Both the position numbers and the translations under genes were made by a program. Shown piece by piece: positions 1 to 64,000 of a stretch of 64,000 bases of DNA. How positions within the stretch are numbered: position 1 is the first letter of the stretch; each line of letters opens with the position of its first letter. The stretch lies in the NCBI GenBank assembly GCA_963767925.1, contig CAVYGB010000002.1, forward strand, positions 1,184,001-1,248,000, given 5' to 3'. Source of the stretch: an uncultured delta proteobacterium (GTDB lineage: Bacteria; Myxococcota_A; Polyangia; Fen-1088). Below the pieces are notes generated by a model. The model was given only the letters and a program-made list of their open reading frames with translations, did no database searches and had not been told where the DNA came from.

Positions 1-565
1 AGACGGTGATGCCGGCCTTGCGCACGTTGCCCAGGGTGCGCAGGCGGTCGTCGTAGGTGCGGGTGGTGATGATCGACCCGTAGAACTCGCGGGAGGTGTC
101 GAGGTTGTGGTTGTAGGCGGTCAGCCCGGCCTCGGCCAGCCGGCGGGCCTGCGGCTCGCTCAGCATGCCCAGGGTCACGCAGGCCTCCATGCCCAGCTCG
201 CGCACGCCGCGCACCATCTCCAGCACCGAGTCGAAGGCGGGGCCGTCCTTGACCTCGCGCCAGGCGGCGCCCATGCAGAAGCGGGTGGCCCCCGCGGCCC
301 GGGCCGCGCGCCGCCGACTCGAGCACCTCGTCCTTGCGTCGAGCATGCGCTCGGCCCCGACGTCGGTGTCGTGGCGCGACGACTGCGGGCAGTAGGCGCA
401 GTCCTCGGGGCAGCCGCCGGTCTTCACCGAGAGCAGCGAGCAGAGCTGGACCTCGTCGGGGGCGTGGTTCGCGTGGTGCACGGTCTGCGCGCGCAACATG
501 AGCTGCGGCAGCGGCAAGTCGTGAATGGCGCGGATCTCCGCCACCGTCCAGTCGTGTCGAATCAC
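1..565 (-). CDS. bioB: Biotin synthase (radical SAM), runs off the window edge
   Basis: Manual translation from GTG at 565: [18 protein letters not shown]...[17 protein letters not shown] (CxxxCxxC), [21 protein letters not shown] short scrambled stretch near 310-340 suggests compensating indels. Confidence 0.95.
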
Positions 566-594
566 GGGGTGCCTTCCTCCAGCCGGGGCTCTTT

Positions 595-1681
595 TCAGTT
601 GATCCGGCGGAGAACGACCAGTACCCGGAGGGTCAGCCAGATGGCCGCCTCGGTGTCCTTGGGGTCCTTGGCGACCTTTGTCTTGACGCCGGTCGAGGCG
701 GGGGTCGCCGCGGCGGCCGCGCCGTCGGCCTTGCTGGGCGGGGGGCCGGGGTACCAGAGCCCATCGGTCGACTGACGCGATCGGAGGTAAGCCTCCGCGG
801 TGCGCACGCCGGAGTTCTCCTTGCCGAGCCCGATCGCCGTCACGGTGTCGAGCGCGTCGAGGACGTCGGTGTAAAAGCGGGGCTCCGTCAGCACCTCCCA
901 GAACCCGGGGGCCTTGCGGTCGGGGTAGCGGTCGGGCTGCAGAAAGCGGGTGGCCAGCAGCTCGGCCGCCCGTCGGGCCTCCCGGGAGGACCGGCGCGCC
1001 GTCGAGGAGGCGAACGCCCGCAGCACCATCCCGGTCACAAGGTGGCTCGAGGGCCGCGCCGCCGAGTCGGTGCGCACGCCCCGCCAGGCCCAGCCGCCGT
1101 CGTCCTGGCGGTGGTCGAGCAGGAACTGGAGCCCGCGCTCGACCCGTTCGTCGCCCTCGTAGCCGATCCGGCACAGCGCCGAGAGCGACCAGCCCTGAAA
1201 GTGGAGGGCCACCATCTTGGCCCGGCCCTTGGCGGTCTCGGCCAGGGCCAGGTCGGCGATGCCACCGTCGGGGAGCTGCGACGAGAGCAGGTAATCGACG
1301 GACTTCTTGAGCTCGCTGGGGGCCCGCCCCTCCTCGGTGCGCACGCCGAGATCGGCCAGGCGATCGATCGCCCGCATGGTGGCGAGGGTGCTGGCGAACT
1401 TGGCGCCGCCGAGCGCCTTGTCCGGGGCTTTGGGCTCGTAGCTCCCGTTTTTCAGCATCTTCTTGACTGAGCGCCTTGACCTCGGGGTACGCCCAGACCT
1501 CGTCGAGGCCGGGGGCCTCGCTGTCGTCGATGAGGTCGCGTCGGATGCGGGCCAGCACGGAGGGCGAGCCTTCGCGCAGAAGACGAGGTATGGGATCGCT
1601 CGCCAGCCGGGCGCGCCACCCCGACAGCGCGCGTGACGGCGAGGACAGGGGTGGCGTCGGCGAATATCTGGGTCGATTCAT
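595..1681 (-). CDS. Prenyltransferase/squalene-cyclase (QW) repeat protein, one frameshift near 1468
   Basis: ORF 595..1458 has QLPDGG, RQDDGGW and RQSTDGLW motifs. The upstream frame from ATG 1681 (MNRPRYS...[10 protein letters not shown]...YPEVKAL) joins it with a 1-nt shift. Confidence 0.65.
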
Positions 1682-1723
1682 GGCGAACGAAGCGCCAAGA
1701 ATATATCTCGCCGAACGAGCATT

Positions 1724-1738
1724 TGGCACGGCATTCGC
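1724..1738 (+). promoter_or_regulatory. Candidate sigma-54 (-24/-12) promoter of the sspB-like gene
   Basis: TGGCACGGCATTCGC has correct GG-N10-GC spacing, one mismatch to TGGCACG-N4-TTGC, and lies ~78 bp upstream of ATG 1816. Confidence 0.5.
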
Positions 1739-1815
1739 GAGAAGGTAAAAGAGGGGGGCGAAACCCCGCCGGGGGGGCGTCACCGCCCGAACCCCCACCC
1801 CGGCCAGGGCGGCAT

Positions 1816-2373
1816 ATGAGTCCGCAAGAACGACCATCCAAACGAGACGCGTTCATGGCCTTCCTCGGAGAAGGCTGGGTATCCGTGCATCTCGACGCCC
1901 GGCGCGCCGGCGTCCGGCTGCCCGATGACCTCAGCGATACGCGGCATCTGGTGCTGCAATACGGGCGGGACATGCCCATCCCCATCCCCGATCTGGTGGT
2001 CGGCGACGAGGGGGTCAGCGCCACCCTCTCCTTCTCCCGCACGCCCTGCCAGACCTTCATCCCCTGGTCGGCCATCTACATCGTCTCCTGCACCGACGGG
2101 CGGGGCATCCTGTATTACGAGGACGTGCCCGAGGACGTGTCGGTGGCCGTGCGCGGCGCCGACGGGGAGACAACCGCCCTGCCCGGCAACGTGCCCGACG
2201 GCGACGAGACCGCCCCGCCCGGCGAGATGACCGAGGCCGACACCGAGCCGGTGCGGGCCCCCTTCCTCCGCTCGGTCCCCACCGACCCCGCCGACAACGA
2301 CGCCACCCCCCAGACCGACCAGGGCGCCCCCGTCCGCCGCCGCCGCCGCCCCCAGCTCAAAGTCGTGAAGTAG
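1816..2373 (+). CDS. sspB: SspB-like ClpXP specificity-enhancing adaptor
   Basis: [13 protein letters not shown]...LVLQYG...[21 protein letters not shown]...IPWSAIY, an acidic linker and a C-terminal RPQLKVVK resembling the ClpX-binding tail. Confidence 0.8.
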
Positions 2374-2425
2374 CCCGACCGCCGGCACCGGAGCGTCGGC
2401 CGGACGATCACTCGAGAGCCGATCG

Positions 2426-3682
2426 TCACTCGGGGGGGACGATGCAGTCGCAGAGGAAGGTCGCCAGCTCGTGGTGGCGGGCGCGGGCGTCTTCGTAGCC
2501 GATGCGCACGAGCTCGGCGGCGTACTGGCCGTCGAAGAGGATATACGAGAGCAAGTCGGCCTCGCTGGAGCCGCGGGCGTTGGCCAGGCGGCGCAGCAGG
2601 CGGATGCCGGGGCCGCCGCCCTGCCCCTTGAAACGCCCCGCCCGGGCGACGTCGCCGGCGATGGCGCCGAGGTCGACCGAGGGGCGCACCATGTATTCGC
2701 CCACCACCCGGTAGGGGGCGCCGCGCGCCCGCTCGACCACCTCGTCGAGCCGGCGCTTGTGCTCCTCGTCGCCGGCCGACTTGGCGGCGGCGATGAGGGC
2801 GTTGAACCGGCGCAGGCGATCGAGGTCGTAGTCGATGTGGTCGAGCAAGAAGGCGTTGAGCACCTTGCCGGCGAGGAAGGCCGCCCCCGGGAAGGGCATG
2901 GTCTCCTCGGGCTGCTCGGAGGGGGAGGGCTTGTGCCGCAGGCCCACCACCAGCACCTTGTCCGCCCCCAGGCGCAGGGCCGGTGACAGGGGGGTGTTCT
3001 GGCGCAGGCCCCCGTCGCAGAAGAAGCGCTCGCCGATGGCGATGGCGGGAAACAGGATGGGGATGGCCGCCGAGGCGATGGCGTGTTCGGCCACCATCTT
3101 CACCGCCTGCACCCGCACGAAGGGGTCCTGGCTCCAGGGCGGCACCGGGCGCGAGCTCTCCACGAACACGACCGACTTGCCCGAGCCGATGTCGGTGGCG
3201 GTGATGGAGAGCGACTCGAAGCCCCCGGCCTCGCAGTTGCGCGAGACGCGGTTCCAGGGGATGAGCCGGCGCACGATCCGCTCGAGCATGGCGGTGTTGA
3301 CGATGCCGCCGAGCCGTTTTTGCCCCTTCTCGATCTCCTCGATCTTGCCGCTGCCGAGCATGGTGGCGGGGGCCTTCATGAACTCCTTGACCCCGAAGTG
3401 CACCACCTCCTCGAGGATCAGGCTCTCCCAGCGCTCGGCCAGCAGGCGCCCCTGGGCGGGGGCGATGTCGGCCGTGCCGGCCATGAAGCAGGTGTGGATG
3501 CCTCCCACCGAGGTGCCACACAGGATGTCGAAGTGGACCTGCCCCCCGAGATCCCCCGCCAGGTCCTCGCGGAGGTACTTGAGGACGCCGGCCTCGTAGG
3601 CGCCGCGGGCCCCGCCGCCCGACAGGACCAGCGCCAGGCGGGGCCGTTCGCCCCGCCGGGGCTTGCGGCTGGGGCGGCTCAT
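2426..3682 (-). CDS. Patatin-like phospholipase
   Basis: LSGGGARGAY, GTSVG nucleophile elbow and DGG motif. Confidence 0.93.
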   Translation of the reverse strand: MSRPSRKPRRGERPRLALVLSGGGARGAYEAGVLKYLREDLAGDLGGQVHFDILCGTSVGGIHTCFMAGTADIAPAQGRLLAERWESLILEEVVHFGVKEFMKAPATMLGSGKIEEIEKGQKRLGGIVNTAMLERIVRRLIPWNRVSRNCEAGGFESLSITATDIGSGKSVVFVESSRPVPPWSQDPFVRVQAVKMVAEHAIASAAIPILFPAIAIGERFFCDGGLRQNTPLSPALRLGADKVLVVGLRHKPSPSEQPEETMPFPGAAFLAGKVLNAFLLDHIDYDLDRLRRFNALIAAAKSAGDEEHKRRLDEVVERARGAPYRVVGEYMVRPSVDLGAIAGDVARAGRFKGQGGGPGIRLLRRLANARGSSEADLLSYILFDGQYAAELVRIGYEDARARHHELATFLCDCIVPPE

Positions 3683-4001
3683 GAGCGATCTCCTCGGGGG
3701 GGACTTCTACTTGGCATGGATGATTGGCACGAGGGGCTGGTCGCGGTAGCGGAGCGGGTTGGATGCTCCCACCCGGTCTCTCATTCTGACACCGTCCCTG
3801 ACACCATCCCCGATCCGGGCGCACCTGGCACGCGCACCGGCGGGAGGACCACACCCGATGCGGCCAACGCCGCAGCCTGAACGTCTGCTATGGGCGCGCA
3901 TCTGATCTGCGCAGAGTCCCTTTCACCTTAGATTTAAGGGTGGGGCGGAACCATACGCAAGCAGCTTTTACGAGGGCGACTGTACGCCTATGCTCGATGG
4001 G

Positions 4002-5879
4002 ATGGCCAACACGCCCGCGACCGGCCCCGTTCCGACCCCGCCCGGCTCGTCACCGCCGCCGCCGCCAGATGGGGCGACCCCACCGGTGACCCCCAGCGTG
4101 GGGGGCGGGTTCCTGCTCGAACCGACCGGATCGGCGCGCATCTTGACCCCCGAGATGCTCACCGACGAGCAGCGCATGATGAAGGAGACCGCCGAGGACT
4201 TCATGCGCCGCGAGGTCGAGCCCCGCATCGCCGAGATCGAGGAGAAAAAGCCAGGGCTGATGCGGGAGATCCTGCAGAAGGCGGGCGAGGTGGGCCTGCT
4301 GGGCCACGACGTCCCCGAGGCCTACGGCGGGCTGGGCGGTGACAAGACCAGCTCCAGCCTGATCTTCGAGGCGATCAGCCGGCTGGGCTCGTTCGCGGTC
4401 AGCTTCGGCGCACACGTCGGCATCGGCACCATGCCGATCGTGCTGTTCGGCACGCCCGAGCAGCGGCAGAAGTACCTGCCCCGGCTGGCCACGCGGCGAG
4501 CTGATCGCGGCCTACGCCCTGACCGAGCCGGGCTCGGGCTCCGACGCGCTGGCGGCCAAGACCCAGGCGGTGCTCGTCCGCCGACGGCAAGACCTACCGC
4601 CTGCACGGCACCAAGCAGTACATCACCAACGCCGGCTTCGCCGACCTGTTCACCGTGTTCGCCAAGGTGGACGGCGAGAAGTTCACCGGCTTCCTCGTCG
4701 AGCGCGGCGCCCCCGGCCTGACCGATCGGGCCCGAGGAGCACAAGCTCGGCATCCGCGGCAGCTCGACCTGCGCCCTTCATCCTCGAGGACTGTCAGGTG
4801 CCGGTCGACAACGTGCTGGGGCGTGATCGGCCAGGGCCACAAGATCGCCTTCAACATCCTCAACATCGGCCGCTGGAAGCTGGGCGTGGGCGGCGGTGGG
4901 CGGCGCCAAGTATTGCCTCGAGCTCGGCGTCCGCTACGCCCGCGAGCGCAAGCAGTTCGGCAAGCCGATCGCCGAGTTCGACCTCATCCGCAAGAAGATC
5001 GGGGACATCGCCACCCAGATCTTCGTCGGCGAGTCGATGGCCTACCGCACGGCCGGCCTGATCGACGCCCGCGGTCGCGCCGGATCGACAAGCCGGCCGC
5101 CGACGCCCAGAAGCAGGAGATCGACGCGATCGAGGAGCACGCCATCGAGGCGTCGATCATCAAGGTGTTCGGCAGCGAGATGCTGTTCCAGGCCGCCGAC
5201 GAGACGCTGCAGATCTTCGGCGGCGCCGGCTACATCACCGACTACCCCATCGAGCGGATCAGCCGCGACTCGCGCATCAACCGCATCTTCGAGGGGACCA
5301 ACGAGATCAACCGCCTGCTGGTGCCGGGCACCCTGCTCAAGCGGGCCATGCAGGGGCGCCTGGGCCTGATGGCGCTGGTGGCCCAGGTGCAGCAGGAGCT
5401 GGCCGACCCCAGCAAGATCGACCTCGCCCGACGCCCGCCCCGACCGGCCCGCCTGGCCCTCGAGCGCCAGAAGGTCGACTTCGCCAAGCGGGCGGTGGCC
5501 TACGCCGCCTCGATCGGGCGTGCAGAAGTACATGCAGGGCATCTCCGAGAAGCAGGAGCTGCTGGGCGTGCTGGCCGACGCCCTCATCGGGATCTACGCG
5601 ATGGACTCGGCCGTCACCCGCACCCTGCAGCTCATCGAGAGCCAGGGCGAGGCGCGCAGCACGATCCCGATCTCGATGACCCAGCTCATCGTGGCCCGGC
5701 ACCACGAGCAGCTCTTCGACAGCCTGCGCGAGATGCTGATGTGGGTCTCGCAGGACGAGGAGTGGGGCAAGGGCATCCGCGACATCAACAGCTACTACGC
5801 CCTCCACCGGGTCAACACCTTCTCCCTCCGCCGCAAGATCGCCAAGCACGTGATCGAATCCGGCGGCTACGCCCTGTAG
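4002..5879 (+). CDS. Acyl-CoA dehydrogenase (long C-terminal type), several frameshifts
   Basis: Segments in successive frames: EAYGGLG, AYALTEPGSGSDA, GTKQYITNA, HKLGIRGS, RKQFGKPIAEF, QIFGGAGY, RIFEGTNEI. Ends GGYAL at 5879. Confidence 0.9.
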
Positions 5880-5900
5880 CCGGGCCCGCGGCTCGAACGC

Positions 5901-5960
5901 AGACCCCTCACCCCTCCCTCTCCCCGCTGCCGCGGGGCGAGGGCGAACGGGCGGCGGGGA
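5901..5960. repeat. REP-like palindromic element, copy 1
   Basis: AGACCCCTCACCCCTCCCTCTCCCCGCTGCCGCGGGGCGAGGGCGAACGGGCGGCGGGGA with an internal hairpin; reverse complement of 12921..12980 at 59/60 positions. Confidence 0.85.
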
Positions 5961-5997
5961 GTCGACGATCACGGGCGAAGCCAGCTCGGGGCGAAGC

Positions 5998-6120
5998 CAG
6001 TTGGAGCTTGGGGCGAAAGTCAGTTGGAGCTTGGGGCGGAAGTCAGTTGGAGCTTGGGGCGAAAGTCAGTTGGAGCTTGGGGCGGAAGCCAGTTGGAGCT
6101 TGGGGCGAAAGCCAGTTGGA
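5998..6120. repeat. 23-bp tandem repeat, 5 full units plus a partial
   Basis: CAGTTGGAGCTTGGGGCG(A/G)AAG(T/C) starting at 5998, 6021, 6044, 6067, 6090 and 6113; no spacers. Confidence 0.95.
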
Positions 6121-6158
6121 TCGATCGCTCGGAAGGTGATGGAGGCGGCTCGGCGGTT

Positions 6159-6207
6159 GTTCGCCCTCGCCCCACGGTCTGCCGTGGGGAGAGGGAAGGG
6201 TGAGGGG
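6159..6207. repeat. REP-like element, copy 2 (inverted relative to copy 1)
   Basis: GTTCGCCCTCGCCCCACGGTCTGCCGTGGGGAGAGGGAAGGGTGAGGGG: same family, different loop. Confidence 0.8.
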
Positions 6208-6226
6208 CGGTTGCCGGCCCGGGGGG

Positions 6227-6616
6227 TCAGGCGCCGTCGCCGTCGTCACCGTCGAGGGTGCGGCGGACGATGGCACACAGGTCGTGCAGCTTGACCGGCT
6301 TTTGCAGGACGCCGGCCGCGGCCAGGCTGCGGGCCTTCTCCCGGGCCTGGGCGTCTGCCGTGATGACGACGACCGGGATGGCGGCCCAGCGGGGCTCCTT
6401 GAGCATCTCTTGCCGGAACTGCAGGCCGTCCATCCGGGGCATCATGAGGTCGAGGAGGATCAGGCGGGGCAAGGCGGCGCCCGTGCGCAGCTTGGCCAGG
6501 GCGTCGAGGCCGTCGATGGCGCAGGTGATGGCGTAGCCCTCGTCCTCCAGGGCCTCCACGACCGAGTCGCGGATGTCCCGGTCGTCCTCGATCAGCAACA
6601 CGGGACCGGGGGACAT
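6227..6616 (-). CDS. Single-domain response regulator (receiver)
   Basis: MSPGPVLLIEDD...LILLDLMMPRMDG...VVITA...LQKPV; this is the tail of the listed 1544-aa ORF. Confidence 0.93.
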   Translation of the reverse strand: MSPGPVLLIEDDRDIRDSVVEALEDEGYAITCAIDGLDALAKLRTGAALPRLILLDLMMPRMDGLQFRQEMLKEPRWAAIPVVVITADAQAREKARSLAAAGVLQKPVKLHDLCAIVRRTLDGDDGDGA

Positions 6617-6624
6617 CTCGGCGC

Positions 6625-9600
6625 CTAGCGCAGCTCGAAGCGGACGTCGTTGCGCTGGTTGCGCTGGTCGGGCGGGTCGGGCGGGGGGATCAGGCTCGGA
6701 TCCGGCCGCCAGGTGGGCAGCCGGATGGTGAAGGTCTCGCCCCGGTCGGGCGAGCTGTCCCACTGCATGGTCCCCCCGTGGGCCTCGACGATCTTGCGGG
6801 CCAGGTACAGGCCCACGCCCATGGCGCCGTAGTGGCTGGCCGCCACCGCCCGCTCGAAGCGCTCGAAGATGCGGGCCAGGTCCTCGTTGCCGATGCCCAC
6901 CCCGGAGTGGCGGACCACCACGAAGGCCTGCTCGGTGTTGCCCCCCACCCGGACGTGGATCTCGGAGCCGGGGGCGTATTTCAAGGAGGTGGTGAGGATG
7001 CTGTTGAGGATCTGCTCGAGGCGGGCCCGGTCCCACCGGCCCGGCGCCGGGCTGGCCTCCACCCCGAAGCGCGCGCCCACCGCGACCGCGTCGCCCTGGC
7101 AGCCCTGGATCACCTGCCCGACCAGGTCGGCGAGGTCCAGCTCCTGGTACTCGAGGTCGAGGCGGCCCAGCGAGATGCGGGACAGGTCGAGCAGGGTCTC
7201 GATCAGGCGGGTCAGGCGGTCGATCTGGCGGAGCGCCGCCTCCAGGCGGCCGGTGAGCTGCCCGTTGGGGGCCGCGATGCGCCCCTTGGCGATGGCCTTG
7301 AGCAGCGACTCGAGGTGCAGCTCGAGGGCGGTCAGCGGGGTGCGCAGCTCGTGCGAGGCGATCGTGAGGAACTGGTCGCGGGCGGCCACCGAGCGGGACA
7401 GCTCGTCGGCGCGGGCCCGCTCCTGCCACATCTGGGCCCGGACCCGGGCCATCTGGAGCTGGGTGCGCACCCGGGCCAGCAGCTCGCGGGCGGAGAAGGG
7501 CTTGACCAGGTAGTCGTCGGCCCCCGTGCGCAACCCCTCCACGGTGGCCTCCTCGCCCGCCCGGGCCGACAGGAGGATGATGGGGATGCCCCGGGCGCGA
7601 GGATCTTCGCGCAAGGCCCGCACCAGGGCGAAGCCATCCAGCTCCGGCATCATCACGTCCGACACGATGAGGTCCGGCCAGCCCGAGCGGGCGAGCTCGA
7701 GGGCGGTGGCCCCGTCGGACGCGGTCTTGACCGTGTAGACCGGCTCGAGCAGGCCCGAGACATAGGCCCGCAGGTCGGCGTTGTCGTCGGCGACCAGGAT
7801 GCGCGAGCGGGCCGGCTCGTCCCGCAGGTCGAGCACGCCGATGCTCGACGGGGGTGGGGGCGCCGGCGCCGGTCCGATCGTCCAGCGCGAGGCCTCCTCG
7901 ATGAAGGCCGCCGCCTCCCCCGAGGTCGGCAGGCGGGGGGCGGCGGCCCGCTCGACCCGCTCGCGCGGCAGGTGGGCCGACCCGCGCGGCACCCGCACGG
8001 TGAAGGTGGTCCCCTGCCCGACGGTGCTGCTGACCTCCACGTTGCCCCCGTGGACCTTGACCAGCTCCTGCACCAGCGCCAGCCCGATGCCGGTCCCCTC
8101 GTGGCTGCGGCCCTTGGTGACACGCACCCGGTAAAAGCGCTCGAACACATGGGGCAGCTCGTCGGCGGGGATGCCCACCCCGGAGTCGGCCACCGCGAGC
8201 ACCACCTGGTCGTCCTCCCGGCCCAGGCTGACCCGGATCTCCCCCTGCTGGGTGTATTTGACCGCGTTGGAGAGCAGGTTGAGGACGATCTTCTCCCACA
8301 TCTCGGGATCGACATAGGCCGCCTCGCCGAGGGGCAGGCAGTCGACCTGCAGGCGCAGGCCGGCGTTCTCGATCACCGAGCGGAAGGCGCTGGCCAGGTC
8401 GGCGGTGAAGGCGGCCAGATCGGTGGCCACGAAGGTGGCCTGGGCCCGGCCGGCCTCCATGCGCGAGAAGTCGAGCAAGGTCCCGACCATCTTGTTCAGG
8501 CGCAGGGCGTTCCGCCGCACCCGATCGAGATCGTCGCCGGCGAGGCTCCCCCCGGGGCGGCTCAAGGCGTCGTCGATGGGGCCCAGGATCAGGGTGAGCG
8601 GCGTGCGGAACTCGTGGCTGACGTTGCTGAAGAAGGCGGTCTTGACCCGGTCGAGCTCGGCCAGGCCCCGCACGCGGCGCCGCTCCTCCTCGATGGTGCG
8701 GGCGTTGCTGACCGCGGTGGTGATGTGCTCGGCCAGCAGATCCAGGAAGGCCGAGTAGAGGGCGTCGACGGCGCGGCGGGGGTTCAGGCCGACAACCAGG
8801 ACGCCGTAGGCGTGCTCCGACCCGGGCCGGCCCAGCGGCAACATCACGGCGGTGCTGATCGGCTCGGGGTAGGGGCCGGCGCAGATGGGGCCGAAGCGCG
8901 CCCCGAGATCGTCGACGATCTCCGCCCGGCCCGAGCGCGCCACCCGGGCCAGCGGCCAGCCCGCGGCCCCCTCCCGGTCCCCGAGATCCACCAGGGTAGG
9001 GCTGGCGTCGGCGCCGGGCTCGAGCCCCACCCCCGCCACCAGCCGGGCCTGGGCCCGGGTGGCGTCGTGCAGGTACAGCAGCGCGAAGGGGACGTCGATG
9101 CGGTTCTTCTCCAGGGCGGCAGCCGCCGCCAGGCAGGCGTCCTCGACGCTCTCCCGCAGGGCGCGGGCCGCGCTGAGGGCGAGCTCGCGCAAGGTGGCCA
9201 GGCGCCGGGCCCCCTCCACCCGGCCGGTCGTGTCGGCGACGACGGTGAGGGTGCCGGTCACCGAGCCGGCCGTGTCGCGGATGGGGCTGAGCGAGAAGGT
9301 GAAGTAGCAGTCCTCGAGGTACCCGCTCTTCTCGAGCGGGATGTACACGTCCTCGAGCGCGACCGGCTTGCCCTGGCGGGTGTCCTCGAACAGGGGAAGC
9401 ACCGTGTGCCAGGCCTCGGGGAAAGTCTCCGCCCCCGGCCGGGCCAGGGCTGCCGGGTGCTTGTTGCCCAGGATGGGGCGGAAGGCGTCGTTGTAGACGT
9501 AGCGGAAGTCCGGCCCCCACACCACCACCATGGCGAAGCTGGAGTCGAGGATCATGCCGAGCGAGCTGCGCAAGGAGGTGGGCCAGGTCTCCGAGCGACC

Positions 9601-12600
9601 GAGCCCGCTCTGGCCCTGCCAGACCCGGGAGCGCAGCAGGGCCCGCACCTCCCCCGGACCCTGGAGAAAGTCGTAGTCGTCGGGCGGGTCGATCGGGATC
9701 TGGAAGGTGAAGGTGCAGCCGCGGCCGACCTCGCTGCTGACCTCGATGTGACCGCCGTGCGACTCGACGATGCCGCGGGCGATGGACAGGCCCAGGCCGT
9801 GGCCGGCCGGGTTGACCCGCCGGCTCTGCCAGGTGCGATCGAAGACGTGTCCCAGCTCGTGGGGGGGGATGCCGGGACCGGTGTCGCGCACGCAGAAGTG
9901 CACCTCGCCGCCGTTGCGCCCGGCCAGCACCTCGACCGCGCCGCCGGCGGGGGTGAACTTCAGGGCGTTGGCCACCAGGTTGCCGAGCACCTGCAGCAGC
10001 CGGTCCTTGTCGCAGGGGAGCGGGGGCAGGTCGCGCTCGACCCGGGTGGAGAAGGTGAGGCCCCGCGCGTGGGCCTGGGCCTCGAAGGCCTCGAGGGTCT
10101 CGCGCAGGAGGGCGTCCACCGGCTCGGGGCGGCGCGAGATCGAGAAGGTCGTCGCGTCCTCGCTGGCCGAGTCGAGCAGATCCCCGATGAGCCGGGACAT
10201 GAGCTGGGTCGAGCGCTGGATGCGGGCCACCGGGGTCCGCAGCCGGCTGTTCACGTCGGAGGCGGGGAGATCGTCGACCAGGTGGCCGAGGAGCTGGACC
10301 GAGGCGTCGATGGCCGCCAGGGGCGAGCGGAGATCGTGGGTCACCAGGGCCAGCATCTCGTCCTGACCGCGCTGGGCTCTCCGGCTGGTGAGGAGCTGGC
10401 GGGCGGCCTCCTCGGCGTTGCGGCGCTCGTCGGCCAGCGCCCGCCGGCGGAGCTGCGAGACGGCGAGCTGGGCCTTGACCTGGGCGATGAGCTCGCGCGC
10501 GGAGAAGGGTTTGACCAGGTAGGCGTCGGCGCCCGTGTTCAGTCCGGCGACGGTGTCGTCTTCGCCGGCGCGCGCCGACAGCAGGATCATCGGGACGAGG
10601 TGGGTGCGGGGGTCGGCGCGGAGCGCCCGCAGCAGGGCCAGGCCGTCCATCCCCGGCATCATGACGTCGGACAGGACCAGGTCGGGTGGATCGCTGCGGG
10701 CGGAGGCCAGCGCCTCCGCCCCGTCCGCTACCGCCACCACCTGGGCGTGCGGGGCCAGCAGGCGGGCGATGTAGCCGCGCATGTCGGCGTTGTCGTCGGC
10801 CACCAGGATGCGGAGGCTGGTCCCGATCGTCTCGACGGGGGGGTCGCTCCCCCGCGCCCACTGGCCGATCTCCGAGAGGAAGGCGGATGGGCCGCTGCGG
10901 GTGGGCGTCCCGCTCGGGGCCAGCGCCTCCGGGCGGGGCGGCTGGGCGAAGGGGATGGTCACCCGGAAGGTGCTGCCCGCGCCCAGCGCGCTCGTGACCT
11001 GCACCTGTCCGCCGTGCAGCTTGACCAGCTCCTGGACCAGGGCCAGGCCGATGCCGCTGCCCTCGTGGCTGCGCCCGGGGGCCCCCTCGACCCGGCGGAA
11101 GCGCGCGAAGACGTGGGGCAGCTCCTCGGCGGGGATGCCGGCGCCGGTGTCCGACACCTCGAGCGCGACCTGGGCGTCGGCGTTGTCGTCACCGTCTTCG
11201 TCGCCGTCTTGCTCGCCGGCGGCCGGGGCGTCTGCCGCGGTCAAGGCGACGGTGATCCGGCCCTGGAAGGTGAACTTGAAGGCGTTCGAGAGGAGGTTGA
11301 GGACGATCTTCTCCCACATCGACGGGTCGACGGCGACCGGGCGAGGCAAGGGTGGGCAGTGGACCACCAGGTCGAGGCCGGCCTGCACCATCGCGGCCTG
11401 GAAGCTGCTGGCCAGATCGCGGGTGAGCGCCGCCAGGTCGGTCGGCAGGAAGGTGGCCTGCACCCGTCCCGCCTCGATGCGGGCCACGTCGAGCAAGGTG
11501 TTGACCAGCTTCTGCAGGCGCAGGCCGTTGCGGTGAACCAGCTCGAGGCGCGTGCGCTGCACCGGCGGCAGCGCGTGCTCCCGATCGGCCAGGGCCTCCT
11601 CGGCCGGACCCAGCAGGAGGGTCAGGGGCGTGCGGAACTCGTGGCTGACGTTGCTGAAGAAGGTCGTCTTGGCCCGGTCGAGCTCGGCCAGCGCCTCGGC
11701 CCGCTGCCGCGCCTGCTCGAGCGCCCGGGCGCTCGCGAGGGCCGTCGCCACCTGCCCTGCCACCAGGTCGACGAACCCCAGGTAGTCGTCGTCGAGGGCC
11801 AGGCGGGGGCTCAGCCCGGCCACCAGCACGGCGGCGGCCAATCCGCTCCCCGGCGCCGCGACCGGCAGGACCAGGGCCGACCGGGGCCCCGCCCGCTCGC
11901 CGGCGGGGATCGGCCCGAAGCGGGCCTCGAGGTCGTCGAGCCGGCGGGCGCCGCCCCGGCGCGCCGCCGCTCCCAGCGGCCAGCCCTTGCCCGCGTCGGC
12001 GACCGCCAGCTCGACCACCGCCGGTGCTGGGTCGACGCCGGAGGCCACCCCCGCCGCGCCGGCCAGGTGGGCCCGGCGGCCATCTGCGTCGAGCAGGTAG
12101 ATCAGGGCGAAGGGCAGGTCGGCCGGGTTGCCCGCCAGCACCTCGGCGGCCAGGCGGCAGGCCTCCTCCGTCGCCTGGGCGTCGGCGGTGCGGGCGCCCA
12201 GGTCGCGCAGGGTCCGCAGCCGGCGCGCGCCGATCACCTGGCGGGTCGTCTCGGTCACCGCGCAGTAGACCCCGCCCACCCCGCCGCTCTCGACGCGGAT
12301 GGGGCTGTACGAGAAGGTGAAGTAGCACTCCTCCGCGAAGCCCTGCCGTTCGAGCAGCAGGAGCTGGTTCTCCGACCAGGTCGCGCGCCCGTCCTGCAGG
12401 ACGCCCGCCAGCATCGGGCCGATGATGTGCCAGATCTCCGGCCAGCAGTCCCGCCCGGCCTGCCCCAGCGCGCGCGGGTGCTTGTTGCCCAGGAGCTGCC
12501 GGTAGGCGTCGTTGTAGATCTTGACCAGCTCCGGTCCCCACAAGATCAGGATGGGGAAGCGCGAGTCGAGGCAGGTGCTCACCGTCGTGCGCAGCGACTG

Positions 12601-12774
12601 GGGCCAGCCGGCGACCGGCCCCAGCGCGGTCTGCGACCAGTCGAGGGCCCGCATGAGGGCCCCCAGCTCACCGCCGCCCACGAACACCTCGGTCACCCCG
12701 GGAACGCCCGCCCCCACCCCTTCGAGGCGCGGGCCCGTGCCAGACCGACCGTCCTGCTCAGGTGAGCTCGCCAT
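6625..12774 (-). CDS. Giant hybrid sensor kinase: (PAS-like/GAF - HK - REC - HK) x2
   Basis: Four H-boxes (SHEFRTPL, THDLRSPL, SHEFRTPL, SHELRTPL), two receivers (LSDVMMP, VSDVMMP) and two WPxSLR/YNDAY-F/YFTFSxSPIR sensor blocks. Start could be 12774 or up to 12816. Confidence 0.92.
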   Translation of the reverse strand: MASSPEQDGRSGTGPRLEGVGAGVPGVTEVFVGGGELGALMRALDWSQTALGPVAGWPQSLRTTVSTCLDSRFPILILWGPELVKIYNDAYRQLLGNKHPRALGQAGRDCWPEIWHIIGPMLAGVLQDGRATWSENQLLLLERQGFAEECYFTFSYSPIRVESGGVGGVYCAVTETTRQVIGARRLRTLRDLGARTADAQATEEACRLAAEVLAGNPADLPFALIYLLDADGRRAHLAGAAGVASGVDPAPAVVELAVADAGKGWPLGAAARRGGARRLDDLEARFGPIPAGERAGPRSALVLPVAAPGSGLAAAVLVAGLSPRLALDDDYLGFVDLVAGQVATALASARALEQARQRAEALAELDRAKTTFFSNVSHEFRTPLTLLLGPAEEALADREHALPPVQRTRLELVHRNGLRLQKLVNTLLDVARIEAGRVQATFLPTDLAALTRDLASSFQAAMVQAGLDLVVHCPPLPRPVAVDPSMWEKIVLNLLSNAFKFTFQGRITVALTAADAPAAGEQDGDEDGDDNADAQVALEVSDTGAGIPAEELPHVFARFRRVEGAPGRSHEGSGIGLALVQELVKLHGGQVQVTSALGAGSTFRVTIPFAQPPRPEALAPSGTPTRSGPSAFLSEIGQWARGSDPPVETIGTSLRILVADDNADMRGYIARLLAPHAQVVAVADGAEALASARSDPPDLVLSDVMMPGMDGLALLRALRADPRTHLVPMILLSARAGEDDTVAGLNTGADAYLVKPFSARELIAQVKAQLAVSQLRRRALADERRNAEEAARQLLTSRRAQRGQDEMLALVTHDLRSPLAAIDASVQLLGHLVDDLPASDVNSRLRTPVARIQRSTQLMSRLIGDLLDSASEDATTFSISRRPEPVDALLRETLEAFEAQAHARGLTFSTRVERDLPPLPCDKDRLLQVLGNLVANALKFTPAGGAVEVLAGRNGGEVHFCVRDTGPGIPPHELGHVFDRTWQSRRVNPAGHGLGLSIARGIVESHGGHIEVSSEVGRGCTFTFQIPIDPPDDYDFLQGPGEVRALLRSRVWQGQSGLGRSETWPTSLRSSLGMILDSSFAMVVVWGPDFRYVYNDAFRPILGNKHPAALARPGAETFPEAWHTVLPLFEDTRQGKPVALEDVYIPLEKSGYLEDCYFTFSLSPIRDTAGSVTGTLTVVADTTGRVEGARRLATLRELALSAARALRESVEDACLAAAAALEKNRIDVPFALLYLHDATRAQARLVAGVGLEPGADASPTLVDLGDREGAAGWPLARVARSGRAEIVDDLGARFGPICAGPYPEPISTAVMLPLGRPGSEHAYGVLVVGLNPRRAVDALYSAFLDLLAEHITTAVSNARTIEEERRRVRGLAELDRVKTAFFSNVSHEFRTPLTLILGPIDDALSRPGGSLAGDDLDRVRRNALRLNKMVGTLLDFSRMEAGRAQATFVATDLAAFTADLASAFRSVIENAGLRLQVDCLPLGEAAYVDPEMWEKIVLNLLSNAVKYTQQGEIRVSLGREDDQVVLAVADSGVGIPADELPHVFERFYRVRVTKGRSHEGTGIGLALVQELVKVHGGNVEVSSTVGQGTTFTVRVPRGSAHLPRERVERAAAPRLPTSGEAAAFIEEASRWTIGPAPAPPPPSSIGVLDLRDEPARSRILVADDNADLRAYVSGLLEPVYTVKTASDGATALELARSGWPDLIVSDVMMPELDGFALVRALREDPRARGIPIILLSARAGEEATVEGLRTGADDYLVKPFSARELLARVRTQLQMARVRAQMWQERARADELSRSVAARDQFLTIASHELRTPLTALELHLESLLKAIAKGRIAAPNGQLTGRLEAALRQIDRLTRLIETLLDLSRISLGRLDLEYQELDLADLVGQVIQGCQGDAVAVGARFGVEASPAPGRWDRARLEQILNSILTTSLKYAPGSEIHVRVGGNTEQAFVVVRHSGVGIGNEDLARIFERFERAVAASHYGAMGVGLYLARKIVEAHGGTMQWDSSPDRGETFTIRLPTWRPDPSLIPPPDPPDQRNQRNDVRFELR

Positions 12775-12920
12775 GAGGGCGCCTCCTACAGTAGAGAGCG
12801 GGGGCCAAAGTTGCATGTTTTGTACAACTCCCGCCCTGCGGGGCGATACCCGATTCGCGGCCCGCCTGGACTGCTTTTCGGGCCGCGGAGTGGGCGACCC
12901 GCATTCGCCCAGATTTCGGT

Positions 12921-12980
12921 TCCCCGCTGCCCGTTCGCCCTCGCCCCGCGGCAGCGGGGAGAGGGAGGGGTGAGGGGTCT
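12921..12980. repeat. REP-like element, copy 3
   Basis: Near-perfect inverted copy of 5901..5960, just downstream of the TonB receptor stop. Confidence 0.85.
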
Positions 12981-12990
12981 CCGCGAAGCG

Positions 12991-15750
12991 TCAGTAGAGG
13001 TAACGAGCGCCGAAGACGATCCGGAGGGGCGGCCGGTAGGCGGCCGGGCGGCCCCAGAAGGGCCCGTCGTTCTGGAGGACGGCCAGGGGCGTGCGCAGGG
13101 CCAGCAGGTTGATGGCGTCGACCCAGACCCGGACGCGCTGCTTGATGAGCGGCTCGAGGTTGGCGGCGATCTGCAGGTCGAAGGTGCTGCTGTCGGGCAG
13201 CCGCAGCGGCGTATCGTCGTCGGGGTTCAGGTTGCTGTTCGAGTCCTTGCCCCGCTGCGCCTGCAGCCGCGTGTACCGCTCGTAGACCGGGTCGAAGTAG
13301 AACCGGTTGTAGGGCGGGCCGCTCTCGAAGCGGTAGACCACCCCGGCCGACAGCCAGGGCGTGGCCTGGTAGGTCCCCTGCACCCGCAGGTCGTGGCGGA
13401 TGTCGCCGCCGAGCGGGCCGTAGTAGTACTGAGTGTCGCCCGGGTTATCGAGGTAGGCACCGGTGAAGCTGCTGTCGCTGGCCCCCTCGTAGTCGGTCCA
13501 GGTGTAGTTCACGAAGGCCTTGAAGCGGCCCTCCCGCTTGCGCAGGAAGGTGGTGAGCGCCCGGTGCCGCCGGTGGGCCTGCTCGGGGGTCTGCAGGTCG
13601 AAGATGAACTCGGAGCGCCCGGTCTTGAAGGGGGCGTCGCGGTTGAGGCCGGTGCCGCCCTCGTTCCAGTTGCCATTGGTCTCGGCGTCCTCCCACTGGC
13701 GGCTGAACCGGCGGTAGACGAACACGCCGCCCAGGCCGATGCCGGGCAGGATCTCCCGCTCGGCGCCGGCCGAGTACTCCCAGATGCGGGGGGTTGTCAG
13801 CTTGGAGGTGCAGGGGCGGCCGTCGGGGTGGACCCCGGCTGGCCCGCAGGGCAGACCGACGGTGGAGCTGTCGTTGCCTCCTTCGCTGCGGCAGTCGCTG
13901 ACGTAGGCCTGGGCCTGGGCGTCCCAGCCGCAGCGGCGGGAGTAGAGCTGGCGGCTGGTGAAGCGGGCCAGGGCCAGGAACCCCGTGTCGGCGATGCCGT
14001 TGAAGGCGGCGTGCAGCTTGGTCTTGCCGTCGTGGGTGGCGTCCCAGATGGCCGAGAGGTGGGGGGTGAAGGCGTTCATGTTTGTCACCTTGACCCCCCG
14101 GTCGTTCTCCGAGTTGCCCCGGTGGAACGCCACCCCCGGGCTGAGGGTGAGGTAGCGGGTCGGCTTCCAGGAGTCAGAGAGGCTGACCCGCAGGTGGTCG
14201 CCGGTCACCGTCGAGCGCAGGAAGTTGTTGCGGCAGACACCGTTGTCGACCTTGGGGTCGTTCGAGCAGTAGGTGGTACGGGAGAACGGCGCCGTGCCCA
14301 CGTTGACCAGGAGGGTGTCCCCCGGGACGGTCTGGCGGATGTCGTTGCCCATCAGCTCGAACATCCAGTCGAGCTTGACCGCGTGGCCGCCGAAGGTGCG
14401 GCTGTCCTTGAGGTACTCGAGCTTGCCCGACAGCTCGATGGTCTGGCGGTGGTCGATGGTCTGCGCGTTGTAGTTGCGCCGCTGAAACCCGGTGAGGATG
14501 TCCACCTCGGCGGGGATGGAGGTGCAGTTGGCGGGGTCCCACTCGCAGGACTGGGGGCCCACGTTGAAGCGCTGCTGCCGGTAGCTGGCCCGCCCGACGA
14601 GGAAGAGCTCGTCGGTGATGAGCGACTCCCAGGACAGGCCGAGGAACTCCGAGCGCTGGAACTGGCGGGCCTCCGCCTCCGGCTCGACCAGGGGGCTCTG
14701 GAGGTTGTTGTTGAAGGCCGCCGGGGACAGCGTGCCCCGCAGCGACAGCTTGTTGCGGGGGGTGAGGGCCCAGGTCAGCTTGCCGATGCCGTCGAGCCCG
14801 TAGGCGTGGCGCGAGGGGTGGGCGGGGAAGTTGGGATCGTAGTCCAGGGTGGAGGTGCCGTTCCAGCCCTCGGCCGACAGGTAATACCAGAGGCGATCTT
14901 TGCGGATGGGGCCGCCGGCGTTGACATGGCCCGACATGCCCCGGTTGGTGCCGCGATCGCGCGAGTCCTTGAACAGGCGCAGGTGGTGATCGCTGTATTC
15001 GGCCCCGGCGTCGAGCTCGAAGCGGTTGGACCCGCTCTTGGTGACGATGTTGGTCACCATGCCCGAGGTGTCGGAGTTGTCCGCCCCGAAGCCGGCGGTG
15101 GTGACCTCCACGTTGGCCATGGCGTTGAAGCTGAAGTTCTGGCCGAAGGTGCGGGTCACCGGGTCGGTGGTGTTGAAGCCGTCGACGGTGTACTTGTTGC
15201 TGAAGAAGGCCCCCCCGCGCGACTGCGGGTTGCCGTCGCCGTCCCGGTCGGTGACGCCCGCCGCCAGCACCGCCACGCCCTGGTAGGTGCGGGAGGCCAG
15301 GGGCAGCGAGTTGAGGAACTCCTCGTCGAAGCTCTCGCCCACCGTCGTGCTGCGCAGGTTGACCACCGGCGCCCGCTCGATGATGCGGACCTCCTCCTGC
15401 GAGGTCTCGACCTCCATCACGATGTCGATGTCGATGGTGCTGTTCTGGTTGACCCGGATGTTCTCCTGCACGACCGTGCGCAGCTTCTCCGCCGAGGCGG
15501 TGACCTTGAACTTGCCGGGGAACAGCCCCTGGAAACGGAAGGCCCCCTCGTCGTCGGTGGTGACGGTGCGGGCGCCGCCGATCTGGGTGTCGGAGGTGAT
15601 CGTGACGGCGATCCCCCGCAGGGGCAGCCCGCTGGAATCGTAGACGTGGCCGATGAGGGTCCCGACGTTCTGGGCGCGGGCCACCGGCGCGCCGCAGAGG
15701 GCGGCGGCCAGGCAGACGGGAGCCAGGATGGAAAGCTTGCGCATGGTCAT
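12991..15750 (-). CDS. Oar-like TonB-dependent receptor with N-terminal carboxypeptidase-regulatory-like domain
   Basis: Signal peptide (ARA-Q), GTLIGHVYDSSGLPLRG, plug motifs NKYTVDGFNTTDP and VTKSGSNRF, C-terminal beta-signal FGARYLY. Confidence 0.88.
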   Translation of the reverse strand: MTMRKLSILAPVCLAAALCGAPVARAQNVGTLIGHVYDSSGLPLRGIAVTITSDTQIGGARTVTTDDEGAFRFQGLFPGKFKVTASAEKLRTVVQENIRVNQNSTIDIDIVMEVETSQEEVRIIERAPVVNLRSTTVGESFDEEFLNSLPLASRTYQGVAVLAAGVTDRDGDGNPQSRGGAFFSNKYTVDGFNTTDPVTRTFGQNFSFNAMANVEVTTAGFGADNSDTSGMVTNIVTKSGSNRFELDAGAEYSDHHLRLFKDSRDRGTNRGMSGHVNAGGPIRKDRLWYYLSAEGWNGTSTLDYDPNFPAHPSRHAYGLDGIGKLTWALTPRNKLSLRGTLSPAAFNNNLQSPLVEPEAEARQFQRSEFLGLSWESLITDELFLVGRASYRQQRFNVGPQSCEWDPANCTSIPAEVDILTGFQRRNYNAQTIDHRQTIELSGKLEYLKDSRTFGGHAVKLDWMFELMGNDIRQTVPGDTLLVNVGTAPFSRTTYCSNDPKVDNGVCRNNFLRSTVTGDHLRVSLSDSWKPTRYLTLSPGVAFHRGNSENDRGVKVTNMNAFTPHLSAIWDATHDGKTKLHAAFNGIADTGFLALARFTSRQLYSRRCGWDAQAQAYVSDCRSEGGNDSSTVGLPCGPAGVHPDGRPCTSKLTTPRIWEYSAGAEREILPGIGLGGVFVYRRFSRQWEDAETNGNWNEGGTGLNRDAPFKTGRSEFIFDLQTPEQAHRRHRALTTFLRKREGRFKAFVNYTWTDYEGASDSSFTGAYLDNPGDTQYYYGPLGGDIRHDLRVQGTYQATPWLSAGVVYRFESGPPYNRFYFDPVYERYTRLQAQRGKDSNSNLNPDDDTPLRLPDSSTFDLQIAANLEPLIKQRVRVWVDAINLLALRTPLAVLQNDGPFWGRPAAYRPPLRIVFGARYLY

Positions 15751-15754
15751 GGCC

Positions 15755-17626
15755 TCACTGCGGAAGGGGGAATTCCTTGGGATCCCAGGTGTCGGGCCAG
15801 GTGCAGACTTGCAGACCGAAATCCTGGCAGGTCTGCCCCTCCTGGATGTCGATGGTCTGCTCGCCCAGCTTCGCGCTCACGCTGCACTGGGCGGGGTCCT
15901 GCACGTTCTGGTCGCAGATCTTGATGCAGGTCGCGAGGGGGGTGTAGCAGACGAAGCCCGGGCTCCCCTCGCAGCGCGTGTCGACCCACTTGGTGGGCTC
16001 CTTGCCCATGTTCTCCATGGCCCGCGTGTTGGTCCCCAGGCAGGACTTCTGGCAAAAGCCGCCCCAGGGGGGAAAGCAGCGGTAGCCGTCGGGCGCGAAG
16101 GCGTCGGGCTCCCGCTGGCACTGGGCCACGCCCGGCCCGCAGGCCTGGCCGTAGCCGACGAAGGGGGCGTCGCAAAAGCAGGTGTCGGGGTTGCACTCCA
16201 GCGGCTTGTCGGCCGGGTTGAAGGGATCCCGCTCGGCGTTGCACACCGGATCGCCGGTTGGGTCGGCGACGTAGACGCCGCGGGCGTCCTGGGCCTCCGA
16301 CTTGCCACACTGGCCCGACCGCTCCAGCCGCGAGTACGAGCAGGGCGAGGCCACCCCCCGGGCGGGCAGGTTGTTGACGATCGGCGCGGTCAACGACCGG
16401 GTGCGGGCCACGGCGTTGGTCAGATCGAGATCGTCGATCGACTTCCAGGCCCCCGACTCGTAGTCGTCGGGCGCGGGCACGTCGAACATCCAGCGCATCG
16501 GCGTGTAGCCGGGGGGATCGCCGGCGGTGTGGCGCGGCCGCGAGGAGGTGATGATGTTGTAGGCCACCCGGGTGACGACCGGGGGGTTCACGAAGCTCTG
16601 ATCGTCGATCACGACGGCCGGCTCGTAGGCCCGCCCCACCGGCACCAGCACCCGCTGCGAGGCGTTGGGACCCTCGCCCAGGTTGAGCCGGTTGACGTCG
16701 AAGGTGTCGAGCCGCTCGCTGTCGGAGTTGGCCCAGTAGCGGACCCCGTCCTCCCGGCCCAGCGTCTCCCAGCCGTTGGCCAGGAAGCAGTAGGTGAGCA
16801 GCCGGCGGTACCACAGCTCGATGCGGGGGCGGAAGATGCGGCGGTTGGTCATGCCCCGGTTGACGTAGGTCCGCTCGTCGACCAGCGGGCAGTTGATGAC
16901 CTTTCCGGTGGCGCGCATGCTGAACTTGCCGGCGTCGACCGCCCGCTGCAGGGTCGCCACGTGTTTGATCGAGTCGGGGTCGTAGTCTTCCCTGGCGACG
17001 ACCTCGACGATCTCCCACAGGCCCGTGTACTGGCTGGCCGGTCCGCCCCGGTCGAGCGGGCTCAGATCGATCAAGGGCCGCTGGTAGTCGTCGGAGTTGC
17101 GCTCGGGATCGACGACCGGGTCGCGGCGGCGCAGCGGATAGGACTTCCGGCGCTCCGACTCGTTCACCTTCTTGCAGGCCTCCACCGCCTCCAGGTCGGT
17201 GGCCCCCACGCAATGGTCCTTGGGGTTGGGGTTGAGGACGTCGTGGCCCCCGCGGATCCAGTCGACGCCGTTGCGCACCTCCCGCACCGGCGGGGAGAAG
17301 AGGGGCTTCTCCTGGCGGTCGAAGAAGAAATACATCGGCTGCACCCGCACCGCAGTGGGGATGCCGGTCGTGACGTCGACGACGGTGGGGACGAAGCCGA
17401 AGTCGTAATATTCGGCGGCCTGTCCGTCGAGGAAGCCGGGGTTGGCCTCGAGCTGGTCGGGGATACCGGCGCCCGGATCGGCCTGCGAGCCGCCGTCATA
17501 ATATGACGCGAGATCGAGCACGCCGAACTTCTCGTCGGAGAACTCCTCGTCGCAGCCGGCGACGCCTCCCGCGGCCACCCCCAGGACGATCAGCATGACG
17601 GGGCGGGCAAATTGGGAACGTTTCAT
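15755..17626 (-). CDS. Cys-rich lipoprotein of unknown function
   Basis: MKRSQFAR + hydrophobic stretch + lipobox VAG-C; the C-terminal ~150 aa are dense in Cys; ends 4 nt before the receptor start. Confidence 0.8.
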   Translation of the reverse strand: MKRSQFARPVMLIVLGVAAGGVAGCDEEFSDEKFGVLDLASYYDGGSQADPGAGIPDQLEANPGFLDGQAAEYYDFGFVPTVVDVTTGIPTAVRVQPMYFFFDRQEKPLFSPPVREVRNGVDWIRGGHDVLNPNPKDHCVGATDLEAVEACKKVNESERRKSYPLRRRDPVVDPERNSDDYQRPLIDLSPLDRGGPASQYTGLWEIVEVVAREDYDPDSIKHVATLQRAVDAGKFSMRATGKVINCPLVDERTYVNRGMTNRRIFRPRIELWYRRLLTYCFLANGWETLGREDGVRYWANSDSERLDTFDVNRLNLGEGPNASQRVLVPVGRAYEPAVVIDDQSFVNPPVVTRVAYNIITSSRPRHTAGDPPGYTPMRWMFDVPAPDDYESGAWKSIDDLDLTNAVARTRSLTAPIVNNLPARGVASPCSYSRLERSGQCGKSEAQDARGVYVADPTGDPVCNAERDPFNPADKPLECNPDTCFCDAPFVGYGQACGPGVAQCQREPDAFAPDGYRCFPPWGGFCQKSCLGTNTRAMENMGKEPTKWVDTRCEGSPGFVCYTPLATCIKICDQNVQDPAQCSVSAKLGEQTIDIQEGQTCQDFGLQVCTWPDTWDPKEFPLPQ

Positions 17627-17865
17627 TGCGTATCTCCGAGGCAAGGGCAAACGAGGGCCGCCGGAAGCGTCCCGGTCATTCTTACGCGTTTCCTGGTTCC
17701 GTGAAAAGCAAGCAGCAGCCGCACGAGCCACTCACCACCGGCGCTGAGTGCGCGTCGCTGGGTTTTTGGACACCGCTGCGGCCGGGAAGGGCAGCGGGAG
17801 ATCGGGGCGCGTGTGCGACACACGCCGACGATCAATCACTTCCGTTCACTTCCCTCGACTGCCGT

Positions 17866-19116
17866 TCACTTCGGCAGCACGGGGACGAAGGTGCCGGCGG
17901 CCAGCGCGGTGACGCCGGGCTCGACGACGAGGAAGGCGTCGGCCGCGGCCAGTGACGCGAGATCGCCCGAGCCCTGCGAGACCACCGGCCGGACGCCGGG
18001 CGGCCCGGGGCTGCCCGCCGGGTCGGCCGGCTCGAGGCGAGCGGGCGCGAACACGGTGAGCGGCAGCTTGCGCTGCGCGTAGTCACCGCGCAGCCGCGCG
18101 CAGAGCAGCGCCAGCGGCGCCACCCCGCGCCGACCACCGGCGAGCTCGAGCGCCGGGCGGGCGAACAGCTCGAAGGTCACCAGCGCCGACAGCGGGTTGC
18201 CCGGCAGCCCGAAGAACGGTTTTTCTCCCACGAACCCGAAGACCAGCGGCCGCCCGGGCCGGATGTCGACGGCGTCGAACACGATCCGGGCCGACAGGCG
18301 GGCCAGGGCCGGCTCGACGTGGTCGTGTTTGCCCATCGAGACGCCGCCGCTGACCAGCACGAGGTCGGCCGCCGCCACCGCCTCGGCCAGGCGGTCCTCG
18401 ATGGCCGCGAGATCGTCGCGGACGACGGGAAAAGGGACCACCTCGCCCCCCGCCCGAACGATCTGTGCCGCGAGCGCATGGCGGTTCGAGTCGCGGATCT
18501 GGCTGCCGGTGGGCGTCTCGTCGACCCCCACCAGCTCGTCCCCGGTCGACAGCACCGCCACCTTCGGCCGGGCGAACACCGCCGGGCGGGCGCAGCCCAG
18601 CGCCGCCAGCAGGCCGACGGTCGACGGGTCGATCACCTGCCCCGCCGCCAGGGCCAGCGCCCCCGCCGCCAGCTCGCTGCCCCGGGGCACCACGTTTTCA
18701 CCGGGGCCCACCGCCCGCCGGATCAGCACCTGCTCGGCGCGGGGCCGCTCGGTGTGCTCCACCATGACCACCGCGTCGGCCCCCTCGGGCAAGGGCGCGC
18801 CGGTCATGATCTCGATGCAGCTCCCCGGCCCCAGCGTCCCCTGCCAGACACCGCCGGCCGCCGCCTCCCCCCGCACCGCCAGGGTCACGCCCGCCGCCGC
18901 CACCCCCGCCACGTCGGCGCTGCGGACCGCGAACCCGTCGCGGGTCGAGCGGTGAAAGGGCGGCTGATCGCGATTGGCGTGGACCGGCCGGGCCAGCACC
19001 CGCGCGAGCGCCTCGCCCAGGGGCACCTCCTGCGCGCGGGGCCCCGGCCCCCCGTCGCGGGCCCGGGTCACCTCCGCCACCACCTTGGCCCGGGCCTCGG
19101 TCAGAGAAAGCGACAT
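17866..19116 (-). CDS. moeA: Molybdopterin molybdotransferase
   Basis: PPFHRSTRDGFAV, IMTGAPLPEGADAVVMVE, STGDEL, SGGVSMGKHD, GLPGNP. Confidence 0.96.
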   Translation of the reverse strand: MSLSLTEARAKVVAEVTRARDGGPGPRAQEVPLGEALARVLARPVHANRDQPPFHRSTRDGFAVRSADVAGVAAAGVTLAVRGEAAAGGVWQGTLGPGSCIEIMTGAPLPEGADAVVMVEHTERPRAEQVLIRRAVGPGENVVPRGSELAAGALALAAGQVIDPSTVGLLAALGCARPAVFARPKVAVLSTGDELVGVDETPTGSQIRDSNRHALAAQIVRAGGEVVPFPVVRDDLAAIEDRLAEAVAAADLVLVSGGVSMGKHDHVEPALARLSARIVFDAVDIRPGRPLVFGFVGEKPFFGLPGNPLSALVTFELFARPALELAGGRRGVAPLALLCARLRGDYAQRKLPLTVFAPARLEPADPAGSPGPPGVRPVVSQGSGDLASLAAADAFLVVEPGVTALAAGTFVPVLPK

Positions 19117-19195
19117 GGGCCGACTCTATAAACAAGGGAAACTGCGGTCGAGACCCGGCGGGCGGTTACACTGGCGTTTCGTTCAGCTTCCCCCC

Positions 19196-21742
19196 ATGCC
19201 CGCGCTCTCCCCTCCCGCCGATGCCAGCAGCGACGCCCTGCTGGGCGCCTTCCTCGACTACGTGCAGAGCCTCGGGATCGAGCTCTACCCCGCCCAGGAA
19301 GAGGCGGTCTTCGAGGTCCTCGCCGGCAAGCACCTGGTGTTGACCACCCCCACCGGCTCGGGCAAGTCGCTCGTCGCCACCGCCTTCCTCTTCAAGGCCC
19401 TGGCCGAGGGGCGGCGCGGCTTCTGGAGCTGCCCGGTCAAGGCCCTGGTCAACGAGAAGTTCTTCGACCTGTGCAACGCCTTCGGCCCCGAGCAGGTGGG
19501 CCTGCTGACCGGCGACGCCAGCGTCAACCGCGACGCCCCCATCCTGTGCGGCACCGCCGAGGTGCTGGCCAACATGGCCGTGCGCAGCCTGCGCTCGCCC
19601 GCCGACTACGTCGTGATGGACGAGTTCCACTACTACGCCGACCGGGACCGCGGCCTGGCCTGGCAGCTCCCGCTCATCACCCTCAAGGACACGACCTTCC
19701 TCCTGATGTCCGCCACCCTCGGCGACACCGTCCCCATCGAGCGCAGCCTGGAGGGCTTCAGCGGGCGGGAGGTGGCGGTGGTGCGCGGCATGACCCGCCC
19801 GGTGCCGCTCGACTTCGAGTACCGGGACACGCCCCTGCACGAGACCATCGCCGACCTCATCCGCCAGGGGCGGGCCCCCATCTACCTGGTCAACTTCACG
19901 CAGCGGGCCGCCGCCGAGGAGGTGCAGAACCTCATGAGCGTCGACCTGTCGAGCAAGCCGGAGAAGGAGGCCGTCAAGGAGGCCCTGCGCGGCGAGCGGT
20001 TCGCCAGCCCCTACGGCAAGGAGATGCAGAAGTTCCTGCGCCACGGCCTGGGGCTGCACCACGCCGGCCTGCTGCCCCGCTACCGGCGGCTGTGCGAGCG
20101 GCTGGCCCAGAAGGGCCTGCTCAAGGTCGTCAGCGGCACCGACACCCTGGGGGTGGGGGTCAACATCCCCATCCGCACCGTGCTGTTCACCCAGCTGTGC
20201 AAGTACGACGGCGAGAAGGACGTGTTGCTGTCGGTGCGCGAGCTCAAGCAGATCGCCGGTCGAGCCGGGCGCAAGGGGTTCGACGATCGGGGCTGGGTGG
20301 TGTCGCAGGCCCCCGAACACGTCATCGAGAACAAGCGCCTGGCCGCCAAGGCCGCCGGCGGCAAGAAGGTCCACAAGCAGAAGCCGCCCGACAAGGGCTA
20401 CGTCCACTGGGACAAGGGGACCTTCGACCGCCTGGTGGGCGGCACCCCCGAGCCGCTCGAGTCGCGCTTCGCCGTCAGCCACAGCCTGCTGCTGTCGCTG
20501 CTGCAGGGTGAGCAGGGCGACCCCCGCCGGGGCGGCGGCTACCGCCGGCTGCTCGACCTCATCGCCGTCAGCCACGAGAGCCCCACCGCCAAGCGCCGCT
20601 GGAAGCGCACCGCCGCCGAGGCCTTCCGCACCCTGCGCCGGGCCGGCCTGGTCGAGCTGGCCCGCGACGATCGCGCGCGCAACCCCTACCCGGTCCCCCA
20701 CTCCTCGCTCCAGCGCGACTTCTCCCTGCACCACACCCTGTCGCTCTATCTCGTCGACACGCTGGCCCTGCTCGACCCCGCGCTCGAGACCTACCCCCTC
20801 GACGTGCTGTCGCTGGTCGAGGCGGTGCTGGAGAACCCCCGCCCGGTGCTGATGGCCCAGCTCTCCCGCCTCAAGGATGAGACCATCCAGCGGCTCAAGG
20901 CCGAGGGGGTGGAGTACGAGCAGCGCATGGAGCAGCTCGAGGCGCTCGAGTGGCCCAAGCCCAACCGCGAGTTCATCTACGACACCTTCAACGCCTTCTC
21001 CGATCGCCACCCCTGGGTGGGCAGCGAGAACATCGCCCCCAAGTCGATCGCCCGCGAGATCCTCGAGCGCTTCACCAGCTTCGGCGAATACGTGCGCGAA
21101 TACGGCCTGCAGCGATCGGAGGGCGTGCTCCTGCGCTACCTCAGCGAGACCTACAAGGCGATGGCCCAGAGCGTGCCCGCCCGCTTCCGCAGCCCCGAGG
21201 TGGAGGAGCTGACCCTCACCCTGGGAAGCCTGGTGCGCGGCACCGACGCCAGCCTGCTCGAGGAGTGGGAGACCATGGTCGACCCCGACAGCAAGGCGCC
21301 GGCCGCCGCCGACGGCGAGGGGGCCCTGCCCGGCGGCCGCCCGCGCGAGGTGGCGCCGCTGGCCGACCCGCGCATCCTGGCCGCCCGGGTGCGCACCGAC
21401 CTTCACCGGCTGCTGGGCGCCCTGGCCCGCAAGGACTACGAGGAGGCGGTCATGGCCCTGCGCGCGCCGCTGGCCCCCGGCGACACGGAGTGGACCCCCG
21501 ACCGCATCGGCGCCGCCATGCTCCCGTTTTACGAGGACCACAGCCGCATCGTGACCACGCCCGCCGCCCGCCACCCCCGCCACACCGAGATGAAGCCGAT
21601 GGGCGATCGGGTCTGGGCGGTCGAGCAGCGCCTGATCGATCCCGAGGGCCACGACGACTGGGCCATCCACGCCACCGTCGATCTCAGCGCGGGCGTGCCC
21701 AACGACGGCCCCCTCATCCAGCTCGACCGGCTGGGCGTGTGA
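19196..21742 (+). CDS. Ski2-like DEAD/DEAH helicase with long C-terminal domain (DUF3516-like)
   Basis: PTGSGKS, DEFH, MSAT, HHAGLLP, TDTLGVGVN, QIAGRAGRKG. Confidence 0.92.
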   Translation: MPALSPPADASSDALLGAFLDYVQSLGIELYPAQEEAVFEVLAGKHLVLTTPTGSGKSLVATAFLFKALAEGRRGFWSCPVKALVNEKFFDLCNAFGPEQVGLLTGDASVNRDAPILCGTAEVLANMAVRSLRSPADYVVMDEFHYYADRDRGLAWQLPLITLKDTTFLLMSATLGDTVPIERSLEGFSGREVAVVRGMTRPVPLDFEYRDTPLHETIADLIRQGRAPIYLVNFTQRAAAEEVQNLMSVDLSSKPEKEAVKEALRGERFASPYGKEMQKFLRHGLGLHHAGLLPRYRRLCERLAQKGLLKVVSGTDTLGVGVNIPIRTVLFTQLCKYDGEKDVLLSVRELKQIAGRAGRKGFDDRGWVVSQAPEHVIENKRLAAKAAGGKKVHKQKPPDKGYVHWDKGTFDRLVGGTPEPLESRFAVSHSLLLSLLQGEQGDPRRGGGYRRLLDLIAVSHESPTAKRRWKRTAAEAFRTLRRAGLVELARDDRARNPYPVPHSSLQRDFSLHHTLSLYLVDTLALLDPALETYPLDVLSLVEAVLENPRPVLMAQLSRLKDETIQRLKAEGVEYEQRMEQLEALEWPKPNREFIYDTFNAFSDRHPWVGSENIAPKSIAREILERFTSFGEYVREYGLQRSEGVLLRYLSETYKAMAQSVPARFRSPEVEELTLTLGSLVRGTDASLLEEWETMVDPDSKAPAAADGEGALPGGRPREVAPLADPRILAARVRTDLHRLLGALARKDYEEAVMALRAPLAPGDTEWTPDRIGAAMLPFYEDHSRIVTTPAARHPRHTEMKPMGDRVWAVEQRLIDPEGHDDWAIHATVDLSAGVPNDGPLIQLDRLGV

Positions 21743-21766
21743 CGCCCGGCCCGGGCCCGGCCTGCC

Positions 21767-22255
21767 TCACTCGTCGTCGTAAAACAGCGAATCGCGCTGG
21801 TCGAGGAACTCGGCGATGGCCGCCTTCGCCTCGGGCGTCAGGTTGACGAACTTCAGGCCCATGCCCTCGGGCGCGTCGGTGCGCATGGTGCGCGGATCCC
21901 GCACCCAGCGCACCTGCGCCTCGACGTCCATCGGCAAGTTGCGGCCGGGCAGCAAGAACTTGATGTGGATCCGGTCGCCCACCTCGTAGGTCACGCCGGT
22001 GGCCACGAAGATGCCACCCGAGCTGATATCGCGCGTCAGCCCGGTGTAGAAGTTGTGGTCGGATTCCATCCCGATCTCCACCTCCAGCTCGATCCGGCGG
22101 TTGGTCCGGCGGTTGTCGTGCTTGGGGGCGCCGTGGGATCCCGTCTGGGCGTGTGGCTGTGGCTGGGCCGGCGCCTGGGGGGGGGGCTGGGCCTGGGGTC
22201 GGGTCTGCGGCTCGGGAGAATCCTTCTGGGGAGCAACAAATCGATGGATGGCCAC
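21767..22255 (-). CDS. PilZ-domain protein (myxobacterial TIGR02266-like)
   Basis: RRTNRR (RxxxR), DISSGG (DxSxxG), VRWVR, GMGLKF, C-terminal RDSLFYDDE. Confidence 0.88.
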   Translation of the reverse strand: MAIHRFVAPQKDSPEPQTRPQAQPPPQAPAQPQPHAQTGSHGAPKHDNRRTNRRIELEVEIGMESDHNFYTGLTRDISSGGIFVATGVTYEVGDRIHIKFLLPGRNLPMDVEAQVRWVRDPRTMRTDAPEGMGLKFVNLTPEAKAAIAEFLDQRDSLFYDDE

Positions 22256-22287
22256 GCCGAAGAGATCGGCAGTCCGCCGGGACCTCT

Positions 22288-23826
22288 TTAGGTGGGGCCT
22301 CCGCGGTCTCCCTGGTCCCCGCGCGGGTGTTGTACAGCCCCGCGGTCGCGCTCCGCGCTCGCCGCCTGCGAGCTCTTCAGCACGAAGTCGACGTTCGGCG
22401 TGGTCCTGGCCTTCACGTAGATCTGATACGAGAAAAGCGTCTTGCTGACCGCGATGAGGGCCAGGTTGATCCGCAGCGCCGTCCGCCCCAGCAACCCGTC
22501 GCCGAGCGCCTTGGGGAAGGGCGCCGGCACCCCCTTGACCTCCTCGATGACGAAGCCGGCGTCGCGCAGCAGCCGCTGCAGCCCGCGGAAGGTGAACAGG
22601 CGAGTGTGGGTCCGGTCGAGGATCCCCTGCTTGCCGTAGTTGAACTGCCCGAACAGCAACATCAGCCGCTGCACCACGAAGGCCACGTTGGGCGTCGTCA
22701 GGACCATCGTCCGGTCGTTGTAGTCGAACTTGTCCCGCAGGCGATCGAGGAAGCGCTCGGGATCGCGCAGGTGCTCGATCACGTCGAGCAGCAGGAGGAA
22801 CCGTAGGGCGACACCTCGAAGCCGAGCTCGTCCTCCAGGTCCTGGACGTGGACCTTCACCCCGTTGGTCGCCCCCGGCGCGGGGAAGCGATCGACCACCG
22901 CCACCTGGCAGCCCTTGCGGGCCAGCTCGCCGGCGATCCCCGCCGGCCCCGCGCCGATGTCGAGCACCGAGGCCCCCGCCGGAACGGCGTCCAGCGCGTA
23001 GCTGTGGCTGCTGGCGTAGCCGAGCTTCAGGTCGTAGTGGCTGTTGTCCTGGGCGTCGGTGTCGAAGCGACGCTGGTAGAGGATCTGCGACCGGTGCAGG
23101 ACGTTCTGCAGGGTCGCCAGCACGACGTCCTTGGCGTACTTCATGCCGTTGACCCGGGAGATCTCGTCCCCGTAGTAGGTGGGGATCGGCTTTTCCAGGA
23201 TGCGCCCGCCGGCGTTGAGCACCTGGATGATGATCTCGGTGTCGAAGTGAAAGTCGTTGGAGTTGAGGCGGAAGGGGATCCGCCGCAGCAGCGCCACCGA
23301 GTAGACCCGGTAGCCGCTGTGGAACTCGGACAGCTTCGTGCGCAGCAGCCGGTTCTGGATGGTGCTGAGGATCTTGTTGCCGACGTACTTGTAGAGCGGC
23401 ATCCCGCCCCTGCAGGGCCCCGAAGCGATCCATCATGCGGCTGCCGAACACCGCGTCCGCCTCCCCATCGCGCAGCGGCGCCACCAGCCCCGGCAGCTCC
23501 TCGGGCGCGTATTGCCCGTCGCCGTGGACCATGGCCACGAAGTCGAACCCGCGCGCGATGGCGAACGAGTAGCCGACCTTCTGGTTGCCCCCGTACCCCT
23601 GGTTGAAGGCGTTGCGCAGCACCGTCATGCGCATCTCCGGATGCGCCGCCCGGTACTCCTTGCCGATCTCGAAGGTGCGGTCCTCGGAGGCATCGTCGAC
23701 GACCAGGACCTCGCAGTCGTAGTCGTCGAACACGGAGCGGGGGATCCGCTCGAGGACCTGCGCGAGCGTCTTGTCCGCGTAATACGCGATGACGAACACG
23801 AGCAGGCGAGGCTTTTTCGGGGTCAC
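22288..23826 (-). CDS. GT2 glycosyltransferase fused to a class I SAM methyltransferase, frameshifts near 23405 and 22805
   Basis: VVDDASED, NQGYGG, VHGDGQY, EFHSGYR, FHFDTEII, then VLDIGAG, LLDVIEHL and GILDRTH. Confidence 0.85.
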   Translation of the reverse strand: MTPKKPRLLVFVIAYYADKTLAQVLERIPRSVFDDYDCEVLVVDDASEDRTFEIGKEYRAAHPEMRMTVLRNAFNQGYGGNQKVGYSFAIARGFDFVAMVHGDGQYAPEELPGLVAPLRDGEADAVFGSRMMDRFGALQGRDAALQVRRQQDPQHHPEPAAAHEAVRVPQRLPGLLGGAAAADPLPPQLQRLSLRHRDHHPGAQRRRAHPGKADPHLLRGRDLPGQRHEVRQGRRAGDPAERPAPVADPLPASLRHRRPGQQPLRPEARLRQQPQLRAGRRSGGGLGARHRRGAGGDRRRAGPQGLPGGGGRSLPRAGGDQRGEGPRPGPGGRARLRGVALRFLLLLDVIEHLRDPERFLDRLRDKFDYNDRTMVLTTPNVAFVVQRLMLLFGQFNYGKQGILDRTHTRLFTFRGLQRLLRDAGFVIEEVKGVPAPFPKALGDGLLGRTALRINLALIAVSKTLFSYQIYVKARTTPNVDFVLKSSQAASAERDRGAVQHPRGDQGDRGGPT

Positions 23827-23938
23827 GTTGGCCGGACCGACATATCACGAAAGTGGCCCCCGCACCGCTGGGTAGCCACGTCTCTTCGGGAAATTCGGCG
23901 CCCCGCGCCGGAGATCCGGGGCGTGCGCCCGGTCCGAG

Positions 23939-24042
<104 letters not shown>

Positions 24043-24067
24043 TCGCCGAATCTCCGGCAGCAGGCCG

Positions 24068-24685
24068 TCAAACCTCGGACAGCGCCAGCAGCGCGGGCCC
24101 GGCCGCCGAGCCGCCCACCTGGTAGCGGTTCCCGCAGCGCCCGCAGGTCAGGGCCGCCCCCGGCGCCTGGGCCGCCGCCGGAGGCAACACCTCCCCACAC
24201 CGGCACACCCACCCCGACAAGCGCCCCGGCACCCCCAGCACCAGCGCATGCGCCGGCACATCCCGGGTCACCACGGCACCCGCCCCCACCAGCGCAAACG
24301 CCCCCACCGTCACCCCACACACCACGGTCGCGTTGGCCCCGATGCTCGCCCCCCGCCCCACCCGCGTCTCCGCGTACGCCTCCTTGCGGTTGACGAACGC
24401 CCGCGGGTTGACGACGTTGGTGAACACCGCCGAGGGCCCCACGAACACGTCGTCCTCCAGCACGACAGCGTCGTAGACCGAGACGTTGTTCTGGATCTTG
24501 CACCCCGCCCCCACCACCGCCCGCCCCCCCACGAACACGTTCTGCCCCAGCGAGCACCCCGCCCCGACCCGCGCCCCGGTCATCACATGACAGAAGTGCC
24601 AGATCTTCGTGCCTGGTCCGATCTCGGCAGGAAGGTCTATAATCGCGCTGGGGTGAGCCCAGTAGTCACCGCCGCTGTCTCCCAT
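24068..24685 (-). CDS. Hexapeptide-repeat N-acetyltransferase, WbpD/WlbB-like
   Basis: HPSAIID, IWHFCHV, KIQNNVSVY, VFTNVVNPR, SIGANAT, GVPGR, C-terminal CxC...CxxC. Confidence 0.88.
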   Translation of the reverse strand: MGDSGGDYWAHPSAIIDLPAEIGPGTKIWHFCHVMTGARVGAGCSLGQNVFVGGRAVVGAGCKIQNNVSVYDAVVLEDDVFVGPSAVFTNVVNPRAFVNRKEAYAETRVGRGASIGANATVVCGVTVGAFALVGAGAVVTRDVPAHALVLGVPGRLSGWVCRCGEVLPPAAAQAPGAALTCGRCGNRYQVGGSAAGPALLALSEV

Positions 24686-24741
24686 GAACAAGCCTACCGC
24701 GCGGGCGCCGCTGGCGTAAACCGGCCCCGGGGAGTTGAGCC

Positions 24742-27101
24742 ATGAAATCCGAATCCGCCTCCGCCTCCCCGAAGGCCAGAGCTGCCACCAGCCGCTTCTG
24801 GCGCCGCTTCACCCAGTACGCGATGCTCGTCATCGTCCTGGGCGCCCCCCTCCTGTTCGGAGGCGGCCCCACCTGGGTGCAGGCCACCCTGTCGTCCGCC
24901 GCCATGCTGGTCGCCCTGGCCTGGGTAATCTCCCGCAACGGCGAAGTGGTCGGCGTCCCCTTCGCCGGCGTCGCCGCCCTCGCCGTCCTGGTGACCCTCG
25001 TGCAGCTCGTGCCCCTGCCCGCCGGCCTGGTGGGCCTCCTGTCCCCCCGCGCCCTCGAGCTGCGCAGCGAAGCCGCCGGCACCGCGGTGGCGTTCTTGCC
25101 CCTGACCCTCGACGTGCCCGGCACCCTGCTGGCCGCGCTCAAGGGGATGGCCTGCCTGGCCATCCTGCTGGTTGGCGCCAGCGCCACCCACTCGCGCGGT
25201 CGCAGCGGCACCTTCGCCCTGGCCCTGGTGTTCGTCGGCGGCGCCGTGGCCCTGCTGTCGATCGTGCAGCGCACCCTGGGGATCGGCGAGATCTACGGCT
25301 TTTACAAGGTGGCCGACATGCCCGGCTCGGGCGTCTTCGGATCCTTCGTCAGCGGCAACCACGCCGCCTCCCTGTTCACCCTCGGCGGCCTGCTCGCCAT
25401 CGGCTGCGCCCGCGAGACCGAGGGGACCCTCAAGGGCGCCGTCGGCGTGGCCGGCCTGCTGTGTGCGGTGGGCCTGGTCAGCACCGGCTCGCGCGGCGGC
25501 GTCATGGGCGCCGCCGCCGCCCTGCTGGTGATGGCCATCCTGTGGCTCGCCCAGCGCTTCGGCCGCAACGTCGCCGTCGGCGCCGGCGCCGGCCTGCTGG
25601 TGGTGGGCCTGCCCTCCGCCCTCCTGCTCGCCCTCGGCCTGCGCGGCCAGGTCCACGGCGGCACCGTGGACGCGATCCTCAGCGGACAGAAGGTGCGCGG
25701 CTGGCTCGACGGCCTCGCCCTCACCGCCGAGTTCCCCTGGACCGGCGTGGGCCGGGGCGCCTTCGAGGCCCCCGCCACCGCCTACCGGGTCAACCCCGAG
25801 TCCATGCGCCTGGTGTTCCCCGAGAACATCCTGGTCCAGCTCATGTCCGAGTGGGGCATCCCGATCGCCCTGGCCCTCATCGCCCTGTTCGTCGCCACCG
25901 CCGTCACCGTCGCCCGCCGCATCAGCCGCTGGGAGCCGGTGTTCCAGGCCGCCGCCTGCGCCGTCCTGGCCATCGTCGTCCACGAGCTGGCCGACTTCGG
26001 CCTGGAAGTCCCCGGCGTCGCCTTCCCGACCGCCCTGGTCCTCGGCCTCGTCGCCGGCCGCCTGCAGGTCTCCCGCTCCGCCGCCCCCAGCGAGCAGCCC
26101 GCCCGCCTCCGCTGGCCCATCGCCGCCCCCGCCATGGCCGTCGGCCTCGCCCTCGCCGCCGCCAGCCCCTGGGCCACCCGCCACACCCTGGAAGCCGACG
26201 GCGAACGCGCCGCCGCCCTCACCGCCGCCGCCGCCCCCACCGCCGCCGCCGACGCCCGCGCCTCCATCGCGCGCCACCCCGCCGACTACTACTCCGAGAT
26301 GATCGCCGCCGAGGGCGAACGCCCCACCCGCTCCCCCGCCGGCCTCAAACACCTCAACCGCGCCCAACGCCTCTTCCCCGGCTCCCACGCCCCCCACCTC
26401 GAAGCCGGCCGCTACCTCATGTCCCTCGGCCGCGCGTCGCAGGCGGCCCTGGAGTATCGGCTGGCGGCGGAGCGGGGGGCGGTGATGGACAACTACGATC
26501 TTCTCGCGAGGGTTGGTTTCAAGAATCTGGAGAACGCCGTCCCGCGGCGCCCGGACGCTCTGCATGAAGCTCGGGCACTTCCTGGCGGGTCACCGCGCGT
26601 CCAGGAGGCCGACGCCGCCACCGCCCGCGCCGTCGAGCTGGCCGGCGGCGACGAAGCGAGCCGCATGGAGCGCCTGCAGGTCGCTCTGTCCACGCGGGAC
26701 CGCGCGTTCACGCAGCCGGGCCGCCACCGAGCCTGAGCCGGGTCGCGAGCAGCGCGCGCGCCCTGGAGCTGGCCGCCGAAGGCCTGGCCACCGGTGGCGA
26801 CCTTCCGGCCGCCCGCACCCTCCTTCGGCGCGCGATGGAGAACCACCCCTCCGACGGGTCGCTCGTCCTCCGGGCCGCGCGCATCCAGTTCCAGCACGGC
26901 GACCTGACCGGCGCCCGCGACCTCCTGGTCGGACCCTCCATCGCGAGCTTCCCGCTGGCCGACCGGGTCGCCGCCGAGCAACTCCTCGCCGACATCGCCG
27001 TCAAGGAAGGCCAACCCGACATGGCCAAGGCCGCCCGCGTCCGGGCCCGCATGCTGGGCCGTCTGATCCAGGACGGCATTCCGCGCACGCAGAACCCCTG
27101 A
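24742..27101 (+). CDS. O-antigen ligase family membrane protein with helical (TPR-like) C-terminus, frameshifted after ~26570
   Basis: Multi-TM; GSFVSGNHAA, TGSRGG, PWTGVGRGAF, PENILVQLMSEWG; Ala-rich helical tail continues in alternative frames to 27101. Confidence 0.82.
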
Positions 27102-27257
27102 GCCGCACGCCTCGGCAACACCGGGGTGCGCAGGCGACCGATCTCTCGGCATTCGGTTCGAAGGGAAGACACCGCCCCATGTGTGCGGCCATTGTCGATG
27201 AATCCCGAATCTCGAACGACCCATGCGCTAAGATCGTATCGAGGGCGGAGGGGGAGC

Positions 27258-28400
27258 ATGCGACACGGCGGGCGTTATCTGACATCGAGCGGCCGAGGGC
27301 GGGGGTTGCTGCTGCTCCTGCTCACGGTATCGGTGGCGTGTGAGGACGGAATCCCCACCCGTCCAGATGCCAGAGCCGATGGGTCGCGTGACACGGCCAC
27401 GGACCGAACGGCCGATCGGCCCCTCGACGGGCTGGTGGTGGATGCGCCTCCGGATGCGAGCGCCGACGCGTTCCTCGACGCCGCCGACGCCCTACCGGAC
27501 GCGCCGATCGATCTGGCGACGGACGTCGCGGTTGATCTGGGCGGCGACGTCCCGGTGGACGCGCCACCGGATACTACGTCCGATCTTCAACCCGATCTGC
27601 CCACGGATCAGCCCGTCGACCAGACGATCGATCTCCCGGCCGACCTGCGGGCCGACACGCCAGCGGATGTCGGCCAGGAGGCCGGTGCGTGCGTGGGCCC
27701 ACCGGTCGTGATCCCCCCGGGAACCCTCCAGAAGAGCGCCTTTATATCCATCTCGCGCGAGGTGGCCATCGCGCACGGATGCTCGCGGTTCGATGAGCTC
27801 GACACTCCCGCGGTGGGTCCCTTCACACTGACCACGCCGCAGCGGTTGGTCATGTTTCAGGCCCACAATCTGGCTCCGACGACCTACACCGCTGCGGTCA
27901 GCGCGGGCTGCTCCTTCACCCAACCCCCGATCGCCGGGGGAACGAGGAGGTGCATTCATACCGTCGTGGATCTCACCCCGGGCGACTACGCCATCCTGGC
28001 CTGCGAGACCACGGATCGGTATAGCTACTTCCTGGAGCCGGTCCCCACCACGACGGCGACCAACACGAATTGCGCGGGAGCGATAGATCCGATCGCCGGC
28101 CACTCCGAGCCACGGGTCGTCGACGGAAATGACCGTTACTACACCTTCACCTTGAACCAGCCTTCCGCCCCGCAGGTAATCTTTGGACAGATGGAAGGCG
28201 ATGAGCCGAGCGTGTCCATTCGTACGGATTGCGGCGACCCGGCTACCGAGGTCTTCGCAGGGCCGGCCTACTTTTGCCTTCCCTGGTCGTCGTATTGGAT
28301 GAACACGACCCAGCTTCCGGCTGGCACGTACAGCCTTATCGTGAGCCGGATAAGCAGAGGAACGAAGTACTTTATCGGCGTGGACCCGAACGAGCCGTAG
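27258..28400 (+). CDS. Lipoprotein with Asp/Pro-rich linker and two small Cys-containing beta domains
   Basis: GGGGAG RBS, LLLLLLTVSVA-C lipobox, repeated DxPxD units, LTPGDYAI and LPAGTYSLIV (PPC-like). Confidence 0.7.
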   Translation: MRHGGRYLTSSGRGRGLLLLLLTVSVACEDGIPTRPDARADGSRDTATDRTADRPLDGLVVDAPPDASADAFLDAADALPDAPIDLATDVAVDLGGDVPVDAPPDTTSDLQPDLPTDQPVDQTIDLPADLRADTPADVGQEAGACVGPPVVIPPGTLQKSAFISISREVAIAHGCSRFDELDTPAVGPFTLTTPQRLVMFQAHNLAPTTYTAAVSAGCSFTQPPIAGGTRRCIHTVVDLTPGDYAILACETTDRYSYFLEPVPTTTATNTNCAGAIDPIAGHSEPRVVDGNDRYYTFTLNQPSAPQVIFGQMEGDEPSVSIRTDCGDPATEVFAGPAYFCLPWSSYWMNTTQLPAGTYSLIVSRISRGTKYFIGVDPNEP

Positions 28401-28500
28401 GCCCAGCTTGTCGGCGGCCCGCGGCCGCGGGAAGGATTCTGGCGTCAGCTCAAATCGGGCGGGCGATGCGCGCTCTGTCGGTGAGGAGCCCCCTCCAGAC

Positions 28501-30318
28501 CTACTCGAGCGCGATCCGCATGCGTCGGGTGCGCAGGCCCTTGGACTCGCTCAAGCGCCCGAGCACCGCCACACGCTGGGCGTCGATCTTGCGTCGTGGA
28601 GATGACCACCTCGTGGGCACCGGTGTCCCCGGCGACGTCGGTGAGCCGCTCGACCGAGCCAAAGACGCGGATGCCGTGGATGACCCGGCCGTGCTTCTGG
28701 GGATCGTCGTCGATGAAGCCGACCGGGTTGCAGGCCGAGGCCAAAGTTGTTCAGCAGCTCGCGCACCAGCAGCTCGCCGCCGTCGCCCGCCCCGTAGATC
28801 AGCACCCGCCGAGCGTCGGGCGTGCCCTGGATGCGTCCCAGGTACGACCGGAGGAGCCGGAAGCCAACCCGACTTCCAACGATCCCCACCGTGAGGAGGA
28901 TGCCGTCCATCAGCAGGACGCCGCGGGACATGTTCTCCATGCGAAACAGCGAGATAGAGGGTCACCACGGTCGCCACCCAGGCCCCCCCGCCGAACGCAG
29001 CAGGGTGCCCAGATCGGACATCGAGGTGTAGCGCCACAGGCCCCGGTACAGGCCCAGGCCCAGGAAGCTGGTGACCTGCACGACGATCGACCACCGGCAG
29101 CGAGGTCCGGAACTGCGCGTAGAACGGCGCGATGAGCGCCCCTTCGAGCTGCCCGTCGAAGCGAAGGAGGAAGGCGGCGTAGTAGGCCACCACGATGAGC
29201 ACGACGTCGTGCAAGACCTCGAAGATGCGGCGCTTGTAGGCGAGGTCGGCCAGCGTCGGCAGCAGGGCCCGCCCGCTGCCCTCGGCCGGGGTCTGCGACC
29301 CGCTCGTACACGCGGACCCGTCCGAGGATGATCAGGAAGAACAGCAGCAACATGCCGAAGGTCGGGACCAGCAGGATCGACGAGCGGCCAGGCCAGCTCG
29401 CGCACCAGGACCGCCATGCCGCCCGAGGCGGCGGCCAGGCCCCAGAGCACCAGCGCCGCCTTTCGCTCCGACAGGCCGATGGCCACCAGCCGGTGGGAGG
29501 TGTGATCACGTCCGCCTTGCGAGACCGGTCGACCGTTGAGCTTCCGGCTGATGGTGACCAGGGTGGTGTCGACGATCGGGATGAGCAGCAGCAGCACCGG
29601 CACCGCCAGCACGGCGAGCACGTTGCGGCGCAGGCCCGCGTTCTGGTTCGACACCAGGGTGAGGCCCCCCAGGAAGAAGCCCGAGAAACAGCGAGCCGCA
29701 ATCGCCCATGAAGATGGAGGCCGGGTTGACGTTGAAGACCAGGAAGCCGACCACCGCCCCGCAGAACGCCGCCGCCAGGGCCGCCGCCCCGAACTGCCCC
29801 GAGTCGTGACAGAAGTAGACCAGGTAGGCGGAGGCGATGGCGGCCACGCCCGCCGGCCAGGCCGTCGAGGTTGTCGAGCAGGTTCACCGCATTGGCGATG
29901 CCGACCAGCCAGAAGATGGTCAGCACCTGGTCGAGCACGGCCGAGTTCAGCCAGCGCAGGCGCACCCCGAAGACGGTGAAGGCCGCGGAGAAGACGATCT
30001 GCCCGACCAGCTTGGCGTACGGCTTCAGGGTGACGAAGTCGTCGAGCAGACCGACCAGGAACATGCCGGCGCAGCCGGCGAGCAGCAGGTAATCACCGGC
30101 AGAAGTCCTGGCGCGGGCGCAGACAGCGCGACCAGACGCGAAGGCGGCGAAGATCCCCACTCCGCCGAACAGCGCGGTGGGCTTGCTGTGCCAGCGGTCC
30201 GCCCGAGGCTTCGCCACCAGGCCCCGCCGCCGGGCCAGCGCCCGCACGCCAGAACACCAGCGGCATCGACAGAGCGAACGCCGAGGACGAAATTGAGGCC
30301 GTAGTCCCACCACGCCAT
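28501..30318 (-). CDS. WecA/MraY-family polyprenyl-phosphate HexNAc-1-P transferase fused to a CoA-binding-like domain, many frameshifts
   Basis: [38 protein letters not shown], then [21 protein letters not shown] and GFIDDDP. Confidence 0.85.
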
Positions 30319-30343
30319 GCGCCTTCTCCGAGCGAGCACGGTG

Positions 30344-31308
30344 CTAGCGCCGGCGAAACTGTTCGACCACGTCGGTCAGGATCTGGCTGAGCGGAATCGT
30401 GGGCTTCCAGTCGATGGCGCGCCTGAATCTTCGAGAGGTCCGGCACCCGCCGGCGCATGTCCTCGAAGCCGTGTTCGTAGGCTTCTTCGTAGGACAGGTA
30501 CTGGATCTCCGAGCGCGAGCCGCAGACCTCACGGACCTGTTTGGCCAGATCGCCGATGGTGATCTCGGTGGTGTTGCCGACGTTGAACACCTGGCCGTAG
30601 CAGCGTTCGTTGTCGAGCAGGCCGATCAGCGCCCGCACGACGTCGGCGACGTGGGTGAAGCAGCGCGACTGCTTGCCGTCGCCGAAGACCGTGATGGGCG
30701 TGCCCGGCCAGGGCCTGGCGCACGAAGTTCGGGATCACCATGCCGTATTGTCCGGTCTGCCGAGGCCCAACGGTGTTGAACAGACGCACGACCACCGTGG
30801 GGAGCTTGCGTTCCTTCCAGTAGGCAATCGCCAGGAACTCGTCGATGGCCTTGGAGCAGGCGTAGGACCAGCGGCCCTTGTGGGTGGCCCCCAGCACCAG
30901 ATCGCCGTCCTCCCGGAAGGGGAACTGCTCGCTCTTGCCGTAGACCTCGCTGGTCGAGGCCACCAGGATGGGCCGCTTCTTCTTGTGGGCGAGAGTCAAC
31001 ATGACCTCGGTCAGGTGCACGTTGGTCTCGATGGTCCGCACCGGCGATTCGACGATCAGCTTGACGCCGACAGCGGCGGCCAGGTGATAGATGCGATCGC
31101 AGGTGTCGACCAACTCGGCCATCACCGGCACGTTCGCGCAGGTGTCGATGACGTAGTGAAAGCGCGGGTTGCTCTTGAGGTGCCGGATGTTCTCGATGCT
31201 GCCGGTCGACAGATCGTCGGCAATGAAGACCTCGTGACCGCGCTGGATGAGCTCGTCCGCGAGATGCGAGCCGATGAACCCGGCTCCGCCCGTAATGAGG
31301 TAACGCAT
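30344..31308 (-). CDS. NAD-dependent nucleotide-sugar epimerase/dehydratase, frameshifted
   Basis: TGGAGFIGSH, ASTSEVYG, YACSK (YxxxK), RLFNTVGPRQ; the C-terminus continues in two other frames. Confidence 0.9.
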
Positions 31309-31432
31309 GCTCGAGGATCCTAGGTGAGGCCAGCCATTTCTATCACGCTCACCGAAAAATCTCTAGAGCCTTTCGGATGTTCGCCGATGCGGCTCTTGCT
31401 GGCATCTCCGCTCGAATGTTGGCTCGTTCGCT

Positions 31433-33527
31433 TCATAGCGGTGAGCTTCGCGGGGATCTCGCCTGGCGTTCGCGCTCAGGCTTGTCGCCCGCGGTGGTGT
31501 GGTGCGGTGCACTGGCGGGCCGTGATGTGGCCGGGCAGCCGCTCAGGACACGACCGCCGGATGGACGGTCGGCCTGGGCTGTGACACGGGCCCCACGATC
31601 GGTCGCGCCTGCCCCGAAGGCAGGGTGCGCTTCCCGCCAGGGCTTGCTCAGACCCGGCAGATTGCGTAGCCAGAGCTCCACCGTCGCCAGCAGCCAGAGC
31701 TGATGCTCGTGGTCCGCCCCGCGCCTCGACGTGCTCGGCGAACACCCGCTCCACGGTCGCCGGCCTGAAGGTAGTCGCGGATGCGGGCCTCGGGCGCGAG
31801 CAAGAGGTCCCGCAGGTAGCCGCGGAGCTCCTTGCGGAACCAGGTACCCAGGGGAAGCCCGAAGCCCATCTTTCCCCGGCTCTGGATGGCCGGCGGCAGC
31901 AGGTCGGCAAACGCCTTGCGCAGGATGTACTTCGTGGTCCGCCCCCGCAGCTTGTAAGAGTCGGGGAGCCCGGCGACGTATTCGATGAGCGCGGTGTCCA
32001 GGAACGGTGACCTGGTCTCGAGCGCGTGGGCCATGCTCGTCCGGTCGACCTTCACCAGCAGGTCCTGGGGCAGATAGGTGTGGAAGTTGTGATGCGAGCG
32101 CCAGCGCCAACGCGGAGCGTCCCATCGCCCGCGGCGAAGAACTGTCGCTGGTACTGCAGGACGGACGCGGCAGCGACGCCCAGCTCCGGCCGCAGGATCT
32201 CGTCCAGCGTCGAAGGCGAAGTAGGAGTTCCAGCGGACCAGGCGGTCGCCCAGCGGCCGCTCGACCGCCGTCAGCAGCCGGCGGGCGCGGCTGGCGAGAC
32301 GTCCGGGAGCCCGTGCCTCGCCGGAATCAGGCGGGCCGCGCGGGCCCCCAGCCGCCGCAGCGGCGCGGGGAACCCGCTCGGTGACGGTGGCGGCCCAGAA
32401 ACGCAGGTACCCGGCGAACAGCTCGTCGCCGCCGTCGCCGTTGAGGGCCACCGTGACCTTCTCGCGGGTCAGCTGCGAGACCATGTAGGTCGGAATGGCC
32501 GACGAGTCCCCGAAGGGGCCGTCGTGCTGCCAGACCAGCTTCTCCACGAGGCTGAAAGTCGGCAGGGCGTGACCCGAAACTCGGTGTGGTCGGTGCCAAA
32601 TCGCTCCGCGGCCGTGCGGGCAAAGGCGGTCTCGTCGTAGCGGGCGTCTCCGGAGAAGCCGATGCGAGAAGGTGCGCACCCGCGGCCCGAGCTGGGCCAT
32701 CAGCCCGACCACGATGGTCGAATCGAGCCCGCCCGACAGGAACGCCCCGACCGGAACGTCCGCGACCAGGCGCTTGCGAACGGCCGTCGGTGAGCAGCTC
32801 CGGACCGCGCCTGATCGCCTCCTCTTCGCTCGGGGGCGTCGCCGGGCGGCTGGAAGTCGACCGACCAGTAGCGGCTGACCTGGGGCGTCGCCCCCGGCGG
32901 CGAGGCACCAGCCGATGCGCCGGGCGGAAGCTGCTGCGACGTCGCTGGTAGAGCGTCCCCGGCGGGGGCACGTAGCCGTAGGCCATCATTCCGGCCAGAC
33001 CGGTCGTGTCGACCTCGAGCGGCAGCCCGGCGGCAAACAGCGCCTTGATCTCGGAGGCAAACTGGAACCGTCCCTCCGAGCTCGCGTAGTAACAGCGGCT
33101 TCTTTCCCGATGCGGTCGCGGGCCAGCAGGAGCCGACGCGTCCGGGATGTCCCACAGCCCGAACGCGAACATCCCGTCGAGGCGGGTGGACAGCTCGTCG
33201 CCCCAGTCCTCGTAGCCGTGGACCAGGACCTCGGTGTCCGAGCGGAGCGGAAGCGGTGGCCCTGCCTCTCGAGCTCGCGCCGCAGCTCGCGGAAGTTGTA
33301 GATCTCGCCCGTTGAAGGTGACCCAGACCGTGCCGTCCTCGTTGCACATCGGCTGGGCCGCCGCCGGCGACAGGTCGATGACCCGCAACCGGGTATGGAC
33401 CAGGGTGGCACCCAGCCAGCTCCCGGGCCCCCTGACCATCGGGACCGCGGTGCAGGAGCGTGCCTTTCACCCGCGCAACCGCCTGCGCTCCGATCGGCTC
33501 TCCAACGCTTCCGAATATCCCGCACAT
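31433..33527 (-). CDS. asnB: Asparagine synthase-like amidotransferase (copy 1), many frameshifts
   Basis: MCGIFG, HRGPD, QPMCNEDG, DGMFAF, LSGGLDS, GDGGDELFAGY, KVDRTSMAHALETRSPFLD, KMGFG. The 3' end is approximate. Confidence 0.88.
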
Positions 33528-33859
33528 GTGGCAAGGCCTCCGCACACTGGCGGTGGGGCAAAGTCAGGGTGCTCAGTCCCGGTCAGCGCGCGTAGGTAAG
33601 TTCATCCAGACGGTCAAAACCGCAGCCGCAAGAGGCGCGCGCGGAGGGACGTGCCCATGGCACCAGCAGGCCCATCGCCACGCTTTGCGACCAGGGCGAG
33701 GAGCCGGTACGATGAGCTCGCACAGCGTGTCTGACCTGCCACAACGTCCCGGACCTGAGGCGCACCGGCTCGCAGGGACGTGCGAGCCGCGCACCGCTGC
33801 CCTCGACCGCGCCTTCGTCGGCGGCGACGGCCTCGGCCCCTGACGGCCGGATCACCGTC

Positions 33860-35041
33860 ATGCGCATCATCGATCGTCTGAACATCGGTGGCCCCGCCAT
33901 CCACGCCGTGGTGACCAGCAAGGGCCTGGATCGCACCCGCTTCCGCACGGTCCTGGTGATCGGTTCGATCGAGGCGAGCGAGGGTGACATGGCCTACCTC
34001 CTGGAGGAGGCGGGTGTCGAGGAGGTGGTTCGCATCCCCAGCCTGGGCCGGGAGATGCGGGTGCTGCGCGACCTCTCGACCCTCTGGCAGGTCGTGCGAC
34101 TCATGCTCCGGGAGCGCCCCCAGGTGGTGCACACCCACAAGGCCAAGGCCGGCGCCATCGGCCGGGCCGCGGCCCTGCTCTGCCGGGTCCCGGTGCGGGT
34201 GCACACCTTTCACGGCCACGTGCTGCGCGGCTACTTTGGCCCGGCCAAGACCCGCGTCTACCAGACGCTGGAGAAGCTCCTGGCCAGGCCATCGAGCCGC
34301 CTGGTGGTTCCCTCCCGCCGCCTCGCCGACGAGCTGGCGGGCGAGTTCCAGGTCGCCGACCGGGCGCACTTCGAGGTCATCCCCCTGGGCTTCGACCTCG
34401 AGCCCTTCGCCCGCGCCGATGGGCACCGGGGTCAGCTGCGCCGCGAGCTCGGCGGTCGGCCGCCGACGTGCCTCTGGTGGGAATCGTGGGCCGCATGGTG
34501 CCGGTCAAGGACCACCGCACCTTCGTCGCGGCCGCGGCCCTGCTGGCCGCGCGCCGCCCCGACGCCCAGCTCGTGTTCGTGGGGGCCGGCGAGCTCGAGG
34601 CGGAGGTGCGCGCCGACGTCGATCGCCGGGGCCTGACCGCGCGCGCGCACTTCCTGGGCTGGCGCCGCGACCTCGCCCGCATCTACGCCGACCTCGACGT
34701 GGTGGCGCTCTCTTCGCTGAACGAGGGGACACCGGTGTCGCTCATCGAGGCCATGGCCGCCGGTACGCCGGTGGTCTCCACCGCCGTGGGCGGCGTGCCG
34801 GACGTGCTCCGAGGTGGCGCGCGCGGCGGCCTGGTCCCCGTCGGCGACCCCGTCGCCCTGGCCGCCGCGCATCGAGCAGGCCCTGCTGCCCGAGGCCCGG
34901 GCCCGCGCCGTCGCCTTCCGCGCGCAGATCAGCGAGGAATACGGGGCCGCGCGGCTGTGCCGCCAGCTCGAGAACCTCTACGACGGCCTCCTGGTCGCTT
35001 CGGGACGGCTGGCCGGCCCGGTTCGCGCCCGGACCGGATGA
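33860..35041 (+). CDS. GT4 glycosyltransferase, frameshifted
   Basis: RLNIGGPA, HTHKAKAG, HTFHGH, GRMVPVKD, NEGTPVSLIEAM. The true start may lie further upstream. Confidence 0.88.
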
Positions 35042-35108
35042 GGAGCCAGCTCGAGCGAAGCGCCAGCGCGCGAGCCGGCTGGGGGCCCGGGCAACGGTGC
35101 GGGACCGC

Positions 35109-37155
35109 TCATCGGTTGCGGGCGATCGTCTCCTGGAGCGCTTCGTTCGAGAGCGAGTGGACACCGAGGCGACGACCCAGCTGACCCACCAGGTCGGCCC
35201 GAACGTGGCTGCGATCGTCGGTCTCGAAGGGATCGGTAGGCAGATGGAAGAGCTCGCTGTAGGCGAGGTGGACGTGATGGATGAGTTTCCAGCCGTCGCG
35301 GACGATGGCCACCTGGGGATCGCTCGGGGGCCGCGTGTAGAGAATCACCTCATCCGAGGGCTTGAAGGGCGGCCCGCCCAGAAGGGAAGCGACAAAGGGA
35401 CGCATCTCGTGGGGCGAGCCAGGTAGCACCTCGGAGGTCAGAGTTCGCGCCCAGGCGCCTGGCGACCAGGCGATCAGCGGCACCCGGACGGCTGCTTCCC
35501 GCAGCGACGTTCCATGGCGCTCGTGACCGGCCTCGTCGAGCTCCTCACCATGGTCTGCCATGACCAGCAGCAAAACGTCGGCCGCCCGGGACAGAGCCTT
35601 CAAACCGGCGGCGAGGCGGGCGACCTCGGCATCGGCACGACGGACCTCCGCGGCGTAAGCTCGCATGTGGTCGAAGACGAACATCGCCCCGGGGTGAGAG
35701 ACGTAAGGAGCGTGGGGATCGTAGTAGTGGACCCACAAGAAGGCGCGCTCGGGCCGCTGGTCGGCGCCGCGCAGCCAATCGAGCGCCCGATCGGTCACCT
35801 CGTCCGCCGTGGCGGCATTGGGGAGCTCGGAACGCGGCGCGAGGCTTTCGTCCACGGTGGCGAACGAGGACCGGATGCGCTCATTCTGTAGCAGGTGGTG
35901 GTGGGTGGTGATGGCGTGCGTGCGATAGCCGGCTCTCCCGACCAGCTCGCCCAGCGAGGTCCTGGGCGCCTCCTCGCCGCCAAGGTGCAAGGCGGCCATC
36001 GCGAGCGAGGTGATGGGAGGCGTCCGCACGTCCAGGCGGGCAGCGCCTTCGGACGCCAGACGCGTGAGGTTGGGGCAGATGTCGCGGAGCTCGGGACGGT
36101 CATGACGGCCGAGGCCGCAGCGGAAGGCATCGATGGTGACGAGGACGACGACCGGCGGGCCCTTTCCCACGACCGCGCTCGGAACCAGCGCCGGCGGTTG
36201 CGCCGGGGCGAGCGGCACCCAGCCAAGGCAATCGCGTCCTTTCCGCGACAGGGGGCGAGCCCCCGGGTCGGCGTCGTCGCAATCGCCCCCCGCCAGGCTC
36301 GCGCTGAACCCATCGCGGTCGCGATCGGTGGCCCGCCGGCCGGCCTCGACGAGCTGCCAGCTCAGCCCCCGGCGCGTCCGGGCGGCGGACACGGCGCTCG
36401 GCTCGACCTGGTTGCGCAACCAGCCTGGCAGCAACAGAAGGACGCCGACCACCAGCGCCCCGAGGGACAGCAGCCCCACCCGGCGGGTGGCCCGCAACAG
36501 GATGGTGACGCCAGCGGCGAAGCAGAACACGCCGCTGAACAGCGCCGCCCGTTCCAGGGCGGGATACCCCGGCGGCACGCCCCAGGCGGCCGTGGCGAAG
36601 GCGAGGAATCCGAGGCCGCAGAAGGCCGCCGCCGGCGCAAGGGACGGGTGCCGCTCGAGCCGGTCCCGGACCGAGGGGCGCCGGACAAGGCGATGGATGA
36701 GCAACGCCGACAGGAGAGCGACGGTCATCCCCAGGCCATAAGCCATTGCCGTCTTGGCTCCGAAGGGCGTGTCGGTGAGGAAGCGATTGGCCCCGTATTC
36801 GGCCGCGATCAGGACGGTCAGGGCGGTCACGCTACCCGGCCAGACCGAGACCGGCAGGATCCGGGCCCCGGTCGCAACGATCCAGCGGGTTCCCGGAAGC
36901 GATCCGATCAGCTCGAGCAGGGCGCTCAGCCCCAGGTGCAGGGGCAGGATCAGACCCAGCGTCAAGGCCACCGATCCGAGCGGCCCCGTCGCCGCGGCCG
37001 CGAGCACCGACAGCTCCGCCCCCAGCACACCGCCGAGCGCGATCCGACTCAGCGCCAGCAGGGAGAGGCTGGCCAGCGCAGCCGCCCCGGTCGTGCGCCG
37101 CCGCCGGAGCGACTGCTCGGCGGCCTCTGCCAGTGTGGAGCTCCGAGAGGGCATC
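35109..37155 (-). CDS. Membrane-anchored sulfatase/alkaline-phosphatase-fold protein
   Basis: About 7 TM helices, DRDRDGF/GGDCDDADP loop, VTIDAFR, HYYDPHAPY, ADHGEE, VPLI. Start uncertain (37155-37238). Confidence 0.8.
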
Positions 37156-37489
37156 TGGTGGTCACTCCATGGCCGTGTCGCCGCGGCTATCATACGGCAA
37201 GGGCCCCACCGCCTGAAACAGGAAAGCGTTCGGCCCACTGCTGATCTGGCCGTTGAGCTAGCCGTTCATCTACTACCGGAGGTCGAGGGCGGGGAGGGTC
37301 GAGAGCGCCGATTGCTAAGCCACCTCCATCTGCGGATCGACGAACGCCAGCCGTTCAGCGCCCCTCGAGTCGGCCCGCGGGCCGAGTACGGAGACGGGAC
37401 GCCCGGCGTGAATGCTCGCCGAGAGCGCCCGAGCCTGACGTCTCGGGGTTGACGCTGACGACGCGAGCCTCTTATCTTGGTACGATCTC

Positions 37490-38536
37490 GTGGGCGTTCG
37501 GATTCTGGCGCGGCTGCTCCCTCTCTTGATCGGTGGAGGGTTTGCGCTGCTGGCCGGCGAAGGGGTCATGCGGCTGGTCAGCTACGCCCCCCGCACGTTC
37601 GACCCGCAGTTCGGGTGGGTGATCAAGGAAGGGATCACCACCCGCTGGGCGCTGGAGGGAAACGCCACCGGTCACTTCGGGCCGCACGGCATTCGCGGAC
37701 GGCGGGTGCCAGCGCGGGACACACGGCCGGTGCTCGTCACGGGGGACTCATTCACAGAGGCCCTGCACGTCGACGACGAGGAGACGTTCGTGGCGGTTGC
37801 CGAGCGGGCCCTCCAGGCAGGCGGACAACCGCTGGGCCTCGTCAACGTCGCCCAGGCCGGCCAGCGCCTTCCCCGTTACGTGGAGCAAGCGCCCGTGCAA
37901 GAGAGGATCTTCTCTCCGCGCTGGACGGTCGTCGTCCTCGGGGAGGACGATCTCGCGGATGACAGCTGGGTTCAGAACGCGACGCACTTCAGGGGAGGTC
38001 GAGAGGGACAGCCGCTCCGACTTGTCACCATGCCGCTGTCGGGGGCCGGGGGCCGACTGAGGGGGCGGGTACGTCGCTGGCGGGCCCAATCTGCCTTGCT
38101 TCAGCGGCTCGAGCGACAGCTCCGAAGCATGGTCGATGAGGCGGCGAATACCCCATTCTTCCGTCAGCCCGAAGGCCCCCCCGGCGAGCGCTCGTTCCGG
38201 CAGGCGGTCGCATTCCCGGTGCGGGCCGAGCTGGAGCTGCTGGCAGCTGCGTACCAGAACCGGGTCACGGTGTTGTTCCTGGTGCCGTTCGATGGGAGCA
38301 CCAGTCCCCCGCCGACCCCGTACGAGCGCGAGGTCCTCGCCGCGTGTGCGGCCAGGCAGCTGAGCTGCCTGAGCGTGAGGGAGGCCTGGGCCGAGCTGGC
38401 AGGCCGGGGGGGCACACCCTACGGATTCCCGAATACCTGCTGGAACTGCGGGCACCTGAACGAGGAGGGGCACCGCCTGGTGGGCGAGCTGCTGGCTCGG
38501 GAGCTGCTCCGCCTGAGGGCCCGTGGTCTTCTCTAG
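37490..38536 (+). CDS. SGNH-family O-acetyltransferase/esterase (AlgJ/AlgX-like)
   Basis: N-terminal TM, GDSF, GHLNEEGH; overlaps the MBOAT start. Confidence 0.78.
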   Translation: MGVRILARLLPLLIGGGFALLAGEGVMRLVSYAPRTFDPQFGWVIKEGITTRWALEGNATGHFGPHGIRGRRVPARDTRPVLVTGDSFTEALHVDDEETFVAVAERALQAGGQPLGLVNVAQAGQRLPRYVEQAPVQERIFSPRWTVVVLGEDDLADDSWVQNATHFRGGREGQPLRLVTMPLSGAGGRLRGRVRRWRAQSALLQRLERQLRSMVDEAANTPFFRQPEGPPGERSFRQAVAFPVRAELELLAAAYQNRVTVLFLVPFDGSTSPPPTPYEREVLAACAARQLSCLSVREAWAELAGRGGTPYGFPNTCWNCGHLNEEGHRLVGELLARELLRLRARGLL

Positions 38537-40004
38537 CCCGTGGTTCTTTCTGTTCGTCATCGCCCTGCTGGCGGTGCTGGCCCTCCCGCTCGGCCTGGCC
38601 ACCAAGAAGCGCCTGCTGGCCCTGGCCTCCTGCTTCTTTTACGCCGTCTGGGACGTCCGCTACGTGGCGCTGCTCCTCGCCATCAGCGTGGTCGATTACA
38701 TCTGCGCCGCGCGCATCAGCGCCGCCCCCACCGGGGACCCGGCTCGTCGCCGCTGGCTGATCGCGAGCATGGTCAGCAATCTGCTGGTGCTCGCCTACTT
38801 CAAATACACCAACTTCTTCATCGACAACGTCAACGGGGTCCTGCGCGCGTCGGGTCTGGAGCCCTGGCCGTACCTCAACATCCTCCTGCCCGCAGGGGTC
38901 AGCTTCTACACCTTCAAGACGATGAGCTACGTCATCGACGTGTGGCGGCGAGAGATCCAGCCCTGCCGCTCGTGGCTCGACTACGCCACCTTCATCACGT
39001 TCTTTCCCGAGCTGATCGCCGGGCCGATCGTCCGGGCCTCGGTCTTCCTCCCTCAGATGGAGCGGCCCATCGGGCCCACCCGCCGGCAGCTCCGGGAGGC
39101 GGCGAGTCTGTTCCTCGTCGGGCTCACCAAGAAGCTGATGGCGGATCGCCTCGGCAGCATGGTCAGCCCGGTGTTTGCCAGTCCCGGGCTCTTCGAGAGC
39201 AGCACCTTATGGGCGGCTGCCCTCGGCTACTCATTGCAGATCTACTGCGACTTTTCGGGGTACTCCGACATGGCGATCGGGACCGCCAAGGCCATCGGAT
39301 ACGACCTGCCGGAAAATTTCCGGATGCCCTATTTGAGCCCCAACGTGAGCCAGTTCTGGCGACGATGGCACATGACCCTGAGCTCGTGGCTGCGCGACTA
39401 CCTCTACATCCCGCTGGGGGGCAACCGCCAGGGCTCGGCCTATCGGAACTTGCTCCTGACGATGATGCTCGGCGGTCTCTGGCATGGGGCCAGCTGGAAC
39501 TTCGTACTCTGGGGGACCTTGCACGGTCTGGCCCTCGGCGTTCATCGTCTCTACAAGCACCTGACCGGCGAACGTCAGCTGCTGCCGGAACCCCTGGCGG
39601 TAGCGGGGACATTCCTGTTCGTCACTCTGTGCTGGATCCCGTTTCGCTGTCAGACCTTCGGCGCCACCCGGGCCATGTTGCAGGGCCTCTTCGGAATGGG
39701 TTCCGGGACGGTCAGCTGGGTGTCGATCGATCTGGCCGTCATGACTACCGTGGTCGTGTTCGGTCATCTGATGGGCCTGGCGGTCGAACGCCAGCTGCAC
39801 CGCCCCGCGCAGGCCCCTCCCGGCCCCGTAGCGCGGCTGCTGGGCTGGTTCTCGGCGGAAATCCGGGAAAATCCCGTCTCGGGGCCTCAGATCGTCCTCG
39901 GCTTCCGCTCGGCGGCCGGCGCCAGTCTGGTGCTCACCTGGATCTTGCTGGCGTTCCTCCTGTCCGCCAAGGCGTCCAACCCCTTCATCTATTTTCAGTT
40001 CTAG
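38523..40004 (+). CDS. MBOAT O-acyltransferase (AlgI/DltB family)
   Basis: LPAGVSFYTF, FFPELIAGPI, DFSGYSDMAIG, FWRRWH, GLWHGA, FIYFQF. Confidence 0.96.
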   Translation: MVFSSPWFFLFVIALLAVLALPLGLATKKRLLALASCFFYAVWDVRYVALLLAISVVDYICAARISAAPTGDPARRRWLIASMVSNLLVLAYFKYTNFFIDNVNGVLRASGLEPWPYLNILLPAGVSFYTFKTMSYVIDVWRREIQPCRSWLDYATFITFFPELIAGPIVRASVFLPQMERPIGPTRRQLREAASLFLVGLTKKLMADRLGSMVSPVFASPGLFESSTLWAAALGYSLQIYCDFSGYSDMAIGTAKAIGYDLPENFRMPYLSPNVSQFWRRWHMTLSSWLRDYLYIPLGGNRQGSAYRNLLLTMMLGGLWHGASWNFVLWGTLHGLALGVHRLYKHLTGERQLLPEPLAVAGTFLFVTLCWIPFRCQTFGATRAMLQGLFGMGSGTVSWVSIDLAVMTTVVVFGHLMGLAVERQLHRPAQAPPGPVARLLGWFSAEIRENPVSGPQIVLGFRSAAGASLVLTWILLAFLLSAKASNPFIYFQF

Positions 40005-40587
40005 CTAACCCGGGCCGCTGCCTGCCTCGAGATCCGATCGAATGCTCCCGAGGCTCGGGCGCGCCCGCGCTGTCGATGCAGTCTCGCTGCCCCCGCCCGG
40101 GGACACAGCCGTGCTGTCGGGGCCGGCGTGTCGGGTGCCCTGCTGATGCTTGGGCGGCGGTTCTCGTCCCACGCTGCTGAACGACGAGTCAGCTCGCTGA
40201 CGAACCGAGCATCGTACCTCGAGAAGGGGCGGCGGGGACTCGAGGCCCTCGAACTGGCGACGATTGCAAAAGATGGTGAACCTGGGTAACCTCTTCCGGA
40301 GTTTTCCGTGAACAGGCTCGACGTATCGGTCTCAGGCGAGACGATCACCAGAGAGTCGACTGCGGCTGTCCGTGCCGGCGCGAGCGTTAGCCCGGGGAAG
40401 CGAGCCTTGGCGGGCGAGCGCGACACCCCGTTTCGGTCGCCGGGGTTTCGCAGAAGGCAGGGTCTTCGTTGAAAGGGGCGCTTTTCGCGATCGTTGCCGA
40501 ATGGAAACCGACGCCCGTTATCATCATCGTTACCGTTATCGGGATTGAACGACCCGGATCCTGACTGCCCGACGGAACTAGCTTCAA

Positions 40588-42514
40588 ATGTGCGGCATTG
40601 CAGGAATCTACCGCTGGGGTCCGCGCTCGCGCGAAATGGCCGCTGACGACGCTCGCCGAGTGGCCGACATGAACCGGGCGCTGGCTCATCGAGGCCCCAA
40701 TGGCACCGGGTTGCTGGACGTCGGCGACGGGGCCGTGCTGGGGCACACCCGCCTTTCGATTCTAGATCTGTCCGAGGCCGCGACGCAGCCCATGCAGACG
40801 GAGGATCGGAGCGTATCGCTAGTCTTCAACGGAGAGATTTACAATTACCGGAGACTGCGGAGCCTCCTGGCTGCCGAGGGCGTCCGCTTCCGGTCGACGG
40901 GCGACACGGAGGTGCTCCTGCGCAGCCTTCAGCTGTACGCCGAGGGAGCATTGAGTCGGATCGACGGCATGTTCGCCTTTGCTGCTTTCGACGCTCGCCG
41001 GCGGAAATTACTGCTGGCTCGTGACCGCGTCGGCAAGAAGCCGCTCTTCGTCTACCAGGAACGCGAGGCCGTCGTATTTGCTTCCGAGCTCGGTGCGCTG
41101 CGGGCGGGGGCCGTCGAGCTGAGGCTGCGACAATCCGCCCTCTCGCAGTTCCTGGTTCGGGGATACGTGCCCGATCCGGAGACCCTGTGCGAAGACGTGG
41201 AACAGATTGCCCCGGGCGAGGCCGTGACCTTCGATGGCGGGGGTATCAAGCGGCGTTTTCACTACTGGCGCCACCCGTGGCTGCGCGAGGGTGGACCGGC
41301 TACCATCGAGGCAGAATCCTCGGAAAGCCGTCCATGGCATTCGAGAGCGTCTCCGGGCCGCGGTGGCCGTCCGCCTCGACAGCGACGTACCGGTAGGGAC
41401 CTTCCTCTCCGGCGGCGTGGATTCGGCGGCGGTGACGGCGGTGGCCAACGAGATAGCTGGCCGCAAGCTGGAGACCTTCACCATCGGGTTTGCGGGGACG
41501 ACCGGAGACGAGACCGCCGCGGCCCGCGAAACCGCCGCCTTCCTGGGCACCAACCACCGACAACAGGTGCTCTCGCCAGAGACGTTCGATCTCCTCGGCC
41601 CGCTGATCGCCAGGACCGGTGAGCCCCAGGGCGATCCATCGCTGATCCCCACCTACCTGGTATCCCGGCTGGCTCGCCAGCACGTGACCGTGGCTCTCAG
41701 CGGGGATGGTGGGGACGAGTTGTTCGCCGGCTATGGACGCTTCCTGCTGGCATTCGGCTCCGCGTTCGCCGGGAAGGCGGGCCTTCTCCGCTGGCCGCAA
41801 CGACTTCTGGAGCAGGTCAAGGAAGGTCCAGGGGCGCCGCGTTTCCTCCGACAGATCAAGCGCCTGATGCGGGCCTCGTCCAATGGACCAGCCGGCACAC
41901 TCGCGGAATGGTCCGGAGGCTCCCGCTGGCGCGACGTCGAGCTGATGCTGGGCCGTCGCCTGGACCTGGGAACCCTCAGCGCGCCCGAACAGGGCGCCTA
42001 CGACGGGGCACGCGCGAACGGTGCCGGCCACCTCCACGCTCTGCTCGTCGCAAATTTCCTTACCTACCTGCCCGGCGATATCCTCGTAAAGGTCGATCGG
42101 GCTTCGATGGCCAACGGGCTGGAGGTGCGTTCCCCCTTTCTGGACACCGCCATGATCGAATATGCGGCGTCGCTCGCACCCCTCCTGCTAGCCCGCGGTC
42201 TCAACCTCAAATGGATCCTGAAAAAGGCCCTCACGGGCCTGGTACCCGCGACCGTCCACGCTCGACGAAAACAAGGATTTCAGGCGCCCGTCAGCGATTG
42301 GTTCAGGGGCCCGGGCGGGCTCCTTCTGGCGGATCGTCTCACGACGTCTTCGGCTCACATCGGTTCGGCGCTCGATTCCGCCGCGGTAGCCACCCTGGTC
42401 CGTCAGCATCAGGCCGGCGCGGAAGATCATGGGTTCACTCTTTTTCGGTTGCTGGCCCTGGAAGAGTGGTTGAAGTGGCTCAACACCCCGGCAGCAGCGC
42501 AGCGGGCAGCCTGA
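40588..42514 (+). CDS. asnB: Asparagine synthase-like amidotransferase (copy 2), frameshift near 41300-41340
   Basis: MCGIAG, HRGP, FNGEIYN, ARDRVGKKPL; then LSGGVDS, SGDGGDELFAGY, KVDRASMANGLEVRSPFLD, KQGF. Confidence 0.92.
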
Positions 42515-42531
42515 GTTCGTAGGGAGGAATC

Positions 42532-43575
42532 ATGGACAACACGAGCGTCAACGCACCCCTGCACATAGACGCCCCGCCCACCACCGCGCGCGAGCCGGCG
42601 CCCACCCATCTTCCCTGGGTCTGCCCTGCCCCGCACCAGTCACCCTTGCACCGATCGGGGGTCACGCTGAGGTGTCCCGACTGCAAAGCAGCGTTTCCGA
42701 TAGTTGATGGCATCCCACGCTTCGTAGACAGCGAAAGTTACGGGACCAACTTCGGCCTCGAATGGATGGCCCACGCGCGGACCCAACTCGACAGCTTCAC
42801 GGGCCTACCGCTATCGCGGGACCGATTCTTCGCGTCGACCGGCTGGAGTCCCGAGGCCCTGGCGGGCCGGCAGGTACTAGAGGCCGGCTGTGGCGCAGGA
42901 CGCTTTACCGAGGTCGTACTCAGCGCTGGCGCAAATCTTACAAGCGTGGACCTGTCTCGGGCCGTGGAGGCCAACTGGGCCAACAATCAGAATCACCCTG
43001 GCCTGCAGCTGGGCCAGGCCGACTTGCTCCGCCTTCCCCTGACCAGGGCCTCGTTTGATTTCGTATTCTGTTTCGGAGTCCTACAACATACGCCCGACCC
43101 CGAACGGAGCTTCCATACCCTACTGGAGTATCTTCGGCCAGGTGGTTATTTCTGCGTCGATGTCTACCCGAAGGACTGGCGCGCCTACCTGCACTGGAAA
43201 TATTACCTCCGCCCGCTGACCCGCCGCCTGCCACCGGAGAAACTGTACCGCGCAATAGAGTTCCTGGCTCCATTGCTGCTGAAGGTCAGCACGCCTCTTG
43301 GCAAGATCCCGAAGCTCGGTCGCCACCTTCAACGATCCATCCCTGTTGCGGATTCCTCCACGTGGCTGGCCCTTCCGCGGGAGCAACAGGAGCGGTGGGC
43401 GATCCTGGAAACGTACGACTGGTTTAGCCCGACCTATGACGAGCCTCAATCGATCGAGACTCTGCGCGAGTGGGTTGCCCGCGCTCGGTTGGACAGCGTG
43501 GAGATCTTTCAGCGTGGATTCTATATCGTACGCGGCCGCCGGTCGATGGCGGGCGTCTCGAACGCCGTTGGCTAA
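42532..43575 (+). CDS. Class I SAM methyltransferase with Trm112-like N-terminal knuckle
   Basis: CP...LRCPDC...FPIVDGIPRF, LEAGCGAGRF, GVLQHT, TYDWFSP; strong GGAGG RBS. Confidence 0.88.
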   Translation: MDNTSVNAPLHIDAPPTTAREPAPTHLPWVCPAPHQSPLHRSGVTLRCPDCKAAFPIVDGIPRFVDSESYGTNFGLEWMAHARTQLDSFTGLPLSRDRFFASTGWSPEALAGRQVLEAGCGAGRFTEVVLSAGANLTSVDLSRAVEANWANNQNHPGLQLGQADLLRLPLTRASFDFVFCFGVLQHTPDPERSFHTLLEYLRPGGYFCVDVYPKDWRAYLHWKYYLRPLTRRLPPEKLYRAIEFLAPLLLKVSTPLGKIPKLGRHLQRSIPVADSSTWLALPREQQERWAILETYDWFSPTYDEPQSIETLREWVARARLDSVEIFQRGFYIVRGRRSMAGVSNAVG

Positions 43576-43614
43576 CGCGCCCATAACGGCGTGGTCGTCT
43601 AGGAGAGGAACTCG

Positions 43615-44427
43615 ATGAATCCTGCTTTCCTGATTTCAGAATTGAGGTTTAGCGCGCTACACGGCGCCAATATTCGGGACTGCTGGCGCCTGGCGAAGAA
43701 CTCGGTTCGCGGCCGTCTCCAGCAATCTCAGGCGCCCGGAAGGATCGATCACGTCGTTCTGAAGTTTCCCAACAACAGCCTGAGCGTGGCCCTTCGCAGG
43801 GGCAACACCGATACCGCCGTGCTGATGCAGGTGTTTCACTACGGCGAGTACAACCCGGCTCAGATCGATTTTGGCTCCGTCCGGACGGTGGTCGACGCCG
43901 GCGCCAACATCGGCCTCTCCAGCCTGTATTTCTGGTCCCGGTGGCGTCCTCGGCGGATCCTGGCCATAGAGCCGGATGAATCGAATCTATGGATGCTCCG
44001 CCGGAACCTCACGGAGTTGAACGGTCCGGTCGCCGAGATCATCCCCGCAGCACTCTGGCGCGACCCGGTGCCGCTGGTTCTTCGCAGAGGCACCTCCGCG
44101 GTATCAGCGAGGGCCGAGACGTCGTCGGCCACTTCCCCGGGCGACATCCAGGTCGACACCATCACCCCGGCGATGCTCATCGAGAAGCTGGGAGGGACAG
44201 ACATCGATGTGTTCAAGATCGACATCGAGGGCGGAGAGCTCTCGCTGTTCTCTGCGAGCAACCTGGGGGAGTGGGTCCGAAGGGTCCGCTTCTTTCTGAT
44301 GGAGTGCCACAGTCACTTTGGATTTGGAGCGAGCCCCGCTGTCATCGCCAGGGCGCTGGAGCCGCATGGCTTCGAGGTGATCGTCTACAGCCCCGAGAAG
44401 GGCCTGGTTTGCGCCCGACGTCGATAG
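43615..44427 (+). CDS. FkbM-family methyltransferase
   Basis: VVDAGANIG, AIEP, KIDIEGGE. Confidence 0.92.
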   Translation: MNPAFLISELRFSALHGANIRDCWRLAKNSVRGRLQQSQAPGRIDHVVLKFPNNSLSVALRRGNTDTAVLMQVFHYGEYNPAQIDFGSVRTVVDAGANIGLSSLYFWSRWRPRRILAIEPDESNLWMLRRNLTELNGPVAEIIPAALWRDPVPLVLRRGTSAVSARAETSSATSPGDIQVDTITPAMLIEKLGGTDIDVFKIDIEGGELSLFSASNLGEWVRRVRFFLMECHSHFGFGASPAVIARALEPHGFEVIVYSPEKGLVCARRR

Positions 44428-44747
44428 GGGCGCCCCAGACCGGCCGCGCCGGGTAGCGGCGATCACTGTTTTACGCCCGGTTCGGCCCGGGCTGGCCGAG
44501 CCGCCGGGCTTCGTCCACCTCTACGGACCTATCCAGAGTCGGGTTCGGCTATGAGCCGGCGATGGTCGCGTCGGGCCCCGCCAGCCTCCGTGAGCTCTGT
44601 GACCCTCGCTTCGCGCCCAGCCTCGATGTGGCGACGGAAGAGCAACGGGAGCGCAACGCAGTGGTGGACGGCAAAGCCCAAGAGGTGGTATGGTTCCGAG
44701 GCACTGTTCGTATCCCCAGCGGACGCGCCGTCCAATCGGAGCCAAGC

Positions 44748-45842
44748 GTGTACAGTATCAAGATCATCGGAGCGGGGTCGATCGGGAACCATCTGGCGAA
44801 TGCGGCTCGTAGCCGCAACTGGAAGGTGACCCTCACCGACATCGACCCGCAAGCGCTCAAGCGTGCCAGGGAGAGTATCTATCCGAGCCGCTACGGCTCG
44901 TGGGACGAGGCCATCGCGCTCAAAGACACCCGGGCAGCCATGTCGGATCCGGCAGACGTGGTGTTCGTGGGCACGCCGCCCGACAGCCACTTGCCCCTGG
45001 CCCTGGAGGTGCTGGAGGCGGCGCCACCTCGCGCGCTGGTCATCGAGAAGCCGCTGTGTGGCCCCGACCTGGAAGGCTGCGCGACGCTGTGGGAGCGGGC
45101 CCGCAGCCTGGGGCTGTTTGTCGGGGTCGGTTACAACCACGTGCTGGGAAGCAATACCGTGGCTGCCGAGAAGCTTCTGGCAGAGCGGCCGATTGGCCCC
45201 ATCGAGACCATCTCTTCGCGGACGCGCGAGCACTGGGGGGGCATCTTCAAGGCTCATCCCTGGCTCTCCGGTCCTGCCGATTCGTACCTGGGGCACATCC
45301 GGCGGGGCGGCGGGGCCATCGGGGAGCATTCCCATGCGCTCAATCTCTGGCAGCACTTCGCCCACCTGGTCGGGGCGGGGCGGGTGGCCGAGGTCTCGTG
45401 CGCCCTGGATGTGGTCAAGGACAAGACCGTTGAATACGACCGTGTCTGTCTGATGAGCCTCCGGACTGAGGAGGGGCTGGTGGGCGACGTCATTCAGGAC
45501 GTGGTGACCGCACCTACCGACAAATCGCTCCGTATTCAGGGCAAGGGGGGGTTCCTCGAGTGGTACGTCAACTACCAGCCGGGGGCGGACGCAGTGATCA
45601 TGGGCACCGGTGAACAGGCTCAGCCGCCAGTCCTGCTGCCCAAGACCCGCGCCGACGACTTCAAGGCCGAGGTGGACCACATTGCTGGTGTGCTCTCGGG
45701 GTCGGTGAAGGGCTCGCCCATCTCCCTGCAGCGTGGCCTTGACACCATGATGGTGATCGCGGCGGCGCTGAAGTCGCACCAGACGGGGCGACGGGTTTCC
45801 ATCGACTGGCAGCAAGGCTATCAACCGGCCGCGCTTCGTTAA
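44748..45842 (+). CDS. Gfo/Idh/MocA-family oxidoreductase
   Basis: IIGAGSIG, GTPPDSH, IEKP, VGYN, GGGAIGEHSH; the GTG start at 44748 is inferred. Confidence 0.88.
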   Translation: MYSIKIIGAGSIGNHLANAARSRNWKVTLTDIDPQALKRARESIYPSRYGSWDEAIALKDTRAAMSDPADVVFVGTPPDSHLPLALEVLEAAPPRALVIEKPLCGPDLEGCATLWERARSLGLFVGVGYNHVLGSNTVAAEKLLAERPIGPIETISSRTREHWGGIFKAHPWLSGPADSYLGHIRRGGGAIGEHSHALNLWQHFAHLVGAGRVAEVSCALDVVKDKTVEYDRVCLMSLRTEEGLVGDVIQDVVTAPTDKSLRIQGKGGFLEWYVNYQPGADAVIMGTGEQAQPPVLLPKTRADDFKAEVDHIAGVLSGSVKGSPISLQRGLDTMMVIAAALKSHQTGRRVSIDWQQGYQPAALR

Positions 45843-45863
45843 CAACCACGTCGGTAACAAAAA

Positions 45864-47399
45864 ATGCGGAAGAAACCCTTCGATTTCTCGAACCTCTTCA
45901 TCTACGACCTGGCCAACAACCATCAGGGCGATGTCGAACACGCGGCGAACGTGATTCGAGGGATCGGCCGGGTGAATGCTGCCGCCGGCGTGCGCGGAGC
46001 TCTGAAGTTCCAGTTCCGGCAGCTCGAGACATTCATCCATCCCGACTTCCGAACTCGCACCGATCTCAAGTACATAAAGCGATTCATGGACACGCGATTG
46101 CCTCAGAAGGCTTTCGCCGACATGGCCGATCTCATCCGGGAATGCAAGATGTTGACCATGTGCACTCCTTTCGACGAGGAGTCGGTCGACATCATCTGTC
46201 AGATGGACCTGGATATCATCAAGGTCGCCAGCGCCTCGGCCGACGATCGCCCCCTGCTGGAGAAGATCGCCCGGGTGAACAAGCCCATCGTGGTCTCCAC
46301 CGCGGGCCTCCGCACCGAGGAGATTGACTGGCTGGTCAACTTTCTGGAGAGCAACCGGGCAGAGTTCGCAGTCATGCACTGCGTGGCGGAATATCCGACG
46401 CCCGACAACAAGCTGCAACTCAACCAGATTCAGTTCCTGTCCGAGCGCTACCGGGGGGTCCCGATCGGGTGGTCGACACATGAGAATCCAGACAACCTGG
46501 ATCCCATAAAGATTGCCTACGCAGCCGGAGCCCGTCTGTTCGAGCGTCATGTTGGCTTGCAGACCCCTCAGCACAAGCTGAACGAGTATTCGTCCACGCC
46601 CGAGCAGATCGAGCGCTGGCTGGGGGCCCACCAGCAGGTGAAGGCCATGATGGGCGCCTCCGAACGCGCGCCATCCTCGGTGGCCGAGCGCCAGACCCTG
46701 CGCGACCTGAAGCGGGGAGTCTTCGCCAAGAGGGACATCACCAAGGGAAACGAGATCTCACGGGATGACGTCTTTTTCGCCATGCCCGTGCAAGGTGAGC
46801 AACTCCTGAGCAGCCAGTGGCGCCCAGGCATGATCGCCAACGCCGACTACCGAGCCAAGGCCGCCCTGCCCAAGACTCTCGGGTTCCAGGAGGTCACCGA
46901 CGAGCAGTTGATCTACCAGATCATGCTGCAAGTGCGGGGCATGCTGAACAAGGCCAACATCCACATCAACGAGGATGCCAGCATCGAGATCTCGCATCAC
47001 TACGGCCTCCGCAGGTTCCGTGAATACGGGGCGGTGATCATTACCTGTGTCAACCGCGGCTACGCGAAAAAGCTCGTCATCCAGCTTCCCCGGCAGAAGC
47101 ACCCCTACCACTATCACGAGCAAAAGGAAGAGACCTTCCAGCTACTGGACGGCGACCTGGAGATCGTGAAAGAGGGCGAGCGGACCTCGTTGCGCGAGGG
47201 CGACACATTCCTTGTCGAACCGCGTGCCTGGCACAAGTTCCATACGCTGGCCGGAGCCATCGTCGAAGAAGTGTCCACTACCCATAGCAACAATGACTCG
47301 TTCTACGAGGATCCGGAGATAGCCAAGCTGAGTCGGGAGGAGCGCAAGACCAAGGCCGACGGCTGGCTGGCGTATTTCCGATCCAGACATGCGCTTTGA
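45864..47399 (+). CDS. NeuB-family ulosonate synthase with SAF domain and C-terminal cupin
   Basis: ANNHQGD, KFQ, TPFD, KVAS, HCVAEYP, GWSTHE, FERH; cupin HPYHYHEQKEETF...WHKF...EEVST. Confidence 0.9.
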   Translation: MRKKPFDFSNLFIYDLANNHQGDVEHAANVIRGIGRVNAAAGVRGALKFQFRQLETFIHPDFRTRTDLKYIKRFMDTRLPQKAFADMADLIRECKMLTMCTPFDEESVDIICQMDLDIIKVASASADDRPLLEKIARVNKPIVVSTAGLRTEEIDWLVNFLESNRAEFAVMHCVAEYPTPDNKLQLNQIQFLSERYRGVPIGWSTHENPDNLDPIKIAYAAGARLFERHVGLQTPQHKLNEYSSTPEQIERWLGAHQQVKAMMGASERAPSSVAERQTLRDLKRGVFAKRDITKGNEISRDDVFFAMPVQGEQLLSSQWRPGMIANADYRAKAALPKTLGFQEVTDEQLIYQIMLQVRGMLNKANIHINEDASIEISHHYGLRRFREYGAVIITCVNRGYAKKLVIQLPRQKHPYHYHEQKEETFQLLDGDLEIVKEGERTSLREGDTFLVEPRAWHKFHTLAGAIVEEVSTTHSNNDSFYEDPEIAKLSREERKTKADGWLAYFRSRHAL

Positions 47400-48003
47400 A
47401 GTCGTCATCTTCGACTTCGACGGCACGCTGGTCGACTCGGCCCGGGCCAAGTGTCAGGCGTTCTTCTCACTATTTCCTTCTTCTGACGAACATCGCAGGG
47501 TGGTAGCCTCCGTGCTCGAACGAGATCCCGACGGTTCTCGCTACCGGGTCATACCGCTGATGTTCCAGGAGATGGTCGACCGAGGACTGAGCTTGCCCGC
47601 TCACCACAGCGCGAGCGAGCGGATCGAGGCTTACGGCGAGCTGGTCCTGGCGGCGGTCCGACAGGCGCAGGAAATTCGCGGCGCCGGCGAGTTGCTCCAG
47701 GGACTGCGCGGGCGCTGCACCGCCTACATAAGCTCGAACACTCCGGAGCCGGCGCTCCGCAGCTCGGTCGCCGCCCGGGGTTGGAACGGTTTGGTCGCGG
47801 GCGTGTTTGGCTATCCCCGCGACAAGGCCAGCACCGCTCGGGAGGTGATCCATCGCCACGGCTGCCCGCCCGCCAGAGTGGCCGTGGTGGGCGACGGCGA
47901 GAGCGACGCCCACTCGGCCCACAGTAACGGCTGCGCCTTCTTTCTCGTCCGGCAGGGCGAGGATCTGCGGGAAGTCACGAGAGCACTGGGAGACCAGGAT
48001 TGA
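47389..48003 (+). CDS. HAD-family phosphatase
   Basis: DFDGTLVDS, SS, K, VGDGESD; overlaps both neighbours. Confidence 0.9.
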   Translation: MRFEVVIFDFDGTLVDSARAKCQAFFSLFPSSDEHRRVVASVLERDPDGSRYRVIPLMFQEMVDRGLSLPAHHSASERIEAYGELVLAAVRQAQEIRGAGELLQGLRGRCTAYISSNTPEPALRSSVAARGWNGLVAGVFGYPRDKASTAREVIHRHGCPPARVAVVGDGESDAHSAHSNGCAFFLVRQGEDLREVTRALGDQD

Positions 48004-49652
48004 TCAACGGCAGGCGGGTCTTGCTGGTAGTACCAGCCCGCGGCGGCAGTCAGGGCATCAAGCTCAAGAACCTGCAGACGGTGGCCGGAACTCCTCTCGT
48101 CAGTTTGGCGGGACGGGTGGCGCAGCAACTGGAGTTCGTGGATCGGGCCATCGTGTCTACCGACCATCCGGAGATTGCGCGGGTGGCGGCCAGCGCCGGC
48201 CTGGCGGCGCCGTTCGTGCGGCCCGAGGAGCTGTCCGGGCCGGTGATTAGCGACTGGCAGGTGCTCTCGCACGCGCTGGCCGAAGTGGAGCGGCTCGACA
48301 AGGTCTTCTACGACATCGTCCTCATGCTGCAGCCCACGTCTCCCGGTCGGACCGCAACGCATGTGCGGGATACAGTCGGCCGGTTGATCGAAGGCCAGTT
48401 CGACGCCGTCTGGACGGTCAGTCCAACCGATACCAAGGCACACCCGCTCAAGCAGCTTCTGGTCGAGGCGGACGGGCGCCTGGAATATTACGCCGCGGAG
48501 GGCGCCAAGATCGTCGCCCGGCAGCAGCTGAAGCCCGTCTATCACCGCAATGGCGTCTGTTACGCCTTCACCCGGAAGGCGCTGGTCGAGGAAAAGACGA
48601 TCAAGGCCACGCGCACGGGCGCGCTGATAATCGACACCACGCTGGTCAATATCGACACTCCTCAGGACCTGGAGCTAGCGAACCGCGTCGCAGCCGGGGC
48701 GGCTCCGATACCCGAGGCGACCGCATCGAAACCCGAGGGAGCGTCGCCCCCGGACCGCGCGGCAACCCTCTGCCCGGTGTGTTCGAGCGACCAGGCGGAG
48801 AACATCTATGCCGGCCCGGTACGGGCCGGGGTTTTCGGCACGTTCGTGCCAGGTCGAATTGCCCGCTGCGCGAGCTGTGACGTGGACCAGCTCCACGTGG
48901 CACAGGCCCTGGACGATGAGGTCTACCGGACCGGTGAATACCGAGAGATGGTAGGTGAAAAGAAGGAGGCTCGGGCATTTCTGGAGCTGCACGACCGCGA
49001 GCAGCTGGAGAAGCTGCCGTTCGTCAGCCCTTATCTTCGGCGCGGCTCGGTCGTGGCCGACATAGGGTGCGGCGGCGGCGCCTTCCTGGATCTGGTGAAA
49101 GGCGTGGCGGGCAGCACCATTGCCGTCGAGCTAACGGAGTCATTTCATGCGTCGCTGCGCAGTCGCGGGCACCACGTGTTCTCGCGGGCGGACGATTGCA
49201 TCGGGTCGCATGCCGCTTCTGTGGATCTGGCGGTCTCGTTCAGTGTGATCGAACACGTACCCGATCCCTTGCCGTTCTTGAGCACGATCCAAGCACTGCT
49301 CAAGCCTGGCGGCACGGTGGTCATTAGCACGCCCAACCGCAACGACGTGCTCATGAAGCACGGCCTTCCGGAGTACCGAGCCTTCTTTTATCGTTTGGTC
49401 CACCGCTTCTACTTCGATGCAGGGTCGCTCACGCGAATCTGCGAGCGAGCGGGCCTGGAGGTGCTGGAGGTCCGGTACCGTCAACGGTTCGGCTTCAGTA
49501 ACTTCGCGAACTGGCTAGCCCAGAGACGTCCAACCGGTCGCGGCGCCGAACTGCTGCTGAGCCCCGACTTCGACAAGATCTGGCGCTGCGAGCTGGAGCG
49601 CGACGGAATGGCTGACTACCTCTATGTGGTGGCTCGCAGGAAAGGCGCCTGA
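48000..49652 (+). CDS. NeuA-type acylneuraminate cytidylyltransferase fused to a SAM methyltransferase
   Basis: PARGGSQGIKLKN, VSTD, LQPTSP, NIDTPQDL; linker; CPVC...CASC, DIGCGGG, SVIEHV, LKPGG. Confidence 0.88.
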   Translation: MINGRRVLLVVPARGGSQGIKLKNLQTVAGTPLVSLAGRVAQQLEFVDRAIVSTDHPEIARVAASAGLAAPFVRPEELSGPVISDWQVLSHALAEVERLDKVFYDIVLMLQPTSPGRTATHVRDTVGRLIEGQFDAVWTVSPTDTKAHPLKQLLVEADGRLEYYAAEGAKIVARQQLKPVYHRNGVCYAFTRKALVEEKTIKATRTGALIIDTTLVNIDTPQDLELANRVAAGAAPIPEATASKPEGASPPDRAATLCPVCSSDQAENIYAGPVRAGVFGTFVPGRIARCASCDVDQLHVAQALDDEVYRTGEYREMVGEKKEARAFLELHDREQLEKLPFVSPYLRRGSVVADIGCGGGAFLDLVKGVAGSTIAVELTESFHASLRSRGHHVFSRADDCIGSHAASVDLAVSFSVIEHVPDPLPFLSTIQALLKPGGTVVISTPNRNDVLMKHGLPEYRAFFYRLVHRFYFDAGSLTRICERAGLEVLEVRYRQRFGFSNFANWLAQRRPTGRGAELLLSPDFDKIWRCELERDGMADYLYVVARRKGA

Positions 49653-49677
49653 TAGGCGGCTGGCGGCGCCGCATTCG

Positions 49678-50631
49678 CTAGCGGGAGGCGGCCGGGGCGA
49701 AGCAGACGAACAGGGTGTCGGTGGTTCCGTTTGATTCGAGGTACTCGCGGTACTGAGGGTCCAGAGCTTTGGCCAGGTCCGCGAAGACCTCTCCCGCCCC
49801 CGGTCGCCTGGTTGCCAACCAGTTGAGATGGTTGGCCAGGCCATAGCGCTGCATGCCCTGCGATCCGAGAATGCGCTGACCAGCGCTCTCGAGCAGTCTG
49901 CGGATCGACGTAGCCGAGTAGATGAACGGGTGCTGTGCCTGGAAGTAGAAGTCCTTGAATTCTTCGATGGCGTACAGGGACAGGAGGGGATCGGACAGAG
50001 CGGGGATCTCGATGACCAAAACTCCGTCGCCCGTCAAGAGGCCAGCCAGCTTCTCCAACTCCGCGAAAGGATCTTCGAAATGCTCGAAGACGTGAAACAG
50101 GCAGATTAGGTCGAACTTTCGCGAGCCGAGATCTTCGACCCCTGCGGTCATGTTCAGACTTCGGGCGAGAGCCTCGGAACGGTGTGGGGCGCTAGGCTCC
50201 ACGCCCGAGCAAGCCGCTCCTGGCATCCCCTCGACCAGTTTGCCCAGGAATGTCCCGTCGGAAGCGCCGACCTCCAGCACCGTCGCTGGCGGTCGCTGGC
50301 AGTGGGTCGACACAAGCGTCTGCAGGCACTCGAAGCGACGGTTCAAATAGCGCTCCTGAACCTTGGGGTCCTTGACGCCTAGCTTCTTGCTCCGCGGTAC
50401 GTAGCTCCGGTAGTCCACCCGAGGACGCGGATGTATCACAGCAAAATCTCGGCCCTCGTTCAGGTAAACGGCGTGGGTGGCGTCCTCATAGATCCGGTTG
50501 TGGAAGCGGGTGAAGACCTCGTCCTCGAAAAAGGACAATCCCAGCGAGCGCCCGGTGAAGCTTCCCTCCAGGCTCGAAGGCGTTGGCAGGCCCTGGGCCT
50601 TGGCCGGCGCAAGGTGGTCAGAGAGGTCCAT
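49678..50631 (-). CDS. Class I SAM methyltransferase
   Basis: LEVGASDG, GVEPS, FHVFEH, IEIP. Confidence 0.85.
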   Translation of the reverse strand: MDLSDHLAPAKAQGLPTPSSLEGSFTGRSLGLSFFEDEVFTRFHNRIYEDATHAVYLNEGRDFAVIHPRPRVDYRSYVPRSKKLGVKDPKVQERYLNRRFECLQTLVSTHCQRPPATVLEVGASDGTFLGKLVEGMPGAACSGVEPSAPHRSEALARSLNMTAGVEDLGSRKFDLICLFHVFEHFEDPFAELEKLAGLLTGDGVLVIEIPALSDPLLSLYAIEEFKDFYFQAQHPFIYSATSIRRLLESAGQRILGSQGMQRYGLANHLNWLATRRPGAGEVFADLAKALDPQYREYLESNGTTDTLFVCFAPAASR

Positions 50632-50969
50632 CACCGATGATTATGACGAAACTCGTCGGCCTGTCTATCCCCGCGAATGGTCCTGCTGAGTCTTGAGCAT
50701 GCCGGCTGGCATCTCGGTTCCGCAGGGCAAAGCGTCGGTCAGCATCGGCGCAGACGGCTTCTCGGCGACCTCGGGACGCGGCACGGCCGCATCCCATCCC
50801 GAGAGGGCGGTATTTCCGCGCAGGTCGGACTCAAATTCGGCATCGCAGATTTGGCCACACCGATTGGGCCACGCAGCTTGGCCCAATGTTCGGCCCACCC
50901 CCGGGTACCAAAGCTTCACCAGGCTGCCCCAGTGGGCCGAAATAGTATAAGCTGGGGCGTGAGGTTCGC

Positions 50970-52361
50970 GTGAACAGGCTCAATCTGTTGTTCCCTGTCG
51001 AGACGATTAACCGAGAACTCGACTTTCGTTTGTTCCTGGCTGTGATGTGCGCTACGCCCCGGAACCAGATTTTCATCGGCCAGCACGACGCAGTCTTTGG
51101 CCTGTCCCGTTTCACCGAGGGCGGTGTCTACGTCGGAAAGCACATCTTTCGCGATCGATTCCCTATCGAAACCGGCGCCCGCTATCGCGAGATAAAGGGG
51201 CGGGGCTATTCGCTCGTACATCTGGACGAAGAAGGGGCCATCTACTACGGCGGACCTCGAGAGTGGGAGGCAGCCCTGAACGCTCGCGTGGACACGAGCC
51301 TCATGGACGAGGAAGACTACGTCTGCACCTGGGGCGATTTTCAACTCCAGCACTTCAAGCGGAAGAAGCCGAAAAACCTGGAGAACATCCGCAACACTGG
51401 TCACCCTCGGTTCGATCTCTTCAAACCGCTCTATCGCAGCTTCTTTCAGGGGGAGCTGCGCAAGCTCGCGGGATACGGGCGGTTCGTTTTGATAAACACG
51501 AAACTGGCACCCGTGAACCCGGGACTGGGAAGGGAAGATGCTTTCGCCCATTATCGCGGCTACGACCGTTCCAATCCGACTGTACGCATCGGGTTCATCG
51601 AGGCCTACGCCCACTACACCAAGATCCTCGTGAATTTTGTCAGTCTGATCAACCGGATGAGCATCGACTTTCCGGATTTCAACTTCGTCATCCGGCCCCA
51701 TCCATCCGAGGACTTGCAGTACTATCGGACCATATTTCAGGGAATCGGCAACGTGCACGTCGTTCATAGGGGAAGCATTCCGGCGTGGCTGTTCGCGTGC
51801 GAGGTGATGGTTCACGACGGCTGCACCACGGGTGTCGAGGCTCATCTCGCGGGGAACAACATCATCAACTTCAAGTCCCTGGAGAACGAGCGTTACGATT
51901 CGTTGCTTCCCAATGCGTTCGGGACCAAGTGCGCCAACCAGGAAGAGGTATTCGCGGCCCTACGCAGGCTGCGTGACGGAGAAAAGCTGCCCACATCGAT
52001 TCCGACCGACACCGCGCGATCATTGATCAGCAACCTGGATCAACCCTCCTTCCCTCGGCTGCTGTCCGTGATTGACGAAAGCCAGGAAAGAACGCTCACG
52101 CGACAACGCGGGCGCCTCGGGTTCCGCCGCAACGAATTCAAGCTCTACGCCCTAGGGCAGCGCGCTGAAAAGATCGGCCGTGCGGCTGTACGGGCGCTCT
52201 TCCCAAAGAAGATGCGTCGCCATCGCGCGTATAGCAGCATGTTTTACGGTCTAAACCGGGACGACCTGGATACCAAGCTCACCGAGGTCAGCCGAATCGT
52301 CAAGCGCCGGGTCGAATGGGAGCTCTTGAGCCCCGACCTCCTGACGGTCTGGCAAGCCTAG
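50970..52361 (+). CDS. Surface carbohydrate biosynthesis protein, probable GT-B fold
   Basis: PVETINRELD, LDEEG, TGHPRFDL, IRPHPSE, HDGCTTGVEA; resembles the TIGR04396-type family (from memory, not searched). Confidence 0.75.
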   Translation: MNRLNLLFPVETINRELDFRLFLAVMCATPRNQIFIGQHDAVFGLSRFTEGGVYVGKHIFRDRFPIETGARYREIKGRGYSLVHLDEEGAIYYGGPREWEAALNARVDTSLMDEEDYVCTWGDFQLQHFKRKKPKNLENIRNTGHPRFDLFKPLYRSFFQGELRKLAGYGRFVLINTKLAPVNPGLGREDAFAHYRGYDRSNPTVRIGFIEAYAHYTKILVNFVSLINRMSIDFPDFNFVIRPHPSEDLQYYRTIFQGIGNVHVVHRGSIPAWLFACEVMVHDGCTTGVEAHLAGNNIINFKSLENERYDSLLPNAFGTKCANQEEVFAALRRLRDGEKLPTSIPTDTARSLISNLDQPSFPRLLSVIDESQERTLTRQRGRLGFRRNEFKLYALGQRAEKIGRAAVRALFPKKMRRHRAYSSMFYGLNRDDLDTKLTEVSRIVKRRVEWELLSPDLLTVWQA

Positions 52362-52435
52362 ATCCCCGGCGGGACAGAGGTCGGAGCCGAACAGGCCCGG
52401 TCGAGTCGAGCCCGAGCTTCGGCGCTCCCCGCTCT

Positions 52436-53851
52436 TCACTTCTTCGCCTCCTTCAGCATCAGCCCCAGGCCAGAACCGGGCAGCGTTCGATGCAGGATCC
52501 AGCTCGCACCGGTGTAGACGGCCAGGAACACGAGGCCGTAGCCCATCAGAGGCAGCCAGGTCGGGGGCGCGGCAGGTAGCAGCAGCACGATTGCCATCGC
52601 CAGGAGGGAAGCGACGGTGGGAGCGACGAAGGGGAGGACGAGGTCGCGCCAACGGAGGTCGAGAGCCGAACGAAGTGCCGCGGCCCAGGCGGGCATCGCC
52701 AGCGCGGCGGCGAGGACCACGGCCCAGGCGGCGCCCGCCGTGCCGTAGAGCCGCGTACCCGGATACAGCAGACCAAGAAGGGCGACCACCTGGATGAGCT
52801 TCAGCGCGAAGTCCGCGCGGGTGTGCCCCAGCGCGCGCAGCACGGGCGGCGCGGTGTCGATGATCGCCCGCAGCAGGGCGGCGACCGCCAAAATCTGCAA
52901 GGGCGGAACGGCCGGCGTCCACCCCGGGCCAAGCAGCAGCGGTAGCAAGATCGAACCGAACAGGATGAGCCCAACCGTGACCGGCAAGATGATGGTCGCA
53001 ACCAGCCCGAGCACGGCTCCCAGGTTGGCGACGACGCGGCTGCGGTCGTGCTGGATCTTCGCGAACGCGGGGAAGGCCACGCGAGCGACGATCCACTGCA
53101 GACTCAGAGGCCCCTCGGTGGCGAGCTGGTATGCCATCCGGTATTGTGCCAGGGGCTCGGTTCCCAGCACGCGGCCGGTCACCGCCTTGTCGCTGGTCTC
53201 GAGGACGAAGCTCGCGACGGTGTAGCCGGTCAGCCATTTGGTGTACTGGAACATCTCGCGCGCCTTGGCCAGATCGAAGCCCAGCCGGGCCCGCACAGGT
53301 GAGATCAGGTAGCTCACTGCGGTGCGGGTGGTGAACCCCGCCACCAGACCGAGCACCGGACCCCAGATGTTGCGCAGCCAGAACGAGAGGGCGATAGTCA
53401 CGCAGGCGTACACCAAGGCTTCCACCGCGTAGTTGTAAAACAGCCGATCGAAGCGCAGCTCGCGCGTGAGCACGGCGGTGCTGATGCTGTGAAAGCCCAT
53501 CACGACATAGGACAGGCCCAGCACCCGCAAGGCAGTGGTGGCCTCCGGGACCCGAAAGTAGGCGCACCAGTAGGGCGCGAGCGCGAACTCCACGCCGTAG
53601 ATCATAAGGGCGCGTACGATCTGGGCGGTCCAGGCGGTGTCGAGGTACGGCCTGGGATCCTGTTTCATCTGCACTAGGGCTGCGTTGAAGCCCAGCGCCG
53701 TGATCGCCTGCAGCCCGGCGTCGGCGATGAGGATGACACCGAAGGCGCCCAGCTCGGCTTGCGGCAGGAGGCGCGCGACGAACAGCGTTGCGATTACCCC
53801 GAGAGCGCGCGTGAACAGACGTAAAAATAGCGTCCATCGGGCCCCGGTCAT
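52436..53851 (-). CDS. wzx: Wzx flippase (WzxC-like)
   Basis: About 12 TM; ARLL...G, DTAWT, RELRF, DKAVTGRVLG, VAFPAFAKIQ, LLLGPGW. Confidence 0.9.
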   Translation of the reverse strand: MTGARWTLFLRLFTRALGVIATLFVARLLPQAELGAFGVILIADAGLQAITALGFNAALVQMKQDPRPYLDTAWTAQIVRALMIYGVEFALAPYWCAYFRVPEATTALRVLGLSYVVMGFHSISTAVLTRELRFDRLFYNYAVEALVYACVTIALSFWLRNIWGPVLGLVAGFTTRTAVSYLISPVRARLGFDLAKAREMFQYTKWLTGYTVASFVLETSDKAVTGRVLGTEPLAQYRMAYQLATEGPLSLQWIVARVAFPAFAKIQHDRSRVVANLGAVLGLVATIILPVTVGLILFGSILLPLLLGPGWTPAVPPLQILAVAALLRAIIDTAPPVLRALGHTRADFALKLIQVVALLGLLYPGTRLYGTAGAAWAVVLAAALAMPAWAAALRSALDLRWRDLVLPFVAPTVASLLAMAIVLLLPAAPPTWLPLMGYGLVFLAVYTGASWILHRTLPGSGLGLMLKEAKK

Positions 53852-54165
53852 GATACGGGTCCACAGCTTGGGCTCGCGAGGCGTCGGTTGGCTCAGAGGT
53901 GCTCTCTTGCCAGGTCGCTAGTAAACCGGCCGAGGCCGGCCGGACAGATGTCTGCTCTCTCTGGACGGCGCGTTCAAGCCGGGCCCGTCAGCTGTTCTGG
54001 GATGCGGTCCAATGTGCCGCTCGCCAGCGGTCACTCGCTGAGAGAGGCGCTGAGTGGGGCTCGGCGTTTTTCCTGCCATCTCGCGCCGATTGGAGGGTAG
54101 CACAGCGCTGGCACCTGCCGGGATACCTCCTCGGTCGCTTTACACCAAGCTGATGTCTTGCAAAG

Positions 54166-56217
54166 ATGGGGACCGGGCGACAGAGGGGACGCGTCCTCAT
54201 GCTGAAGGCGACAGCACAAACCGCCGAGTCGATCTCTAGCTCGGCCGGTGTTTCCGGAACCGACTCTCCGATCAGGGCCTCAAGCTCGGCGGCCGGTCGG
54301 TTGCTCGGGCGAGGAGCGGCTGCGACCGTCTTCAGTATGGTGGGGCTCGCCTTCGCGGTGTGGATCGATCATCTGCTATTCGGCTCCTTGCCGCTGAGGT
54401 CCGCCAGCGTTCACCTGTTTAGCAGCGCAGCCTTCGTCGGCCTTGTCGTCCTGCCGGTGCTGTTACCCCTGCAACTCGTTGGGCAGGCCGTGATGGATGC
54501 TTGCAGCGCCTCGGTCCGACGGTGGACCTGGTGCCTGGCGGCGGGCATGTTCGTGTTCGCGACGACCGAGCTGCTCTTCAGCTTGCTGATCTGGGCGGTC
54601 TACCCCGGGGCGCCCGTCGATCGGAGTCACAAGCTGGCCTACGCCAGCGGAATCCCCTTCTGCGCGCTGCTTGGATTCGTGGCGGGGCGGAGACTCTATT
54701 CCCGTCCGATTCCAGGAGGCGGCCCGTTCCTGGCAGGCGCGGGCTATTGTTTGATGTTTCATTGCATCATTGCCTGGCTCCCTCCGGTGTTTCCTTCGGG
54801 AACGAGCTCACATCTGTTTCACAACGGCGCCGCTGCCGGGCTGCTCGTCTCTGTCTTCACCCTCGCGGGACTGGTCGCCCATCGAACGCAGACCCCACTG
54901 CCGCGTCGTATGAGGCTGGTGGTCTTGCTGGTCGGGGTAGCGGTTCTGGTCCTGGGCGTCCGCTATCCTTTCGCTTTCCGTGATGAGTACGCTGTCCGCG
55001 ACGTCGCGGCCCGGGCGGGTCGCCTGTCCCGAAGCTTCGCCCGTCACACGCGTTACCTGCTCTATCCGCGTAGCCACGGCCTGCAGCACCTGGGCGCCCG
55101 GTCGGTTCCAGCAGGGCGCGAGGCGTTCGAAGCGGGTGGAATGGTCCCTGACGACCTGCTTCCTCGGCTAGCCGCCACCAAACCTCGCAACATCCTGCTG
55201 CTCACCGTGGACGCGCTGCGGATCGACGCCACGCAGGCGACACCAGGTGCTGGCTGGGGTCGGCTGGCCCGCGAGGGCGTCGCTTTCCTGGGCCATCAGT
55301 CGGCGGCGCCGGGGACCCGAGAATCCTTGGCCACGCTCTTCACCGGCCGCCCGCATTTCGCAGCCGAGGTTCGGACACAACCAAGCTTGGTCCGGACGCT
55401 CCGCGAGGTTGGCTTCTTCACCCTGGCCGTGGGGTACGCCGGCGATGACAAGCCCTATCTCGACAACGAGATCGTGGCCGCGAGCTTCGAGACCGTCGTC
55501 CCTCGCCCTGAACCGAGCGAGAAGCCGTTCGCGTCCGCCCTGACCGACGCACTGCTGGCCCACCTGCGACATCCCAGCGACCGGCCGTTCTTTGCCTGGG
55601 CCCACTATCTGGATCCCCACGCCCCTTACGAGGGAAAGGGATGGCCCCGGGACCGCTACCTGGCCGAGGTGGCCGCTACTGGGCGTGAAGTCGATCGACT
55701 CCTCGACGGTTTGAGCGGGCGGAGGATTCTCGATCAGACCCTGGTCGTGCTCACCGCCGACCATGGGGAGGAGTTCGGCGAGCACGCGGGCGCGCACCAC
55801 AACCTGACCCTCTATCAAGAGATCCTGCATGTCCCCCTGATTGTCCGGGCTCCCGGGGGCCGGGTCCGTGGGCAGGTCACGGGCCGAACGTCGGCGCAGG
55901 ATCTCTTCGGGGCCATCGAGCGGGTCGTGCGGGGGTCGCGAGCGCAACCTTCGGAACCCGCACCTTTCACGCGGGGGGACGTGTTTTCGTTCACAGCGAT
56001 CCAGGCCTCGGGGGCACACCCGGTTGGGATGGCCGCGGTGGTACGGGGTCGATTCAAGTTGATCTACGAGCTGCGGCTGCGCACGGCCGAGCTTTACGAT
56101 CTGGAGTCGGATCCGACGGAGACCACCAACCTGGTGGACGACCGTCCCGATGTCGCGGCTGCGCTGGCCCGGAGCTTGAGGGCTGAGATGGCCCGGCACG
56201 GAGCAATCGTCAGCTGA
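54166..56217 (+). CDS. Membrane-anchored sulfatase/alkaline-phosphatase-fold protein
   Basis: Multi-TM N-terminus, TVDALR, APGTRES, HYLDPHAPY, TADHGEEF, LHVPLIV, LYDLESDP. Start uncertain. Confidence 0.82.
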   Translation: MGTGRQRGRVLMLKATAQTAESISSSAGVSGTDSPIRASSSAAGRLLGRGAAATVFSMVGLAFAVWIDHLLFGSLPLRSASVHLFSSAAFVGLVVLPVLLPLQLVGQAVMDACSASVRRWTWCLAAGMFVFATTELLFSLLIWAVYPGAPVDRSHKLAYASGIPFCALLGFVAGRRLYSRPIPGGGPFLAGAGYCLMFHCIIAWLPPVFPSGTSSHLFHNGAAAGLLVSVFTLAGLVAHRTQTPLPRRMRLVVLLVGVAVLVLGVRYPFAFRDEYAVRDVAARAGRLSRSFARHTRYLLYPRSHGLQHLGARSVPAGREAFEAGGMVPDDLLPRLAATKPRNILLLTVDALRIDATQATPGAGWGRLAREGVAFLGHQSAAPGTRESLATLFTGRPHFAAEVRTQPSLVRTLREVGFFTLAVGYAGDDKPYLDNEIVAASFETVVPRPEPSEKPFASALTDALLAHLRHPSDRPFFAWAHYLDPHAPYEGKGWPRDRYLAEVAATGREVDRLLDGLSGRRILDQTLVVLTADHGEEFGEHAGAHHNLTLYQEILHVPLIVRAPGGRVRGQVTGRTSAQDLFGAIERVVRGSRAQPSEPAPFTRGDVFSFTAIQASGAHPVGMAAVVRGRFKLIYELRLRTAELYDLESDPTETTNLVDDRPDVAAALARSLRAEMARHGAIVS

Positions 56218-56242
56218 ACCGCGCCGGACCGGCCGGAGAAGA

Positions 56243-56983
56243 CTACTGGCGGCGGTAGGCGCAGATTCTCTCGCTCCCCAGGGAAGGCCAGCGCGGTCTT
56301 GTCGGCGATCCGTGGAGGAGCCCACTTAGGCGGTAGAGCCGGTCCTGGCGCACCACCTGCTGGAGCGGCCGAAGCAAGCCGTAGCGGTATTCGCGCTCGA
56401 GAAGCAGGCCCCTGTCCGCGAGTAGACGATCGATCTGGCCGGCGCTGAGCGCGTTCCAGGTGTAGCGATTCGTCCGCACCCGGCTGCGGAGCCAGGAGTA
56501 GAGAACCAGCCCGGAGCCGAGCGGATGTGCAAAGTTCGTGTGCTCGATGATGGCGAGTCCACCCGGGGCCAGGCGGGCGGCGATCCAGTCGAGGGCCTGG
56601 GAGGGCGATTCCACATGAGCCAGCACGCCAACGCAGAGGATGGTATCGAACCGCCGCCCGTCGTCGGGCAGCTCGATGAAGCTCGAATGGTGGAATTCGA
56701 CGTTGTCCAGACGGGAGGCCGGTGTTTGTCGGCGCGCCGCCTCTAACATCGCCTCGGACGTATCAACCAGGGTCAAACTTGCAGCCTCGCGGAGGAGAGG
56801 CAGCGACAGCGACCCGTCCCCGCACCCGATATCGAGGATCCGGTCGCCCCGCGCCGGCCCGGCAAAGAGGGCAACCGCCTCCCGGCGGAGCCGCAGCACA
56901 TACTGCTGGGAGAGATAACCCTCCGGATTTTCGAACTCCAGCTCCACCTCTTGCGACCGGGACTTCGAAGGAGTTGCTTGCAT
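56243..56983 (-). CDS. Class I SAM methyltransferase
   Basis: ILDIGCGDG, VDTSEAML, GVLAHV, LAPGG. Confidence 0.88.
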   Translation of the reverse strand: MQATPSKSRSQEVELEFENPEGYLSQQYVLRLRREAVALFAGPARGDRILDIGCGDGSLSLPLLREAASLTLVDTSEAMLEAARRQTPASRLDNVEFHHSSFIELPDDGRRFDTILCVGVLAHVESPSQALDWIAARLAPGGLAIIEHTNFAHPLGSGLVLYSWLRSRVRTNRYTWNALSAGQIDRLLADRGLLLEREYRYGLLRPLQQVVRQDRLYRLSGLLHGSPTRPRWPSLGSERICAYRRQ

Positions 56984-58083
56984 TAGGCCAACCTCGCCTG
57001 AGAGACAGCGGTGCGAATCGCCTGCGCGAATCGAGCGGCCGCCACGGGGGCGGCATAGTTGGCCTCGACGGTCCGGCGCGCCGCCGCCCCCATCCGCCGC
57101 CGCTTTTCTGGGTCGGCCCTGAGGGACTCAAAGGCGGTCACCCAGTCTTCCTCCGATCCGGCGACCAACCCGTTTTCCCCTGACTGGACGATCTCCCGGT
57201 TTACCCCCACCGGCGAGACCACCACGGGACGCCCGGTTGCCATGAACTGAAGAGCCTTGAGACCGCACTTGCCACGGGCAAACTCGTCGTCAGGCAGGGG
57301 CATCATGCCAACGTGGCAGCGCCCCACGTCCTCGGCCTCGCTCGCGGCTCGCCAGGGTATGAATTGCGTCTCCACACCTTGAAAAGGACGGGCCTGTGGC
57401 CGGTCGCAGATCACACGCAGGACGACCTTGTGTCGAGCACCGAGGCGCTCGATCGCCCGCCGGGCACCCTCGAGGTGGATCAGCGTGGAGTGCGACCCCG
57501 ACCAGGCAATGACGAAGGAGCCGTCCTCCGGCAGCTCGGGCTGCGCAGGGTAGTGGGCCAGCTCGATGCTGGTAGGAACCACGAAGACCTGTGGATTCTT
57601 CGGACGGGCCCAGTTGGCCAGATATTCGTTGCCCACCGTGACCACCGTGGAGTGGCGACAGATGGTCGCCGTCTTTCCTGAAAACTTCAGCTTCGCGAAG
57701 ACACCGTTCACACTTCCCGGACCCGTCATCCAGATGGCGTCGTCGAAGTCCACGATGATGGGAATCTTTGTCCGCGACAGCAGGCGTTCGTAGACCGCCG
57801 GACCCAGCGTCGCGATCTCACGGTAGATGACCACGCCGTCGTAGTCGCGGGCGCGCCCGAGGGCCCCCCGTCTGCGCCAGGTATCCGACATCAGCAAGGT
57901 CGCCTTTTCCAGGTGGTGGCCTGGTTGATAGACGACCTCGGTGAGCCGGGGTGATTCGAAGACGTCGAAGTCGAGCTGGATTTGATGGCCGCTACGCAGG
58001 TGCGGTTCCCATTGTTCCAGCCGGAACCTCTGGCCAGGAGAAATCCCAGCGGGCTTCGGCACGAGTGCAAGGAGCCTGATCAC
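56983..58083 (-). CDS. GT4 glycosyltransferase
   Basis: SPGQRFR, DFDDAIW, WSGS, GKCGLKALQFMATGRPVVVS, GENG. Confidence 0.9.
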   Translation of the reverse strand: MIRLLALVPKPAGISPGQRFRLEQWEPHLRSGHQIQLDFDVFESPRLTEVVYQPGHHLEKATLLMSDTWRRRGALGRARDYDGVVIYREIATLGPAVYERLLSRTKIPIIVDFDDAIWMTGPGSVNGVFAKLKFSGKTATICRHSTVVTVGNEYLANWARPKNPQVFVVPTSIELAHYPAQPELPEDGSFVIAWSGSHSTLIHLEGARRAIERLGARHKVVLRVICDRPQARPFQGVETQFIPWRAASEAEDVGRCHVGMMPLPDDEFARGKCGLKALQFMATGRPVVVSPVGVNREIVQSGENGLVAGSEEDWVTAFESLRADPEKRRRMGAAARRTVEANYAAPVAAARFAQAIRTAVSQARLA

Positions 58084-58410
58084 GAGTCGTCGCTCAGGGG
58101 CCGGCTAGAAGAGGTTCCTGGTCCAGGTCTCGGGGCTGCCTGCCTTACGATACGGCCAGATGACTGGCCAGAGAGGCAGCGACTCCAGAGGCGGAGAGCC
58201 GCTTGTGGGATTTCGTCGCCTCACACGCGAGCGTCCCGCATCATTCACCTGATGATGTTACTACAGGCGCTCGACGCTCTACAAGGTGCGCGAAGAACAC
58301 GTCCAGATTGCCTCTCTGAGCGAGGCTCCGGCGCAAACCGGGTACTACTGTCCTGCAGGTGACGTTTCGTCAGGGGCCTCGTCCGGAGCGTCGGGGTAGC
58401 GCCCTCCCCA

Positions 58411-58454
58411 CGTTCGCCTCCCAGCGTTCGCCTCCCAACGTTCGCCTCCCAACG
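58411..58454. repeat. 14-bp direct repeat x3 in a divergent intergenic region
   Basis: CGTTCGCCTCCCA(G/A) at 58411, 58425 and 58439. Confidence 0.85.
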
Positions 58455-58722
58455 AACGTTCAGATCGGCACCGCAGCCAGGCTTGTTTTTCTTCGCCATA
58501 GGAATTATTCTGCGGCGGTGCTGAGTCCGCACGAGCTCCACGGGCTGCCGGAGAGGCCCGTCGCTCTAAGCTTGCTGGGAGGCGGAGTCGCGGTGGCCGG
58601 GCTGATTGAACTCCACGGGGAGCTGACTTGGAAATAGCGTTTCCGTTCGTGATTTTTCTGGCCCTTGGCCTGCTGTCGTCCAGGTCTCGGCCCGGACGGT
58701 CCCCGAGACCGACCAGGTGTGG

Positions 58723-59977
58723 ATGCGCAACCTGTTGCTGGCCGCGCTACTGATTCGCCTGGTCGTTGCGACTGCGTTTGCACTCTTTCCCAGCCTGCGG
58801 GTCTTCCACGAGGACGCAAACAGCTACGAGGCGCGAGGCATGGACCTCGCCGCCATGTGGCGAGGTGAGCTCCCGACCTATGAGATGGCGACCCGGAATG
58901 CCGGCTTACACCTACCTCGCCGGCGGCCTTGTACTTCCTCTTCGGTGGATTCCAGGTTGTACTGTCCTACTTCAACTGCCTGGTCGGGACGTTGCTGGTC
59001 GTTTCTGGTGTACCGGCTGGCCCTCCGCTTCTTTCATCCTCGGTTGGGCCGATTCGCTGGCTTGCTCGTCGGGCTCCTGCCGTCGATGATCCTCTGGAGC
59101 GCGGTGGCGCTCAAGGACGTGCTCATGACGCTCCTGCTGGTTGTCGCCCTCTCGTCGTGCGTGGCACTTAAGGAGCGGGTCAACCTCGTCAACGTCGTGG
59201 GTGTCGTACTTGCCGATGGCGGCGATCCAGAGCATTCGCTTTTACATGCTCTACTTCGTCGGATTCGCCGTCGTCGTGTCCTTGGTCCTCGACAGAGGTG
59301 GCCGGGTGCTCACCGGCGTCTACAAGCAGGTCTTTCTGGTGCTCGTGGCGGTAGGCCTGTTCGTGATGCTGGGCCTGGCTGATAGCACCGAAGTCCAGCA
59401 CCAGCTACTTCACTCTCGAACAGGCCTCTTCCTACCGGCGCGGCATGGCCGTTACGGCACGCTCCGGGTTCGACGCCGACGTCGACATCTCCACGCCGGG
59501 CGCCGCCCTCGCTTATCTGCCGGTCGGCGTCGCCTACCTGCTCTGGGCGCCCGTTCCCTTGGCAGCTCACCTCGTTGCGACCCGTTGCTCGCGGCTCCGG
59601 AGACCATCCTGTGGTGGTTCCTCTTCCCGGCTACCGTGCGCGGCATCCTGCTGGCGGTGCGGACGCGGTTCTCGGAGACCTCCGCCCTCCTCATCTTCTC
59701 CTTCACGCTCACGGGCGCCTACTCGTTGATCCACGGAAACGTCGGGATCGGCGTTCCGCCAGCGCACCCAGATCCTGGTGTTCTTGTTCATCTTCTGCGC
59801 GGCCGGGATCTACGCCAAACGACTCAAGAAGAGCCGGCTACGACCCGCGCTTCGTCCTCTCGCGGCCCGAGGCGAACCTGGGCGGCGTCCCGCTCGTCGT
59901 ACCGCCGGCAGTCCGCGGGCGCGGACCAGCCGGCCGACGCGCAGTCGAGAGTCAAGCCAAGTATGCCGACGACGTAG
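58723..59977 (+). CDS. Polytopic GT-C-like membrane protein, putative Wzy polymerase, frameshifted
   Basis: EDANSYE loop, PSMILWSAVALKD, IRFY, APxPW-like, GNVG...R-R segments spread over several frames; lies in a Wzx/Wzc locus. Confidence 0.65.
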
Positions 59978-61192
59978 CGGAGCTCGGATGGGTTTGGGCG
60001 GACGACGCTCTCCCCAGCTGGCCCTCGGCCGTCTCGCTCTCCCAGTGTCCGGCCCGCAGGTTCGTCCCGGCCACCAGCTCTTCGAAGCAGGCGGCGTAAC
60101 GCCCGACGATGAGCGCTTCGCCCCATTGCCGGACGTCGGTCGAGGCCTGGGTGGCCAGGCGCCTGCCGCAGCGACTCGTCGCCGAGCACGCCGCAGCAGG
60201 GCGCCGCCAGCCGCTCGGGCTGACCCGACCGGGCGTCAGCAGGCCGTTGACGCCCGTCCCGGATGATCTCCGACGGCCCGGAAGGGCAGTCCGTGGAGAT
60301 CACGGCCGGACCCGCGGCCATGGCCTCGGCGAGCACGTTGGGGAAGCCCTCCCAGGCCGACGATAGGACGAAGACCGACGACCGGGCCATGAAGGCGTAC
60401 GGGTTGTTCTGAAACCCGAGGAAGGCGACGTCCTGCTCCAGGCCCAGCCGGCGGGTGAGGCTCTCGAGCTCCTGCCGAAGGGGCCCCTGCCCGAGGATCA
60501 CCAGGCGGGCAGGCAGGCGGTCCCGGACGAGGCGGAAGGCGGCGATCAGGTCCGCCTGGGCCTTGGCCACCTGCAACTTTCCGACGTTGAGAATCACCGG
60601 CCGGTCCGCGCCCGGCGCCAGCCAGGGATGGTCCACCGGCGCCGTCGCCTGGCGCGCGATGCCCGCCAGGTCGAGCGGGTTGTGGATGGCGCGCAGCCTG
60701 GCCCGGGGCACCCCGAAGTTCTCCGCCAGGTCGTCGCAGACGCCCTGGGCGACGCCGATGATCAGGTCGGCCTGCGGGTAGAGCGCGCGGACCGCGAGGG
60801 CCTTCAGCGGGGCATGCGAAGCCTCGGCCGGCAGCGACCGGCTGTAGTGGTTGCGGGCGCCCAGGACCAGCGGGAGCCTTGCCGGCCGCTCAGGGCCCGG
60901 GCGAGCACGGCCGCGAAGTTCATCGCCAGCATGGAGAAGCAGAGGTCGACCGACCCCGATCGGAGCAGCTTCGCCAGCCTGCCCGACGCACACGGTGGCG
61001 CTGCTGCGCGCGGAAGTCGATGACCTCGACGTCGGCGGGGATTAGCGGGAGGAAGGGTCCCTCCCGCCGGGTCAGGCCGAGCGTGAGCTGGAAGCGCTGC
61101 CGGTCGAGGCCCCGGAGCAGGTGGATCATCACCCGCTCGGCGCCCCCCCCGTTCATGTTCGTCAGGAGGCAAAGCAGGCGGGTCTTCCTCAT
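59952..61192 (-). CDS. GT4 glycosyltransferase, frameshifted
   Basis: GGGAERV, IHNPLD, VGKLQVAK, SSAWEGFPNVLAEAM, TDCPSGPSEI. Confidence 0.88.
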
Positions 61193-61255
61193 CGGAGGGG
61201 CTCCCTTGCTGGTCGGCGCGGTCGCGCGCCGGCGCTGCCCGGCGGCGGCCGTCGG

Positions 61256-63529
61256 TCAGGCCGATGGGCGCGGGCGGCGGCCGGCTTCTCGTCCCGGGTG
61301 TAGTAGCCGTAGCGCGAGTAGTAGTAGTACGAGTAGTAGCCGTACTCCCGCTGCCGCGAGAGGTTGATGTCGTTGAGGATGCAGCCGAGGACGTTCACGG
61401 CGCCGTCCGTGCCGAGCTGCCGCCGGATGCGGGCCAGGGCGTACTTCGAGGTGCGGCCGGCCTTGGCCACCAGCAGGGTGCGCGTCGGTCATCCGCGCCA
61501 GGATGGCGGCGTCGGTGACCGCCCCCAGGGGCGGAGAGTCGAACATGACCAGGTCGAACGCGCCGGTCAGCTCACGCACGATTCCGCGGAACCGCTCGGT
61601 GTGCAGCAGCTCGGCCGGGTTGGGCGGGCGAGGCCCCGCAGGGCAGGAGGTAGAGGTTGGGGACCTCGGAGAGGGCGGACGAAGCTGAGGACGTTGCCCT
61701 TGCCGAGGATGGCCGCCGAGAGCCCGTCGGAGCTCGAGGGGATGCCGAACGCCTTGTGCACGCGCGGGCGCCGCATGTCGGTGTCGACGAGCAGGACGCG
61801 CAGGCCGGACAGCGCCATGGTGGTGGCCAGGCTGGCCGCCACCGTGGTCTTGCCCTCCTGGGGACCGGCCGAGGTGATCAGCAGGGTGCGGAAGGGCTTC
61901 TCCGGCGACATGAACAGGAGGTTGGTGCGGATGGCCCGGCAGCACTCGGCCACCTGGGAGGTGGGGTGGGCGAAGACGTGGAGCTCCCGGGAGTCCATGA
62001 TCGAGGGCTTCTCGCCTCTTTTCCGTTGCCGTTCTTGGCGTTCCCGTTCTTGCCGTTGCTCGTGGTCGTTCTTGCCGTTGTCGTTCTTCTCGATGCTGGG
62101 AATCAGGCCCAGGAAGGTGATGCCCGCCGTCTGCTCGATGTCCTCCTGGGTCTTGACCGTGCTGTCGAGGGCGTCGAGCAGCAGGGCCAGACCGATCGAG
62201 AGGAGCAGGCCGATGCCGATCGCGACGATGACGGCCCGGGGGACGTTGGGCGCAAACGGGAGCCGGCGGGACCGTCGCCTCGTCGAGCAGGCGGACGTTG
62301 TTGGTCTTCAGGTTCGAGGCCAGCGACGTCTCACGCTCGCGCCCGCCGACCTGGTCGGCCAGCTTGACCAGCCGATCGAGGTCGCGCTTGAGCCGGAAGT
62401 ACTCCGCGCTCTTGCCCTCCAGCTTGATGGCCTCGCGGGTGGCGGCGTTGAGGGCGGCCCGCAGGTCGGCCGCCTGCTTGGCCAGGGCGTCGTACTGCGA
62501 GTCGAAGTTCTTGCGGGACAGCTCCACCTCGCGCCCGAGGTCGGCCTTGATGAGCTTCAGCCGCTGCTCCTGGGCCGTCACCGCCGGGTGCTTCTCCAGG
62601 TACTTCCCCTGCAGGGCGATCAGCTTGCCGTACTCGTCGATGTAGAGCTCTTTCAGCTTCTGCGCGACCTGGTTGTTGGCCATGGCGGGGTTCATCTCCG
62701 CCACCGGGTCGTTGCCCCCGAACGACTGGAACTGCTCTCGCTCGGCGCGGAGGGCAATCAGCTTGACCTCGACCGAGTTCAGCTCTTCGCCCACCTTCTT
62801 GCGGCGGACCGAGAGCTCGTTCTGGTCGTCTTCCAGGGAGACGGCGACGATGTTGTTGGCCTGCTTGAACTCGACCAGGCCGTGTTCCGCCGCCCGCAGC
62901 TCGGTCAGGAGCTGGTGGTATTCATCGCCGAGCCAGGTGGTGGCGCCCGCCGAGTGCGACAGGCGGCGCTCCAGGCTCTCGCTGGCGTAGACCTGGGCTA
63001 CGGTGTTGGCCAGCAGGGCGGCGAACTGCGGGTTCGTCGACTGCGCCGAGAGCTCGACGACCCGCGAGTCCTTGACCGGGACCACCTTCAGCATCGCCTG
63101 GATGAGGGGCGCCGCCCGGGCGAGCTCCGCCGGATCCTTGCACTCGGCGTTCGGCAGGATCAGCTCGCAGGGCGGGCCCCCCCTGAGCTGGCGCTGGCAC
63201 AGGGCCTTGGCGACCGCCGTCGCGTGCGACCGGCTGCGGAGCGTGCGGAACTCCGTCTCCAGCGTCTCACGCGATTGCCACCAGGTCGGCTGCGCCTCGA
63301 CGACGTCGCGAAAGCCCGCCCCCAGGTACTGGGGAACCGAGAGGTCGACGATGACTGTGGCGGTGGCCTCGTAGCGCGGCTGCTGCTTCGACACGACGAA
63401 GCCGGTGACGAGGGCGCTGGCGATGGTCAGTCCGAGGATCAGCCACTTCCGCTTGCGGAGAAAGGTGATCGCCGGTCCGATCTGGAGTCCGCTGCGAGGC
63501 TGTTGCAGGCTCGCAAGAGGATCTTGCAT
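61256..63529 (-). CDS. wzc: Wzc polysaccharide co-polymerase / tyrosine autokinase, frameshifted
   Basis: N-terminal TM, coiled coil, HPAV, AECCRAIRTNL, Walker A GPQEGKTT, DTDMRRP, DSPP and Tyr cluster YGYYSYYYYSRYGYY. Confidence 0.93.
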   Translation of the reverse strand: MQDPLASLQQPRSGLQIGPAITFLRKRKWLILGLTIASALVTGFVVSKQQPRYEATATVIVDLSVPQYLGAGFRDVVEAQPTWWQSRETLETEFRTLRSRSHATAVAKALCQRQLRGGPPCELILPNAECKDPAELARAAPLIQAMLKVVPVKDSRVVELSAQSTNPQFAALLANTVAQVYASESLERRLSHSAGATTWLGDEYHQLLTELRAAEHGLVEFKQANNIVAVSLEDDQNELSVRRKKVGEELNSVEVKLIALRAEREQFQSFGGNDPVAEMNPAMANNQVAQKLKELYIDEYGKLIALQGKYLEKHPAVTAQEQRLKLIKADLGREVELSRKNFDSQYDALAKQAADLRAALNAATREAIKLEGKSAEYFRLKRDLDRLVKLADQVGGRERETSLASNLKTNNVRLLDEATVPPAPVCAQRPPGRHRRDRHRPAPLDRSGPAARRPRQHGQDPGGHRADGGHHLPGPDSQHREERQRQERPRATARTGTPRTATEKRREALDHGLPGAPRLRPPHLPGGRVLPGHPHQPPVHVAGEALPHPADHLGRSPGGQDHGGGQPGHHHGAVRPARPARRHRHAAPARAQGVRHPLELRRALGGHPRQGQRPQLRPPSPRSPTSTSCPAGPRPPNPAELLHTERFRGIVRELTGAFDLVMFDSPPLGAVTDAAILARMTDAHPAGGQGRPHLEVRPGPHPAAARHGRRRERPRLHPQRHQPLAAAGVRLLLVLLLLALRLLHPGREAGRRPRPSA

Positions 63530-63598
63530 GTCTAGTCCCCTCTGGTTGGGTGGTCGTGTGAACGTCGGCGAACCTCAGGTCCGCCCGGGAGCGCGCGC

Positions 63599-64000
63599 CT
63601 AGAACAGCCGCTCGTCGACGACGATGCACGTCCCCGGGAAGCATGGTCACGTTGGGCGAGCGGCCTTCGCTGATGTCGGCGACTCGATAGTTCCAGGTCT
63701 CGACCTTGCCGTTGTGCTCGCGCCGGAGCCGTACGGAGTTCTTGGCGGCGGCCCCCGTGAACCCCCCGGCGGCGGCGATGGCGTCGACGATGGTCATGCG
63801 CGGGAAATAGGCGAGCGGGCCGGGCTTGGTCACCTGACCCAGGACGGCGATCTTCCGGCTGTTCCACTCCGTGACCATCACGGCGATCTGGGGACTGCGG
63901 AAGTAGCCGTCCTTGAGCTTCTTGGTCAGGTCTTCTTGCAGCTCGCTCGGGCCGCATGCCCAGGACCTGCACCCGCCCGATGTAGGGATAGTCGATGGTG
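63599..64000 (-). CDS. wza: Wza/OPX polysaccharide export protein, start outside the window
   Basis: TIDYPYIGRV, YFRSPQI, VLGQVTKPG, AIAAAGGF, PGDVxVVDERLF. Confidence 0.9.

Follow-up and report, generated by a model that had tools for sequence, protein, structure and literature searches.

The closest described counterparts of the locus analysed here are the CMP-Kdn pathways of Bacteroides thetaiotaomicron (BT1714/BT1713) and Prymnesium parvum, in which, according to the excerpted account, mannose-6-phosphate is condensed with PEP to Kdn-9-phosphate, which is dephosphorylated to Kdn and activated to CMP-Kdn (PMC6200933). These pathways resemble our locus in combining a NeuB-family synthase with a phosphatase and a CMP-transferase and in lacking amino-sugar steps; their product is a deaminated nonulosonic acid. 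In Serratia marcescens KL1/KL2, KDN is described, in the available parts of the report, as arising from neuA and neuB only, and deletion of neuB abolished capsule KDN (PMC9000132); the NeuB of these strains carries an extra sugar-isomerase-type domain, different from ours, that parallels the NeuB-cupin fusion seen here. A further parallel is found in the ElaA/ElaB/ElaC systems for 8-epimerisation of CMP-legionaminic acid in Acinetobacter baumannii KL49 and Vibrio vulnificus, where a Gfo/Idh/MocA gene likewise lies beside the CMP-transferase gene in a nonulosonic acid locus and its product, ElaA, was proposed to oxidise C8 of CMP-Leg5,7Ac2 (PMC13656337, as excerpted).

The window, meaning the whole 64,000-nt stretch of DNA that was analysed, contains four same-strand genes at 44748-49652. 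The first-pass annotation had described them as tightly coupled, with the last three overlapping, and this was confirmed: a 21-nt gap separates the dehydrogenase from the synthase gene, the synthase and HAD genes overlap by 11 nt, and the HAD gene and NeuA fusion by 4 nt. Its domain calls were also borne out by Pfam scans. The first gene (44748..45842, plus strand) encodes a Gfo/Idh/MocA NAD(P)-dependent sugar dehydrogenase, hereafter GFO (PF01408, E 8.8e-12; PF22725). Its longest ORF runs from 44562; a GTG start at 44748, giving 364 aa, was preferred because GGAG lies 7 nt upstream and the median homologue is 367 aa long. The second gene (45864-47399, plus strand; PF03102, E 5.3e-41; Cupin_2, 1.4e-10; Lyx_isomer, 4.2e-8) encodes a 511-aa fusion of a NeuB-type PEP-condensing synthase domain with a TIM barrel and a SAF-like domain (residues 1-340; 45864..46883; PF03102) and a D-lyxose/D-mannose-isomerase-type cupin domain (residues 341-511; 46884..47399; PF07385). 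It is followed on the plus strand by a 204-aa HAD-superfamily phosphatase with a cap insert (47389..48003; PF00702, PF13419; E 1.4e-10) and a 550-aa NeuA-methyltransferase fusion (48000-49652; CTP_transf_3, 1.1e-14; Methyltransf_23, 6.8e-25). The latter comprises a NeuA-type cytidylyltransferase (CMP-ulosonate synthetase) domain (48000..48734; PF02348) and a class I SAM methyltransferase domain with a four-Cys stretch (48735..49652; PF13489, E 6.8e-25).

The interval originally delimited, to 52361, also holds two genes that its title did not name: a convergent, 318-aa second methyltransferase (49678..50634, minus strand; PF13489, E 9.7e-19) and a 463-aa TIGR04396 surface carbohydrate biosynthesis protein (50970..52361, plus strand; TIGR04396). 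A Wzx-type flippase gene lies next to these (52436..53851, minus strand; PF13440, E 1.2e-57; PF01943), and Pfam scans of the window ORFs placed Wzy_C at 24742-26736 and a WecA-like gene at 28910-30313; by this domain content, the module sits within a predicted Wzx/Wzy glycan locus. Neither an Epimerase_2/NeuC domain nor a DegT-type aminotransferase was found by Pfam in the 57 window ORFs of at least ~100 aa, in agreement with the earlier observation that the window lacks NeuC and a sugar aminotransferase.

We propose, with a probability of about 0.55, that these genes constitute a self-contained module for the synthesis, activation and transfer of a nonulosonic acid that belongs to the Kdn family and contains no nitrogen. 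The proposal is based on domain identities, conserved catalytic residues, gene order and the separation of the synthase from canonical ones; from these we infer the substrate, step order, phosphorylation state and product. The cupin domain, as a Mn-type ketol-isomerase, would convert a ketose into an aldose with manno configuration at C2/C3, most likely fructose or fructose-6-phosphate into mannose or mannose-6-phosphate, and the NeuB domain would condense this manno-type aldose with PEP. With a phosphorylated sugar, removal of the phosphate would fall to the HAD protein, after which the NeuA domain would convert the acid to the CMP-sugar. In this organism, the NeuA-fused methyltransferase and its paralogue may add methylation, and the TIGR04396 protein would transfer the acid to a surface glycan built by Wzx/Wzy. 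GFO may act early, on the sugar that is fed to the isomerase, or late, on the completed acid or CMP-acid, as ElaA was proposed to do for 8-epi-legionaminic acid. The product is best read as Kdn or a nitrogen-free acid closely related to it, carrying methylation in this organism. A nitrogen-free acid is favoured because no route for nitrogen was evident, DegT genes being present in just 7 of 80 related loci and none in the window. The end product is probably not plain Kdn, since the most likely task of GFO is to alter one hydroxyl in its oxidation state or stereochemistry.

At least 492 species genomes from many phyla encode the fused NeuB-cupin synthase. Synteny was assessed in the 53 loci that had at least 3.5 kb on each side. 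GFO adjoins NeuB-cupin in all 53 of these complete loci, and a cytidylyltransferase gene is present in 52, a HAD gene in 40 and a TIGR04396 gene in 38. The genes occupy a single strand in the order (TIGR04396-)GFO-NeuBcupin-HAD-CTP; the order of the four genes first noted in the window is thus kept, and its recurrence in dozens of unrelated genomes places the arrangement far beyond chance. A myxobacterial surface glycan had been suggested as the setting. Given its wide distribution, the module is no curiosity confined to myxobacteria, and was probably acquired sideways here. No close relatives of NeuB-cupin were found on plasmids in PLSDB, Sinorhizobium megaplasmids included; all 147 matching records shared <60% identity with the fused synthase, and among the matches listed identity was at most 36%. 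Further fusions occur, one joining NeuB, cupin and HAD in a single protein (P0248) and another joining GFO, NeuB and cupin (P0058/P0511), the latter on one MAG contig and with a 90%-identical relative that is split. Our literature search yielded no published description of a NeuB-cupin fusion, consistent with the first-pass view of a candidate for an undescribed system; the module, although spread over hundreds of bacterial species, has apparently never been studied.

The trio of synthase, HAD phosphatase and CMP-transferase pointed out in the first-pass annotation is not the constant core, as HAD is lacking in 13 of the 53 complete loci and the dehydrogenase in none. GFO is an obligatory partner in the module. 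In an alignment of 28 homologues (A2), its G-A-G-S-x-G-N fingerprint, D31, E100-K101-P102 and E193-H194-S195-H196 were invariant. Its AF2 model (pLDDT 95.4) retrieved only generic sugar and cyclitol dehydrogenases with Foldseek, at 14-20% identity, and neither profile nor fold searches indicated a specific function. PDB searches with the GFO protein and with its profile did not retrieve ElaA, whose structure may be absent from the copy searched. A Kdn route that is already known works without a dehydrogenase, whereas GFO is the most constant partner gene here, which weighs against our proposal. The HAD motifs DxDGT, S/T, K and GDxxxD were conserved in alignment A4, and the protein has a cap insert and a phosphoglycolate-phosphatase-like build, with weak matches to those models. 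In contrast, the Bacteroides Kdn-9-phosphate phosphatase is a capless KdsC-type enzyme. No synthase column separated 41 HAD-bearing from 12 HAD-less loci. The phosphorylated-precursor route is thus possible but weaker than had been assumed, because HAD is missing from about a quarter of loci and is capped.

These observations bear on a plain CMP-Kdn route of the Bacteroides/Prymnesium type, in which the cupin would convert fructose-6-phosphate to mannose-6-phosphate, NeuB would yield Kdn-9-phosphate, HAD would release Kdn, NeuA would form CMP-Kdn, and GFO would be peripheral. We consider this rather unlikely. The route is established in those organisms, its synthase, phosphatase and CMP-transferase share one operon here, P0248 physically joins three of the parts, and there is a match (E 3e-5) to 7zvm, a small cupin that bears the name 'mannose-6-phosphate isomerase'; HAD-less loci would be accounted for by sugar phosphatases being redundant in function, as mentioned in the excerpted account (PMC6200933). 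The greater constancy of GFO over HAD and the capped build of the latter argue against it, as does the full-length resemblance of the cupin to D-lyxose isomerases, which use unphosphorylated sugars. In addition, mannose-6-phosphate is normally already in cells. It counts against our own proposal as well that most bacteria make this sugar phosphate, so that a dedicated isomerase hints at an aldose rarer than mannose.

The suggestion that the cupin isomerises a ketose to supply the aldose was strengthened. The C-terminal 170 residues match the D-lyxose isomerase fold (PF07385 Lyx_isomer, 33.1 bits vs a cut-off of 20.8), and Foldseek aligned the domain with 2y0o and 7nzo-7nzq (E ~1e-8, 24-26% identity, ~163 columns). 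Residues H416, H418, K421, E423, H457, E469 and D478 align with the metal ligands and catalytic residues of D-lyxose isomerase, every one of which is kept (H75, H77, K86, E88, H143, E156 and D163 in TsLI), and are invariant or nearly so in the family alignment A1 (H-x-H, K-x-E-T-F, H, E, D). The domain is thus predicted to be a full D-lyxose/D-mannose-type ketose-to-aldose isomerase. It shares fold, metal ligands and catalytic Lys/Glu/Asp with YdaE of B. subtilis (2y0o) and TsLI of Thermofilum (7nzo), but these are free-standing catabolic dimers, whereas the cupin is fused behind a synthase; it also lacks a six-residue insert that 2y0o has between H-x-H and K-x-E. D-lyxose isomerases convert D-fructose and D-mannose into each other (PMC10165151; PMC8378251, both as excerpted). 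Counting against our proposal, the isomerases with the nearest structures are specific for lyxose or prefer it; a C5 substrate and a C8 product would be in keeping with this.

An eight-carbon acid would arise if the cupin converted D-xylulose to D-lyxose and NeuB condensed this with PEP to a 3-deoxy-octulosonic acid, an isomer of Kdo, for subsequent CMP activation. We regard this as improbable, even though D-lyxose isomerases provide both the closest structures and the Pfam model, TsLI has <2% activity on mannose according to the excerpted report (PMC10165151), and the cytidylyltransferase has weak Kdo-cytidylyltransferase matches. That domain scored 114.3 bits against PseF (TIGR03584; cut-off 205.7) vs 42 bits against KdsB, and its PDB matches were likewise CMP-Neu5Ac synthetases (6ifd, 1.6e-24; 1eyr, 3.5e-16). 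It also speaks against this reading that, to our knowledge, six-carbon aldoses are the substrates of every NeuB-family synthase characterised. The transferase, too, is related to a family associated with nonulosonic acids: the TIGR04396 protein (279.4 bits vs a cut-off of 125) partially matches the BFO_1060 glycosyltransferase (E 4.7e-16), and its D-E-E-G (D/E-D/E-G) and R-P-H-P-x-E motifs are conserved in 28 homologues, making it a likely CMP-ulosonate transferase.

The NeuB domain matched PF03102 with 141 bits but fell well below the cut-offs for Neu5Ac synthase (TIGR03569, 141.3 vs 399.65) and PseI (TIGR03586, 125.3 vs 340.25). H206 and H229 align with both His of the NmNeuB 'sdH' and 'erH' motifs. 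Its top PDB match was 3g8r (E 2e-90, 307 bits), followed by SpsE 1vli (2e-23); identity was 44-55% to 3g8r and 20-24% to NmNeuB, CjPseI and BsSpsE. A branch with SH-aLRT 99 parts the domain, in a separate clade with 3g8r, from six labelled canonical synthases, so that it stands apart from the Neu5Ac and Pse references, in a set labelled by annotation rather than by characterised enzymes and comprising neither LegI nor any other Leg reference, animal NANS or Bacteroides BT1714. The 3g8r entry, an unstudied structure, is a 350-aa protein of Chromobacterium violaceum ('probable spore coat polysaccharide biosynthesis protein E') that lacks a cupin, and its depositors' function name is just 'probable' or 'putative'. 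It is very improbable that the module makes a canonical amino nonulosonic acid (Neu5Ac, Leg or Pse) from precursor genes elsewhere in the genome: although the precursor search was confined to the window of a 2.26-Mb contig, some homologues carry the JGI labels 'CMP-N,N'-diacetyllegionaminic acid synthase' and 'N-acetylneuraminate synthase', and a DegT gene lies inside the cassette in a few loci (e.g., L049), these scores, identities and tree placement, the rarity of DegT, the one aminotransferase cluster found, and a fused ketol-isomerase with no role in such routes all argue against it.

For the Kdn-family product that we favour, methylation had also been suggested. It is predicted for the present organism, with its fused methyltransferase and a paralogue (32% identity over 200 aa to fusion residues 246-550), but appears confined to it and close kin. 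Of the 120 homologues listed, 4 have the methyltransferase fused to NeuA, the window's own protein included, and a related methyltransferase lies in 6 of 80 loci. Weak PDB matches of the fused domain were UbiG (7e-9) and the sugar C-methyltransferases TcaB9 and KijD1 (7e-5).

Compared with known systems, the module differs from the Bacteroides/Prymnesium pathway, which was compared by its description, the BT1714 sequence being outside the tree, in possessing a fused isomerase and a dehydrogenase, and in a phosphatase that is dispensable in about a quarter of loci. The domain fused to NeuB in S. marcescens is COG1082, a xylose-isomerase-like TIM barrel, not a cupin; no domain of this type was found by Pfam in 12 odd-length representatives of the NeuB-cupin clade. 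As the excerpted Serratia report describes neither GFO nor HAD, we treat neuA-neuB as an analogue of the module and not as an established relative. ElaA is partnered by an SDR reductase, ElaC, whereas our module has no conserved SDR partner. We know of no genes assigned to the Sinorhizobium fredii polysaccharide that contains 5-O-methyl-Kdn. This sugar, which reportedly occurs in that polysaccharide, is a nonulosonic acid that carries a methyl group, contains no nitrogen and decorates the glycan of a bacterial surface, much like the product proposed here.

The stretch at positions 44748-52361, described in the first-pass annotation as an unusual four-gene ulosonic-acid module, was found to contain the four genes named, but the gene total proved to be six, all of them intact. 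The first encodes a dehydrogenase of the Gfo/Idh/MocA family (GFO; 44748-45842, forward strand). Its longest ORF begins at 44562, and the start was placed at the GTG at 44748, which has a GGAG 7 nt upstream and yields a protein of 364 aa that fits the homologue median of 367 aa. It is followed on the same strand by a single 511-aa protein in which a NeuB domain precedes a cupin at the C terminus (45864-47399), a HAD hydrolase (47389-48003), and a 550-aa NeuA-type cytidylyltransferase fused to a class I methyltransferase (48000-49652). Genes two to four overlap by 11 nt and 4 nt, as had been noted from the sequence. The remaining two genes encode a second methyltransferase (49678-50634, reverse strand) that is 32% identical to the NeuA-fused methyltransferase, and a TIGR04396 protein (50970-52361, forward strand; 279.4 bits against a cut-off of 125). 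Neither a NeuC-type epimerase nor a DegT protein was found among the 57 ORFs scanned, which bears out the earlier reading that the window holds no NeuC or sugar aminotransferase.

The module is surrounded by a Wzx/Wzy surface-glycan locus that includes a flippase, a Wzy_C protein, a WecA-like transferase, and GT4 enzymes, together with MBOAT/GDSL acylation genes, two AsnB-like amidotransferases, two sulfatase-family proteins, and five methyltransferases in all. The G+C content is 59-66% at 38-60 kb of the window (38000-60000) as against 70-75% in the rest. The window synthase is 76-77% identical to genes of Rhodospirillaceae and Dongiaceae and 52% identical to that of the sole Myxococcales locus, and the nearest proteins to a housekeeping-type helicase (18974-21742) belong to Polyangia/Myxococcales (3/3 of the organism-named proteins among the 120 matches listed). 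Given the low G+C content, the alphaproteobacterial kin of the synthase, and the Polyangia/Myxococcales-like helicase, the 38-60 kb glycan island was probably acquired laterally. Four genes of the window, encoding two AsnB-like amidotransferases, a GT4 glycosyltransferase, and an acyl-CoA dehydrogenase, are each split across two frames (40588-42514, +; 31648-33439, -; 33860-35184, +; 3990-5879, +) and represent either assembly frameshift errors or pseudogenes. A 259-aa NAD-dependent epimerase/dehydratase ORF (30529-31308, reverse strand) matches positions 1-209 of a 332-position GDP-mannose dehydratase model and is probably truncated. The window also encodes a 2063-aa protein (6625-12816, reverse strand) with four HisKA, four HATPase_c, two receiver, GAF, and PAS domains, that is, four histidine kinases in a single chain.

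The NeuB domain belongs to the PF03102 family (141.1 bits; cut-off 22.1) and has a TIM-barrel plus SAF fold, with Foldseek matches to NeuB, PseI, and SpsE structures at E-values of 1e-19 to 3e-35. Residues H206 and H229, invariant in 18 sequences, line up with the histidines of the 'sdH' and 'erH' motifs in 1xuu, which we take to be the metal-binding residues of NmNeuB. The domain scored far below the equivalog cut-offs for N-acetylneuraminate synthase (TIGR03569, 141.3 against 399.65) and pseudaminic acid synthase (TIGR03586, 125.3 against 340.25). In a PDB search, the best match was 3g8r (307 bits), an unstudied Chromobacterium protein, while the characterised SpsE, NmNeuB, and CjPseI scored 63-86 bits. 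A search of 1.84 billion representatives returned a synthase clade of 229 clusters (50% identity, E ≤1e-30). The cupin was present in 101 of the 150 cluster representatives listed and in 92 of the 98 that reach at least 450 aa; among the same 150, 21 of the 29 mid-length representatives (330-449 aa) were without it. For a tree of 72 rows, computed by a quick search under LG+G4, we took the window protein with 5 close homologues, one in three of the cupin-bearing representatives, all cupin-less representatives of at least 330 aa, and 6 references. The references come from six of seven plasmid stretches (the unannotated L087 being left out) and are canonical synthases labelled by PGAP or AMRFinder annotation only and not experimentally characterised. 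A branch with SH-aLRT support of 99 separated 66 clade members from these 6 annotation-labelled synthases, and fused and unfused forms were interspersed. The placement called for in the first-pass annotation thus set the clade apart from labelled canonical NeuB/PseI, against references that are annotation-labelled and include no LegI, NANS, or BT1714. Judged by sequence, the NeuB-cupin proteins are a large, separate synthase clade, and the synthase falls outside the Neu5Ac and Pse enzymes.

The cupin belongs to the D-lyxose/D-mannose isomerase family PF07385 (33.1 bits; cut-off 20.8). In an AF2 model of the NeuB-cupin protein (pLDDT 75), the C-terminal 170 residues match the D-lyxose isomerase structures 2y0o (B. 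subtilis YdaE) and 7nzo-7nzq over ~163 columns (Foldseek; target TM score 0.58-0.62, E ~1e-8). In the 2y0o alignment, residues H416, H418, K421, E423, H457, E469, and D478 fall on H75, H77, K86, E88, H143, E156, and D163 of the Thermofilum D-lyxose isomerase TsLI; by the residue list in PMC8378251, H416, H418, E423, and H457 would be the Mn ligands and K421, E469, and D478 the catalytic residues. Across the family these residues vary little or not at all; farther out in the clade, Arg frequently replaces the Lys, and Gln may stand in for one His. Enzymes of the D-lyxose isomerase family are reported to interconvert D-xylulose and D-lyxose as well as D-fructose and D-mannose (PMC10165151, PMC8378251). 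From its fold and residues, the cupin is predicted to be a real ketol-isomerase; the earlier suggestion that it isomerises a ketose to an aldose is upheld as a predicted activity by the D-lyxose-isomerase fold and the retention of all catalytic residues.

Searches with the fused synthase gave 6874 homologues at E ≤1e-10 among 7999 scored, and all 120 homologues listed were NeuB plus cupin, 64-95% identical to the window protein. The genome scan found at least 492 loci or species genomes with the fused synthase; the best 80 of the 492 loci came from Alphaproteobacteria, several former deltaproteobacterial orders, Bacillota, Kiritimatiellia, Chloroflexota, Actinomycetota, and Marinimicrobia. No close relative was found on plasmids, where all 147 matching records were below 60% identity. 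Another unusual NeuB context lies on a Methylomagnum ishizawai plasmid (L083, 1625-7237), where a short NeuB-family protein adjoins a HAD-IIIA hydrolase and has an SDR, a class III aminotransferase, and a transketolase-like pair that is split as further neighbours.

Neighbours in the best 80 loci were counted by tblastn (at least 50% coverage, E ≤1e-8). GFO was found in 74, the cytidylyltransferase in 71, HAD in 62, TIGR04396 in 52, and a relative of the fused methyltransferase in 6. In the 53 loci flanked by 3.5 kb or more on either side, the same cassette recurred, so that the conserved synteny sought in the first-pass annotation was found: GFO was present in 53/53, the cytidylyltransferase in 52/53, HAD in 40/53, and TIGR04396 in 38/53, with GFO, HAD, and cytidylyltransferase together in 40/53 and all four in 30/53. 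The genes lie on one strand in the order (TIGR04396-)GFO-NeuBcupin-HAD-cytidylyltransferase, and in HAD-less loci the synthase is followed directly by the cytidylyltransferase gene. The module is a family and not a one-off. A GFO-NeuB-cupin fusion was considered as strong Rosetta-stone evidence and was downgraded, since it was seen on a single MAG contig, and in a relative with 90% identity the fusion is split. A HAD-less GFO-NeuBcupin-cytidylyltransferase cassette in Candidatus Spongiihabitans (L044, 12660-21284) is followed immediately by six tandem TIGR04396 paralogues. Other recurring neighbours in the best 80 loci were an MsbA-like ABC exporter (22) and an Elm1-like protein (11). Three sulfotransferase families also recurred near the cassette, in 12, 9, and 7 of these loci, which suggests that the acid is often part of sulfated polymers; this agrees with a report of KDN and sulfated polymers together in sludge (PMC10483923).

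The dehydrogenase has the PF01408 and PF22725 domains, and its Rossmann fingerprint, E-K-P motif, and C-terminal alpha/beta domain place it in the Gfo/Idh/MocA family. Neither G8-A-G-S-x-G13 nor E100-K101-P102 varies among 28 sequences, and the acidic residue after strand 2 is kept. A more specific function was sought by single-sequence and profile PDB searches and by AF2 (pLDDT 95) plus Foldseek, which returned generic family matches only, at 14-20% identity; the protein is equally close to dozens of sugar and cyclitol dehydrogenases. In the profile search, dozens of other GFO enzymes matched at least as well as YjhC (E 2.4e-6) and RgNanOx (4e-4), and ElaA was not among the matches.

The HAD protein keeps motifs I-IV in 22 sequences (D9 and D11 at least 90% conserved; T118; K146; G168-D169...D173 invariant). 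KdsC-type phosphatases are capless, whereas this protein carries a cap insert, with ~100 residues between motifs I and II, and so falls outside the KdsC/Kdn-9-P phosphatase subfamily; its NCBIfam matches were sub-threshold and mostly to phosphoglycolate-phosphatase-type models. In one homologue (P0248), NeuB, cupin, and HAD form a single fused protein. The cytidylyltransferase belongs to CTP_transf_3 (55.3 bits; cut-off 22.6), is nearest to CMP-Neu5Ac synthetases (6ifd, 1.6e-24; 1eyr, 3.5e-16), and scored below the PseF equivalog cut-off (114.3 against 205.7). Its fusion to a methyltransferase is rare, occurring in 4 of the 120 homologues listed, the window protein included. The TIGR04396 protein had no PDB match by sequence. 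In 28 sequences it has D-E-E-G with E88 invariant and an invariant R242-P-H-P-x-E247, in agreement with D/E-D/E-G and H-P, presumably the two motifs of bacterial GT-B sialyltransferases, and it is a candidate sialyltransferase-like enzyme.

In the pathway that we propose, a ketose would be converted to a manno-type aldose on the fused isomerase, condensed with PEP, dephosphorylated if needed, activated with CMP, methylated in the window organism, and transferred by the TIGR04396 protein. A comparison of 41 HAD-bearing with 12 HAD-less loci gave no synthase column at ≥85% in one set and ≤35% in the other; since no column tracks the presence of HAD, a phosphorylated and a free-sugar route are both possible. 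The sole aminotransferase cluster near the cassette was found in 7 of the best 80 loci. At a Bdellovibrionales locus (L049, 11554-14400), a 336-aa protein and a DegT aminotransferase lie between synthase and cytidylyltransferase and could point to an aminated version of the pathway. The lack of a conserved nitrogen step points to a product of the Kdn family. We favour a modified or epimeric relative over plain Kdn itself, because GFO is the most constant partner of the synthase, yet we know of no Kdn route that needs a dehydrogenase. A bolder and tentative reading, to which we give a probability of roughly 0.3, is that the NeuB-cupin clade and its obligatory GFO make an undescribed nonulosonic acid. 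This acid might be a Kdn stereoisomer, which a rare ketose, e.g., tagatose(-6-P), could yield once the dehydrogenase has driven an epimerisation, or else a keto or C-methylated form of Kdn.

On bacterial surfaces, nonulosonic acids serve as decorations that influence how hosts, phages, and immune systems recognise the cell. To our knowledge, the sole characterised bacterial Kdn route is that of Bacteroides. If the product is indeed an undescribed acid, this module and not the Bacteroides-type route would be the main genetic source of the widespread environmental and sludge 'KDN' signals. In one study of granular-sludge polymers, KDN was reported as the second most abundant nonulosonic acid, and its authors state that they could not tell KDN from Neu5Ac synthase genes (PMC10483923). 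With the module solved, an entire class of surface sugars would be recognisable from a genomic marker, and a new sugar might come to light. A synthase that produces its own aldose from a ketose is a testable biochemical idea, and the dehydrogenase is an obligatory part of the module. None of the papers reached by our literature searches describes the isomerase fusion, the obligatory dehydrogenase, or the separate clade of synthases; the kind of chemistry is already known. Two precedents bear on the proposed pathway. For ElaA, which like GFO is a Gfo/Idh/MocA enzyme, oxidation of CMP-legionaminic acid at C8 has been proposed (PMC13656337). The other is reported in Serratia marcescens, in which KDN is made by NeuA and a NeuB with a different fused isomerase-type domain (PMC9000132).
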